Shown: positions 1 to 64,000, numbered from the stretch's first letter. The stretch: 64,000 bases of DNA from Candidatus Multivorans sp. (GCA_965247095.1 OZ251997.1:2816001-2880000), one strand, 5' to 3'. The notes: a model not told the origin generated them from the letters alone. Numbers and translations: made by a program.

Positions 1-678
1 TCATTGACCGACCTGACCGGCGACGGCGTTACCGACCTCGTGGTCTTCTCGCTGGAGATCAGGAGCATGTGGAACGTGCACTCCACGTACGAGGTCCACC
101 CGGGCGCGCCCACACCCGATGGCGGCACCGCGTTCGCGCCTGATGTCGGCGCCGCGATTCTGTCGGGCGGCCTCCCGTACGGGATCGGGCGGTACGACTT
201 CGACCACGACGGTCAGGTTGACGTGGTGTACACCACCATGAAGTTCGGCATCTTCAAGACAATGCGCATGATTGGACAAGGGTTGCTGACTCGTTCCGTG
301 CCGATGCATCTCGACTTCTACCGCATGGAAGGTGGCGTCTACTCCGACAAACCGAGCGCCACCCGCAGAATCAAGGGCCGCGCCCCCGGCGTTTCAGGGG
401 AAAAGGGCATCTTCCACCCGTCGGTGTTGATCGGAGATGTGAACGGCGACAGCCGCTTGGACCTGCTGGTGCAGAGGGGCCGGAAGGAACTGCGCGTCTT
501 TCTTGGCGTGCCGGGGCCCGACCTGTTCGCCAGGCGGCCTGAAGAAGTGGCGGTCGCCATGCCCAACGAGGAATACACCTGGCTGGTGGACCTCAACAAG
601 GACGGCAAGCAGGACATCCTCATGCATCACGCGTTCACTACCGGGCCGCATCGGGTGACGATGCTGATCGCCCGATGA
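1..678 (+). CDS. FG-GAP/VCBS repeat protein, 5'-partial
   Basis: Repeated DxxGDGxxDL motifs (DLTGDGVTDL, DFDHDGQVDV, DVNGDSRLDL, DLNKDGKQDI). C-terminus nearly identical to the next gene. Frame is open from the window edge. Confidence 0.85.
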   Translation, partial: SLTDLTGDGVTDLVVFSLEIRSMWNVHSTYEVHPGAPTPDGGTAFAPDVGAAILSGGLPYGIGRYDFDHDGQVDVVYTTMKFGIFKTMRMIGQGLLTRSVPMHLDFYRMEGGVYSDKPSATRRIKGRAPGVSGEKGIFHPSVLIGDVNGDSRLDLLVQRGRKELRVFLGVPGPDLFARRPEEVAVAMPNEEYTWLVDLNKDGKQDILMHHAFTTGPHRVTMLIAR

Positions 679-2315
679 ACAAAGTCGGTACTTCGGCAAC
701 CGACCGCACGATGCAGTGTCGAGGAAGCCTGTCCTCCATACTGTCTCTCGGAGTATTCCTGTCGGGATGCACAGGGTCTGCCGCCGCGCAGTCCACTTCC
801 GACCAGGCTGCGGAATTCACTTTCACGCAGTACGAGGTCGTCACCGGCGCCGCGAAACGTCAGACCGTCTTGACGGGACTTCTTCTCGGTGGCGCAAGCG
901 CGGAGCTTGCCGTGGTGAACATCGACGACAGCGACGAACGCCGCCTGCGAATCTACGAGTTCGGCGACGGCGCCTGGGCGCCAGGAGTCGACGCAACGCT
1001 CGGTCCCGAAGTGCTGTTCGTTGACGTCGCCAACATCGGCGGACGCGACCGGCTGGTCACCTACGACCCCGGTCGCCTGAACTGGTTCGATCCCGAATCG
1101 GCGACGGAACGCGCGCTGGTCGCCGTCACTGCCAACTTCAACCCGCCTCGCGCAGGCGAGATCCCCCATGTAGACGTCACTCGGGACGTGAACGGCGACG
1201 GCCGCGACGACTTGGTCGTCCCGGGCGTCGATGGCTTCCGGGTGTTCATCCAGACGGGCGCCGGCGAGTTCGCGGATCCAGTGAAGATCGGCCGGTCCAC
1301 TGAGATGAGCAGGATCTACGGCGCCGATGGATACCGATACAAGCCTTGGGATGAAAGCCGTGTCCACGAGATGGACTACGACCGGGATGGTCTTGGCGAC
1401 CTGGTGTTCTGGAACGAGGACCACTTCGAGGTTCATCACCAGGACGAAGATGGGCTGTTTGCCACAGTGGCCGAAACCTTCACGACCGATGTGGCATTCG
1501 ACTCTGACGAACTCTCCTCGCTCGCCACCGGAGACATGACGGGGAGGGTGCTGCACTCGATAGCCGACCTGAACGGCGACGGTGCCGCGGATCTCGTGGT
1601 TTTCTCGCTGGAGGGCGAGAGAATCTCACGAAAGCGTTCAACCTACGAGGTGCATCTTGGCGCGCCAGCACCCGATGGCGGCACTCTGTTCGCACGGGGC
1701 GTCGACTTCGCCTTCCAGTCGGACGGCAGAATCCAGCTCGGGATGGACCGGCGCGACTTCGATGGCGACGGTCACGTCGACTTGATGTTCACAACGATCG
1801 AGGTCGCGTACCTCAAGAGCAGCCTCTGGAAGAGAATCAAGGGGTTCATGGGCGATGACATCTGGTTGGATCTCGAGTTCCATTCCATGGCAGGGGGCCT
1901 CTATCCCGAGAAACCCAACGCCACCCGCAGAATGCAATTGGATGGCCACCCCAGCATCAGGGAGCTGGGGTGGGCGCCACTGGATGTGGTGCTTCGAGGG
2001 GGGACGCACCAGGAACGGAAGACACAGAAGCGTCACCTGCGGGCGTTCAACACGACCTTGCTCATCGGGGATGTGACCGGCGACGGCCGCTCAGACCTGC
2101 TCATCGAGGAGACGCATAGGCAAATGCTCGTCTTTGTCGGTGTGCCGGGGCCGGACCTGTTCGCCCGGCAGCCTCAAAGGGTGGCGGTCGCCATCCCCAA
2201 CGACGAGGAATACACCTGGCTGGTGGACCTCAACAAGGACGGCAGGCAGGACATCCTGATGCATCACGCGTCCACGACTCAGCCCCATCGGGTGACGATG
2301 CTGATCGCCCGTTGA
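675..2315 (+). CDS. FG-GAP/VCBS repeat lipoprotein
   Basis: Lipobox-like FLSGC and about 6 DxNGDGxxDL motifs. ATGA overlap with the upstream paralog; true start may be a later ATG. Confidence 0.85.
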   Translation: MNKVGTSATDRTMQCRGSLSSILSLGVFLSGCTGSAAAQSTSDQAAEFTFTQYEVVTGAAKRQTVLTGLLLGGASAELAVVNIDDSDERRLRIYEFGDGAWAPGVDATLGPEVLFVDVANIGGRDRLVTYDPGRLNWFDPESATERALVAVTANFNPPRAGEIPHVDVTRDVNGDGRDDLVVPGVDGFRVFIQTGAGEFADPVKIGRSTEMSRIYGADGYRYKPWDESRVHEMDYDRDGLGDLVFWNEDHFEVHHQDEDGLFATVAETFTTDVAFDSDELSSLATGDMTGRVLHSIADLNGDGAADLVVFSLEGERISRKRSTYEVHLGAPAPDGGTLFARGVDFAFQSDGRIQLGMDRRDFDGDGHVDLMFTTIEVAYLKSSLWKRIKGFMGDDIWLDLEFHSMAGGLYPEKPNATRRMQLDGHPSIRELGWAPLDVVLRGGTHQERKTQKRHLRAFNTTLLIGDVTGDGRSDLLIEETHRQMLVFVGVPGPDLFARQPQRVAVAIPNDEEYTWLVDLNKDGRQDILMHHASTTQPHRVTMLIAR

Positions 2316-2328
2316 GCACACCGGCCGT

Positions 2329-2943
2329 CTAGACGGCGCTGTGATCTCGCATCCCGTCCAGGAGTGTCTCGGTGGTTTGCCTGATCAGCTCGTCCACATC
2401 GACGCTCGGGCCGATCTGTCTCTCGATCAGCAGGGACGCCAGGCCGTGGACCGCGCTCCAAGCGACGTAGGCTTTCGCCCGCGGATCCCCTCGCTCGATG
2501 TCGCCGCGCTGCTGGTGGACCCGGATTACATCGATCAGGTGTTCGAGTAGGGCGCCACCGGCCTCCCGCAACTCGGGTTGATCTTGTCGCGCAAGGGCCT
2601 CCTTGCCGTACATCAGACGGTAGTGGGCCGGATGCTCCAGAGCGAAGCGCACGTACTCCTCGCCCATGTGCCGGAGCCTCTCGACGCTTGACTGCGGGGC
2701 GCCTTGGCTGGTGGTTTGGAGGCGGTTGTTGAGGCGTTTGAACCCTTCGACCGCGACCGCGACCAGGAGCGCCGTCTTGTCCGGAAAGTGACGGTAGGGC
2801 GCGGCCCGCGATACGCCGAGGCGGCCGCCGATCGCCCTCATCGTCACACTGGCGGCGCCGCCCTGCGAGATCATGGCGGCGGCTTCGTCGACAAGCGACG
2901 CTCGCAGGTCGCCGTGATGGTAGGTGCGGGTCCGTTCGGCCAT
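2329..2943 (-). CDS. TetR/AcrR family regulator (WHG-type C-terminal domain)
   Basis: YHHGDLR start, HTH 'VTMRAIGGRLGVSRAAPYRHF', C-terminal WSAVHG motif. Confidence 0.92.
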   Translation of the reverse strand: MAERTRTYHHGDLRASLVDEAAAMISQGGAASVTMRAIGGRLGVSRAAPYRHFPDKTALLVAVAVEGFKRLNNRLQTTSQGAPQSSVERLRHMGEEYVRFALEHPAHYRLMYGKEALARQDQPELREAGGALLEHLIDVIRVHQQRGDIERGDPRAKAYVAWSAVHGLASLLIERQIGPSVDVDELIRQTTETLLDGMRDHSAV

Positions 2944-2963
2944 GGGTGATTATGGCAAGAGCC

Positions 2964-3036
2964 GGTTGATCGCCTACGGCGACGGCCGCCTGACCTGGTT
3001 CGATCCCGAGTCGGCGACGGAGCGCGAACTCGCGGC
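2964..3036 (+). pseudogene. Internal fragment of a third FG-GAP/VCBS paralog
   Basis: Reads RLIAYGDGRLTWFDPESATERELA, matching RLVTYDPGRLNWFDPESATERALV at about 1050-1121. Confidence 0.75.
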
Positions 3037-3039
3037 GGG

Positions 3040-5354
3040 CTAGAGCCGGAACAGACGAGTGATCTTGACGACGAGGGCCCGGTTGTTGAGCCTGGAAAGC
3101 CCCGTGTCAGCGTGTCGCGCTGTTCGTTGTAGACGACGAACAGCTCGCTGCCGGGCCGGTACTCCCAGCGCAGCCGCACATTCGTCGCGAACCCGTTGCT
3201 CTCGGAGTTGTACTGCAGCAGCGCGCTCACGAACATGCGCGGCGTCATCGTGTAGATGGCGCGCAGGTCGAGGAGTTCCACCGTGAACTCCCCCTCCGGC
3301 AGCTCCAGTCGGTTCATCGAGACGCTCGGCTCAAGCGAGAAGTGCGGGCTCACGTTCACTCGGCCGAAACCCCAGCCGATCGTCGTCTTGCGGCCGCTGT
3401 AGAAATCGCCGTACTCGAGCAGGAAGCTGCCCGAGATCCGCCGCTGCTGGCCCAGGCTCAAGACTCCGCGCACATAGTCGAACTCGTAGGCGCCGGCGGG
3501 GAGCGTCACGTCTGAGGCGATGGGGAACGGCTGTAGGAGGAACTCGTAGGTTTGCCCATAGGTGAGTTGGACGCGATCGCCGCTGTGAAACTCGATGCCG
3601 AACGCGGCCGCGCCGTCGCGCGTCTCGATCCGGCCGGCGCCGTTCTCGATGTAGGCCAGCGACCCGGTCCAGGAGTATTTGCGAACCAGCCTGCTCGCCG
3701 CTGGCCGGGGGCTGAAGCGGAACAGGCCGAACGACCGGCGCATGTCGTCGCGGCGCAGGAATCCGACTTCCGGGTTGAAGTGGTCGCCCACTCGCAGGCG
3801 CTCCAACTGAACGCCGTAACGGTCGCCGTTGTAGTCCATGTGCAGGCGGTAGCTGGTGTCGTCGCCCACAAGCCCCGGCGTGCGGGTCTGTGCCCAGTAG
3901 GTGTTGAACGTGAGATGTTGGAAGAAGGCGAACGTCCCGTCGACCCCATACGCGTCGTTGAGCCCGCCGCCGTCCTGCGCGACCGAGCGACGGGTGTAGA
4001 TGAGGCCGACGTTGCTGCGGCGCAGGATGTCGCGCTTGAGTCGCACGACGCCGAAGTTGGTGGAGCGCGCGCCGGCCAGCGGCTCTTCGTCCGCTTGGAT
4101 GTCCAGCAGGCCCAGGGTGTAGCGGCCCGTGCGGCCGGTCAGGCGAGCGCCGGCTTCGATGGGGATCGCGCGTCCTCCCTGCAAACCGATGCGCCGGCTG
4201 TAGAACAGGATCGGCGTGTCATTGGACGTCGCAAACACCCCGGTCTGGGCGCCGCCGAAGGCGAAGGTGCCCTGATTCTCGAGGAAGAAGTCCCGCTTCT
4301 CAGGGAAGAAGAGGCTGAAGCGGGTGAGGTCGACCTGCTGCTGGTCGGCTTCGACCTGGGCGAAGTCGGTGTTGTAGGTGAAGTCGGCCGTGAGGTTCTG
4401 GCTGAGACCGTACTTGACATCGATACCGATGTCGGCTGCCACCTCGTTCGAAGTCTCCGGGATGGCGACGAGATCGCTGGTCACGTCGGCGACGAGGTAA
4501 GGCTTGAGCTCGAGGTTTCTCGAGGCCGGCGGGGCCTCCAGGCCGACCAACGTTGCCGCCAGCGACACTTGGAAAAGGCCCATCTGGCCCAACGCTTCCG
4601 GGAGGCGGGTCAATGTCGAGATCTCGTTCTTCCACTGCGTGTAGCGCTGCACGTTGAAGCCCCAGATCTGCGCCCGGCCGGGGCGATAGCGGAGCGACTT
4701 GAACGGGACCGCGGCTTCGACCGTCCAACCTCCCTCGAATCGGCCTACCGCGAGATCCCAGACCGGATTCCAATCCCTGTTGTACTGGCGCTCGTCGGTG
4801 ATCTGGCCGTCGATTCGGCCGCCCGAGGGGTAGATGGTGAAGTCGGCTGCGTTGCGGCGGTCATGGAACGTGTCGAGAATGAAATCGACATAGTCGTCCT
4901 GGCTGTACACGTCGCGCCGCATGTCGTTGGCGGCGATCCGCTCGGGGTCCTGCCAACAGCGAAACGACACATAGACCTTGGCATCGTCGAACGTGACCCA
5001 GACCTCCGTCTTGTCGGTGGCCGGTGAGCCCGGCTGCGGTTCTGTCTGCAGGAAGTCCGAAACCGGCGGCACGGCCGTGTACAGAACCTCGTCGAGTTGG
5101 CCGTCGATCCGGAGCGGCGCGGCGAGGCGCACGGCTCGCACCGTGGCCCGGCCCGAGTCGTCCCGAGTCACCACATCTGGCGGCTCGGGTGGCGGTGGGC
5201 CGTCGAAGGCCGAGGGGAGAACCAGCGGCTCGTCCGACGGCGCCGGCGTGCCGGGCGGCGGCGGCGGCGAGGGGGCCTTAGCCTCCTGGCGTGCCTCGGC
5301 GGCTTGAGTCAGAACGAGGCCGCCGATGAGCAGGCAGCCTGCTGCGCGGTGCAA
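3040..5354 (-). CDS. CBM9-like/DUF5916 outer-membrane protein, frameshift near the C-terminus
   Basis: Signal peptide; IDGQLDE, GWTVEAAVPFKSLRY and NTDFAQVEADQQQVDLTRFSLFFPEKRDFFLE motifs. A family-like end LNNRALVVKITRLFRL-TAG (stop at 3040) lies in another frame after about 3092. Confidence 0.8.
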
Positions 5355-5370
5355 TCTTCTTAGTCGATCG

Positions 5371-6012
5371 CTAGTCGATCGCGAAGCAGTAGAAGTAGCC
5401 GTTGCCGCCGGTGCCCTGGAGGTTGGCCTGGCTGCAGCCGCGGCTGCCGTGGGCCGAGTTCCAGGACGACGGGACCGGACCGCCGCCGGTGCGATCGTGG
5501 TGGCCGACCTGGGCGCTGCCCTCGTCGTTGCTCGTCCAGTTGCTGCAGGTGTGGTCGGCGCCGTCGGTGAAGCGGGCGCCGTCGAGCTTCGACCCGGTCA
5601 GGATGTCGTGCTCGTTGGGAGTGTCGCCGCGGCCCTTGACCATCTCGCCCTTCTCGGTGAGTTGCGTCTCCTTGGTCAGCCCGACATTCGAGTAGTGGAG
5701 GGCGTCCAGGTTGCGGGCCACTTCCGCGCCCTTGGCGTTGAGCCACGGGCCCGCACCGATGCGATCCCGGGCGTTCACGCCGTCCTCGCCGTCCGTGCTG
5801 AGGTAGGCGTGCCAGGTCTTGCCCGAACTCCCGGCCGCCTCGGCGAGCGCCGTGCAGTGCTTGTCGGCCCCCTCCAATCCGCCCAGGTTGGCGCCGTCGC
5901 CGGGTCCGGCGCTGGTGATGAAGAAGCTCATCTCGCCGTCCTGGGCCGCAAGCGGCCCGGCGAGGATCAGCAAGGCGACCGCGGTGAACAGAATGCACGC
6001 TCGTGGCTTCAT
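5371..6012 (-). CDS. Secreted lectin-like protein (C-type lectin/endostatin-like fold)
   Basis: Signal peptide MKPRACILFTAVALLILAGPLAA; GANLGGLEGADKHC, ARDRIGAGPW, EHDILTGS, TCSNWTS, terminal FYCFA. Confidence 0.75.
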   Translation of the reverse strand: MKPRACILFTAVALLILAGPLAAQDGEMSFFITSAGPGDGANLGGLEGADKHCTALAEAAGSSGKTWHAYLSTDGEDGVNARDRIGAGPWLNAKGAEVARNLDALHYSNVGLTKETQLTEKGEMVKGRGDTPNEHDILTGSKLDGARFTDGADHTCSNWTSNDEGSAQVGHHDRTGGGPVPSSWNSAHGSRGCSQANLQGTGGNGYFYCFAID

Positions 6013-6071
6013 GGCGGAACCTCCGTTGTTCTCTTGTTGCGTCAAGCGATTGAGTATAGGGGCGGCGGCCC

Positions 6072-8402
6072 CTATCCGATCCGATTCTCGCCCGCGTTCT
6101 CGTCCTGGTGCAGGGTCACCGGCCAGCCGGGGAACTGTTCGTTGTCACCCGCGTCGGCCGTGGACAGGAACCGGAACGCCTCGATCCGGTAGGTCTTCGC
6201 CTCCAAGTCGATGGTGACCATGCCGAAGCCGCTGCTCTTCTGGTGAGCGAGCCGGTAGGGATTGCGCTCGGCGCCGACCTCGGGGTTGCCCACCGCGTAG
6301 ACGTAAACCCGGTTGCCCAGGCCGTCGCGGAACTCGCCGGTATCGGCCAGCCCGTGCCGCGGCCGGTTGCGGTGGGGCATGCCCGCCTCGTCGGGCCGCC
6401 ACCAGCGCGGGTAGCCGGCGCTGATCGCCGGCGTGCAGAAGGCCCAACACCCGTCGCGTTGGCGGTCGGCGCCGTACTGGACCAGGGAGGGCAGGTGCTG
6501 ATCGCCGCACACGTGCAGGCACTTCGCCTTGCGCAGGATGCGGACCAGCCGGTTGCGCGGCGTCTGGGGCCAGCCGCCGCAATCGAGATCCGCGGCCAGG
6601 AAGTCGTCGTAGGCGCCGTGGTGGGTGGCTACGCCGGCAAACACGGTCTGACTGAGCAGCACCTTCATCGTGTGGCCGCGCCAGTCGTCGGCCCACTGCT
6701 CCAGGAACTCCTCCTGCCGCTCGCCGAGCAGGGCGAGCCCGGGCTGGTCGAGCGTCGAGGTGTCCAGTCCGATGTCCAGGACGTGGTCGGCGCGCCCGGA
6801 CCCCGTGTCCACGCGCTCGGGGCTGCTCTTGAACTGCCTGTCGCCCAGGATGGCGAAGCCGACGCCGCCGTAGACCATGTCGCCGTAGTAGACGCTGATG
6901 TCCTGCTCGACCGGGGCCGGATCGAAGGGGTCGGGATGGTGAGAGGCGTTCGTGCGATGGACCACGTTGACCATCCGCGCCGGCGCCCGGTACCCGCCGC
7001 GCGTCGAGGTATCGCGGCCGGTCCCCATCGGCTTGCCGCCTTCGCCCCAGATGTTGCCCTGGAACACGTCGTGGTCGTCGGGTATGCACAGCGTCGGCCG
7101 GTCGCGCATCGCTTCGCGGAACGCCCAGCCGAACTGGTAGTACTTGCGCAGGTAGTTCAGGATCGCCGGCCCGGCCGGGTCGCGGATCAGGCCATAGCCG
7201 CCATGGTTCTCGTAGAGCTGGTCGCCGGAGAAGAAGACCAGGTCGGGATCGAGCGCCAGAACGTGCTCCGCGACCGGCGCGTAGGGGAACGAGTAGTCGT
7301 TTTGGCAGGTGAGGGCCCCGAGCCGCAGCGGCCGGCCGGCCGGATTGGCCCGGATCGACCCGAGCCACTCCGACGCCGTCTCGCCGCCGTCCGTGTGCTG
7401 TTCGCGGTAGACGAGCCGGAATGGCGCTGCCACGCGCTCGTTCCAGTTGGACAGCCGGAACGTCGCCGTCCAGGCGTCCGGGTCCAGTTCGGCGAAGCCA
7501 CGGGATCGCCATCCCCCGTCGTGCTGGGTCAGCAGCTCGACCCGCCGGTCGTCGCCCTCTCCCAACGGCGGCAGGAGCGCCGTCATCTTGACCACGAACC
7601 CTTCGTCGCCGCGGGAGTCGCTCATCGAGTACATCGACCACAGGATGGGCCCGAAGCGGCGCTCCTCTTCCACGGCGAAGGCATCCCCGTCCGCCGTCCA
7701 CTCGCTGAACCGGTAGCGGGCCCCCTCACCCTTCGGGATCTCCCGGTCGAAGTTGCTGACGATCGCGACGTTGCCCTCGATGTCCGCGGCGGGCATGGTG
7801 TGGGTGACGGTGCCCAACTCGGTTCCGGAGGCGGTCCGAACTTCAAGGCGGAGCTCACACTCGCCGTCTTCCGTTCGCCCTTGGAGAAGCATCTCGATCC
7901 CTTCCGTTGCGACCGCGTCGCCGTCGCCTACCTCCGCGTTCGCTCCACCCAGCACCAGCCGCCCGCCGACCAACCCGGCATCGACCCCGACGCCGCGCGC
8001 GAAGCAGTTGCTGCGATGGTCATCGATCAGGTTGCGGACGCCGATCCGGAACCCGGCGCCCCCGTCGCGTTTCCCGGCTTCCACCCGCTTGCAACGCACC
8101 GACATCCGAAACCGTCCCCGCTCGCCAGTCAATCGATGCGTGATCAAGTGGACATTCCGGTCGCCGCCGCCCGTCTGCACCTCGGACGCCCCTTCGATAA
8201 CCCGCCAGTCCTCCATCGGATTGGCCCAGAAGGACTCCCCGAGCCACACCCGGTCATGAGTCCGGTGCCACCGGTCGACTTGGGTGCCGGAGGCCCCGTC
8301 TCGCCGCTCCTGCCGAGCCTCGGCGCGTCCGATCCGTTTCGGCAGCGAGACGACCGCGGCCAGCAAACCGAAAAGACCCCGCCGGCTCAAGCGTGACTTC
8401 AC
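6072..8402 (-). CDS. Tat-exported PhoD-like (alkaline phosphatase D family) metallophosphatase
   Basis: SRRGLF twin-arginine motif; GDQLYE, PDDHD and GDQH metallophosphoesterase motifs. Confidence 0.85.
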
Positions 8403-8588
8403 TGCAGGGTAATCTCCTCGCTGCTCAGAGGCCGCTCAGGCCGGCCCGGAAACAAGTGGTCAGCATAGCCGTATGGACTATTTCAACGGCGTGTTGACGC
8501 CTAGGCAGGTTCTCGGGAACCAGCAGCGAGACCATGCCCTCGCTCGACTTGCTCGTTCCAGCGCTCGCCGGCTACCTCTTCCTTCGCC

Positions 8589-8686
8589 GCAACGACAGGC
8601 TACGAGGCCGAACTGTGGGCGATGGCCGACGCGCTCCCCCGCGGCTCGATGGATGCGGCCGAGTACAAGCATGTCGTGCTCGGAGC
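8589..8686 (+). pseudogene. hsdM: Collapsed hsdM copy (5' ~95 bp only)
   Basis: Near-identical to 9432-9523 ([15 protein letters not shown][P][15 protein letters not shown]), with a 3-bp CCC insertion. Confidence 0.85.
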
Positions 8687-8729
8687 GTTCCCGTTGTTGT
8701 GATCGTAGCCAGCATGCCTTGTCCCGGCG

Positions 8730-8921
8730 ATGCCCAAGGTGCGGGACGCCATTCGTGCCGTGGAGCGGGATGGTTGGCAACGGGTCGCTACGCGCGGAAG
8801 TCACCGACAGTACCGGCATCCCGTGAAACCGGGGAAAGTGACGATCGCTGGTAAACTGAGTCACGACTTGCCACCGGGCACCTGGAACAGCATCGTCAAA
8901 CAGGCCGGACTCGCGAAGTGA
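8730..8921 (+). CDS. hicA: HicA toxin, copy 1
   Basis: GW-x5-GSHRQYRHP..PGKVTI motif; 63 aa; directly upstream of hicB. Confidence 0.93.
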   Translation: MPKVRDAIRAVERDGWQRVATRGSHRQYRHPVKPGKVTIAGKLSHDLPPGTWNSIVKQAGLAK

Positions 8922-8928
8922 GTAGCTC

Positions 8929-9153
8929 GTGAAGTACACGATCGTGATCGAGAAGGCGCCCGGCAACTTCGCGGCGTATGCGCCTGATCTGCCTGGGTGC
9001 GTGGCAACCGCCGAGACGCGTGCCGAGGTGATCCAGCTCATGCGCGAGGGCATCGCTTTCCACCTTGAGGGCTTGCGCGAAGACGGGGAGCCCGTGCCTC
9101 GGCCTCAAGCCACAGCCGCCGAAGTGGATGTAGTGCTGGGCGTGAGCGCCTAG
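8929..9153 (+). CDS. hicB: HicB antitoxin, copy 1
   Basis: [45 protein letters not shown]. Confidence 0.93.
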
Positions 9154-9404
9154 GGGCTGAACGGGTACGTCGAGCCAGTCCATTTGGCGTCGGTGCATCG
9201 CCTTGTTCCGCGCCACGGACAGATGGGGCTCTCGACTACCAACCGCCGGACTCGGGGTTTCGGCTGGACGGTCACCGCACATGCCGCGACGAGGTGCGCG
9301 CCCGCGTGACACAAGCCATCGTGACACACGTCGCGTTGTGGGGCTACGATGGCGACTCCGGGAGGTCATCCGGACTGACGAGATTGACAAAGACAGTGAC
9401 GAAG

Positions 9405-10952
9405 ATGGCAAGCAGGCAAACCGATAGCGGGGCAACGACAGGCTACGAGGCCGAACTGTGGGCGATGGCCGATGCACTCCGCGGCTCGATGGATGCGGCC
9501 GAGTACAAGCACGTCGTGCTCGGCCTCATCTTCCTGAAGTACATCTCGGACGCCTTCGAGGAGCGCCACGCGGCGGTGCTGGCCGAGTGGGGGGAAGACG
9601 CCGCGGAGGACCGCGACGAGTACATCGCGGAGAACATCTTCTGGGTGCCGCGGGAGGCCCGTTGGGCGCACCTGAAGGCTCAGGCGCGGCAGCCGACGAT
9701 CGGCCAGACCGTCGACAAGGCCATGACCGCGATCGAGCGCGACAACCCGGCGCTGAAGGAGGTGCTGCCCAAGGACTACGCGCGTCCCGCCCTGGACAAG
9801 CAGCGCCTCGGCCAGCTCATCGACATGATGGGCAACATCCGCGTCGGTGACGCCGAAGCCCGCTCCCGAGACGTGCTGGGCCGCGTCTACGAGTACTTCC
9901 TCTCTCAGTTCGCCAGTGCCGAGGGCAAGAGGGGCGGCGAGTTCTACACGCCGCGCTGCGTCGTCAGGCTGCTCGTCGAGATGCTGGAGCCCTATCGGGG
10001 GCGCGTCTACGATCCGTGTTGCGGATCCTCGGGCATGTTCGTTCAATCGATCGAGTTCATCCGCGCCCACGCGAGCGGAAACGGCAACGGCGGCGAAGCG
10101 CGCGGCGACATCTCGATCTACGGCCAGGAGTCGAACTACACGACTTGGCGGCTCGCCAAGATGAACCTGGCCATACGCGGGATCGGGGGACAGATCGCCC
10201 ACGGCGACAGCTTCCACAGCGACCACCACCCGGACTTGAAGGCTGACTTCATCCTCGCCAACCCACCGTTCAACGTCTCGGACTGGGGCGGCGACCGGCT
10301 GGTCGAGGACAAGCGCTGGCGCTACGGGATTCCGCCTAAGGGCAACGCGAACTTCGCCTGGGTGCAGCACATGGTTCACCACCTGGCGCCGAAGGGCGTT
10401 GCGGGGTTCGTGCTCGCCAATGGATCGATGTCGTCGAGTCAGTCCGGCGAGGGAGAGATCCGCAAGAACCTGATCGAGGGCGAGTTGGTCGACTGCATGG
10501 TGGCTCTACCGGGCCAGCTCTTCTACTCGACACAGATTCCCGCCTGCCTGTGGTTTCTGGCGCGCGGGCGCAAGCGGCGCGGAGAGATCCTCTTCGTCGA
10601 CGCAAGGAAGCTCGGCCGGATGGTGGACCGAACACACCGCGAACTGACCGAGGAGGACATTGCCGAGATTGCCGCGACCTACCACGCGTGGCGCGGCGGG
10701 GAAGGCGTCGTCGAGTACGAGGATAGGCCCGGTTTCTGCAAGAGCGCGACGCTTGAAGAGGCCGGCAGACACGGCCACGTGCTGACGCCGGGACGCTACG
10801 TCGGCATGAAGCCGCAGGAGGACGACGGCGAGCCGTTCGAGGAGAAGATGGCCCGGCTCACCGCCGAATGGCGTCGGCAGCGGGCCGAGGTGCGCCAGCT
10901 CGACGCGGTGATCGAGGAGAACCTGGGGTCGCTGGGGTTCGGAGTGGAATGA
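9405..10952 (+). CDS. hsdM: Type I restriction-modification methyltransferase subunit M
   Basis: HsdM_N ([29 protein letters not shown]), GEFYTP, DPCCGS (motif I), ANPPFN (motif IV), LTPGRYVG. Confidence 0.96.
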
Positions 10953-11001
10953 GTGGACGTTCTTGTTCGCGCGACCATCGGCAGCGCGCCCCGGTTCTGC
11001 A

Positions 11002-11193
11002 ATGCCTAAGGTCCGGGACGCCATTCGTGCGGTGGAGCGGGATGGTTGGCGATGGGTCGCGACGCGGGGAAGTCACCGCCAGTACCGGCACGCGACGAAG
11101 CCCGGCAAAGTGACGATCGCTGGTAAACTGAGCCACGACTTGCCGCCGGGCACCTGGAACAGCATCGTCAAACAGGCTGGGCTCGATAAGTGA
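11002..11193 (+). CDS. hicA: HicA toxin, copy 2
   Basis: Differs from 8730-8921 at only 5 residues. Confidence 0.93.
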   Translation: MPKVRDAIRAVERDGWRWVATRGSHRQYRHATKPGKVTIAGKLSHDLPPGTWNSIVKQAGLDK

Positions 11194-11200
11194 GTAGCTC

Positions 11201-11425
11201 GTGAAGTACACGATCGTCATCGAGAAGGCGCCCAACAACTACGCGGCCTATGCGCCCGACCTGCCCGGCTGCGTGGCAACCGCCGAGACGCGTGCGCGAG
11301 TGATTGAGTTGATGCGCGAGGGCATCGCCTTTCACCTTGAGGGGCTGCGGGAAGACGGGGAGCCAGTGCCTCGACCTCAAGCCACGGCTGTCCAGGTGGA
11401 TGTAGCGCAGGCTGTCGGCGCCTGA
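11201..11425 (+). CDS. hicB: HicB antitoxin, copy 2
   Basis: Close paralog of 8929-9153. Confidence 0.93.
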   Translation: MKYTIVIEKAPNNYAAYAPDLPGCVATAETRARVIELMREGIAFHLEGLREDGEPVPRPQATAVQVDVAQAVGA

Positions 11426-11554
11426 GGTTGTCGGGACGCGCTCGGCCTGGATAGCTTCGGGCCTACGCCGTGACGCGCTGATCGCGAAGCACGTGCCGTG
11501 CGGGAGTACGACGTTTGGCCGGGTGCCGAGTGCGAGGCTGGCCAGCCGCCCACG

Positions 11555-11980
11555 ATGAGCATCGATACAACCTTCTTCAAGGAGTGCCTCGACCGGCTGG
11601 AGGTCTACTGCCAACTCCTGGACCGCGATCGTGAGGACGAAACGGCTCGCCGGCTTGGGCGAGAGATTTGCATCGAGCGGTTCGAGGTTGCTCTCGAACA
11701 GAGCGGCAAGCTGCTGAGAAAGACGTTGCGTCCGTGGTTCGCAAGCAACCGAGCGGCGGACCGGCTGACGTTCCGGGACGTGTTCCGGCACGCGGCCAAA
11801 CGCGGCCTGATCGACATCGAGGCCGCGGAACGCTGGCTGGGTTACCGCGACAGCCTGATCGGCGCGGGCGAACCGGACGGCGCCGACCCGGCCGTCGTGG
11901 CGGCGGTGGAGCGGCTGCCGGCCTTCGTTGCCGACGCCCGGGCGCTGGCCGCGCTTATCGAGCAGGCGCCCGATGACTGA
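11555..11980 (+). CDS. HI0074-like nucleotidyltransferase substrate-binding (HEPN) protein, catalytic motif apparently degenerate
   Basis: ICIERFEVALEQSGKLLRK..FRDVFRHAAKRGLI..WLGYRD family pattern; adjacent to an MNT gene. Confidence 0.8.
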   Translation: MSIDTTFFKECLDRLEVYCQLLDRDREDETARRLGREICIERFEVALEQSGKLLRKTLRPWFASNRAADRLTFRDVFRHAAKRGLIDIEAAERWLGYRDSLIGAGEPDGADPAVVAAVERLPAFVADARALAALIEQAPDD

Positions 11981-12341
11981 AAGCCTCCACTTGCTGCCGC
12001 GCCACCGGGAGCGCCTCGAAGCCCTGCTGCGCGAACACCTCCCCGGCGTGGAGGTCTGGGCCTACGGCAGCCGGGTGAACGGCCAGAGCCACGATGGCAG
12101 CGACCTGGATCTCGTGTTGCGGGGCCGCGGCTTGGATGAGATCGAGCTCTCCGCGCTCGCCGACTTCACTCAGGCGCTCCACGATTCGACCATTCCGTTC
12201 CTGGTTGAGGCCCGCGACTGGGCGCGTCTGCCGGAGCGGTTTCATCGGGAGATCGAGAGGGCGTATGTGGTGTTGAGGCCCCGTTCCATCTGCGCCAACC
12301 TTCGGTCACTCGTCGCGGTGCGCCAGGGGACGCTCCGGTGA
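11973..12341 (+). CDS. Minimal nucleotidyltransferase (MNT, HI0073-like)
   Basis: VWAYGSRVNG..DGSDLDLVL (GS-x-DxD) motif. Confidence 0.88.
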   Translation: MTESLHLLPRHRERLEALLREHLPGVEVWAYGSRVNGQSHDGSDLDLVLRGRGLDEIELSALADFTQALHDSTIPFLVEARDWARLPERFHREIERAYVVLRPRSICANLRSLVAVRQGTLR

Positions 12342-12526
12342 CAGCTCGGGAGTTGGCTGAACGCTTGGAACTCAAGGCACAGCAGATCCAGCGCTACGAA
12401 GCGGAGGGATACGCGAGCGCCAGCTATCGGCGGTTGTGCGAAGTCGCGCATGCAGTGGGGCTGGGGTCGAGAACGAAGATCCGACGCCCTACCGCGCCAG
12501 CGGATCCGGCCGGATCTGGAACTTGA
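12338..12526 (+). pseudogene. XRE-type HTH fragment
   Basis: RELAERLELKAQQIQRYEAEGYASAS..RLCEVAHAVG; N-terminal part missing; runs into the convergent gene. Confidence 0.6.
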
Positions 12527-14747
12527 CGAACTTGCCGCGGGTGCCCTTGCCGCCTTCGGTGTGCCAGATGTAGTTGGTGCCGTAGTTGGCCCAGAGGGCG
12601 CGGCCCTTCCAGCCTGCGTCGGGGTCGTCGATGCGGCCGTCGAGGCCGCGGGAGAAGAAGCCGAGCGGGTAGGGGACGCGCAGCGTCGTCCATTCGCCGG
12701 TTTCGGGATCGAGCGCGAGCAGGCTGTCGGAGTTCGACCCGGTGGCGATGGGGGTGTTCTCGCCAAGCCCGGCAACGTCGTGCTGATCGACCCAGTTGTA
12801 GTAGTGGAAGTCGGCCGGCACGTCCGTGCCCTTCATCGTGGGGCCCTCGGTCCGGTACAGGGACCAGCCCTCGGGGCACTGGCTGCCGTCGGGGCTGTCG
12901 GGCTCGTCCCGGGGCTCGCACTTGCGAACGTCCAGGCTCGCCAGGTGGCTGCTGCCGGCGAGAGCCGTCCACACCACGCCGTCGCTGGCGATGTCGATCC
13001 CACGCGGGTCGAAACCGGGTTCCGGGACGCGGAAGATCTGCGACCGGCAACTGGTCGGGGGATCCTCCCCGCGCATCAGACGGATGATGTAGCCCGGATA
13101 GGTCTGGGAGGCGCCCCACACCGAATCATCGACCGGGCTTGGAATGACCGAGTAGAGGCCGTATGAAAGCTGCGTGTCGTACCGGGGATCGGGCGCCGGG
13201 GTGGTCTCGGCCTGTCCCGCTGCGGCTCGTTCCTCCTGGGCCCTGACGGCATCGACCCGGTAGGTGAAGCCGCCCGCAGAGGCGACCGCGACGTTCCAGG
13301 GCTTCGTGATCGCGCCGTCGCCGTTCGTGTCGACGACCAGGGGGCACCAGCCCACGGCCTGCCGCTCGTCGCCGGTCTCGTCGAAGACCTTCGCGTCGAC
13401 CCAGGAAAGGCCGGCGCCGCCGCCGTTGAAGTAGACGGTCTCGTTGGGGTCGTTGTCGAACTGGAGGTGGTGGGTGCTGAAGCAGGTCTCGATCAGCGTG
13501 AACTTCTGGGCCACCGGGTCGAAGAACGAAGCGTGACGGCCGCCTGGCCGGGGCGTCCACCAGGCCGCGTACTTGTTCTCCGGATCGCTGCACCAGGCCG
13601 GAGGCCGCCGCGCTCCGTGGAGCTTCGAAGTCAGCCAGACCCGGCCCTTGCTGTCGATCATCGGATTGTGCGGATCGGAAGGGTTGTAGGGGGGATTGGC
13701 CCAGATGTGCTCGTCGCCCCAGAAGAAGGACGGCCGCATCGGCGGCGGGAAGCGAGACGGGACCTCGTTCCTGGGATCCCTGGTGGGGATGTTCCGGGCG
13801 TAGCTCACGTTCAGGACGGGGTCCAGCACCACGAGCTGGCCGTGGCCGGAACTCGCCGCGTAGACGGGTCCGCCGGCGTTGACCCGCGGGTTGTTCTTGT
13901 CGGTCGACACGAGATCGTGCATGAACGTCTTGTCGCTGCCGACATCCCACAGGGTGAGGACGAGGTTGCGCTCGATCCCCCGCGGCCGCGTCGGCGCCTG
14001 CGGCAGTTCTCCCGCCGCGATCCTCTCGGTCCAGTCCGCGTACACGTCCAAGGACGCTTTCATGCCCTGAAGCCGGAGCACGCTGTACATCTGGTTGCCG
14101 CGGACCCCGGTGCCTAGCCGCCACTCCCAGGCTTCCTTGTGGGTGGTGAGCTCCGGCTTCGCTTCGAACACGTGGTCGACGGTGCGAGTCTGGCGGCTCC
14201 CGAGTTGGTGGCAGAAGTTGCAGTCCGACTTCAGCGAGTCGAGCCAGTGGGCCTGGGACAGCATGCGTGTTCCCATGCCGTTGCCGTCATCTCCCGTGCC
14301 GGGAAAGAGGCTCTCGTCGGGCGGGGCCATCAGCGACAGCCAGTAGTCGCCGGGATAGACCTTCGCCGCTTCCTCTGGAGTCGTTGCGGCGGTTGCCTGG
14401 AGCGTCACCGGGTCGGCCGTGGGTCTGATCTCGAGCGGCGCCGAATCGACCAGGCCGTAGCCCCGCACCCACACGTCGTAGCTCGCGTCGGGCAGTTCCG
14501 GCAGCATGAACCGGCCCTCGTCGTCGGTGACGACGATCTTCACGAACTTCGTCGGCAGGTCCTTCGTCTCGGCGATGACCCAGACGCCGGCTTCGGGGCC
14601 CTGGGCGCTTTGGACGCCGCCGGCGATGAAGCCGTCCGGACCCGCTGTGACGGCTTCTGGAGAGCTCCCAGGCTGCGTGCAGGCGGCAACCAGGAGAAGG
14701 CCGGCGCACAGGGCCGGCCCGGTGAGCCTGAGAAGGGAGGTCGTCAT
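12489..14747 (-). CDS. Lipoprotein with carboxypeptidase-regulatory-like domain, c-type heme motif and Vgb/NHL-like beta-propeller
   Basis: Lipobox LVAAC; KIVVTDDEGRFMLPELP..YDVWVRGYGLVDS; CNFCH (CxxCH); PHNPMIDSKGRVW and PRGIDIASDGVVW repeats. Confidence 0.8.
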   Translation of the reverse strand: MTTSLLRLTGPALCAGLLLVAACTQPGSSPEAVTAGPDGFIAGGVQSAQGPEAGVWVIAETKDLPTKFVKIVVTDDEGRFMLPELPDASYDVWVRGYGLVDSAPLEIRPTADPVTLQATAATTPEEAAKVYPGDYWLSLMAPPDESLFPGTGDDGNGMGTRMLSQAHWLDSLKSDCNFCHQLGSRQTRTVDHVFEAKPELTTHKEAWEWRLGTGVRGNQMYSVLRLQGMKASLDVYADWTERIAAGELPQAPTRPRGIERNLVLTLWDVGSDKTFMHDLVSTDKNNPRVNAGGPVYAASSGHGQLVVLDPVLNVSYARNIPTRDPRNEVPSRFPPPMRPSFFWGDEHIWANPPYNPSDPHNPMIDSKGRVWLTSKLHGARRPPAWCSDPENKYAAWWTPRPGGRHASFFDPVAQKFTLIETCFSTHHLQFDNDPNETVYFNGGGAGLSWVDAKVFDETGDERQAVGWCPLVVDTNGDGAITKPWNVAVASAGGFTYRVDAVRAQEERAAAGQAETTPAPDPRYDTQLSYGLYSVIPSPVDDSVWGASQTYPGYIIRLMRGEDPPTSCRSQIFRVPEPGFDPRGIDIASDGVVWTALAGSSHLASLDVRKCEPRDEPDSPDGSQCPEGWSLYRTEGPTMKGTDVPADFHYYNWVDQHDVAGLGENTPIATGSNSDSLLALDPETGEWTTLRVPYPLGFFSRGLDGRIDDPDAGWKGRALWANYGTNYIWHTEGGKGTRGKFVKFQIRPDPLAR

Positions 14748-14759
14748 CGGAATTCTCCT

Positions 14760-15224
14760 CTAGTCTGGTCCGCTGCGGACCGCGCCATCTTCGGCTCGCC
14801 GCTTCAGCGCCCGGCCGACGTCCGCGAAGCCGCGGTGCATGGCCCGGCCGAAGAGCAGGACGGCGAGCGGCGCCAGCGGGCCCTCAAGCGTATCCGTATT
14901 GAAGTACGCGCAACTGGTCTCGCTCCGTTTCTCGAGCCGCTGTTCCCGCAGCGCCTTCAGCAGAGACTTGTGGACGATCTTCGTGCTCCAGGACAGGAGG
15001 GTCGGCGGCTCGATCGCCACGAACCGTTCGGTCTGCTTCCGGTCGTAGCGGCCCAGCTTGACGTCAAAGTCGACGAAGGAGCCGACGCGTACGTCGGTCT
15101 TCGTGTAGGTCCGGGCGAAGGGATTCCACTCGTGGTAGCGGTCGACATCCACCAGGATGTCCCACACGGTGTCGATCGGGGCGTCGATCTCCACGGGTTC
15201 GGAAGTGGTGGCGTGTTTGAACAT
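14760..15224 (-). CDS. SRPBCC (polyketide cyclase/START-like) protein
   Basis: VEIDAPIDTVWDILVDVDRYHEWNPF and terminal ALKRRAE. Confidence 0.88.
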   Translation of the reverse strand: MFKHATTSEPVEIDAPIDTVWDILVDVDRYHEWNPFARTYTKTDVRVGSFVDFDVKLGRYDRKQTERFVAIEPPTLLSWSTKIVHKSLLKALREQRLEKRSETSCAYFNTDTLEGPLAPLAVLLFGRAMHRGFADVGRALKRRAEDGAVRSGPD

Positions 15225-15249
15225 CCTGGGCCTCCTGCTACTGACCGGG

Positions 15250-16230
15250 CTAGCAGCCCGGCGGCGCGTGTGTCTGGAGCAGCGCCTCGCTGGCCTCCCA
15301 CAACCTGACGCCCTTGGACGGGTCGGTGGCGTGCTCGGACGGGCGCTTTTCGCGCATCATGTGCAGGTAGATGCCGCTTCGTTTGCCGGCGTCGCCGGCG
15401 CAGCAGAGGTAGCTGACGGGCGCCGCGGCTCTGGCCGGCGGCAGGAAGAAGAGTCTCATCAACGGGTACACGAGAGGCTTCAACAGCAGCGGCGCCTCCC
15501 GCGCGATGGCGGTGCGGACGGGGCCGGGGCAGAGCGAGTGAACCGCGACGTGCCCCTCGCTATCGCGGTTCAAGCGTCGCGAGAGTTCGGTCGCATAGGT
15601 GCAGAGGACGAGCTTGCTCGCGCTGTAGTGCTTGATTCCGTCCCGGACGCCGTAGTCCGCGAAGGCGCCGAAGCGATCGAAGTCGATCGGCTCGGCGGAG
15701 CGGTGGGCATCGGAGGAGACGAGAACGATGCGGGGCGCGTTCTCGATCCTGGTGGTCGGGCGCACCGTCCCGTCCTTCAACCAGCGGTCGACGAGGACGC
15801 GATTGGCGAGGAAGTGGACGGCGAACATCGTCTCGAAACCCTGCGCCGTCCGGCGGGCACGGCGCGGCATCAGGCCCGCGTTGAGAACCGCGATGTCGAT
15901 CCTCGTTCCCCTCTCGTGCAGCTCGTCGCAGAGCCGGTGCACCGAACGCAGGTCGGAGAGGTCGCCCCGCAGCATCTCGACGCGGTCGGCGCCGGAGGCG
16001 GCCTTGACGTCTTCGCCCGCGTCGGGGTGTCCGCCTCGGCAGGCCATCAGGACGTGGCCGCCGCGTGCGGCCAGGTCGATGGCGACGGCTTTGCCGAGGC
16101 CGCTGTTGGCCCCCGTCACCAGGCACGTCTTGCCGTCGATCCGAACGGAGGCCGGCAGAGGCTCGATCGTCGGGCGGATGGCGGCGCGGTCCCCGACCGC
16201 TTTGCGGAGGGCGCCGAAGATTCTGTTCAC
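15250..16230 (-). CDS. SDR oxidoreductase (retinol dehydrogenase-like)
   Basis: TGANSGLG, NAG and YSASK motifs. Confidence 0.9.
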   Translation of the reverse strand: MNRIFGALRKAVGDRAAIRPTIEPLPASVRIDGKTCLVTGANSGLGKAVAIDLAARGGHVLMACRGGHPDAGEDVKAASGADRVEMLRGDLSDLRSVHRLCDELHERGTRIDIAVLNAGLMPRRARRTAQGFETMFAVHFLANRVLVDRWLKDGTVRPTTRIENAPRIVLVSSDAHRSAEPIDFDRFGAFADYGVRDGIKHYSASKLVLCTYATELSRRLNRDSEGHVAVHSLCPGPVRTAIAREAPLLLKPLVYPLMRLFFLPPARAAAPVSYLCCAGDAGKRSGIYLHMMREKRPSEHATDPSKGVRLWEASEALLQTHAPPGC

Positions 16231-16245
16231 GACCAGGCGTCTCCT

Positions 16246-17505
16246 CTACTCATGCGGAATGCCGTGCCTGTGCCGGTAGGGCGCGATGCCGTGCTCGATT
16301 GCCTCCGGGGTCAGGCCGAAACTGTCCGCATCGTAGACGTGCCGGCCGTAGCGGTGCTGGACGTTGCGGCCCGCGGTGCGCTCGGCGGCGCTCACCGCGT
16401 CCGGGCCGAAGGCGATGCCGGCCCGTTCGTAGACCTTCGCCAACTGCGCCATCGGTTCGTTGACGAGGTCGTAGTAGGAGATGTCGACGAAGCGGCGCGG
16501 ATCCGCCGCTTCCCGCGCGCGGGCGGTGCGCTCGACCAGGCGGCATGTCTTGGCGAGCCAGTGCGCGCCGATCTCCCCCGGTTCCACGCGGTCGCTGAAC
16601 ATCCCCCTGCCGTGGGCGACCATGCTGCAGAAGGAAGGGATGGTCTTGACCGGATCCCGGTGCGTTTGCACGATCGTCGCCTTGGGGAACACCTCGAGGA
16701 CGGTGTCGAGGTACTCCATGTGGTGCGGCGTCTTGAGCACCGAGTGACGACGCGGACGTTGCCAGTGCAGCACCTGGAGCAGGGTGCGGAACTCCTCGTA
16801 CGTTCTCGTGTGGTCCTGTTCTTCCAGCCAGCGCGCGTAGGTGGGGACATGCATCGTCGCTTCCGCCGACTGGCTCATGAAAGCCACGTCGAGGAGGAGC
16901 ACGTCCTCCTCGGGGGCGTCGTGTTCGGCGGGATGCACGGCAAAGAAGGCAGGGGCCAGGTAGGCGATTGCGCGTACCCCGATGAGCGCCTGCCTGATCC
17001 GGGCGTGGGGGTCTCCCGGCTCCTCGCGCGGCAGGGGCAGCGGATTCAGTCCCTCCCAGGCCGTGACTGCGCGGATCTCCGGGTGGGAGGCGATCAGCCG
17101 GTGCAGCGTGGTCGTGCCGGTCCGCTGGAGGCCGGCGATCACGACGACGCTGCCGAGGTCGATCTCCCGTATCTCCGGGCGCCTGCGGATCAGTTCCTCG
17201 ACCCGCAGGCGCGTGGCCAGAGCGCCTTCGATCCGCCGCTTCTGGATCCACCGGCCCAGGGTTGTGAGGTCGGCCTCCTCGTTGATCGAACGGACGAGCA
17301 CATGCAGCGCTTCTATGAACCACTCGTCGCCGAAGCTGGCGAGCCCCGTCCTCCTCCGAGCCCTGGCGACCATCTTGCCGACGTCGAGCTTCCCGCGCAG
17401 GCCAAGATGGCCGCCCGCCCGCCCGACCGCGTTCAGGAGCGCTATGGGAAGAGGCCGGTACGGCCGCTCGTAATCCGTCGATGTCTCGGCAACCCGCTTC
17501 GGCAT
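16246..17505 (-). CDS. PAPS-dependent sulfotransferase (Sulfotransfer_3-like)
   Basis: 5'-PSB GLQRTGTTTLH; LKTPHH; 3'-PB HRDPVKTIPS. Confidence 0.92.
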   Translation of the reverse strand: MPKRVAETSTDYERPYRPLPIALLNAVGRAGGHLGLRGKLDVGKMVARARRRTGLASFGDEWFIEALHVLVRSINEEADLTTLGRWIQKRRIEGALATRLRVEELIRRRPEIREIDLGSVVVIAGLQRTGTTTLHRLIASHPEIRAVTAWEGLNPLPLPREEPGDPHARIRQALIGVRAIAYLAPAFFAVHPAEHDAPEEDVLLLDVAFMSQSAEATMHVPTYARWLEEQDHTRTYEEFRTLLQVLHWQRPRRHSVLKTPHHMEYLDTVLEVFPKATIVQTHRDPVKTIPSFCSMVAHGRGMFSDRVEPGEIGAHWLAKTCRLVERTARAREAADPRRFVDISYYDLVNEPMAQLAKVYERAGIAFGPDAVSAAERTAGRNVQHRYGRHVYDADSFGLTPEAIEHGIAPYRHRHGIPHE

Positions 17506-17509
17506 CTAC

Positions 17510-18703
17510 TTACCGGCGAAGCGCTTTGAGCTCGCTCAGCTTGACGACCCGGGTCGCGGGTACCGGGTGCTCTTCGGCCCGGATCCACCGGAAGCACATG
17601 GTGCCGGAGGTGTGACCGGCGGTATCGAGCCAGTTGGGGCGCCCGGGGTCTTCGTGCGCGACGACCAGGCGGACGGAACCGTCGCTCTCGTAGTCGGCGA
17701 GATGCTTGTTGGTGTGGATCGTGTGGTAGCGGTAGTCCAGCGACTCCATCCAGTAGTTGTTGAGCTGGAAGTTCCAGGATTCGCATGCCGGCGGCGTGGC
17801 CTCGATCACCAGCGCCTCGTCCTCGGCCAGCCGCCAGTGGCTGTGGAAGTAGGCGATGTTCGGGTCGCCCCCGGCCTGGTTCGACGTCTCCTGGTCGAAC
17901 CGGGGCAGCGTGTTCGAGTGCTTCTGGAAGTCGCGCGCCCACTTCGCGAACAGGAGGGAGGCGCCCGCGACCAGGGTGCTCGCCGACCGCAGCCCTTCGT
18001 CGACCTGACTTGGGGTCAGCGGTGACGGGCGTTTCTCGTCCGGCGGACAGTTGATCCGTTCGATGGAAAGCTCGGCGGGGATTTCCGTGCGCCGGTCGAG
18101 GAACGTCTGGCGCACGATGAGGACGCCGGTCTTGGGCGTCATCGGGAGCCAGTTCCCGTCCTGCGGCTCGCAACTGAGGACCAGCTCGAAGCGGCCTCCC
18201 GCGTCGATCTCGAGTTCCGAGGCCTCGACGTAGCCGGTCGGGGGCATGCCGCCTCCCTGCCCGTAGTGCCCGGCCTGGGTGCCGAACCCGAGGTAGGCGA
18301 CGGTGTTGCGGCGTCCTGCGATCCGGTACTCGAACGCGCCCGAGATGGCGGCGGTCAGGTAGTGGTTGTCCGGGTTGTCGGAACCGAGCTTGACCGTCTC
18401 GTGGGCGACCCGATGGAGAACCGGCGCTCTCGGGTCGGCGTGCTCGAGGAAGGCCATCAGACCGGCGCGGGTCAGACGGCTCAGGTACCGGTAGCCCTCA
18501 GCCTGGTTGAACGCGTCGCGGGGCGTGCCGGGGAAGTTCAGCGATGCGCCCGCGGCCTTCAACGTGTCGCAGAACTCGTCCCAGGCGCGGCCGCTGACCA
18601 CCCGCTGTGCGGCGACATCGTCCTCGGACTTTCCACGGAGCTTCCGCATCGCCAGCGAGACCCGGCGAAAGAGCGCAAGCAGACCGATCGCGAACCTTCT
18701 CAT
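17510..18703 (-). CDS. DUF1214 domain protein
   Basis: AEGYRYLSRL, KLGSDNPDNHY, WNFQLNNYWMESLDY, DPGRPNWLDTAGH; typical sulfotransferase neighbour. Confidence 0.82.
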   Translation of the reverse strand: MRRFAIGLLALFRRVSLAMRKLRGKSEDDVAAQRVVSGRAWDEFCDTLKAAGASLNFPGTPRDAFNQAEGYRYLSRLTRAGLMAFLEHADPRAPVLHRVAHETVKLGSDNPDNHYLTAAISGAFEYRIAGRRNTVAYLGFGTQAGHYGQGGGMPPTGYVEASELEIDAGGRFELVLSCEPQDGNWLPMTPKTGVLIVRQTFLDRRTEIPAELSIERINCPPDEKRPSPLTPSQVDEGLRSASTLVAGASLLFAKWARDFQKHSNTLPRFDQETSNQAGGDPNIAYFHSHWRLAEDEALVIEATPPACESWNFQLNNYWMESLDYRYHTIHTNKHLADYESDGSVRLVVAHEDPGRPNWLDTAGHTSGTMCFRWIRAEEHPVPATRVVKLSELKALRR

Positions 18704-18723
18704 CGCTCCCTTCCTCCCCGGCG

Positions 18724-19212
18724 TCAGTCGGTCGGGCCGACCGGTGTGCCGTAGGGGACCGGTGGCTCGCGCTCGCGGGTCGCGCCGACGGCGACGATGC
18801 GCCAGCGCCCCCGTGACGAACGGAGATCGAGGCTCTGGGTCTCGTAGCTCGCCTCCCGCACGTACTCGACCTCGAGCCGCACCTTCCCGCCGAGAACCTC
18901 CTCATCGGTCACCGCGACACCCTTCACCTCGGCGAACCGCTGCCGGAGGTACTGCTCGAACGCGGCGTCTCCCATCTCGTCATGCACCGCTTCCAGTTGC
19001 TCGCGGACCTCACCGGCAAAGAGATCGAGATAGACCGCAACCGCGCCTTCGCGGCTCGCCTCGACCATCTGCCAGAAGACCTCCCGAGGTTCGCCCGCGT
19101 CGGCCGCGTCGCCCGAGCGCTCGGGCAGGCGGTCCCGAAGCGCCACGGCCAGGCCAGCCACCAGCACCAGGACGGTCAGCGCCGTCGCCCCCAGATTGCG
19201 CGTCATCTTCAC
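18724..19212 (-). CDS. Membrane-anchored hypothetical protein (NTF2-like fold suspected)
   Basis: One N-terminal TM helix, then a helix/strand pattern ending GRWRI; overlaps the hflK stop. Confidence 0.65.
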   Translation of the reverse strand: MKMTRNLGATALTVLVLVAGLAVALRDRLPERSGDAADAGEPREVFWQMVEASREGAVAVYLDLFAGEVREQLEAVHDEMGDAAFEQYLRQRFAEVKGVAVTDEEVLGGKVRLEVEYVREASYETQSLDLRSSRGRWRIVAVGATREREPPVPYGTPVGPTD

Positions 19213-20141
19213 TGCGGTCTGTTCGGTCCGGGGGTCAACTCGCGGCGCAGGAAGTCGATGTCGATCGTGCTCTGGCCGGGCTCCAGGATCGTCTTCTTCA
19301 TGCGGGGGAAGACACGTTCCATCGTCTCTAGAACCATGCGGGTGCGGATCTCGTCGCGCGCGCTCTGGTCGGCGCCGGCGACCCTGCGGAAACGGTCGGC
19401 TTCACCGGTGGCCCGGTCGACCTCTGCGGTCCGGAAGCCCTCGGCCTGCGCTACGAGCGTGCGCGCCTCGCCGCGGGCTACCGGGACCACCTCATTGCCG
19501 TAACTCTCGGCCTCGCGGATCAGGCGGTCCCGGTCCTCGCGCGCGCTGGCCACGTCGTTGAAGGCCTCGCGCACGGGGCTCGGCGGGCTCACGCCTTCCA
19601 GACTCACCGAGAGTACGGTCGCGCCGGTCCCGAAGCGGTCGAACAGCTCCTGCGATGCGGCCTGGACGTTCTGCTGCACGGCCACCTTGCCGGTGGTCAG
19701 CAGTTCGTCGACGCTCATGCCGGCGATCACCTCGAGCAGGGCGCTCCGCCCGCTCGCCTGCAGCAAGGCCTCGACATCGGCGAAGCGCAGCGAGTAGGCG
19801 AGCGGGTCGTGGATCGAGTACAGGATCACCAGCCGGACATGGACCACGTTCCGGTCGCCAGTCAACCAGCGCGCTTCGGCGGCGGAGGAGTCGCCGCCCA
19901 GGACCCGGTCCGCGGCGGCGAAGCCCAGGGTCAGGCGCTTGGCTTCCCGCACCTTCAGCTTGTCGACCCGCCCCACCGGCCGCGGCCAGTTCCAGTGCAG
20001 TCCAGGTCCGGCGGGCGCCACCCTGGCCCGGCCGAGTACCCGCACCACCGCCTCCTCGTCCGGCGCGACGAAGTACACGCCCCAGCCCGCCCACATCAGG
20101 GCCAGGACCAGAGCCGCGGTCGGGAGGCCGCGAAGCCTCAC
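19209..20141 (-). CDS. hflK: HflK-like SPFH protein
   Basis: VAPDEEAVVRVLG..PGLHWNWPRP; LTGDRNVV; PPSPVREAFNDVASAREDRDRLIREAESY..ARGEA. Confidence 0.9.
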   Translation of the reverse strand: MRLRGLPTAALVLALMWAGWGVYFVAPDEEAVVRVLGRARVAPAGPGLHWNWPRPVGRVDKLKVREAKRLTLGFAAADRVLGGDSSAAEARWLTGDRNVVHVRLVILYSIHDPLAYSLRFADVEALLQASGRSALLEVIAGMSVDELLTTGKVAVQQNVQAASQELFDRFGTGATVLSVSLEGVSPPSPVREAFNDVASAREDRDRLIREAESYGNEVVPVARGEARTLVAQAEGFRTAEVDRATGEADRFRRVAGADQSARDEIRTRMVLETMERVFPRMKKTILEPGQSTIDIDFLRRELTPGPNRPQ

Positions 20142-21109
20142 TCGGATCCTCCACCCAGCAGTCGGAAGAGCTCGGAGTCCGCCGACAGGATGAGCGTCGT
20201 CTGGTCGTCCAGGATCGACTCGTAGGACTCGAGGGTGCGCAGGAACCGGTAGAGAGCCGGGTCCTGCCGGTAGGCGTCGCCGTAGATGCCGGCCGCCTCG
20301 GCGTCGCCCTTGCCGCGGAGGATCTCGGCGTCGCGGTAGGCGGCCGCCAGGATCACCTCACGGTCGCGGTCGGCCTCGGCGCGGATGACCATCGCCTGCT
20401 CCTCGCCCTGGGCCCGATACTCCTTGGCGATCCGCTCGCGTTCCGCCCGCATCCGGGCATAGACGGACTCCAGGTTCTGCTCCGGGAAGCTCAGGCGGAC
20501 GAGCTGCACCTCCAGGATCTCGACCCCGAGTTGAGGGCCGGACACGGCGCCCGCGGATTCCCGGACCTCGGCGGAGATTTGTTCGATCCGCAGTTGCCGG
20601 GGCTCGGTCGACACGAGCTGTGAGAGTTCCGTGCGGCCGAGCGCGGCCGCCAGACCGGCCCACACCACGTCGTGCAGGCGCATCTCGGCGCCCGAGATGT
20701 CGCCGATCGTCTCAAGGAACCGGGCCGGGTCGGCGATCCGCCAGACGACCGCGGTATCGACGACCAGGTTCTTCTTGTCCTGGGTCAGGAACTCGACCGG
20801 CGCCGGATCGTAGAGGAGCACCCGGTTGTCGAAGCGGAGCCGGCGGTCGATCGGCAACTTGAACTGAAGCCCCGGCGCTTCGATCGTTCGAACCGGCTTG
20901 CCGAAACGGGTGACGATCGCGCTCTCGGTCTCCGGTACGACGAACACGGAGCGGGCCAGCGCGACGACGGCCAGCACGGCCAGACCGCCGCGCCACCAGG
21001 ACGTGGCCCGGCCGGGCGCGTGCTCCTGCCCGTCACCGTTCCTGGGCACCCGGGCATCCTTGCCCGCATCCGGGTGGTCGTCGTGACTTCCGTGGCTTTG
21101 ATCAATCAT
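20138..21109 (-). CDS. hflC: HflC-like SPFH protein with His-rich N-terminus
   Basis: ATG at 21109 overlaps the ATPase stop; FLTQDKKNLVVD, VYARMRAERERIAKEYRAQGEE, FLRTLESYE. Confidence 0.9.
   Translation of the reverse strand: MIDQSHGSHDDHPDAGKDARVPRNGDGQEHAPGRATSWWRGGLAVLAVVALARSVFVVPETESAIVTRFGKPVRTIEAPGLQFKLPIDRRLRFDNRVLLYDPAPVEFLTQDKKNLVVDTAVVWRIADPARFLETIGDISGAEMRLHDVVWAGLAAALGRTELSQLVSTEPRQLRIEQISAEVRESAGAVSGPQLGVEILEVQLVRLSFPEQNLESVYARMRAERERIAKEYRAQGEEQAMVIRAEADRDREVILAAAYRDAEILRGKGDAEAAGIYGDAYRQDPALYRFLRTLESYESILDDQTTLILSADSELFRLLGGGSE
21041..21073 (+). repeat. REP-like palindromic element inside the hflC 5' coding region
   Basis: cctgggcacccgggcatccttgcccgcatccgg; encodes PDAGKDARVPR on the - strand. 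Confidence 0.75.
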
Positions 21110-24100
21110 TGGTCTACCTCGTTCTGGGCAGTGCCCGGTGGAGGAACGTACACATCGAGAAGGCGGTCGCCCGGCTCGTCCACGAAGACGAAGCGCTTGC
21201 GGCCGGCGTCGGCGTCGGTGATCAGCTTCGGTCTGCCGGCGAGTGAGCTCTCCAGCGTCTCCAGTTGGAGGCGGAAGCGGTGGAGGTTGAGATCGCGCCG
21301 GTACCCTCCGGCGCGCAGTTCGAAGCGCCGGCTCTCGCCGCGACCGGCCTCGACTCGCTCGTTCCGATAGCCCTCGGCCTCGAGGAGTTGCCGTTGCGCT
21401 TCGCCGCGGGCAACGGGCAGGCGTTCCAGGGCGTAACCCTCCGCCTGGTCGATCAGGGTCTCCCGCTCCTCGAGCGCGCTCGCCGCGTCGCGGAACGCAT
21501 CGACCACATCGAGCGGCGGATGAGCGTCCTGAACGGTGGCGCTGACCACTTCGACGCCGATGCCGAGGCGGTCGAGCACGGCGGCGAGGTGCTCGCTCCA
21601 GGCGCGCTCGATCCCCTCCCGCTTGCCGGTCAGCACGTCGTCCAGCGAGTGGCTGGCGAGCACGGTGCGCAGGGAGCGCTCGGCGCTCGCTTCGACCAGG
21701 AGCGCCGGATCGGCTGTGGCGAATGCGAATGCGGCGGGGTCGGCGACGCGGTAGTGGACGCGGGCGGCGACCTCGACAAGGTTCTCGTCCCCGGTCAGCA
21801 TAAGTCGTTCGAGCGGCGGCGTCTCGTCGAAACCGGCGTGGCGCACGTTCCACTCGTAGGTCGCTTCGCCGCCGGTTGCTCCGTAGGCCCCGGTTGGCGC
21901 CGGCGACCTGGGTGAACCGACGGCGGCCACCCGCAGGCGATCCGGCTCGACGCGGGTGACCCGATCAACCGGCCACGGCCAGCGCCAGTGCAGACCCGGA
22001 CCGAGCTCGTCGCCGACGTGGCGGCCGAAGCGCTGCACCAGACCGACTTCCTGCGGTGCGATCGTCCGCACTCCGGCCCCCGCCCAGACCGCGAAGAGCA
22101 CGAACGGCGCCGCGCGCAGCAGCCGCGGCGCCAGCGACCGGAGTCGCGCCGGGCTGGCCTCGAGGGCGTGTTCGAGGCGGTGGACGGCCTCACGCCGGCC
22201 GGCGTTCCACGATCTCCAGCCGGCGGCCATCCCCTCCGCCGCTCCGGCGAGAGCGGGGAAGCGGCCGAGACGGCCGCCTGGCCGTTCGGCCACCGCGCGA
22301 CCCTCGTAGAGCAGACGAACGCAGTTCAGGATGACCAGCAGGGAGGCGGCCTGATGGACGATCGCCGCGGCGGCCGGAGGCAGCCAGCCGAAGGCCGCGA
22401 AGCCGACGGCGACGAAGTTGATGCCGAAGGCGAAGACCAGGATGCTGCTGCGGATCCGCGCCACCACCCGGCGCGAGTACCGCAGCAGCGGCGCCAGGTA
22501 GTCGAGCCGGTCAGGCAGCAGCACGACCTGGGCTGCCTCGGCAGAGAGGTCCGCCGCGCCGTGACCGATCGCGACGCCGACCGTGGCGGCCGCGAGCGAC
22601 GGCGCATCGTTGATCCCGTCGCCCACCATGAGAACGTTGCGGTTGCCGCGCGAGAGGTCCCTGAGCCGGCGCACCTTGTCTTCGGGGAGGACCTCCGCGT
22701 GGACCTGGTCGATGCGGGTTCGGCGGCCGATCGCCCTGGCCGTCGCTTCGGCGTCGCCGGTCAGCATGACGATCGGGTCGACGCCGGCTCGCCGCAGGTC
22801 GGCGACCGCGTCGGTCGCCTCGTCGCGCAGCGGATCGGCAAGCGCGATCGCGCCGGCGAAGGCGCCGTCGACCGCTACGGCGAGCCGCGTCTCGCCGCTG
22901 CCCGGGGTCGGCTGGAGGCTCTCCGCGATGGCGTCGAGGTCGTCCTCGTTCACCACGTCGGCCAGGAGCGCCGGGTTGCCGACCGCGATGTCGTGGCCAA
23001 GGGCGGTGGCGGTCACGCCCCGGCCGGGGTGCAGCTTGAAGCTCTCGGGCTCCGACAGCGCGAGTTGCCGCTCGCGGGCCTCGGTCACCAGCGCCCGGCC
23101 GAGCAGGTGTTCCGAGGTCAACTCGGCGCTGGCCGCGAGTTGGAGCAGTCGATCCTCCGCCACGCCCGGGGCGGGCAGGATCGCGGCCAGGGCCGGACGC
23201 CCGCAGGTCAAAGTACCCGTCTTGTCGAGCACGCAGGCATCGATCCGCGACAGCGACTCGATCACGTCCCCGCCCTTGACCAGGGCGCCCTCGCGCGCCA
23301 GCCGGGCGATTGCGGAAGCCATCGCCGCCGGCGTCGCCAGCACCAGCGCGCACGGGCAGGCGACGATCAGGGCCGCCACCGTGCGCATCATCTCGCCGGT
23401 GAAGAAGTAGATGGCGGCGGCGGCCACGAGCACGGCAGGCAGGAAGTACCGGGCGAGCTTGTCCGCGGTGCGTACGACCCGCGCCCGCCGGCTCTGCGCG
23501 TCCTCGATCAGGTTGGCGATGCGGGCGACCGTGGTGTCGCTGCCGGTGCGTTCGGAGCGGATGTCGAGGACGCCGTACTCGTTCAGGCTGCCGCTCCACA
23601 CCGCATCGCCGACGCCGAGTTCGGCGGGCAACGGTTCGCCGGTCACGCTGCTCTGGTCGACCGACGACTCGCCGCGTTCGATCGTGCCGTCGACCGCCAC
23701 CCGCTCGCCGGCGAGCACCCGCACCAGGTCGCCGACTTCGACCTGGTCCAGGCCGACGAATTCCTCGCCGCCGTCGCGCAGCACCCGCACCTGGTCCGGC
23801 TGGCTGGCGACGAAGCCGGCGATCGCCCCCTTGGCGCGGTCGACCGTCCAGTGCTCGATCCCCTCGCCGATCAGCATGATGAACATGACCTCGGCGGCAG
23901 CGAAGTACTCGCCGATCGCGACCGCCGCGCCGGCCGCGATGGCAATCGTCAGGTGCGACGAGAAGTGCCCGCGCAGCAGGTCGAGGATCGCGTGGCGGAT
24001 GAGCGGATAGCCCGCGACCAGGGTCAGGATCAGCGCCAGGTCGATGCCGGCGACGTTGCGCAGCGCGCCGGTCAGGTACAGCAGGAGCAGCACGCCGACC

Positions 24101-24183
24101 GCGCCGCAGAGCGCGATGTAGCCGATCCGCTGCAGCAGGCCGTGGCTATGGCCGTGCCCGTCGTCGTGGAAGTGTGCGCCCAT
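21106..24183 (-). CDS. P1B heavy-metal P-type ATPase fused to a C-terminal HflK-like SPFH domain
   Basis: His-rich N-terminus, TGE, CPC, DKTGT, SEH, MLTGD and GDGINDAP. Continues without a stop into a TM segment and SPFH motifs (PGLHWRWPWP, MLTGDENLV, HPPLDVVDAFRD, ARGEA). Confidence 0.92.
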   Translation of the reverse strand: MGAHFHDDGHGHSHGLLQRIGYIALCGAVGVLLLLYLTGALRNVAGIDLALILTLVAGYPLIRHAILDLLRGHFSSHLTIAIAAGAAVAIGEYFAAAEVMFIMLIGEGIEHWTVDRAKGAIAGFVASQPDQVRVLRDGGEEFVGLDQVEVGDLVRVLAGERVAVDGTIERGESSVDQSSVTGEPLPAELGVGDAVWSGSLNEYGVLDIRSERTGSDTTVARIANLIEDAQSRRARVVRTADKLARYFLPAVLVAAAAIYFFTGEMMRTVAALIVACPCALVLATPAAMASAIARLAREGALVKGGDVIESLSRIDACVLDKTGTLTCGRPALAAILPAPGVAEDRLLQLAASAELTSEHLLGRALVTEARERQLALSEPESFKLHPGRGVTATALGHDIAVGNPALLADVVNEDDLDAIAESLQPTPGSGETRLAVAVDGAFAGAIALADPLRDEATDAVADLRRAGVDPIVMLTGDAEATARAIGRRTRIDQVHAEVLPEDKVRRLRDLSRGNRNVLMVGDGINDAPSLAAATVGVAIGHGAADLSAEAAQVVLLPDRLDYLAPLLRYSRRVVARIRSSILVFAFGINFVAVGFAAFGWLPPAAAAIVHQAASLLVILNCVRLLYEGRAVAERPGGRLGRFPALAGAAEGMAAGWRSWNAGRREAVHRLEHALEASPARLRSLAPRLLRAAPFVLFAVWAGAGVRTIAPQEVGLVQRFGRHVGDELGPGLHWRWPWPVDRVTRVEPDRLRVAAVGSPRSPAPTGAYGATGGEATYEWNVRHAGFDETPPLERLMLTGDENLVEVAARVHYRVADPAAFAFATADPALLVEASAERSLRTVLASHSLDDVLTGKREGIERAWSEHLAAVLDRLGIGVEVVSATVQDAHPPLDVVDAFRDAASALEERETLIDQAEGYALERLPVARGEAQRQLLEAEGYRNERVEAGRGESRRFELRAGGYRRDLNLHRFRLQLETLESSLAGRPKLITDADAGRKRFVFVDEPGDRLLDVYVPPPGTAQNEVDQ

Positions 24184-24199
24184 CAGGAGGGTGCGCCGC

Positions 24200-24955
24200 T
24201 CACACCGCGAACAGCAACATGGCCAGCCCCGAACTCGCGATCGCGAGGCCGCTCAGCGTGTGCGCGTAGGCCCGCAGGCCGGGGAATCGCACGAAGTCGA
24301 GGCCCCGGTAGGCGAGGGCCACGACCGCCGCCATCGTCGCGATCGTCGTCACCCCGAAAGCCACGGTCACCGGCACCACCGCCCACAGGCCGACCTGGAA
24401 GGCGGGCACCATCAGGATGGGGATCAGCGGCTCGCAGGGCCCGAGCACGAAGATGACGAACAGGCTCCAGGCGGTGACGCCGGCGACCCCGGCGGCTTTG
24501 CCGGACGGGTGCTCGTGGCCGCCGGCCGTGGGATGGTCATGCGAGTGGACGAGCCCGCCGGCGTGCTCATGAACGTGCCGCTGCGACCTGCGTCGACGCG
24601 CCAGCGACCAGGCGGCGTAGGTCAGCCCGAAGACGACGAGCGCCCAGGCCGCCAGGTCCCCGCGCACCGCTTCGATCGACTCGAAACTGCCGACGCGGCC
24701 CTGCATCCAGTGGTAACCCTCGCGGGTGTCGAGACCGGTAGCGAAGATCGCCAGCCCGATGCCGGCGCCGCCGAGCAGGATCGACGACGCGACGTGGCCG
24801 CCGCCGCACAGCCCGGTGATCCACAGTGTCCGGCGCAGCGACCATCCGCGCGCCTTGCCCAGGACCACGAACGGCAGCGTGTGATCGATGCCGATCACCG
24901 TGTGAACGAAGCCGATGCCGACCGCGGCCGAGACCAGGACCCAGACTGTGTCCAT
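24200..24955 (-). CDS. His-rich Ni/Co permease-like membrane protein (NiCoT/UreH/DsbD_2-like)
   Basis: GFVHTVIGIDH, GHVASS, His-rich loop HVHEH..HSHDH..HEH, GPCEPLIP; about 6 TM segments. Confidence 0.75.
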   Translation of the reverse strand: MDTVWVLVSAAVGIGFVHTVIGIDHTLPFVVLGKARGWSLRRTLWITGLCGGGHVASSILLGGAGIGLAIFATGLDTREGYHWMQGRVGSFESIEAVRGDLAAWALVVFGLTYAAWSLARRRRSQRHVHEHAGGLVHSHDHPTAGGHEHPSGKAAGVAGVTAWSLFVIFVLGPCEPLIPILMVPAFQVGLWAVVPVTVAFGVTTIATMAAVVALAYRGLDFVRFPGLRAYAHTLSGLAIASSGLAMLLFAV

Positions 24956-24982
24956 GAAGCGCCGAGGGTACCAGCGCGGTGA

Positions 24983-25097
24983 CCCTGGGAACCCGGGTGG
25001 CGCGATGCGCGCCACCCGCGACCCACTCGTGCGCCCGTCATGGGGCGCACGGAGTGGCACGCGGGCATCTTGCCCGCATCCGGCGCGAAGCGCCGGC
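24983..25097 (+). repeat. Modular REP-like element (hairpins A-B-C-D)
   Basis: gggtggcgcg/cgcgccaccc, gtgcgccc/gggcgcac, gcgggca/tgcccgc, ccggcgc-gaa-gcgccgg. Confidence 0.88.
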
Positions 25098-27944
25098 CTA
25101 CTCGACCGTCACCCAGATCGGCGACGACCAGGCGATCTCCCGATTCTTCTGGATCACCCGCACATAGTAGTAGTGCTCGCCGGGCTCGACGTCGCTGTCG
25201 ACGAAGGTCAGGCTGACCTCCTGTTCGAGGTTCTGGCGGTTGTAGAGGAAGGTCTGGTCGCGGATGATGTCGATCTGCTCGATGCGGGCGGTGCCGATCA
25301 CGTTGACCACAAGCTCGAAGCGGCCCGAAACCTCGGCGATGTCGCCCTGCAGGTACTCGCGACCGTTCGCGCGCATCCGGTAGTCGAGGACGATGTTGTC
25401 GGTCGCTGCATAGGAGTGGCGCTTCTTCATCGCGTCCAGGAGGCCCCCGGCGGTGAAGTCCTCGGCGATCGTGGCGGCGTAGGAGATGTGGGTCGAGATG
25501 TGGTCCGACGCGGCCTGCACGCCGAGCTTGTAGCCCTTGGCCCATGCGTTCCAGACGAACCCGGCGGGCTCGAAGCCGCCCTGCTGGCCGATCGGTTTCT
25601 CCGCGGTCGCGGCGCGGGGAGCGCCCTCGTACTCGGCCGACGTGCGGTCGCCCTGGTAGATCTCGACCAGCGGTTCGACGTCGGGATCGTTGTCGCGCCA
25701 GTCGGTGCCCATGCCGGTGGCCGAGGTGTGGGGGATCGAGATCGCGTCGTGCTCCCGGAGGTAAGCGAACAGCCTCGCCGCACCTTCTTCGTGTTCTTGC
25801 TCCGCCTCGGTGATCGGCAGGGTCGGGATGCCGCGCTTGGCCGAGAGGATGTTGCGGTGGCCGTCCGGATAGCTGATGCTGCGCTCGTAGGTGTAGACGG
25901 GCACGAAGCTCCCCGGCAGACGGAAGATGTCGGCGATCTGCGGGTGTAGCCAGTTCACGTATTCGATGTCCTGGCCGCCCAGGTTGTTGTGCTCGCTGAC
26001 GCCCAGGAAGTCGAGTTCGGCGGCGTCGAGGGCGTAGCGGTAAGCCTCCATCAACGAACCGTCGTTCAGACCGTCGTGCGAGAACTCCGTGTGGCGGTGG
26101 GTGTCGCCGCGGTAGATGCGGTAGGTGCGGCCTTCCGATTCGATCGTGTAGGCGCGGATGCGGGCCACGTCTTCGGCCTCGTTGGGGTGGACCGGGTAGG
26201 TGTGGTATTCGCGCACGTCCGGGTCGACGAGCCGCGGCGGCGTGGCCTCGCCGGTCAGCGCGGGGAGCTTCGCCGCGTTGATCGAGGAGTGGTCGAACAG
26301 GTACTCCTCGGAGTCCCGGTTGTCCGTCGGCCAAGCCGCGAACAGGTTGCCCCGGCCGTCCGAGGCCAGCTCCCAGCGCACGTCCTGGCGGCCGCGACTG
26401 AACGGCAAGTGGAGCGGCCGCGTCCATGCGCCGCCGACGTAGGCGGTGCCGTGGAGCTGCCAGACCGCGCGGTGGGCCGGCGTGAAGTCCGGCGTGTCGC
26501 GCGCCCGGATCGTGCGGTGGCGGAAGAACAGCCACATCCGGCCGTCGGCGTCGGTCTGGAGCACGGGCAGGTCGTTGAAGCCCGTGATGTACTCGGGGAG
26601 TTCCTGTTCGAGCAGCTCGTTCACGTCGGCTGCGGGAACCTGCCAGCGGACGCCGTCCCACACCGCGACCGCCAGGGAGCGCCACTCGTAGATACGGGTG
26701 GCTTCCTTGTAGATCTCGAAGCCCGAGTCCTTGCCCCACTGGAAGCCGCTCTCGTTCCAGGCCGCCCAGAGTCGGTTCTGCCGATCGCAGGCGATCGAGA
26801 CGTGGGCCTCGAACTTCGGCGTGTCGGCGACCGGGGCCGTGTCGCCCCAGCGCTCGCCGGAGAAGCGGCGCAGCAGGATGTCGTAGTTGCCCTGGTCGTA
26901 GGTGTCCCAGGCGACGTAGACGGAACCGTCACCGCAGGCCGCGACAGCCGGCGTCCAGTCGTTGGCGGGCGAGGCCGAGACCGTCTCCTCGGCCGACCAG
27001 CCCGAGCCGTCGTGGCGCCGGGCGAGGATGTCGGAGCGGCCGTCGCGGAAGCCCTGCCACACGAGCCACAGATTGCCGCTCGAGTCCGTGACGAGCTCGT
27101 GTTCGATATCCGCCTGGGGCGCGGAGGTCAGGCGCTCGGTTGCCGACCAGTCGCCGGTGTCCGCGTCCTCGAGATAGCGGCCGTAGAGGTCGAAGTTGGC
27201 GTCGACCTGCTCGGACCAGACCAACCAGGGCCTACCCTGGCCGTCGCGGCCCAGTTTCGGCATCAGCCGGTCGCCCGGCTCGTCGGTCACGGGGACCGCC
27301 GGCTGCCAGGTCGAGCCGTCGAAGCGGCGCGCCATGATCGAGACGCCGCCGTCCCGGTAGGCGGTCCAGGCGGCCCAGACCTCACCGTTCTCGCCGCTTG
27401 CCAAGGTCGCGAAGTCGTTCTCGTCGTCCGGCGACGACAGCGGCTCGGCCGGCGCGACCCGGTCGGCCAGCACAGCGCCGTCGAGGAAGGAGAGCTCCTC
27501 GTCAACGTCGAGGTCCGCCGGCCGCAAGTCGAAGTCGCCCCGCGGCGTCGTGAACGCAAGCCGCGTCCCACCGCCGCCCGCCACGTCGACGACGATGCCG
27601 GGCTGATGCAGGTAGGTCACCGTTCCCAGCGGGTCCTCCCACTGGTACACCCGCCGCGGGTAGTTCATGCCCTCCCGCGTCGCCATCGTCCAGGCGAGAC
27701 CGTCGACCGTCTCGGTCGGATGCACACTCCAGTTGCGGACGGCCAGCACCTCGCCGCCCGTGGCCTCGACCGAACCATCCCACGTCTGCGTTTCCGTGTC
27801 CGTGATGCCGAACCGGACTCTGACCGAGACGACGTCGTCGCCCGCAAGCGGCGGAATCGCCTGTGCGGTGAGGGAACCTGCCGCGAGGACCAGGGCAGGA
27901 AGGCAGCAGAGAGCGGCGGCGCGCAGGACGAATTGTCGAGCCAT
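25098..27944 (-). CDS. Secreted protein with beta-propeller region and C-terminal PHP-type (DUF3604/CehA-like) metallohydrolase
   Basis: Signal peptide; repeated W-x-x-W propeller blades; GDTHRHTEFSHDG, SEHN, IPHTS, ASDH, terminal AWSSPIWV. Confidence 0.8.
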   Translation of the reverse strand: MARQFVLRAAALCCLPALVLAAGSLTAQAIPPLAGDDVVSVRVRFGITDTETQTWDGSVEATGGEVLAVRNWSVHPTETVDGLAWTMATREGMNYPRRVYQWEDPLGTVTYLHQPGIVVDVAGGGGTRLAFTTPRGDFDLRPADLDVDEELSFLDGAVLADRVAPAEPLSSPDDENDFATLASGENGEVWAAWTAYRDGGVSIMARRFDGSTWQPAVPVTDEPGDRLMPKLGRDGQGRPWLVWSEQVDANFDLYGRYLEDADTGDWSATERLTSAPQADIEHELVTDSSGNLWLVWQGFRDGRSDILARRHDGSGWSAEETVSASPANDWTPAVAACGDGSVYVAWDTYDQGNYDILLRRFSGERWGDTAPVADTPKFEAHVSIACDRQNRLWAAWNESGFQWGKDSGFEIYKEATRIYEWRSLAVAVWDGVRWQVPAADVNELLEQELPEYITGFNDLPVLQTDADGRMWLFFRHRTIRARDTPDFTPAHRAVWQLHGTAYVGGAWTRPLHLPFSRGRQDVRWELASDGRGNLFAAWPTDNRDSEEYLFDHSSINAAKLPALTGEATPPRLVDPDVREYHTYPVHPNEAEDVARIRAYTIESEGRTYRIYRGDTHRHTEFSHDGLNDGSLMEAYRYALDAAELDFLGVSEHNNLGGQDIEYVNWLHPQIADIFRLPGSFVPVYTYERSISYPDGHRNILSAKRGIPTLPITEAEQEHEEGAARLFAYLREHDAISIPHTSATGMGTDWRDNDPDVEPLVEIYQGDRTSAEYEGAPRAATAEKPIGQQGGFEPAGFVWNAWAKGYKLGVQAASDHISTHISYAATIAEDFTAGGLLDAMKKRHSYAATDNIVLDYRMRANGREYLQGDIAEVSGRFELVVNVIGTARIEQIDIIRDQTFLYNRQNLEQEVSLTFVDSDVEPGEHYYYVRVIQKNREIAWSSPIWVTVE

Positions 27945-28061
27945 GGCTCCTCCAAACGAGGCGAACAGGAACGGGGTGAGCGGTTCATCCTAGCCCCTGC
28001 ATCTCTTGGCACGCGGGTACAGTGTGATTCAGTCACGCTGCCCTGGAAGGAGCACCCGACC

Positions 28062-28298
28062 ATGTCCAACGTGGTAAGGAAGACAATCTCTCTGCCGCCG
28101 GATCTTGCCCGCGCCGCCGAACAGATCGCGGAAGCGGAGGGGAAGACCCTGAGCGCCGTTGTTCAAGAGGCACTTCGAAAGGCCTGCGCCCACTACTTCG
28201 AAGCGGAGCTTGAAGCGCTGCAGGGCTACTGGAGTCGCCGAGCGCAGGAGGGAGGTGTACTGACGGAGGAAGATCTTGATCAGTGTCTCCAAGAGTGA
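28062..28298 (+). CDS. CopG/RHH antitoxin-like protein
   Basis: RKTISLPPDLARAAEQIAEAEGKTLSAVVQEALR; RBS aaggag; upstream palindrome agtgtga-ttcag-tcacgct at 28021-28039. Confidence 0.85.
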   Translation: MSNVVRKTISLPPDLARAAEQIAEAEGKTLSAVVQEALRKACAHYFEAELEALQGYWSRRAQEGGVLTEEDLDQCLQE

Positions 28299-28336
28299 GG
28301 GTCGTCTTCGTGTCCCTCGGCGAGTATCTGCGCTGA
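28295..28336 (+). pseudogene. Collapsed PIN/VapC toxin remnant (13 aa)
   Basis: GTGA overlap with the antitoxin stop; MRVVF-VSLGEYLR* resembles the start and end of PIN toxins. Confidence 0.55.
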
Positions 28337-28385
28337 TCTTGGCGGCGCTACACTGATTCATTCATTTGCTCGAGGGAGGTTCGCC

Positions 28386-30329
28386 GTGCGCCGAATAGTC
28401 GTTTTGATCCTGAGCCTGACCGTACTTCTGTTCCTCGGTTGCGCCGCCGGCGACTCCGACTCATCCGACCCCTCCGCGGCCGCTGCCGGCGCGTCCGCTG
28501 CCGCCGGACCGCCCGCGGACCGCCAGGCCTTCTTCGGCGACCTGCACGTCCACACGCGCTACTCCTACGACGCCTTCGTGTTCGCCACCCGCGCCGGTCC
28601 CGACGAGGCCTACGAGTTCGCCAAGGGGAACCCGATCCAGCACCCCGCCGGCTTCGATCTCCAGCTCGACCGGCCGCTGGACTTCCAGGGCGTCGCGGAC
28701 CATGCGAACTACCTCGGGATGCTGCCGGCGATGATGGACCCCGGCTCTCCGGCCTACAACCACCCGGCGGCCGAAACCGTGCGCACCGCGCAGACCGTGA
28801 CCGAGCGGCGGGGCATCTTCCGCGCCATGCAGCCCTACGTGCGTTACATGGAGGACGCCGATCCGAGCATTCGCGAGCACCTCAACAAGGATGTCGTGCG
28901 TTCCGCCTGGAGCGAGATCGCGGCCTCGGCGAACCGCCACTACGAGCCCGGCGTGTTCACGACCTTCATCGCCTACGAGTACACGTCCGCCGGCGCCGGA
29001 GGCATCTACGAGAACCTGCACCGCAACGTCGTCTTCCGCGGCGCCGAGGCGCCCGACATCCCCTTCTCACGGCTCGACTCCTACAACCCGGAGGACCTGT
29101 GGGCCCGGATGGACGAGTGGCGCGCCGACGGCTTCGAGGCGATCGCGATCCCCCACAACACGAACGGCTCCGGCGGACGCATGTTCGAGTACGAGTACTT
29201 CGAGGGCGGCGCCATCGATCAGGCCTACTCGGATCTCCGCAGCCGCAACGAGCCCGTCGTCGAAATCACCCAGACCAAGGGAACCTCGGAGACCCACCCC
29301 GCGCTGTCGCCGAACGACGAATGGGCTGGTTTCGAGATCATGCCCTACCGGGTCTCGACCAGCATTGCGAGCGAGCCGCCGGGCAGCTACGTGCGCGACG
29401 CCTTCCGCCGCGGCCTCACGATCGAGGCCGGCGGCGTGTCGAACCCGTACAAGGTCGGCGTGATCGGCTCGTCCGACACTCACGTCGCCGCCGGCGCCTT
29501 CGACGAGGAGACCTACTGGGGCGCCTCGGGCCTCATGCAGCAGACCGCCGAGCAGCGCGGCTCGGTGCCCAGCGAGCCCGCCGGGGCGGGAGCGAGCTTG
29601 CAGGAGCCCAGCGCCGCCGCGCAGCCGGTCGACGACGGCACTGGCCGCATCTACCCCTTCACGACGGCGATCACCAACGGCGCCTCGGGCCTCGCCGCTG
29701 TCTGGGCCAACGAGAACACCCGCGAGTCGATCTTCGACGCCATGCGCCGCAAGGAGACCTTTGGCACCAGCGGTACCCGGATCCAGGTCCGTTTCTTCGG
29801 TGGCGCCGCACTCTCGGGCCTCGATCTCGACGACCCGGACCTCGTCGCGGCCGCGTACGAGGCTGGCGTCGCGATGGGCGGCGACCTCACCGATGAGAGC
29901 GGTGGCGAAGCACCGAGCTTCCTCGTTTGGGCGATGCAGGACACCATGGCGGCACCGCTACAGCGCGTCCAGATCGTCAAGGGCTGGGAATCAGACGGCG
30001 AGACAGCCGAACAGGTCTACGACGTCGCCTGCTCCGACGGCCTCGAGGTCGACCCGGCCACTCACCGTTGCCCCGACAACGGCGCCACCGTCGATCTCAC
30101 CGACTGCTCAATCAGCACCGATGTCGGCGCCGGCGAACTCAAGACCCTCTGGACAGACCCCGACTTCGACCCGGGCCAGCGCGCCTTCTACTACGCCCGG
30201 GTCCTCGAGAACCCCACCTGCCGCTGGTCGTCCTGGGATGCGATCCGAGCCGGTACAACTCCCCGCCAGGACTTCCCGGCAATCATCCAGGAACGCGCCT
30301 GGTCGTCGCCGATCTGGTACACGCCGTAG
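28386..30329 (+). CDS. DUF3604 family lipoprotein (PHP-like metallohydrolase)
   Basis: FFGDLHVHTRYSYDA, ADHA, NLHRNV, IPHN, QTKGTSETHP, GSSDTH, IQERAWSSPIWY. Confidence 0.92.
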   Translation: MRRIVVLILSLTVLLFLGCAAGDSDSSDPSAAAAGASAAAGPPADRQAFFGDLHVHTRYSYDAFVFATRAGPDEAYEFAKGNPIQHPAGFDLQLDRPLDFQGVADHANYLGMLPAMMDPGSPAYNHPAAETVRTAQTVTERRGIFRAMQPYVRYMEDADPSIREHLNKDVVRSAWSEIAASANRHYEPGVFTTFIAYEYTSAGAGGIYENLHRNVVFRGAEAPDIPFSRLDSYNPEDLWARMDEWRADGFEAIAIPHNTNGSGGRMFEYEYFEGGAIDQAYSDLRSRNEPVVEITQTKGTSETHPALSPNDEWAGFEIMPYRVSTSIASEPPGSYVRDAFRRGLTIEAGGVSNPYKVGVIGSSDTHVAAGAFDEETYWGASGLMQQTAEQRGSVPSEPAGAGASLQEPSAAAQPVDDGTGRIYPFTTAITNGASGLAAVWANENTRESIFDAMRRKETFGTSGTRIQVRFFGGAALSGLDLDDPDLVAAAYEAGVAMGGDLTDESGGEAPSFLVWAMQDTMAAPLQRVQIVKGWESDGETAEQVYDVACSDGLEVDPATHRCPDNGATVDLTDCSISTDVGAGELKTLWTDPDFDPGQRAFYYARVLENPTCRWSSWDAIRAGTTPRQDFPAIIQERAWSSPIWYTP

Positions 30330-30442
30330 CTAGGGCACGCCCGCTGCGGCACTCGACCGCCCGCTGAGACAAGAGCCGCGATAGGCTGCGCGCCGGGTAC
30401 CGACTAACGACCGCCAAAGTGCCCCGGGCCCAGAGCGACGAC

Positions 30443-31315
30443 ATGATCCACCGTCTTCCCACCGTCCGCAGTGACTGCGGGGGCTTTGAGCATCTCGGCC
30501 ATCTAGCCGCTGCGACAAGCGACCTCTTCGCGGAGAAGTTGACCCTGGATATGTCCCGCGTGAGGTTCTTCGATGCGAACATGGCCGCCCCGTTGGGCGC
30601 GATACTCTCTCGCGTTGCGGACAATCTCAACCACGTGGAAGTCGTGGCCATGCGAGATGATGTCGGGCGAATCCTCCGCAAGAATGGGTTTCTCACGCAC
30701 TACTGGTACGAATCCCTAGAAGACAGTTTCTGCACCACGATGCCTTTCCGGCGTTTTCGTCTGCTCGACGAAGGCGCCTTCGAGGACTACGTGCATCGAC
30801 AACTCCGCGACAAGGGAATGCCCATGATGACCGGCGCTGCTAGTAGGGTCTTCAGGCAGAAAGTATTTGAGGTCTATCAGAATGCGGTCATCCACTCCGA
30901 ATCGGATATCGGCGTCTTCGCATGTGGTCAGTTCTTCCCTAACAGGAACCGGCTCGACTTCACGGTAGCCGACGGGGGGATGGGGATTCGTGACTCCGTC
31001 CGGCGCTACTTCGGGCAGCCCCGAATTGACTCTATTCCGGCTCTCGAGTGGGCTCTGAAGCCGAATCACACGACGAAGCGTGGTCCGCAGCCAGGAGGCC
31101 TTGGACTTGGGTTCCTTCAGGAGTTTTCGAGACTCAACCGGGGCAAGATACAGATTGCGTCTCGGTTTGCGTTCTACGAGTTTACAGGAGGCCAAGAGCA
31201 CTTCCGCAAGATGTCGGCGGACTTCCCAGGAACCGCCGTCACAATCGAAGTAAACACCGCAGATGAGACGACATACTCGTTGACCAGCGAGACGGCGTCG
31301 GAAGACATATTTTGA
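30443..31315 (+). CDS. STAS-like + GHKL/HATPase (anti-sigma kinase-like) protein
   Basis: N-box EVYQNAVIHS, G1 ADGGMGI, G2 GGLGL, G3 FPGT; N-terminal LTLDMSRVRFFDA. Confidence 0.85.
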   Translation: MIHRLPTVRSDCGGFEHLGHLAAATSDLFAEKLTLDMSRVRFFDANMAAPLGAILSRVADNLNHVEVVAMRDDVGRILRKNGFLTHYWYESLEDSFCTTMPFRRFRLLDEGAFEDYVHRQLRDKGMPMMTGAASRVFRQKVFEVYQNAVIHSESDIGVFACGQFFPNRNRLDFTVADGGMGIRDSVRRYFGQPRIDSIPALEWALKPNHTTKRGPQPGGLGLGFLQEFSRLNRGKIQIASRFAFYEFTGGQEHFRKMSADFPGTAVTIEVNTADETTYSLTSETASEDIF

Positions 31316-31337
31316 GCTTGAGAGGCGAGGTGACGAG

Positions 31338-31703
31338 ATGAATGCACCAGTGGTCGTTCGCGTCTACGACATCATAGGAGGGCCGCTCTGCGTGTCCGCC
31401 GAAGATGGTCAACGGCTGTACGACAAGATAGCACCCCTGCTGGAGACCGGGAGGCCCGTGATTCTCTCATTCAAGAGAGTAGAGACGATGATCTCTGCTT
31501 TCTTGAACGCTGCGGTGGGTCAGCTCTATCAGGGTTTTCCGGAGGAGAGGATCAGAGAGCTTCTTCAGGTGGAGGACATGGATTCCGATGATAGGGAGGT
31601 GCTTAGGCGCGTGGTCCGGAATGCGAAGCTCTACTTCGAGAACGCGGAGGACTTCGATCGGGCATGGGAGGAGGAGTTGGCGGATGCCGGGGACGAGGAA
31701 TAG
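31338..31703 (+). CDS. STAS-like DUF4325 protein
   Basis: CVSAEDGQRLYDKI..VILSFKRVETMISAFLNAAVGQLY. Confidence 0.85.
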   Translation: MNAPVVVRVYDIIGGPLCVSAEDGQRLYDKIAPLLETGRPVILSFKRVETMISAFLNAAVGQLYQGFPEERIRELLQVEDMDSDDREVLRRVVRNAKLYFENAEDFDRAWEEELADAGDEE

Positions 31704-32244
31704 AGCTCACGACGTATCGCAGTACACGTTCTCTGGAGGCGAGGTCATACTTATCGACGCAAACGTCTGGCTTCATCTGTACCCCGCCCCGTCGGATAGA
31801 CGACGGCAGTATGTGGTTGAGTACAGTCGGGCACTGAAGTCGATGCTGTCGGCAGGCGTAGAGGTGGTGATGGACCCTATTGTCTTGGGAGAGTACTTGA
31901 GGGCTTATTGCGGAATAGAGTGGCGAGCTCTTCATCGGCAAAGACACCCGAACTTCAAGAAGTTCCGGAACTCGACGGACTTCTCGACCGTTGGTGGGCA
32001 AGCAGCCGGTTTCGCGCGGGCGATGCTGAAGAGTTGCACCAGGAGGGACCACCCGTTCAGGCGGACGGCGGTGGAAACTGTGCTGAGTTACTTCGAGAAG
32101 GGAGCGGGCGAGTTCAATGATGGCTTGTTGGTGGAGACATGTCGCATTAACGGATGGAAGTTCGTGACTCATGACGGGGACATTACGGTGGGCGGGATTG
32201 ACGTACTGACAGCGAATCCGAAGCTTGTGGCGGCGTGTAAGTAG
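31684..32244 (+). CDS. PIN-domain nuclease
   Basis: ILIDANVW, VLGEY, FNDGLL and VTHDGD acidic residues intact; RBS gaggag upstream; overlaps the STAS gene. Confidence 0.85.
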   Translation: MPGTRNRAHDVSQYTFSGGEVILIDANVWLHLYPAPSDRRRQYVVEYSRALKSMLSAGVEVVMDPIVLGEYLRAYCGIEWRALHRQRHPNFKKFRNSTDFSTVGGQAAGFARAMLKSCTRRDHPFRRTAVETVLSYFEKGAGEFNDGLLVETCRINGWKFVTHDGDITVGGIDVLTANPKLVAACK

Positions 32245-32268
32245 GGTTGTTGCTGGGGGAGTGGGCTT

Positions 32269-32610
32269 TTGGGGTCTTGGCAGTTGGTCTTGTCAGTCGA
32301 GTTCGAGCAGGAGCGCGAGATGTGGGTGGCATGGTGCCCCGAACTCGATGTCGCGAGTCAAGGCTCCGACAAGACCGAGGCATTGGAGATGCTCAACGAT
32401 GCAGTTTCGCTGTTCCTGGCGACGTGCCACGAGATCGGGACGCTGCACCAGGTGCTGGAAGAGAGTGGGCTGACACCGCTGAAGCTGCACTCGGAACCTG
32501 CGGAAGGTGCCGTCTCGGTGCCGATCGACTTGGTGATCCAGCAGGTCGTCTCTCCACCCGAACGACTCGGCTTCGACGCGGCCGGCTCGGCGGCGCAAGC
32601 TCCGGGTTAG
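32269..32610 (+). CDS. Orphan HicB-like antitoxin
   Basis: WVAWCPELDVASQG..EALEMLNDAVSLFL; no adjacent hicA. Confidence 0.8.
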   Translation: MGSWQLVLSVEFEQEREMWVAWCPELDVASQGSDKTEALEMLNDAVSLFLATCHEIGTLHQVLEESGLTPLKLHSEPAEGAVSVPIDLVIQQVVSPPERLGFDAAGSAAQAPG

Positions 32611-32826
32611 TCAGGGGTCCTGTGACTCTCGTGCTCGCCGTCGGGCCTGCACGAGCACGACGACGAGCGCCAGTCCGCCGCCGAGCAGCGCGAGCGTCGG
32701 CGTGTCCGCGCCTTTCTCGCCGAGCGCGGCGTTGAGCCCGCCGCCGGCGAGCATGCCGATCAGCACCGCGAGCAGAGCCCTCCCGATGGCGCGGGCTTTG
32801 GGACGGGATCGTCTTTCTTCGGTCAT
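32611..32826 (-). CDS. Small two-TM hypothetical protein
   Basis: 71 aa with two hydrophobic segments flanked by basic residues. Confidence 0.5.
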   Translation of the reverse strand: MTEERRSRPKARAIGRALLAVLIGMLAGGGLNAALGEKGADTPTLALLGGGLALVVVLVQARRRARESQDP

Positions 32827-33008
32827 TGCTCAGTCCCCACGGGTGGTTTGGCGATGCAGCACTAGGCCGCATCCGGCGCTCAGCGTTGTGACGCAAACTG
32901 TACGCGCCGCTGCCGACTCACATCCTTGCAGATTGAACGGTAGCCGTTAGATCAACAAGGTTGATTCCCTGCCGGAACCGAACCGTCCCTCGACCACGTC
33001 ACACAAAA

Positions 33009-33026
33009 TCACGCTAGACTGCGTGA
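33009..33026 (+). promoter_or_regulatory. Palindromic operator around the -10 box of the Xre-RES TA operon
   Basis: TCACGC-TAGACT-GCGTGA. Confidence 0.55.
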
Positions 33027-33046
33027 CGAACCACGAGGTTGCTGTC

Positions 33047-33397
33047 ATGCGTTTTCAGGAATTCATCGAAGATCAGGTCTTCTCACCGGTGCTCATCGCA
33101 TCCGAGTTGCGAACCACCAAGGCTGAGATCGCCGGCACGCTCGGTCTGGGACGGGACGCCTTCTCGCGCGCGTCACGGATTCGGGCCCGGAAGACCCAGG
33201 TACGGCTCCGGCAGATGCTGGAGATTCTGAACCGGGTAGAGGCGCAGACGGGCTCGCCGCTCGCGGCGTACGCATGGTTCCGAGCCGAGCCATTGCCCGG
33301 GTTCGGCGGCGCCACGGCGGATCTGCTGCTGCGGGAGGGCAAGGCAGCTCAGGTCCACGCTTACCTCGACAGGGTCGTGGCCGGCGGCTACGCCTGA
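33047..33397 (+). CDS. Xre/MbcA/ParS antitoxin
   Basis: HTH-like TKAEIAGTLGL; AYAWFRAEPLPGFGGATADLLLREGK..GGYA. Confidence 0.88.
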   Translation: MRFQEFIEDQVFSPVLIASELRTTKAEIAGTLGLGRDAFSRASRIRARKTQVRLRQMLEILNRVEAQTGSPLAAYAWFRAEPLPGFGGATADLLLREGKAAQVHAYLDRVVAGGYA

Positions 33398-33411
33398 GGC
33401 CGAGTCCGGCG

Positions 33412-33924
33412 GTGCGCTTCCGCCGGGTCGTCTATCGGGCCCACAATCCGCAGTGGTCGTGGACACCGTTGTCCGGCGAAGGCGCCCGCCGTCATGGTGG
33501 ACACTTCAACCGGCGCGGCATGCCGGCGCTTTACTCGTCCCTGACCCCGCTGGCTGCGATCCGCGAGGCACAGCCGTTGGGCCGGCCGATGCAGCCGCTC
33601 ACGCTCTGCGCCTACGAGGTTGACGCCGAACCGGTGCTGGACACGCGCGACGGGGTTGAGCGAGCGGCCTTTGGTGTCAGCGAGGCGGACCTGCTGTGCC
33701 CGGCCTGGGAGGCGGAGATGCTGGGTGGAGCGGTCCCGTTGTCGCAGGCCCTGGCCGATCGACTGGTCGCGGCCGGCCAGGTGGGAATGGTGGTCCGGAG
33801 CTTTGCCCATGGCGTGGGGAGGGAGGATTTCAACCTCGTTCTCTGGACCTGGGGCCAAGAACGACCGAGCATGGTGGTCTTGATCGACGACGAGAATCGG
33901 CTGACGGGCGGGCAGCGGGCGTAG
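33412..33924 (+). CDS. RES-domain toxin (NAD+ phosphorylase/mART family)
   Basis: VYRAH, SGEGARRHGGHFN, ALYSS, AIRE, VRSFA, NLVLW. Confidence 0.9.
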   Translation: MRFRRVVYRAHNPQWSWTPLSGEGARRHGGHFNRRGMPALYSSLTPLAAIREAQPLGRPMQPLTLCAYEVDAEPVLDTRDGVERAAFGVSEADLLCPAWEAEMLGGAVPLSQALADRLVAAGQVGMVVRSFAHGVGREDFNLVLWTWGQERPSMVVLIDDENRLTGGQRA

Positions 33925-33947
33925 GCCGATGCGCTTGAGCCAGCCGC

Positions 33948-34832
33948 CTACTGCGGCACCAGCGCCACGATCCGCACCGGTGCCCCAGTCCCGCCTTCGA
34001 TCTTCATCGGCAGCGCGACGAGCAGGAAGCCGGTCGACGGCAGTTCCGACAGGTCCGCCACGTTCTCCAGGTTCGGCACGCCGGCGGCGCCGCCGATCTG
34101 GTGCACGATGAAGTCGGTCGACTGGCCGTAGTCGACGCTGGCGGTGTCGATGCCGAGCAGGCTGATGCCCCGTTCCTCGACCAGCAGGCGCGCCGCGTCC
34201 TCGCCGATGCCGGGGAAGTGGAGGTTGCTGGCATCGCCGGGCGTGTCGTCGCCGAGGTAGGCGAGCGCGTCGGGCCAGCGTTCCGGCCAGCCGGTGCGGA
34301 TGAGGACGGCGGCGCCGGCCGGCACCGGGCCGTGCTGTTCTTCCCAGGCGCCGATGTCCCCGGCGGTCACGAGGTAATCGGCGTCGGCGGCCGCCTGTTC
34401 GCTGACGTCGACGACGATCCCGGGGAGGATGAGCCGGTCGAGTGCAATCGAGGCGACATCGTCGCCGCCTTCGGCGAAGTGGACGGGGGCGTCGAGGTGG
34501 GTGCCGCCGTGCTCGGCGGTCGCGAACTGCTTGGCGGCGTAGAAGTAACCGGCTTCGGTGTGGCCCTCGGCGAGCGTCTCGAGGTCGAAGCCGCGGGTGT
34601 CGGTGGGCCAGTACAGGGTGTCGGCGCCGTAGGCGTGGCTGAGGTCGATTGTGCGCCAGTTGGCGACGGCGTCGGGGGTGGAGGCTGCGGAGGGTTCCTC
34701 GGGCGGCGGGGCGGTGCAGGCGGCGACTACTAGCAGAGCGGTGACCAGGACCGGGGTCGTTGCCAGTGTGCCGGATGCGGGCAGGATGCCCGCGTTCCCA
34801 GGGACGGATGCAGGGAGTTCGCTTGCGGACAT
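33948..34832 (-). CDS. Cyclase family (kynurenine formamidase-like) lipoprotein
   Basis: EHGGTHLDAPVHF, LIRTGW, GIDTASVD, LENV, GGTGAPVRIVA. Confidence 0.92.
   Translation of the reverse strand: MSASELPASVPGNAGILPASGTLATTPVLVTALLVVAACTAPPPEEPSAASTPDAVANWRTIDLSHAYGADTLYWPTDTRGFDLETLAEGHTEAGYFYAAKQFATAEHGGTHLDAPVHFAEGGDDVASIALDRLILPGIVVDVSEQAAADADYLVTAGDIGAWEEQHGPVPAGAAVLIRTGWPERWPDALAYLGDDTPGDASNLHFPGIGEDAARLLVEERGISLLGIDTASVDYGQSTDFIVHQIGGAAGVPNLENVADLSELPSTGFLLVALPMKIEGGTGAPVRIVALVPQ
34769..34803 (-). repeat. REP-like element inside the cyclase 5' coding region
   Basis: - strand ccctgggaacgcgggcatcctgcccgcatccggca; encodes PGNAGILPASG. Confidence 0.85.
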
Positions 34833-34847
34833 GACGTTCCTCCTCTT

Positions 34848-35897
34848 CTACACCGCCAACGCGGTCGAAAAGTCCGGTACCCCCTCCCAACGCCCCGGGT
34901 CCGTGGCCCGCATGACCGCGATCGTCTTGATCGCCTCGGGGTTCGCGATGCCGTGGGGCATCTCCCCCGTGAGGACCCGGGTGACGTTCTCGGCCTGGCG
35001 GATCGGGCACTCGCCGAGAAACACGGGCGAGAAGCCGGCGATGTGCGGGGTCACGATGCAGTTGGGGAGCTTCAGCAGGGGGTCGTCGGGGTCGATCGGT
35101 TCCTTCTCGGTGACGTCGAGCGCGGCGGCCTCGATCTGTCCTTCCGCGAGCGCGGTCGCGAGCGCCGCGCCGTCGACGATCGGGCCGCGCGCCGCATTCA
35201 CGAGCAGCGCCGTCGTCTTCATCAGCGCCAGGGTGTCGGCGTTGATCATGTGCCGGGTCTCATCGGTCGCCGAGCAATGGATCGTCACGTAGTCGGCCTC
35301 GGCCAGCAGCTCCTCGAGCGGCACCAGCTTGACGCCGTAGAGGTCCGCGGTGACCTGGTCGACGTACGGGTCAGCGGCAATGATCCGCGCCGGCCCGAAG
35401 CCGCGAGCCCGGGTGGCGAAGGCGCGGCCGATGTTGCCGAAGCCGATGATGCCGACGGTGTGGCCGGCGATCCGCCGCGCCCCGGTGAGGAGCCCGATCA
35501 TGGACTCCCGGTCACGGCCCCAATCCCCTTCGCGAGTGGTGCGAACGGCGTCGACGACGCGCCGCGTCAGCGCCAGCATCAGCGCCATCGCGTGGTCGGC
35601 GACCTCGGTCGTGTTGGAACCCGGTACATTCGTCGCCAGGATGCCGAGTTCGGTCGCGGCGTCGAGGTCGATCGAGTCGACGCCGACGCCCAGCCGGCTG
35701 ATCACCTTGAGCTTCGGACAGCGCTCCAGGACGGAGCGCGAGGTCAGCGGCATGACGCCGACCAGGGCGCCGTCGGCGTCGGCGAGCAGTTCGGCCAGGT
35801 CGTCCTCGCTCCGGCAGATGCCGTCCACGGTCTCGAAGCCCTGATCGTCGAACAGATCCCCACGGTTGAAGGGACTGCGCTGCATCGCTACTTTCAC
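34848..35897 (-). CDS. D-isomer-specific 2-hydroxyacid dehydrogenase (CtBP/SerA-like)
   Basis: GVGVDSID, GFGNIG, NAARGPIVD, LDVTEKEP, TPHIAG; RBS aaggag. Confidence 0.92.
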   Translation of the reverse strand: MKVAMQRSPFNRGDLFDDQGFETVDGICRSEDDLAELLADADGALVGVMPLTSRSVLERCPKLKVISRLGVGVDSIDLDAATELGILATNVPGSNTTEVADHAMALMLALTRRVVDAVRTTREGDWGRDRESMIGLLTGARRIAGHTVGIIGFGNIGRAFATRARGFGPARIIAADPYVDQVTADLYGVKLVPLEELLAEADYVTIHCSATDETRHMINADTLALMKTTALLVNAARGPIVDGAALATALAEGQIEAAALDVTEKEPIDPDDPLLKLPNCIVTPHIAGFSPVFLGECPIRQAENVTRVLTGEMPHGIANPEAIKTIAVMRATDPGRWEGVPDFSTALAV

Positions 35898-35920
35898 GTT
35901 CTGCTCCTTAGCCCTGCAGG

Positions 35921-36700
35921 TCACACGACGGGACACAGCCCGCCGTCCAGGTTGATCGACGCGCCGGTGATGTAGCCGCCGCGCTCGGAGACCAGGAACG
36001 CGATCAGGTCGGCATACTCCTCCGCCTCGCCGACGCGGCCCAGGGGGACCCTCTTGCCCATCGCCTCGTAGATCGACTCGACTTCGACGCCCTGGCCTTC
36101 GGCCCGCCGCACCCACTGGTCGCTCTTGATCAGGCCGATGCAGATCGTGTTGACGCGGATGTTGTCCGCGGCCAGTTCGTTGGCGAGCGACTTGGTCAGG
36201 TTGATGCCGGCGGCCCGGGTGACGCTGGTCGGCAGCGCCCGCGCCGGCGGCGCCTTGCCGCCGCCGATCGTCGCGTTGACGATCGAACCGCCGCCGCGCT
36301 CGCGCATCGAGGGCACGACGCCCCGGCAGAAACGCACCGCACCCATCACCTTGAGCTGGATGTCGGCGAGCCAGGCGTCGTCGTCGAGCGACTCGAGGCC
36401 CTGAGCCGCCGACGCTCCGGCGTTGTTGACCAGAATGTCGACGCCGCCGAACTTCGCCGTCACCGCGTCGACGAACTGCTCGACATCGCCGGCGGACGTG
36501 ACATCCGCCGGCTGCGCGAACACCTCGCCGCCGCCGAGCGCGCGCAGTTCGTCCGCCGCCCGCTCCAGGTTCTCCGCCCGGCGGGCGCAGATCGCGACCC
36601 GCACGCCCTCGCTCGCCAGTCGCCGCGCCGTCGCGAGCCCCATCCCCTCGCTGCCGCCGGTGACGATCGCCACCTTGCCTTCAAGACCAAGTTCCAGCAT
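35921..36700 (-). CDS. SDR oxidoreductase
   Basis: TGGSEGMG, LVNNAG, NIRVN, ITGASINLDGG; YxxxK replaced by TSVTR. Confidence 0.9.
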   Translation of the reverse strand: MLELGLEGKVAIVTGGSEGMGLATARRLASEGVRVAICARRAENLERAADELRALGGGEVFAQPADVTSAGDVEQFVDAVTAKFGGVDILVNNAGASAAQGLESLDDDAWLADIQLKVMGAVRFCRGVVPSMRERGGGSIVNATIGGGKAPPARALPTSVTRAAGINLTKSLANELAADNIRVNTICIGLIKSDQWVRRAEGQGVEVESIYEAMGKRVPLGRVGEAEEYADLIAFLVSERGGYITGASINLDGGLCPVV

Positions 36701-36774
36701 CCGCTCCGCTCCTTGAGATGTTCGTGTGAAGCGTGAGTGTGCCTGTCATGGGCCGGTCTGCGCAAACCGGTCCG

Positions 36775-36926
36775 CCCGGGAACCCGGGTGGCGCGATCCG
36801 CCCCGGGAACCCGCGTGGCGCGATCCGCGCCACCCGTGAACCACTCCGTTCGCCCGTCATCGGGCGGACGGATGGAACGCGGGCATCCTGCCCGCTCTCC
36901 GAAGAAACTGCCGCCGCGAAGCGGCG
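36775..36926 (+). repeat. Modular REP-like element (partial A, A-B-C-D)
   Basis: Same hairpin modules as 24983-25097. Confidence 0.88.
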
Positions 36927-36929
36927 ACC

Positions 36930-38600
36930 TCAGCTCACCGCCTGCCGCGCCGCCTCCCTCAGCCCCGCCACCACCTCCCCGAACCGCGGATCCTCCCGCA
37001 GCGCCGCCAGATCGGCGTCATTCTCGATCCAGCGCAGGTGCGGGTAACCATTCCTCACTGCCGATTCCAGGTACCGGAGCCCGGCATCCATATCGCCGCA
37101 CACGCACGCCACGCAGGCCAGGTTGTAGAGCGCGACGGCATCCTGCACATCCAGCGCCTCCGCCCGATCGGCCCACTCCAGAGCCTCTTTCTTCCGGCCC
37201 TGGCGGGCAAGAGCGACCGCGCCCAGGTAGATCGCGCGCTGATCGTCGGGGTAGCGCAACAGGCGCTTTCGCACTCTGGCCAGAGCGAGCTCCTGAAGTC
37301 GCGCCGACTCGGTTTCCCGGCCGAGCGCCGCCAGAGCCGAGGCGCAGATCGAGCAGGGGGCGTAGGCCGTCGGATCGGCTTCGATGGCCCGGAAGAAGAA
37401 CGTGACCGCTTCCTCCATCCGGCCCTGGGCGAAGCGGTGACGGGCGAAGTTGTGGTTCGCCTCAAAGCTCAGCGGGTCGAGTTCCAGGGCACGCCGGAAG
37501 TGGACTTCGGCTTCCTCCAGCCGACCATTGGTGCTCAGGGTCATGGCCCGCGCGGAATGCGCCTCCGCGACCTCGGGCGCCAGCTCCAGTGCCCGTGAAC
37601 TCGCCTCGTCCGCCAGTCGGAGGTTCTCCTCGCTCGGCTCGTGGAACAGGTACAGGCATGCCGAGCAGTGCGCGGACGCGGCGTGAGCCAGCGCGTACTC
37701 AGGATCGAGCTCGATTGCCTCCGCGAACAGCCGCCGCGCCTCGTAGTAGGTCCTCTTGCGCGCCTGGTGGTAAAGACTCCGGCCGCGCAGGTAGAGGTCG
37801 TAGGCTTGGCTGGACGCCGTGCGCCGGGCCTCGTGCCGCGCCGCGTCCGGCGCCAAACGCAGTTCCAGCGTCTCGGCGATCAGAGTCGCCGTCTGGTCCT
37901 GCAGCGCGAAGATCTCCTGCGAGTGCCGCTGCCACTGTTCCGACCAGACCTGGATGCCGGTGCGGGCATCCGTCACTTCGACGCCGATGCGGAGTTCGTC
38001 GCCCTCCTTGCGGACCGTACCCGCCAGCACCAGGTTGGCGCCGATCTGCCGCCCTACTACCCGGGGATCGGCCAGCGCGTCGTACTGGAAGGACACCCCG
38101 CGGGCCGTGACCCGCAGGCCGACGACGTGGGCGAGGCGGTGGAGGATCTCCTCGGCCATCCCCTCGCAGAGGTGCGCCTGATCGCGCTGCGGGCTGCGGT
38201 CGGCGAACGGCAGGACGGCGATCGAGAGTCCCCGTTCCTCTTCCGGCGGCGGCGGCACGGCGACCGAGGGGGCGCCTTCCGTCGCGGCCAGATCCTCGAT
38301 CACCGGACCGGTGAAGCGGAATCCGCGCCCGTACACGGTGGTGATCCACTTGGCGCTTCCGCCGCCGCCGGCGAGGACCTTGCGCGCCTCGCTGACCGCC
38401 CGGCTGATCGCCGCTTCCGTCACGTAGGCGCCGTCCCAGATGTTCCCGAGCAGCTCCTCCTTGGACACCACCCGGTCCCGGTTCGCGACCAGGAAGGTCA
38501 GCAGCTCGAACACCTTGGGCTGAAGCTGCCGGGGCTGTCCGGCGACCTCAAGGCCGTACTGCTCCGGCTTCAGCACGAAGGGGCCGAAGTAGAAGATCAC
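36930..38600 (-). CDS. OmpR-type wHTH + TolB-N-like + TPR transcriptional regulator
   Basis: LQPKVFELLTFLVANRDRVVSKEELL..ITTVYGRGFRF; SIAVLPFAD; several TPR motifs. Confidence 0.9.
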   Translation of the reverse strand: MIFYFGPFVLKPEQYGLEVAGQPRQLQPKVFELLTFLVANRDRVVSKEELLGNIWDGAYVTEAAISRAVSEARKVLAGGGGSAKWITTVYGRGFRFTGPVIEDLAATEGAPSVAVPPPPEEERGLSIAVLPFADRSPQRDQAHLCEGMAEEILHRLAHVVGLRVTARGVSFQYDALADPRVVGRQIGANLVLAGTVRKEGDELRIGVEVTDARTGIQVWSEQWQRHSQEIFALQDQTATLIAETLELRLAPDAARHEARRTASSQAYDLYLRGRSLYHQARKRTYYEARRLFAEAIELDPEYALAHAASAHCSACLYLFHEPSEENLRLADEASSRALELAPEVAEAHSARAMTLSTNGRLEEAEVHFRRALELDPLSFEANHNFARHRFAQGRMEEAVTFFFRAIEADPTAYAPCSICASALAALGRETESARLQELALARVRKRLLRYPDDQRAIYLGAVALARQGRKKEALEWADRAEALDVQDAVALYNLACVACVCGDMDAGLRYLESAVRNGYPHLRWIENDADLAALREDPRFGEVVAGLREAARQAVS

Positions 38601-38799
38601 CGGCGGATTCTAGCGGATCGGCTCACGTTCTGGTTGCTTATCGCTTCAAGTCCGATCAAGTTCGGCTCCGGATTGGATCAAGCTATGGGGGGCGGGTACC
38701 CATAGTCTGTCGATTGTGGCTTGAAATGCGCGCAATCTGCCGCAGGCGTCGAACAACGCCGCCGTCGGGTTTGAACGGTTTGAACGAAGGAGCAACGAA

Positions 38800-48297: not shown

Positions 48298-49413
48298 GTG
48301 AGCCACATGTCCGCAACTGACAAGGGACTGACCCTGGCGATCCTCGCCGCCGGCCGCTCAGCGAGATTCGGCCGCCCGAAAACGCTCGAGCCCGTCGGGC
48401 CGAGCGGCGAGGTGCTGTTCGAGTACGCGATCTGCGACGCCATCCGCGCCGGATGCGGGCGCGTCGTATTCGTGACGTCGGCGGACCGGACGGAACAGAT
48501 CATGAGCCGGGCCGCCGAGTATGCGGGCAGAGCCGTTCCGGTCGACTTCGTGGTGCAGTCGCTCGACGACCTGCCGGGCGGGGCGGTGCCGCCGGCGCAG
48601 AGAGCCAAACCATGGGGCACGGGTCATGCCGTCTTCGCCCTGCGGAAGAAGATCGAGGAACCCTTCCTGGTCGTCAACGCGGACGACTTCTACGGTCCGC
48701 GCGCGATCGAGTCGTTCGGCCAGCGGGTACGGGAGGCGTTGGCGCCAGGCGACGATTCGCACTTCCTGGCGGCGTATGAGCTCCATCGCACCGGCGTCTC
48801 CCGCACCAGCGGCGTCAACCGGGGGATCGTGGCCGCCGGCAGTGCCCCTGGGAACCCAGGTGGCGCGTCCCGCGCCACCTGTGAACCTTCCACCGGCCCG
48901 TCATCGGGCGCGTGGAGGCACGCGGGCATCTCGCCCGCATCCGTCTTCCGGCCTGGGAACGCGGGCGTCTCGCCCGCATCTGGCTTTCTGGAACGTTTGC
49001 ACGAGGTCTACGACGTCCGACGGACCGACTCGGGCCTCGTCGGCCGCGACGGCGCAGGGGAGGTCCGGGAACTCCCGCCCGAAACCCCGTGCTCGATGAA
49101 CCTGTGGGCCTTCCAGCCCTCCATCTTCGGCCACCTCGAAGCCGCGTTCGCGGACTTTCACGCCCGCCTTGCCCATCCGCCGGCGGACCCGCTGACCAGC
49201 GAGTTCCTGCTCAGCGAGACGGTCGGCGACCTGGTCGGAGAAGGAGCGGCCCGTGTCCGGCTGCTGCCGATGTCGCAGAGCACCGCCGGACTGACCTACC
49301 CCGGCGACCTGCCGCCCGTCGCTTCGACGTTGAGCGAGGCCGTGGCAGCCGGCGACTACCCGGCCGACTTGAGCGAGTGGTTCGCAGGGCGGTCGTCCCG
49401 GAGACTCACTTGA
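48298..49413 (+). CDS. Sugar-phosphate nucleotidyltransferase (NTP_transferase) carrying an in-frame repeat insertion
   Basis: ILAAGRSARFG..K..VGPSGE, RAKPWGTGHAV, VNADDFYG, SMNLWAF. Confidence 0.88.
   Translation: MSHMSATDKGLTLAILAAGRSARFGRPKTLEPVGPSGEVLFEYAICDAIRAGCGRVVFVTSADRTEQIMSRAAEYAGRAVPVDFVVQSLDDLPGGAVPPAQRAKPWGTGHAVFALRKKIEEPFLVVNADDFYGPRAIESFGQRVREALAPGDDSHFLAAYELHRTGVSRTSGVNRGIVAAGSAPGNPGGASRATCEPSTGPSSGAWRHAGISPASVFRPGNAGVSPASGFLERLHEVYDVRRTDSGLVGRDGAGEVRELPPETPCSMNLWAFQPSIFGHLEAAFADFHARLAHPPADPLTSEFLLSETVGDLVGEGAARVRLLPMSQSTAGLTYPGDLPPVASTLSEAVAAGDYPADLSEWFAGRSSRRLT
48845..48983 (+). repeat. Modular REP-like element (A-B-C-C) inside the CDS
   Basis: Encodes PGNPGGASRATCEPSTGPSSGAWRHAGISPASVFRPGNAGVSPASG with the frame preserved. 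Confidence 0.88.
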
Positions 49414-51170
49414 GGCTGAACAACCTCGACTGGACCGTCCTCGCCGTCTACGGCGCCCTCGCCCTCACCGTCGGGCTCGTCTTCGCGCGGCGGGCGGGCG
49501 CCGGAACTGGCCAGTTCTTCCTCGCCGGGCGGAACCTGCCGTGGTGGCTCCTCGGCACGTCCATGGTCGCCACGACGTTCTCCACCGACACGCCGAATCT
49601 GGTGACCGACCTGGTGCGGAACGGCGGCGTCTCCGGCAACTGGATGTGGTGGGCGTTCCTGATCACCGGCATGTGCACGACCTTCTTCTACGCGAAGCTC
49701 TGGCGGCGCTCCGGCGTGTTCACCGACATCGGTTTCTACGAGCTCCGGTACTCGGGGCGGGCGGCGGTCTTCCTGCGCGGCTTCCGGGCGGTGTACCTGG
49801 GCGTGTTCTTCAACGTGATGATCATGGCGGCGGTCCTGCTGGCTGGGATCAAGATCGGCGGCGTACTGCTCGGGGCCGACAAGTACACGACGGTGCTCGT
49901 CGCCGCGGCTGTCACCGCCGCGTACTCGGCCACCTCCGGCCTGTGGGGCGTCGTGGTGACGGACCTCATGCTGTTCGTCATCGCGATGGTGGGGTCCGTG
50001 GCGGCCGCTTGGTACGCGCTCGCGCATCCCGCCGTCGGCGGGCTCTCGGGCCTCGTATCGAACCCGGACATCGCTTCGCGCCTCGCCCTGCTGCCCGACT
50101 TCGGAGATTGGGAGACGGCGGCCACCGTCTTCCTGATCCCGGTCGCGGTCCAGTGGTGGTCGACCTGGTATCCGGGCGCCGAACCGGGCGGCGGCGGCTA
50201 CGCGGCTCAGCGCATGCTCGCTGCCCGCACCGAGCGCGACTCGATGGCGGCCACCCTGTGGTTCAACATCGCCCACTACGCGCTCCGGCCCTGGCCGTGG
50301 ATCCTGGTCGCGCTGGCTTCGCTGGTCGTTTACCCGACCCTAGACTCGATCGCCGCCGCCTTCCCGCACCTCGACCCATCGATCATCCGCCACGACCTGG
50401 CCTACCCGGCGATGCTCGTCTTCCTGCCGCACGGGCTGCTCGGTCTGGTCGTCGCTTCGCTCGCGGCGGCCCTGATGTCGACGATCTCCACGCATCTCAA
50501 CTGGGGCGCCTCCTACATCGTCGACGACGTCTACCGTCGCTTCGTTCGACCGGGAAGGACCGAGGCGCACTACGTCCGGGTCGCCCGGCTGTCGACGATC
50601 GGCCTGGTGGCGCTGGCGGCGGTGGTGGCGCTGTGGCTCGAGAACGCGATGCAGGCGTTCCAGATCCTGCTTCAGATCGGCGCCGGCACGGGCCTGATCT
50701 TCCTGCTGCGTTGGTTCTGGTGGCGCATCAACGCTTGGTCGGAGATCTCGGCGATGGTCGTCTCGTTCGGGGTCGCGGTGTGGTTTCAGTTCGGCCACGA
50801 AGAGGTCGGGTTGGCACTGCCTTCGACCGCTGCGCAGCTCCTCTTTGGCGTTGCGCTGACCACCGCGGTCTGGTTCAGTGTGACCATGGCCACGCGGCCG
50901 ACGGAGACGGCCGTTCTCCAGGCGTTCTACGACCGGGTGCGGCCCTTTGCGCGGGGCTGGCGCCGGGTTGTGGAGACGCGCGCCGATGAGCCCGGCAGCG
51001 CTACGGCGGCGCTGCTGGCCTGGCTGTTCGGTTGCGTCGCGGTGTACTCCGCCCTGTTCGGGACCGGAATGGCTCTGTACGGCCGCGGGCTCGAGGCCGC
51101 CGTGTTCGGCGTTGCGGCGCTGCTGGCGGGTTACGGAGTGTTCCGCCTCCTGCCGCGCACGACCGGCTGA
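49410..51170 (+). CDS. Sodium:solute symporter (SSS family)
   Basis: TTGA overlap start; FFLAGRNLPWWLLGTSMVATTFSTDTP, AQRMLAA, AALMST. Confidence 0.92.
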   Translation: MRLNNLDWTVLAVYGALALTVGLVFARRAGAGTGQFFLAGRNLPWWLLGTSMVATTFSTDTPNLVTDLVRNGGVSGNWMWWAFLITGMCTTFFYAKLWRRSGVFTDIGFYELRYSGRAAVFLRGFRAVYLGVFFNVMIMAAVLLAGIKIGGVLLGADKYTTVLVAAAVTAAYSATSGLWGVVVTDLMLFVIAMVGSVAAAWYALAHPAVGGLSGLVSNPDIASRLALLPDFGDWETAATVFLIPVAVQWWSTWYPGAEPGGGGYAAQRMLAARTERDSMAATLWFNIAHYALRPWPWILVALASLVVYPTLDSIAAAFPHLDPSIIRHDLAYPAMLVFLPHGLLGLVVASLAAALMSTISTHLNWGASYIVDDVYRRFVRPGRTEAHYVRVARLSTIGLVALAAVVALWLENAMQAFQILLQIGAGTGLIFLLRWFWWRINAWSEISAMVVSFGVAVWFQFGHEEVGLALPSTAAQLLFGVALTTAVWFSVTMATRPTETAVLQAFYDRVRPFARGWRRVVETRADEPGSATAALLAWLFGCVAVYSALFGTGMALYGRGLEAAVFGVAALLAGYGVFRLLPRTTG

Positions 51171-51183
51171 TCGCCCTGCGGCC

Positions 51184-52533
51184 CTACATCTCCTCGAACC
51201 GGGCGCTGAAGTGCGGCAGAGCTTCCGGCGCCTCAACGATCCGCAGCCCCCGAATCCGATCGCGCTGGGCGAACAACTCGATCAACGCCTCCACGACGTA
51301 GTCCATGTGGGACTGCGTGTAGACCCGCCTTGGCACGGCCAGACGAACGAGGTCTAGCGGCGGCGCTTTGCGCGCGCCGAACATGACGGTTCCGACCTCG
51401 CAGGCGCGGATGCCGGCATGCCGGTAGAGGGCGACGACCAGGGCCTGACCCGGGAACTGCTCGCGAGACAGGTGCGGGCAGAACCGGCAGGCGTCGATGT
51501 AGATGGCGTGCCCCCCCGGCGGCTCCACGATCTGAATGCCGGCAGCCAGCAACCGCTCGCCGACGTACGCCGTGCTACGGATCCGGTAGTGGAGGTAGTT
51601 CTCGTCGAGCACTTCGTGGAAGCCGAGCGCCATCGCCTCGAGGTCCCTGCCGGAGAGGCCACCGTAGGTGACGTAGCCCTCGGTCAGGATGACCAGCTCG
51701 CTGGCGCGGCGGAACAGGTCGGCATCGCGCAGAAGCAGCAGACCTCCGGTGTTGACGATGCCGTCCTTCTTGGCGCTGATCGTGGCGCCGTCGGCGAGGT
51801 CGAACATCTCGCGCACGATCTCCGGGACCGATCGCCCCTGTTGCCCCTCCTCGCGCTGCTTGATGAACCAGGCGTTCTCGGCAAAGCGGCAGGCATCGAG
51901 GAACAGCGGCAGGTCGTACCGGCGACACAACTGCCGCGTCGCGTGGAGGTTCTCCAGGCTCACGGGCTGGCCCCCGCTCGTGTTGCTGGTCACCGTGCAC
52001 ATGACCAGCGGAATTCGCGCGCCCTCGGCGGCGAGCAGCGACTCGAGCCGGGCCAGGTCGAGATTGCCCTTGAAGGGGTGGCGGTTCGTTGGATCCGCCG
52101 CTTCGGGAATGGCCAGGTCGACTGCGCGGGCGCCACTGTGCTCGATGTTCGCCCGTGTCGTGTCGAAGTGAGCGTTGTTGGGCACGATCTTCCCCGCCCC
52201 GCCGACCAGTTCGAAGAGGATTCGTTCGCTGGCGCGCCCCTGGTGGGTGGGCAGCGTCTGCTCGAAGCCCATGATGTCCCGGACGGCATCGTGAAGGCGG
52301 CGGAAGCTGGTGGAACCGGCGTAGCTCTCGTCCGCGCGCATGATCGCGGCCCACTGCTGCGCGCTCATGGCGCCCGTGCCGCTGTCGGTGAGCAGATCGA
52401 TCAGTACGTGCGCCGCCTCGATCTTGAACAGGTTGAAGCCGGCTCGGCGGAGCAACTCCTCGCGGCGCTCCGCGCTGGGTAACCGAATCGGCTCGACGGC
52501 CTTGATCCGGAATGGCTCGATGATGGTCTTCAT
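51184..52533 (-). CDS. tnaA: Tryptophanase / tyrosine phenol-lyase (PLP beta-eliminating lyase)
   Basis: EPFRIKAVEPI, IDLLTDSGT, PTHQGRASE, SAKKD (PLP lysine), YGGLSGRD, RLAVPRRVYTQSH. tnaA versus tpl is not resolved. Confidence 0.88.
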   Translation of the reverse strand: MKTIIEPFRIKAVEPIRLPSAERREELLRRAGFNLFKIEAAHVLIDLLTDSGTGAMSAQQWAAIMRADESYAGSTSFRRLHDAVRDIMGFEQTLPTHQGRASERILFELVGGAGKIVPNNAHFDTTRANIEHSGARAVDLAIPEAADPTNRHPFKGNLDLARLESLLAAEGARIPLVMCTVTSNTSGGQPVSLENLHATRQLCRRYDLPLFLDACRFAENAWFIKQREEGQQGRSVPEIVREMFDLADGATISAKKDGIVNTGGLLLLRDADLFRRASELVILTEGYVTYGGLSGRDLEAMALGFHEVLDENYLHYRIRSTAYVGERLLAAGIQIVEPPGGHAIYIDACRFCPHLSREQFPGQALVVALYRHAGIRACEVGTVMFGARKAPPLDLVRLAVPRRVYTQSHMDYVVEALIELFAQRDRIRGLRIVEAPEALPHFSARFEEM

Positions 52534-52695
52534 TGGCGGACCGCCGGGCGCTGGCGCGTGCGCCGGGCTCAATGCCCATCCTACCGCTCCTCTACTGATG
52601 GCGCGTCCCTGGGATACGCTGAACCGACCTTGGCATCTCAGCAACAAAAGAGCCTGGGATCGGCAGTCTCGGCTTCTTCTTGGCTGGACACGGCA

Positions 52696-53997
52696 ATGAA
52701 GACTTCGTTTGCCGTTTCAGTGGTGATTCTGGCGATCGCCGCGTGCGCCGCACCCGAAAAGGGACTTCAGGGTTCCGGCATCGAGTTCTTCCCTGGAAGC
52801 TATTCGCAAGCTCTGCAAAAGGCGGCTGCCGAAGACAAGCTCGTCTTCGTCGATGTCTATACCGACTGGTGCGGCCCCTGCAAGTTGATGGACTTGAACG
52901 TGTTTACGGACCCCGTGGTCGGCGACTATTACAACCGGCACTTCGTTTGCATCAAACGGAATCAGGAGGCCGAGGAGTTCGACGGCCCAGAGTTGACGGG
53001 CCGGAACGAAGTGTCCGTGTTACCCACCTACCTCTTTATCGGGCCTGACGGTGAACACGTCCATCGGGGTACCGGGTATTTCGAGCCCAAGGCGTTCGTT
53101 AAGTTCGGCGAAGCGGCGCTCGGTGGTACGGCCGACACCTTCGACGTACTCAAGGCTCGGTACGAGGCCGGCGAACGGGATCGGACCTTTGTCCAAACCT
53201 ATCTGGCAGAATCGATTCCTCGTCCTCTGACGTCTGCCCGGACCAGGGAAGGCTGGCTCTACCGGCATGAGATGCGGCAGGTGTTCGACGAATACCTTGC
53301 CGCCGGGAAGTTGCGCGATCTTGTAAACCGTGACGACTTTTCCCTGCTGGCGCACTTTCTTCAGGACGCCGGATGGAACGACCCCCTGGTCGAGTTCGTG
53401 GCCGGTAACTACGAGGCGTTTGCCTCTGTGGCGCCGGAGTCCCAGGTTGCGTTCGTGCTGCTTGAGTCCATCAAGAGATCCGTGGGAGAGGCCGCAAGCA
53501 AGGGTGATTCGTCCTATGCGCGGTTCATTGAGGAACTCGACGGTAGTTTGAAGCCTGCCTACAAGGTTCAGGTCGAGGTCATACAGAACGACTATCTGTT
53601 CAAGGAGTATCTGGTCGAGCTGGGCGACCGGTCGTACCAACGGACTCAGCAGGATTGGGCGGCCGTTGATGAGCGGTCCCGACAGGAATTCGAGGCGAAG
53701 GGCGACGCCGTGACCGCTGCGGATTACCTGCGCGCCGCACGCAGTTTGGCTCCGTGCCCTGACAAGGAGTGGCTCCGGCGGGCGCTGGAGTTCTCCCGAC
53801 GGGCTTTTGAAATGGAAGTGAGCCCCGAGACGGCCTTGACCTATATGGGCTTGCTGGAGGCTCTTGAGGAGTACGACGAGTTGACTGAGGTTGGCGAACG
53901 AGCGCTCAGCCAGATTGATGCCGGGGAAGTCGATCCGGTCTTTCTGTTCTTTATTGAAAGAATGCTCCTGAAGAGAGAGTTCGGCGCTGATAACTGA
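52696..53997 (+). CDS. Thioredoxin-like lipoprotein with helical C-terminal region
   Basis: Lipobox AIAAC; VDVYTDWCGPCK; cis-Pro LPTY. Confidence 0.88.
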   Translation: MKTSFAVSVVILAIAACAAPEKGLQGSGIEFFPGSYSQALQKAAAEDKLVFVDVYTDWCGPCKLMDLNVFTDPVVGDYYNRHFVCIKRNQEAEEFDGPELTGRNEVSVLPTYLFIGPDGEHVHRGTGYFEPKAFVKFGEAALGGTADTFDVLKARYEAGERDRTFVQTYLAESIPRPLTSARTREGWLYRHEMRQVFDEYLAAGKLRDLVNRDDFSLLAHFLQDAGWNDPLVEFVAGNYEAFASVAPESQVAFVLLESIKRSVGEAASKGDSSYARFIEELDGSLKPAYKVQVEVIQNDYLFKEYLVELGDRSYQRTQQDWAAVDERSRQEFEAKGDAVTAADYLRAARSLAPCPDKEWLRRALEFSRRAFEMEVSPETALTYMGLLEALEEYDELTEVGERALSQIDAGEVDPVFLFFIERMLLKREFGADN

Positions 53998-54017
53998 GCG
54001 CACGACGTACTGACGAC

Positions 54018-54923
54018 ATGCCGCTTGCCGGTGATCTATTGCGCCGGGACGGGGAAGAGGCGGTGCGTCTGATCGTGAAGGAGCTCGTGTCCCAGGCGCG
54101 CGAAGCCGCGCCGCGCTGCGTCGACCCGGAGGACGCCGAGGGCCTCCACGACTTCAGGGTCTCGATCCGGCGGCTGCGGAGCACCTTGAGCGCCTGGAAG
54201 GAACTGCTCCGAGGCGTCGCCGAGAAGCGGGACCCGCGGACGCTCGCCGGGTTCCAGAAACGGACCGGCTCCAGCCGCGATGCCGAGGTGGCGCTCGTGT
54301 GGCTGGAGAGCCAGGGCTCGGAACTGTGCCCCGAGCACTTGCCCGGTCTCGAGTGGGTCGAGGCGCGACTTCGTTCGGCAAGCCACACGCCGTCGGGCGA
54401 CGCACACCGGGCGGTCTGTGCCGAGTTCGCCGCGTGGGCGGGCGGCTTCGAGTCGCGCGTGTGCCACGAGGTACCGGGACCAGGCGCTGGCCCGCCGTAC
54501 GCGGAGGCGCTGGCCGAGCGGGTGGACCGGATCGCTCACCGGCTGGACGCTCGCGTTGGCGGCCTTGGCGGCGACCGGGAGCGGGGCCCGCACAGGGTCC
54601 GCATCGCGTGTAAGCGCCTCCGCTACCTGGTCGAACCGGTGGGGGCGGAAAGCGAAGTTGCGGTCTCCCTGGTTGATCGCTGCAAGCGCCTGCAGGATGT
54701 GCTCGGCACTCTGAACGACGCGAACATCCTCGACGATCTGCTGAGGGTCTACCTCGACGGCGACTCGTCTGCGAGCGAGTCCGGAGTGCTGGCGTTGTGC
54801 CGACTCAACGCGGCTCGGGCGGACGCCAGCTACCAGTTGTTCCGACTTGACTGGGTGGAGCACGGCGGTCTGCGAACCCTGCTGGACGAAGCCGCGGCTC
54901 TGGCGCGGCAGCTCCGCGGCTAG
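54018..54923 (+). CDS. CHAD domain (polyphosphate-binding) protein
   Basis: LHDFRVSIRRLRS, RDAEV, HRVRIACKRLRY, LQDVLGTLND. Confidence 0.9.
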   Translation: MPLAGDLLRRDGEEAVRLIVKELVSQAREAAPRCVDPEDAEGLHDFRVSIRRLRSTLSAWKELLRGVAEKRDPRTLAGFQKRTGSSRDAEVALVWLESQGSELCPEHLPGLEWVEARLRSASHTPSGDAHRAVCAEFAAWAGGFESRVCHEVPGPGAGPPYAEALAERVDRIAHRLDARVGGLGGDRERGPHRVRIACKRLRYLVEPVGAESEVAVSLVDRCKRLQDVLGTLNDANILDDLLRVYLDGDSSASESGVLALCRLNAARADASYQLFRLDWVEHGGLRTLLDEAAALARQLRG

Positions 54924-54969
54924 CGCGGCAGTCGACGGATCCGGAGTCGGTTCCGATAGGCTGCTGCGC

Positions 54970-55158
54970 GTGACGACCTTCGACACCGCGGTCGTCCATG
55001 ACGACGCCGCGACGAAGGCGGACCTCAAACCACTGGCAACGAAGGTCGCCCTGGCCGAGCTTGAAACACGGATGACCCGGACGCTCTACGGCGTCGCCGC
55101 CGCTCTCCTGGCCGGTCAACTGGCCGCCGTCCTGGCGCTGCTCCGGCTACTCGGTTAG
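54970..55158 (+). pseudogene. CCDC90/DUF1640-like coiled-coil + TM protein, apparently internally shortened
   Basis: TTFDT lies directly next to ATKADL..LAELETRM and a C-terminal TM; the usual intervening helical segment seems absent. Confidence 0.5.
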
Positions 55159-57101
55159 CCCTCGCCGCCCTCGCCAGGCACGTACCAGATCGGCGACGAC
55201 CAGGCTCGCTCCTGGATCGTGGCCGGCAGCCCGGGCTTCGGCGGTACTCCCGCCCGGATCGCGTCCCAGGTCGACCACCGACACGTCGGGTTCTGCAGAA
55301 CGCGAACGTAGTAGAAGGCGCGCTGGTTCGGATCGAAGTTGGGATCCTGCCAGTGCGCCTCGAGTTCGGACGCTCCCTGGCCCTCCTGGGTCGAGCAGGT
55401 CAAAAGGTCCACGGCGGCCCCGTTGTCGGAGCAGCGGTGCGAAGCGCCATCGACGGTCGCTCCGGAGGAGCAGGCGACGTCGTAGACCTCTTCGTGGTGG
55501 GCGCCCTGCTCGGTCCATCCCTTGATGACCTGCAGGCGGTCCAGCGGATCGGTGGTCGGATCCCTGATCGCCCAGACCAGGAACCGGGGCGGCCGCTGGG
55601 TCCCATCCGCCATCAGGTCGCCGCCCATGGCGACGCCTTCCGCGTAGGCCCTGGCGATCCCGTCGTCGCCGTCCAGGGTCGCCTCGTCGAAGTCGTACCC
55701 GGCGAAGAAGCGAACGCGCATGCGCGGCCCGGTGGTGGCGAACGTCTCCTTGCGCTGGAACGCGCGGAAGATGTCCTCCCTGGTGTTTGACTCGGCCCAC
55801 ACCGCGGCCAGACCCGACGCGCCCCAGTACTGCCTCGTCGGGTCGTCGTACTCGCCCGTGTCCTCACGCGGGACCGACCCGCGCTGCTCGGGCCGGATGT
55901 CCAGCAGTCCGGTCTTGCTCCAGTAGTTGTCTTCCTGGAACGACCCGGCCGCGTTGTGCGTGTCCGAGGAGCCGATCAGACCGAAGCGGAACGGATTGAA
56001 GCCCTCTTCTTCTTCCAGGGCGAGGCCGTTCAGGTAGGCGTCACGCACGTAGCTGCCCTGCGGTTGACTCGGGAAGTCGCTGCCGATCGTCCGCTCCATG
56101 ATCCCGAAGTCGGCCCACTCGTCATTGGGGGACAGGAGCGGATGGGTGTCTGAAGTGCCCTTGACCTGGGTGATCTCCACCAGCGGCTCGTTGCGCATGC
56201 GCTGCTCGGCGTAGGCCCGGTCGATGGGGTCGCCTGCCCGGTCGGTGAGCGCGAACATCCACCCGTCCGAGCCGTTCGAGTTGTGGGGTATCGCCAGGGA
56301 GTCGATGCCCTGGGCGCGCTGCTCGTCCATCCAGTCCCACAGCAGCTCCGGGTTGTTCCTGGCGTCCAGCCGGCTGAACGGAATGCCGGGCACGTTCGAG
56401 TCGCGGAAGATGACGTTCCGATGCAGGTTCTCGCCCCTGGGGCCTCCGGCGGTGAACTCGTAGGCGATGAGGGTCGTGAAGTTGCCGGGATCGTTGTGCC
56501 TCTCGGCAGCCTCCACGATCTTCTGCCAGGCACTCTTGACGATGCCGAGATCGAGCAGGTCGTCGGGGTCGACGTAGCCCCGTTCGCGTGGCAGCACTTC
56601 CTGGAACACGGCGCTGCGATCGGCCGGCGTCGCGGCGCTCCGCAAGGCGACCGAGAGTGGATGCTGGCCGACTGCCGAGTCCGGGTTGTCCATCTCCTCG
56701 AACATGCCCAGGTAGGTCGCATGGTCGGCAACCGCCAGGAAGTCGAGCGGTGCGTTCAGACGCATCTCGATGCCGGCCGCGTGCGTCAGCGGTTCTCCCT
56801 TGGCGAATCGGTACGCGTCGTCGGGGTCGTTGCGGGTGCCGAAGATGTAGGCGTCGAACGAGTACTTGGTGTGCACGTGGACGTCGCCGAAGTACGCGTT
56901 GCGTATCGATCGGCTCTCGGCAGCTTCGCCCGGGCTTCCGGACTCTGCGCCGGCCGGGCCGTCGGCTGGATCCGACCCGTCCGGAGCGTTACCGGCGCAG
57001 GCGACGGCCAGGACGAGGAGAACCGTCAAGGACGCGATCGTCCACTTGAGCGGGCGGCCAGCCGCCGTGACGGCCGGGCAACAGGTAAGGGTCTTGGGCA
57101 T
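55155..57101 (-). CDS. DUF3604 family lipoprotein (second paralog)
   Basis: YFGDVHVHTKYSFDA, NLHRNV, IPHNSN, GSSDTH, IQERAWSSPIWY; paralog of 28386-30329. Confidence 0.92.
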   Translation of the reverse strand: MPKTLTCCPAVTAAGRPLKWTIASLTVLLVLAVACAGNAPDGSDPADGPAGAESGSPGEAAESRSIRNAYFGDVHVHTKYSFDAYIFGTRNDPDDAYRFAKGEPLTHAAGIEMRLNAPLDFLAVADHATYLGMFEEMDNPDSAVGQHPLSVALRSAATPADRSAVFQEVLPRERGYVDPDDLLDLGIVKSAWQKIVEAAERHNDPGNFTTLIAYEFTAGGPRGENLHRNVIFRDSNVPGIPFSRLDARNNPELLWDWMDEQRAQGIDSLAIPHNSNGSDGWMFALTDRAGDPIDRAYAEQRMRNEPLVEITQVKGTSDTHPLLSPNDEWADFGIMERTIGSDFPSQPQGSYVRDAYLNGLALEEEEGFNPFRFGLIGSSDTHNAAGSFQEDNYWSKTGLLDIRPEQRGSVPREDTGEYDDPTRQYWGASGLAAVWAESNTREDIFRAFQRKETFATTGPRMRVRFFAGYDFDEATLDGDDGIARAYAEGVAMGGDLMADGTQRPPRFLVWAIRDPTTDPLDRLQVIKGWTEQGAHHEEVYDVACSSGATVDGASHRCSDNGAAVDLLTCSTQEGQGASELEAHWQDPNFDPNQRAFYYVRVLQNPTCRWSTWDAIRAGVPPKPGLPATIQERAWSSPIWYVPGEGGEG

Positions 57102-57136
57102 CGTGTTCTCCGGTTGGCGGCTGCGTCGATCGAGCG

Positions 57137-58825
57137 TCACTTCACCCCCATCAGCGGATCCGGCAGCCCAAGCAGATGCACCGCCACCAACCCCAGAATC
57201 CCCAGCACCAGCAGGTAGTAGATCGTCGGCAGGATCGTCTTGCGCAGCGTGGCCCCCTCGCGGTCCAGCAGGCCGACGGTGGCGGATGCGGCGACCACGT
57301 TGTGGATCGCCACCATGTTGCCGGCCGCCGCGCCGACCGCTTGCAGGGCGACAATCATCGCGGTGGACATCATGAGTCGCTCCGCGACGCCGTACTGGAA
57401 GGCGGTGAACATCAGGTTGCTGACCGTGTTCGAGCCGGCGATGAAGGCGCCAAGCGCCCCGGTCATGCCGGCGAAGAATGGCCATACGTCGCCCACGTTC
57501 GCGGCCACCCAGTCCGCCATCACCAGGGGCATCGACAGCAGGCCGGCCTCGTTCACGTCCGAGTTGATGTAGACCCGCACCATGGGGACGGTGAAGATGA
57601 GCACGAAGCCGGCGCCGAGGAGGACCTTGCCGGAGGAGGCGGCCGCGGCGCGCACGTCCGAGAACGTCATGCGGTGCAGCAGCGCCGTGATCCCCACGAC
57701 CACGAGGAGCACGAAGCCGGGCAGGTAGAGCGGCGTCGTCGCGCCCGAGACGCCACTGCCCAGGATGTCGTCCCAGCGGATCGCCGGCGTGCGGAGCCAG
57801 CCGCCCAGGGGCAACGCGGGGAGACGGGTCAGCACAAGCAGGCCGCCGAGCAGCGCGTAGGGTGCCCAGGCGTTGACGAGGCCGATGCCGCGGTCGTTGG
57901 GCTCGGTCGCCTCGTCCTCGAAACCGCTGACCCAGTCCGGCTTCCATTGGTCGCGGGCCGGGAAGTCCCAGGTGTTCGAAGGCAGCAACCAGCCGCGGCG
58001 GGCGATCGTGACCATGATCAGGAGGCCGACCGGCGCGCCCAGCAGCGACGGGAACTCCGGCCCGAGGAAGAACCCGAAGAGCACGTAGGGGACCGTAAAC
58101 GCCAGGCCGCCGGCCAAGGTGAAGGGGAGGATCGACAGCCCTTCGGTCCAGGAGCGCTTGGCGCCGAAGAACCGGGTCAGCATGACGACCATCAGAGTCG
58201 GCATCAGGACCCCGGCGGTGGCGTGGAGCACGACGGCCCGTTCGGTGACGACGGCCAGGTAGTCGAGCATGCCGATGCCTGCTTCGGCCAGATCGGCGGC
58301 GAACTCCTCGCCGCCGAGACCGCCTTGGACGCCGACCAGCACCGGCGTTCCCGCGGCGCCGAAAGTGACCGAGGTCGACTGGACCATCATGCCGAGCATC
58401 ACCGCGGCCGCGGCCGGGAAGCCGAGCGCGACCAGAAGCGGCGCGGTGACCGCCGCCGGCGTCCCGAACCCGGCGGCACCCTCGATGAAGGAGCCGAAGA
58501 GCCAGCAGACGATGACCACCTGGACCCGGCGGTCGTCGCTCAGGCCGTGGAACGAGCGGCGGATCGCGTCGACGCCGCCCGAGCGCTCCAGCGTGTGCAG
58601 GAGCAGGATCGCGCCGAAGATGATGAAGAGCAGGTCGAAGGTCAGGAACAGTCCCTGGATCGACGCCCCGGCGATGCGCGCGATCGGCATCTGCCAGATC
58701 AGCAGGGCGACCAGCACGGCCGCGGCATAGGCCGCCGGCATGGCCCGCCGGGCCGGCACCCGGAAACCGATCAGCAGGATTCCGCCCAGGGCGATCGGGA
58801 ACAGGGCCAGCAGGGCCGTGGTCAC
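57137..58825 (-). CDS. lctP: L-lactate permease (LctP family)
   Basis: [59 protein letters not shown]. Confidence 0.92.
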
Positions 58826-58893
58826 AGGCTCAACCTCATCCGCATCGGCTCTCCTTCTTGGGTTGGGAACGGTTCATGTTAGCCGCCCGTGAC

Positions 58894-59152
58894 AACGCGG
58901 GCGTCTCACCCGCATCCGGCCTCCGCCCTGGGAACCCGGGTGGCGCGATCCGCGCCACCCGTGAACCACTCAGTGCGCCCGTCATCGGGCGCACGGATGG
59001 AACCCGGGCGTCTCGCCCGCATCCGGCCTCCGCCCTGGGAACCCGGGTGGCGCGATCCGCGCCATCCGCGAACCACTCAGTGCGCCCGTCATCGGGCGCA
59101 CGGATGGAACCCGGGCGTCTCGCCCGCATCAAGCGCGATGCCGCGAAGCGGC
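58894..59152 (+). repeat. Tandem array of the REP-like element, 107-bp period (C-A-B-C-A-B-C-D)
   Basis: Units start at 58894, 59001 and 59108 and are near-identical. Confidence 0.92.
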
Positions 59153-59175
59153 TGGTACGAGCCCCGGACCGTTTC

Positions 59176-59391
59176 CTAAACGGCCACCGGCGTCAGGCTG
59201 AACACGCGGGCATGCCTGGACGCCGTCTTCAGGTCGCCTCGACGTAGGGCCTGCCGCACGTCGTCGAGACGATACGCATCCTCCAGAGACAGATGCGGCG
59301 ACCATTCTTCGGGCTCTTCCAGCAGTTCGACATCTACTTCCGCGACGTACTTTCCCTCGTGAACGAGCTTCGTGCGTTTGGTTCGTTTCAT
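59176..59391 (-). CDS. Small partner protein of DUF4258 (putative antitoxin)
   Basis: TKLVHEGKYVAEVDVEL..WSPHLSLEDAYRLDDVRQALRRGD; ATGA overlap. Confidence 0.75.
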   Translation of the reverse strand: MKRTKRTKLVHEGKYVAEVDVELLEEPEEWSPHLSLEDAYRLDDVRQALRRGDLKTASRHARVFSLTPVAV

Positions 59392-59711
59392 CTCCGTCTC
59401 CGCCGGAACCCGGGTTCCCATCTCTCGGGATCAGGTAAGTATGCCGTAATCAACACCGCCGGGCCTTCCTGGCGGGCGGGAAGCCCCCACACCGTGTGGA
59501 CTAAACGTCCATCATAGGTTCTCTGGAACAGCAGGACGCACGGTCCCTTCGGGTAGTTCGGATAGTCCTCAATCACCTCGGCTGCGGCCACACCCCCTAC
59601 GATCTCCCTGGCCAGGAGTCCATCGGCGGCGAGTTCGTCGTAACCGTGCTCCGAGATCCTGACCTTGCCTTCGGCGACGAGGGTCCTTATGCGGTCGAAT
59701 GTGCTAGTCAC
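59388..59711 (-). CDS. DUF4258 protein (putative RelE-like toxin)
   Basis: RISEHGYDEL, EVIEDYPNYPKGPCVL, HTVWG, LITAYLPDPERW. Confidence 0.85.
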   Translation of the reverse strand: MTSTFDRIRTLVAEGKVRISEHGYDELAADGLLAREIVGGVAAAEVIEDYPNYPKGPCVLLFQRTYDGRLVHTVWGLPARQEGPAVLITAYLPDPERWEPGFRRRRR

Positions 59712-59766
59712 GACTCATTCTCAGCTACTTCGCTGCGGCTGACCACTGTGAACTGGAGGAATCGCC

Positions 59767-60783
59767 GTGTCAACGGAACACAACTGCCGGCGTCGCCGAC
59801 CTTTCGCTTGCGCCGGTTTCGTCGCCTTCCTAGTCATCACGTTCGCCGCCACGAGCCTCCCCGCCCAGAACCTCGCCTGGCAGGAACTCCCCGACATGCC
59901 GGCCGGCAAGTGGGAAGCAGCAACCACCGTGGTCGACGGGAAGTTCTACCTGTTCGCCGGCTACGAAGGCCGGGTCCGGTCGAGCAAACGGGTCGACGTG
60001 TTCGACCCGGCGGACGGAAGTTGGACGCGGATCCAGGACATGCCGAGTGCGGTCACGCACCTGAATGCGGTCCTGGACGGCCGCACGGTGTGGTTCGCCG
60101 GCGGTTTCAAGGACGGCTACAAGGGCCACGCGATTGCGGAGGTCTGGAGCTACGACCTGGACCAGGACCGCTACACCGCCGCGCCGCTCCTTCCCGAACC
60201 TCGCGCCGGCGGCGGTCTGGCGCTGATCGGCCGCAAGCTGCACTACATGGGCGGCCTCATGGCCGACCGCGACACCGACTCAGGAGACCACTGGGTGCTC
60301 GACTTGGACGACTGGGCGGCGGGATCGGCGAGCTGGCAGGACGCGGCGCCGATGCCCGACCCGCGCAACCAGTTCTCAGCAGTCGCGCTGGGGAATCGCA
60401 TCTACGCGGTCGGCGGCCAGTACCACCACGACAGCGTGCAGCTCGACCAGCCGCGGGTCGACATCTACGACGCCGACACCGATTCCTGGCGCCGCGGGCC
60501 TGACCTGCCAAAGGGCCACTCCCACGGCGAGGCCGGCACCTTCGTCCACGAGGGCAGGGTCGTCATGGTCGGCGGCCACACGACCCCGGCCGGCGGCACG
60601 AAGTCGATCGACCCGGACATCCTGGTCCTGGAGCCGGGCGGCGAGTGGGAGCTGTTCGGCAAGCTGCCGATGCCGCTGTCGTCGCCCGCCGCCGCGATCA
60701 TCGGCGGCCGGCTCTACGCCGCCGGCGGCTCGGCCACAGGCCGCGGCGCCCAGGCGAAGATGTGGGTGGCTGATCTGCCGTGA
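59767..60783 (+). CDS. Secreted Kelch-repeat beta-propeller
   Basis: Six repeats with GG motif, YDP/YDL and W..LPDMP; signal peptide. Confidence 0.9.
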   Translation: MSTEHNCRRRRPFACAGFVAFLVITFAATSLPAQNLAWQELPDMPAGKWEAATTVVDGKFYLFAGYEGRVRSSKRVDVFDPADGSWTRIQDMPSAVTHLNAVLDGRTVWFAGGFKDGYKGHAIAEVWSYDLDQDRYTAAPLLPEPRAGGGLALIGRKLHYMGGLMADRDTDSGDHWVLDLDDWAAGSASWQDAAPMPDPRNQFSAVALGNRIYAVGGQYHHDSVQLDQPRVDIYDADTDSWRRGPDLPKGHSHGEAGTFVHEGRVVMVGGHTTPAGGTKSIDPDILVLEPGGEWELFGKLPMPLSSPAAAIIGGRLYAAGGSATGRGAQAKMWVADLP

Positions 60784-60785
60784 GC

Positions 60786-61049
60786 CTAGCCGCCGCGTTG
60801 GTGCCAGAGTTCCTCGTCAGTCTCTCGGAACGACCCAACGGCGCGTTCGAACTCCCTGAACTCGTCCTCGGTCCACGAACCGGCCAGTCGACGAAGTCCG
60901 TTTCCCGGCTCTGTCTTTTCTGAGAGGCCGAGAGCCTCTCGCAGGAGAGCAAGCACGGTCCTGTTGAGCGACAGGCCCTTCTGAAGCGCTTCCGCCTCAA
61001 GGGCGGCCGCGAGATCCGGCGACACGTTTCGAATCGTCATCGTCTTCAT
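60786..61049 (-). CDS. Orphan FitA-like/RHH antitoxin
   Basis: MKTMTIRNV..EA..GLSLNRTVLALL..LAGSWT..DEELW; no downstream toxin. Confidence 0.8.
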   Translation of the reverse strand: MKTMTIRNVSPDLAAALEAEALQKGLSLNRTVLALLREALGLSEKTEPGNGLRRLAGSWTEDEFREFERAVGSFRETDEELWHQRGG

Positions 61050-61137
61050 TGGGCCTCCTTCCGCGGGCGCGGTCGCAACGACGCAGTCTGTGCGGTCACT
61101 TCGCGGACTGCAAGCTGGCTTGAGAGTCGTCGCTGCC

Positions 61138-63877
61138 CTACTCGGCCTCCAGCGCTTGACGAGGATCTGCGCGAGAGGCCCGGCGGGCCGGGAGGTAAGA
61201 GGCCATCACGGCGATCGTCAGGAGCACCAGCGCCGCGGCGGCGAACGCCAGCGGGTCGCGCGGCGTCCGGTCGTCGAAGAGCAGCGGCTCGACGAACTTG
61301 CCGGCCCACAGCGCCACGAGCGCACCAGCCACGACACCGGCCGCCGCGAGCGAGACGCCGCGCGTCAGCACCATGCGCAGGAGATTGGGACCGGCGGGCG
61401 CCCAGGGCGCGCCGGATGCCGAACTCCAACTCGCGCTGGCGCACGCCGAAGGCGATGACGGCATAGAGCCCGATGGCGGCGAGCAGGACTGCCAGGAGGG
61501 CGGAGGCGGCGAACAAACGCGTTCCGGCTCTCCAGGTGCGGATTCGCGACGCGAAGACGGTGGAGAGGTTCTTGACGTGGTAGCCCGGCAGTTCCGGAAA
61601 CAGCTCGGCCAGGGCGCGAAGCACCGGTGCCACAACGCGCCCCGGGTTTCCGCCGGTGCGGGCGATCAGCGAACGCTGAATACTCCTCCAGCCGGCTAGC
61701 GCGGGGTCGGAGGATGTCTGGGAGATGGGCAGGTAGTAGACGGGGTCCCGATCGCTCTCCAGCACACCCCAATCTGCTGCGGGTTCCACCACGCCGACCA
61801 CCGTCGTACAGTCGGCGGCGCTGCCGACGAACAGACAACGGCCGACGGCGCTCTGACCGGGCCAGGCCTGCTGGGCGAACGACGGATTGACGACCGCGAC
61901 CTTCCGCGTGCCTTCGCGGTCCCACTCCGTGAAGCCACGCCCTTCCCGAATGTCCAGACCGGCGACGTCAAAGAAGTTGGCCGTCGTGAGATTCACATGG
62001 GGGCCGTAGCGGAACGGCAGGCGGTCGAGCCCCTCGATTCGCAGGTCTCCGTACGCTGCACCACCACCCCCCATCGGTGAACTCGTTCCCTGTGCAACAT
62101 CCAGCACCTCCGGCACACCCCTCACGCGGTCCTCCATGGCATGGATTGCGCTCTCGTCGAGCGGTGCGCCGCCCAGGCCATCCAGGCGGGTGTCACCGTG
62201 AAAGCTCCCCAGTGTCACCGTGAGCAGGTGTTCCTTCGCATAGCCGACGTCCACCTGGCGCGCCGCTTCGAATGAACGGTAGAACACGGCCGTCCCGCTG
62301 AGCAGGACCACCGACAGCGCGGCCTGGACCACGATCAGGCCGGTGCGGACGGGCGTCCCGAGCGCGCGGGCGCCCCGCGAGCTGTCGAGCTTCTCGATTC
62401 CCCGGCTGCGCGCCGCGTACAGGCCAGGGGCCAGGGCTGCCACCAGGCCGATCCCAAGCACGGCGATTCCGGTGAAACCGATCGCCGTGACGCCCAGCGG
62501 ATCTTCGGCCCACTTGTGATCTGGCAAGAGCGTGCGGCGAAGGGCGTCGCCGGTGACCGCGGCAACGGCCAGCGCCGCAATGCCGGAGAGGGCGGCGAGT
62601 ACCAGACTCTCGATCACCAGGAGACGTCCGATTCCCCATCGTCCCAGGCCGAGCGCGTAGCGCACCGCCAACTCGCGTCGCCTGGCAGCGACCCGCAGCA
62701 TCAGCAGGTTCGACATGTTGACGGCCGCGATGAGGAGCACCACAAGGGCGATCCCGCCTGCGATAAGCGGCAGGCGCATGTGGCGCCGCAGCGTGGTGGG
62801 GCCGCGGGTTCGAAGTATCGGGCCCAGAGCCACGGTCGCCTCCGGGTCCAGGGAGTCCGAGAACCGCGAGCCGGCACGCGCCGCCCGGACGGCGGCCGTC
62901 GCCGCGGCGCCAGCGGCCTCCTCCGTCGCCCCAGGCGCCAGCCGTACGAATGGAGTGAGGTAGAAGGTGGTTCCGTATCGTCTCCAACTGTTCCCTCGGC
63001 TGGCTGTTGCCGCGTGTTCGAGAGGCAGCCACACGTCGACCGCGTTGGAGCGGGGCCCGGAGAAGCCGGGCGGCATCACGCCGACGACGAGGTAGGTGAT
63101 GTCGTCGAAGCTGAGCGTTACGCCGAGTGCTTCTTCTGCGCTGCCGAACCGCTGCCGCCGGTAGCCGTCGCTGATCACGGCGACGGGTTGCGCCGCCAGG
63201 TCGTCGTCCCCGGCAGCGATCAGCCTTCCGACCGTTGGAGCCACGCCAAGGAAGTCGAGGAACTCTCCCGTGACCCAGGAGACCCTGAGGGTCTCGGCGC
63301 GCTGGCCGCGTCCGTTCGTTCTGAACGAGACTCTGTGGCCCGCGACGCCGTCGATCAGTGCGTTGTCGGCGCTCAGCGCGGTGAAGTCGAGCCACTGCAT
63401 CGCGTCGATTACCCAGGTTCGTCCCGTGGAGGCGCCGCGATCGTCTGGATCGACGCGCTCGCGGAGCCAGACGCGATGGACGCCGTCCGGGTCCTCGATG
63501 TGGGGCGGCGCCTGGAGAAAGAGGCGGGACAGCATCTCGTACATCGGGGCATTGAGTCCGATGCCGAGCGCCAGGGTGAGGACGACGGCGCACGTGTAGC
63601 CGATGTTGCGTCGCATCATCCGGAATGCGGAACCGATGTCCTTGAGGAAGCGCTCCACGGGCGCCCAGCCCCAGGTTTCCCGCGTCAGTTCGCGAATCAG
63701 CGTGACGTTGCCGAAGTTGCGCCGTGCCTCGGCGTGGGCCTGATCGGGAGGCTGCCCGGCATCTATCCGTTCTTCCGTCTCTTCGGCGAGATGGAAGTGG
63801 ATCTCTTCTTCGAGTTCGGCGTCCCTCCGTGGGCGATCCCAGACCGAACGCAGGCGAAACCGGAACTGCTTCAGCAT
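61138..63877 (-). CDS. ADOP-type ABC permease (duplicated MacB_PCD/FtsX), +1 frameshift at about 61395
   Basis: LEEEIHFHL, VLTLALGIGLN, RRRELAVRYALG, EFGIRRALGA; the C-terminus NLLRMVL..PARRASRADPRQALEAE is in another frame. Confidence 0.88.
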
Positions 63878-63890
63878 CGGGTTTGCCGTG

Positions 63891-64000
63891 CTACTCCGCC
63901 TCCAACGCCTGACGGGGATCGGCGCGAGCAGCCCGACGGGCCGGGAGGTACGAGGCCAACACGGCGATCGTCAGGAGCACCAGCGCCGCGGCGGCGAACG
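63891..64000 (-). CDS. 3' end of another ADOP permease (partial)
   Basis: AAAALVLLTIAVLASYLPARRAARADPRQALEAE*, nearly identical to 61138-61250. Confidence 0.85.
   Translation of the reverse strand, partial: FAAAALVLLTIAVLASYLPARRAARADPRQALEAE

Follow-up and report, generated by a model that had tools for sequence, protein, structure and literature searches.

In Candidatus Multivorans sp., one gene encodes what its motifs mark as a P1B-type metal ATPase, continued through a linker and an additional membrane helix into an HflK-type SPFH domain. The fusion is real and old, and is no assembly artefact. The explanation that accounts for it best, and that we regard as probable, is a dedicated HflK/C-type SPFH ring with a covalently tethered transition-metal exporter; on ring assembly, on the metal and on any role of FtsH we only infer. 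A literature search returned no description of such a pump-HflK fusion. The window, that is, the whole stretch of DNA analysed, comprises 64,000 nt (GCA_965247095.1, OZ251997.1:2816001-2880000) and contains the following features.

21106..24183, minus strand: fusion gene, P1B-type ATPase, linker, ninth membrane helix and HflK-type SPFH/coiled-coil region (open reading frame, Pfam, NCBIfam)
22306..24183, minus strand: ATPase part, residues 1-626 (7qbz alignment, AF2, Foldseek, invariant catalytic motifs)
22156..22305, minus strand: cytoplasmic linker, residues ~627-676, Arg-rich, low-confidence helix (pLDDT, alignments)
22054..22155, minus strand: ninth membrane helix, residues ~677-710, leading the chain to the periplasmic side (hydropathy, AF2, alignment with E. 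coli HflK)
21109..22053, minus strand: residues 711-1025, HflK-type SPFH domain followed by a long coiled-coil helix and the C-terminal strands (Pfam, 7vhp_E, AF2)
20138..21109, minus strand: HflC-like partner, 323 aa, His-rich N-terminus (TIGR01932 hflC)
19209..20141, minus strand: free HflK-like partner, 310 aa (TIGR01933)
18724..19212, minus strand: fourth gene, 162 aa, NTF2-like domain behind an N-terminal membrane anchor (AF2, Foldseek)
24200..25060, minus strand: membrane protein encoded upstream, with a His-rich loop and Met36 (nt 24955) as its likely start (translation)

The fusion protein is translated from a single open frame of 1025 aa, as the initial annotation had described without stating the strand. 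Three Pfam families exceed their cut-offs, E1-E2_ATPase PF00122 at residues 127-297 (166.5 bits), Hydrolase PF00702 at 314-533 (97.9 bits) and Band_7 at 707-917 (83.8 bits), and so do the NCBIfam models TIGR01525 (541.5 bits, cut-off 346.25), TIGR01512 (445.9 bits, cut-off 313.5) and TIGR01933 hflK (182.8 bits, cut-off 159.4). The ATPase motifs TGE, CPC, DKTGT and GDGIND, all claimed before, were found at residues 181-183, 276-278, 320-324 and 521-526, respectively, and the Arg-rich linker does precede a membrane segment. The latter is a hydropathy segment at residues 691-710 and an AF2 helix at 677-702, aligned with the transmembrane helix of E. coli HflK. Since the chain runs from the cytoplasmic C-terminus of the pump through the linker into this ninth membrane helix, the SPFH/coiled-coil part comes to lie in the periplasm, which is the topology of HflK.

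The junction at 22080-22310, for which a check of reads had been advised, is sound: 20900-24400 is covered by a tiling of run X1 contigs that shows zero differences. The linker itself is weakly conserved in sequence across the aligned relatives, and its residues 631-674 have a pLDDT below 50 in the AF2 model. In relatives from two other studies its changes all keep the frame: 3 nt are lost at 22277, and a -1 at 22093 is offset by a +1 at 22096.

The fusion is not confined to this assembly. All three Pfam domains were present in 118 of 120 homologues among the matches listed, and 76 of 80 related loci carry DKTGT, CPC and SPFH in the same open frame, the other four being cut by contig ends. These loci span several classes of Acidobacteriota, with the frame kept down to ~40% identity. 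A stop codon lost in this assembly alone, which the initial annotation had raised as a way in which its reading could fail, is thus contradicted by fusion in 76/76 informative loci; nor are homologues encoded separately, as no locus with readable upstream DNA separates pump and HflK. In a sample of 401 Acidobacteriota genomes, 20 contained an intact fusion and one a frameshifted copy. The five short look-alikes inspected were all truncated calls.

The pump half comprises a His-rich N-terminal tail, eight predicted transmembrane helices and the A, P and N domains. The eight-helix membrane domain (MA, MB, M1-M6) emerges from hydropathy, from AF2 helices (13-38, 49-70, 76-90, 93-126, 235-262, 265-297, 560-597 and 603-625; pLDDT of the pump mostly 80-90) and from the fold match to CopA, ZntA and 7qbz. 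Foldseek aligned the model to 7r0g_A with E 4.8e-45 and a target-normalised TM-score of 0.76, and the best solved relative is the P1B-4 pump 7qbz (E 3.1e-93, residues 4-625, the His-rich tail lying within the alignment). An alignment of 70 fusions shows no variation at DKTGT, G182, E183, G521, G523, N525 and D526, and T181 and D522 are kept in at least 90%. By motifs and family scores, the ATPase half thus classifies as a P1B-type (heavy-metal) P-type ATPase; all P1B catalytic motifs are present, and metal-dependent ATP hydrolysis and transport is its predicted function. Compared with sCoaT (P1B-4, 7qbz), CopA (3rfu, 7r0g) and ZntA (4umv), the likeness lies in the pump architecture, including the His-rich N-terminal tail and the absence of an HMA domain, whereas the C-terminal extension of 400 residues sets the protein apart.

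The motifs expected to form the metal site are CPC in TM4, N589 in TM5 and H610-Q-A-A-S614 in TM6. As P1B-4 signature we used SPC in TM4 and HEGxT in TM6, read from the 7qbz row of the alignment and, for SPC, from the available part of PMC13460109. At the aligned positions the pump has CPC instead of SPC and HQAAS instead of the HEGST of 7qbz, so that its agreement with this P1B-4 pump is limited to overall layout and His-rich tail. The P1B-6-like (CtpC type) signature is given in the same part of that paper as CPC or SCA in TM4 and N-X18-H-N-X-(S/T) across TM5/TM6; by motif comparison only, N589-X20-H610-Q-A-A-S614 recalls the Asn...His motif that CtpC combines with CPC, with differences in spacing and residues. 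The Cd-family model TIGR01512 exceeds its cut-off, and the Cu model TIGR01511 falls slightly short of its own. By these scores and the P1B-4 relative, a divalent Zn/Cd/Co-type ion is the likeliest cargo, Cu(I) being possible but less likely; the assignment is uncertain because CPC, N589 and HQAAS together match neither of the P1B subclass signatures compared (P1B-4 and P1B-6-like). Apart from the fusion, neither a P-type ATPase nor a CDF transporter was found in the complete genome (completeness 98.96%), and none of the window's genes was recognised as a metal-responsive regulator.

The fused C-terminal domain has the transmembrane helix, SPFH domain and coiled coil of HflK, and its TIGR01933 score places it within the HflK equivalog. 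It aligns with HflK in 7vhp_E (E 1.7e-31) in two stretches split by an extra loop: 685-754, covering the transmembrane helix and the beginning of the SPFH domain, and 794-995, covering its remainder and the coiled coil. The motifs PGLHWxWPxP, LTGDxNxV, PPxxVxxAFxD and ARGEA, noted earlier as shared with a separate HflK-like gene, are readable in both translations. Two features are specific to fused domains, a Trp/His loop (YEWNxxH, residues 776-782) and His888 within DAHPP, at a position where E. coli HflK has Arg. A His occupies this column in 17/17 fused domains, covering three exporter types, but in 0/30 free or canonical HflK and 0/25 HflC-like rows. Fused domains are not orthologous to the lineage's canonical HflK, forming a separate clade (SH-aLRT support 99) from the canonical one (98). 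Free HflK-like (95) and HflC-like proteins (97) likewise form clades apart from canonical HflK/HflC, and internal groupings match among these clades.

Downstream of the fusion are two SPFH genes, first HflC-like and then free HflK-like, where one had been noted before. The HflC-like ATG overlaps the TGA of the fusion (ATGA), the HflK-like start overlaps the HflC-like stop (GTGA) and the HflK-like stop is in turn overlapped by the start of the fourth gene. The HflC-like gene scores 223.3 bits with TIGR01932 (cut-off 134.4); the free HflK-like protein scores 187 bits with TIGR01933 and shares 34% identity with the fused domain and 36% with canonical HflK. Both genes recur downstream in related loci, HflC-like in 77/80 and free HflK-like in 72/80, the eight loci without the latter being at most 6.7 kb long. 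A His-rich cytoplasmic tail is present on a free ring subunit in three of ten ATPase-type operons and in none of four canonical pairs. The fourth protein has no Pfam family; its AF2 model (pLDDT 82.4) retrieved NTF2-like and SnoaL-like folds with Foldseek (best target-normalised TM-score 0.59). An HMM of five homologues matched in 65/80 related loci, 64 of the matches being downstream and on the same strand, and left the gene undetected in five full-length loci.

Modelling of the fused HflK domain with the HflC-like protein, a check proposed in the initial annotation, gave a predicted interface with side-by-side SPFH domains and coiled coils. All three runs gave an ipSAE of 0.64, and the best of three controls reached 0.01; the mark applied is reached by 58/80 solved complexes and 2/110 mismatched pairs. 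Partner pLDDT was at least 79 and contacts agreed to at least 96% between runs. The two proteins are thus predicted to bind each other, a prediction that may reflect memory or likeness because the HflK/C complex is already solved.

On the other side of the fusion, the upstream membrane protein has no Pfam or NCBIfam match. It is directly upstream in 31/80 loci and in opposite orientation in three more (tblastn). It may be a second metal transporter, tied to the operon only in near relatives. A feature search of the Atlas pointed to DsbD_2/NicO-like clusters, which we take as a lead only. In this genus, a CehA/McbA-type metallohydrolase-like gene precedes the operon on the same strand, with a divergent DUF3604 gene beside it.

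HflK has also been fused to other exporters. A Cu/Zn efflux permease of the SO_0444 family joined to HflK was found in six sampled genomes (Pfam 6/6; NF033936 above its cut-off in 3/6), and a CDF::HflK fusion in one sampled genome. Both forms are widespread: among the 150 best cluster representatives for the permease form, 113 have a length of 650 aa or more, and 31/46 matches to the CDF form contain both domains. The exporter families, PF03773 and PF01545, differ from that of the ATPase fusion, but the gene order (exporter-HflK, HflC-like, HflK-like) and the fusion-specific His are the same. No homologue of the fourth gene was seen downstream of four of these loci (L043, L044, L046; L027). 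Both forms are so far known through automatic annotation only. As the tree leaves the order of the three kinds of fused domain unsettled, the shared His may have been inherited rather than independently selected.

In the dedicated ring that we favour, the four translationally coupled genes would provide one assembly, made of the fusion, the HflC-like protein, the free HflK-like protein and the small anchored NTF2-like protein. Fused HflK would alternate with the HflC-like protein, on the model of E. coli HflK and HflC, and the free HflK-like protein may take some of the HflK positions and so limit the number of pumps per ring. Such a ring would be a metal-efflux platform. It may bring copies of the exporter together and keep them stable, and on its periplasmic face His888 and the Trp/His loop may take over the exported ion. 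The initial annotation had the pump built into its own HflK/C cage. Its dedicated assembly is supported by the coupled partners, their own clades, the separate canonical hflKC, the predicted binding and the two further exporter families; a closed cage, a pump inside it and exclusion of FtsH are points that we infer.

Two known systems bear on this proposal. In E. coli HflK/C-FtsH (7vhp, 7wi3, 9cz1, 9cz2), HflK is matched by the C-terminal 345 residues of the fusion, which an HflC-type gene adjoins. By contrast, here a whole transporter is joined at the HflK N-terminus, HflK-type subunits are two, fused and free, the fused domain has an extra loop of ~40 residues, His for Arg and a clade of its own, and ftsH is not adjacent. 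In the mycobacterial effluxosome, as the available part of PMC13460109 describes it, PacL scaffolds act with the P1B pumps CtpC, CtpG and CtpV. There too a membrane scaffold from the same operon both clusters and stabilises P1B metal pumps, and PacL1 has a His-rich metal-binding motif, comparable to some ring subunits here. The resemblance is functional only: PacL is small, non-SPFH, non-covalent and cytoplasmic, whereas the SPFH scaffold lies in the periplasm and is joined to the pump in one chain.

A bolder version of the tethered-exporter ring makes the SPFH dome a periplasmic receiving chamber into which the exporters discharge, with the His, the Trp/His loop and the NTF2-like protein binding, buffering or passing on the metal; we put it forward tentatively, as a rather doubtful extension.

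Alternatively, the complex could serve protease control, the fused HflK and its partners still working with FtsH, to which the pump is delivered or from which it is shielded. Regulated proteolysis would then determine how much pump is present, and the ring would go on regulating a protease, with one substrate favoured. An FtsH-related role is possible because the fused domain still exceeds the HflK equivalog cut-off, and its neighbour passes TIGR01932. The solved complexes 7vhp and 7wi3 are FtsH complexes by their entry names, the genome has one ftsH and, in mycobacteria, loss of the scaffold leads to loss of the P1B pump, for which protection from degradation is discussed as an explanation in the available part of PMC13460109. 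However, the genome retains a canonical hflK-hflC pair ~820 kb from the operon, and a third HflK-like match lies elsewhere in 20/21 fusion-bearing genomes sampled (checked as a canonical pair in four). The single ftsH is ~330 kb away, with none within or beside the operon, and fused and partner proteins stand apart from the canonical clades. Moreover, the three exporter families are all for metal, which points to a logic tied to metals and not to proteolysis in general. We consider protease control unlikely.

Metal supply is also improbable in our judgement. Here the exporter would load exported metalloenzymes in the periplasm, with the SPFH dome and NTF2-like protein as hand-off site, and would matter in scarcity rather than excess. 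The pump does have a housekeeping look, as the only P-type ATPase in a nearly complete genome in which no CDF was found, and the hydrolase-like neighbours, and the periplasmic His888 and Trp/His loop specific to fused domains, fit this idea. Yet these neighbours are not conserved beyond near relatives (loci L036 and L038), and the window showed neither a Zur-type regulator nor a gene for zinc uptake. Finally, a neutral fusion, in which a lost stop codon joined a pump and an hflK paralogue that act independently across a meaningless tether, would suit the weakly conserved, poorly predicted linker but is very hard to reconcile with a frame kept in every informative locus, frame-preserving linker indels, the same fusion in three unrelated exporter families and a residue specific to fused domains.

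For Candidatus Multivorans sp., the fused arrangement is probably central to metal balance, since no other P-type ATPase was found there. More generally, our results suggest that HflK/C-type rings can be built around metal exporters, not solely around the FtsH protease: three unrelated exporter families share one kind of tethered ring subunit and one set of partner genes, and a conserved natural fusion directly names a client of such rings. As this client cannot dissociate, stoichiometry and the position of the pump, inside or outside, could be answered by one purification and cryo-EM. The idea of a scaffolded platform for metal pumps, so far that of mycobacterial PacL, reaches another phylum and an unrelated scaffold. 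If the receiving chamber were true, SPFH cages would enclose transported solutes in addition to fencing in a protease, and the P1B ATPase, SO_0444 permease and CDF fusions would be the first sequence-level evidence of cage clients.

Translation of the minus strand at 21106-24183 yielded 1025 codons without interruption, as the initial annotation had proposed for a P1B-type metal ATPase fused to an HflK-like SPFH domain, and every one of the ATPase motifs it named (TGE, CPC, DKTGT and GDGIND) is present in the product. The three Pfam domains detected all score far over their cut-offs:

Pfam domains of the fusion
residues 127-297, E1-E2_ATPase
residues 314-533, Hydrolase
residues 707-917, Band_7/SPFH

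Hydropathy analysis places four helices before the A domain, two behind it and two behind the P domain, followed by a ninth hydrophobic segment (691-710) C-terminal to an Arg-rich linker. An AlphaFold2 model built with 70 homologues (mean pLDDT 74.6) is confident over the pump part and of low confidence over the linker (631-674), behind which come a helix (677-702), the SPFH domain, a helix of ~70 residues and C-terminal strands. The modelled pump resembles CopA, ZntA and the P1B-4 pump 7qbz by Foldseek, and the final 345 residues match the sequence of E. coli HflK with an E value of 1.7e-31. Because the C-terminus of a P1B pump is cytoplasmic and one extra helix crosses the membrane, the SPFH part would be periplasmic, as expected from the topology of the HflK family.

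The fusion is neither unique to this assembly nor replaced by separate proteins in the related loci examined. Searching long proteins with the SPFH part yielded 204 matches; all three Pfam domains were found in 118 of the 120 listed, the remaining two being shorter and missing only PF00122. A scan of one genome per species recovered 509 relatives. Among the best 80 loci of these 509, DKTGT and CPC lie in one open frame with the SPFH domain in 76, the other four end at contig ends and none is split. The nearest relatives belong to Candidatus Multivorans and the others to Thermoanaerobaculia, Blastocatellia, Bryobacterales and Terriglobia, apart from single records under other labels. In an even phylum sample of 401 genomes, which the unpublished G152 and G049 enter only as rows without the fusion, an intact fusion is present in 20, among them 9 out of 9 of the window's genus.

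One further genome of the 401, G393, has an operon that is intact except for the fusion gene (L039:5323-8449, plus strand), which is broken into two frames, 749 and 291 aa long. A start of the Band_7 profile at position 53 places the break inside the SPFH domain; the copy is therefore frameshifted rather than a natural two-gene form, and is either a recent pseudogene or the product of an assembly indel. Natural split forms were likewise sought among the 'shorter' proteins, but the five inspected on longer contigs start inside the ATPase or SPFH domain or are frameshifted. HflK-like matches with long frames in three genomes (G349, G002 and G245) were discarded as ordinary HflK genes whose upstream frames stay open in GC-rich DNA. 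The junction itself (22080-22310), flagged earlier for a read check, is spanned by contigs of four public runs, and in relatives from other studies frame-preserving indels are the only differences there. An assembly artefact or a lost stop codon is thus rejected by the homologues, the 80-locus survey and the junction coverage.

The fusion is followed by three genes on the same strand:

Genes of the operon
21106-24183, minus strand, ATPase::HflK fusion
20138-21109, minus strand, HflC-like gene
19209-20141, minus strand, free HflK-like gene
18724-19212, minus strand, gene 4

The TGA of the fusion overlaps the ATG of the first, a 323-aa gene scoring as HflC (TIGR01932, 223 bits), whose stop codon is in turn overlapped by the start of a 310-aa gene scoring as HflK (TIGR01933, 187 bits). 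Gene 4 (162 aa) overlaps the 3' end of the latter, and its product has a membrane anchor and an NTF2-like domain that is modelled with confidence. Downstream of the fusion, the HflC-like gene is found in 77 of the 80 loci and the free HflK-like gene in 72 (none of the eight loci lacking it exceeds 6.7 kb). A gene-4 homologue is present in 65 loci, with 10 of the 15 misses in short loci.

The window's genome, one contig of 4.62 Mb, carries related genes elsewhere:

Related genes in the window's genome
canonical hflK-hflC pair, ~820 kb from the operon
ftsH, one copy, ~330 kb from the operon
ArsP_1 permease, unfused, one copy

No P-type ATPase besides the fusion was found in this genome (G000, 98.96% complete), nor any CDF (Cation_efflux) transporter, in a search that matched 14 of 14 control genomes. 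Among the window genes scanned, no metal-responsive regulator was recognised. An uninformative scan of 12000-28600 returned 0 promoter-like sites and 9 terminator-like sites, versus 5.8 expected.

Several features of the surroundings were also recorded. Two large predicted metallohydrolases adjoin the operon. The gene at 25098-27944 (minus strand, directly 5' of the operon) encodes 948 aa with a CehA/McbA-type domain (NF038032, 51.9 bits, under the cut-off of 80) and a weak DUF3604 match; it is also present in L041, a locus of the same genus, and absent from more distant loci. The gene at 28386-30329 (plus strand) encodes a full DUF3604 protein (731 bits). On the 3' side of gene 4 the co-directional run goes on (12489-18703, minus strand, gaps of 4-25 nt) with a DUF1214 protein, a sulfotransferase, a short-chain dehydrogenase, a polyketide-cyclase-like protein and a 752-aa protein without a known family. 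Further away, hsdM (type I methylase, 9294-10952) is flanked by a partial duplication (8589-8985, 9432-9523 and 10958-11257): repeats of ~95 nt from its 5' part (93-98% identity) and of 300 nt from its downstream sequence (84%) lie just 5' of the gene.

Ranking next after the ATPase fusions, matches to the fused SPFH domain in the 401 genomes lay within open frames of 590-790 aa. Among these frames are six SO_0444-family Cu/Zn efflux permeases (Pfam ArsP_1), each fused to a domain of HflK type, and the three tested score 353-358 bits with NF033936 (cut-off 300); one is a CDF transporter, likewise fused to an HflK-type domain. Behind each parallel fusion come an HflC-like gene and then an HflK-like gene. 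Both forms are common beyond this sample. For the permease fusion, 113 of the 150 best cluster representatives are at least 650 aa long. Both domains of the CDF fusion occur in 31 of 46 matches, whose names point to other candidate phyla. With the ATPase, this makes three unrelated transition-metal exporter families joined to one kind of ring subunit.

Two further cases were noted. A 606-aa protein of G376 (L138:1716-3533, plus strand) has an HflK-type Band_7 domain at 321-517; the ~300 residues N-terminal to it contain several hydrophobic segments and match no Pfam family, so that HflK may have a fourth type of membrane protein as fusion partner here. In G176, a gene for a VWA-domain protein (L046:8085-9569, minus strand) lies directly upstream of a permease::HflK fusion; it has a weak CopC-like (copper-binding) segment (30.1 bits, cut-off 23.3), for which no separate stretch was reported.

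Alignment of the SPFH domains revealed a residue specific to the fused ones. His888 of the window's fusion sits in a DAHPP motif at the end of the domain, and its column separates the groups as follows:

Histidine in the His888 column
ATPase-fused, 10 of 10
permease-fused, 6 of 6
CDF-fused, 1 of 1
free HflK-like partners, 0 of 17
canonical HflK, 0 of 13
HflC-like, 0 of 25

In E. coli HflK the corresponding residue is Arg. By pattern search, the His motif is present in all 32 matches of at least 540 aa from the CDF-fusion search (30 of them with both Pfam domains) and in 95 of the 113 long permease fusions. The ATPase-fused domains also contain an extra loop of ~40 residues with YEWNxxH, in which E777, W778, N779 and H782 do not vary among 70 sequences and at least 90% conserve Y776; AlphaFold2 models the YEWN loop with pLDDT below 50. 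A Trp-His pair occurs in the extra loop of three of the four permease-fused rows shown.

The window's fusion and many relatives bear a His-rich cytoplasmic tail on the pump. On a free ring subunit, such a tail was found in 3 of 10 ATPase operons, versus 0 of the 4 canonical pairs examined. Two free HflK-like proteins have N-terminal tails with 22 His in an 85-residue stretch (L108:7013-8002, plus strand) and 10 His in a 68-residue stretch (L079:6966-7937, plus strand), both reaching into the membrane helix; canonical HflK lacks a tail of this type.

A quick maximum-likelihood tree of 72 SPFH domains split HflC-like from HflK-like rows with full SH-aLRT support (100) and recovered the following clades:

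Clade support (SH-aLRT)
ATPase-fused domains, 99
canonical HflK, 98
canonical HflC, 98
HflC-like partners of ATPase operons, 97
free HflK-like partners of ATPase operons, 95
permease-fused domains, 93

The free HflK-like partners of all three operon types cluster weakly (82), and the tree fixes no branching order among the three fused kinds. The internal groupings of the three ATPase-operon proteins agree, as expected if the operon passes down as a unit.

The multimer modelling suggested in the initial annotation was carried out for the fused HflK part (681-1025) and the HflC-like protein, each with its own alignment. All three runs gave an ipSAE of 0.64, compared with 0.01 for the highest-scoring of three controls. 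Of 80 solved complexes 58 attain this mark, and of 110 mismatched pairs 2 do. The partners have pLDDT values of 79 or more, the runs share at least 96% of contacts, and the predicted interface follows the SPFH domain and the long helix. As HflK/C is a solved complex, this predicted pairing shows likeness to it and may have been learned from it.

The pump scores above the cut-off of the cadmium family (TIGR01512, 446 versus 313.5) and just below that of the copper family (TIGR01511, 389 versus 397). Its best solved relative is the P1B-4 pump 7qbz, whose His-rich tail aligns with that of the fusion; the two differ in TM4 (CPC in the fusion, SPC in 7qbz) and TM6 (HQAAS and HEGST, respectively). 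According to a review of mycobacterial pumps (PMC13460109), the zinc exporter CtpC combines CPC with an Asn...His-Asn-x-Ser/Thr motif, to which N589...H610-Q-A-A-S614 of the fusion is similar but not identical. The exporters of the sister fusions are a Cu/Zn permease and a CDF. A divalent ion of the Zn/Cd/Co type is the most likely substrate, with about an even chance of being the right one; Cu(I) is possible.

The analysis shows the complete pump, its expected HflK topology, the conserved coupled partners, the separate canonical hflKC, the parallel fusions and the fused-specific residue. In the proposed HflK/C-type ring, HflC-like subunits would take turns with HflK-type ones, either the fused domain or the free protein; the free HflK-like subunit would thin out the pumps, since twelve of them per ring would be crowded. 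Such a ring could gather or stabilise the exporter, and the exported ion may be handled at the periplasmic side of the ring. The nearest functional parallel is the mycobacterial effluxosome, in which, according to PMC13460109, PacL scaffolds, unrelated to SPFH and encoded with P1B pumps, cluster and stabilise these pumps, one scaffold bearing a His-rich metal site. Three other explanations still stand, each overlapping with an exporter-gathering ring: control of pump turnover through FtsH, provision of metal for enzymes of the periplasm, and a functionally neutral fusion.

Public databases name the fusions automatically, as 'FtsH protease activity modulator HflK' or 'Cu+-exporting ATPase'. No description of exporter-SPFH fusions was found in the full-text literature outside subscription journals and supplements, and no literature on Candidatus Multivorans outside subscription journals. 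A term search of the main prokaryotic SPFH survey (Hinderhofer et al. 2009, PMC2636767) returned no instance of ATPase, transporter or fused. We rate as the new element here an HflK/C-type SPFH system with a non-protease client that is tethered covalently.
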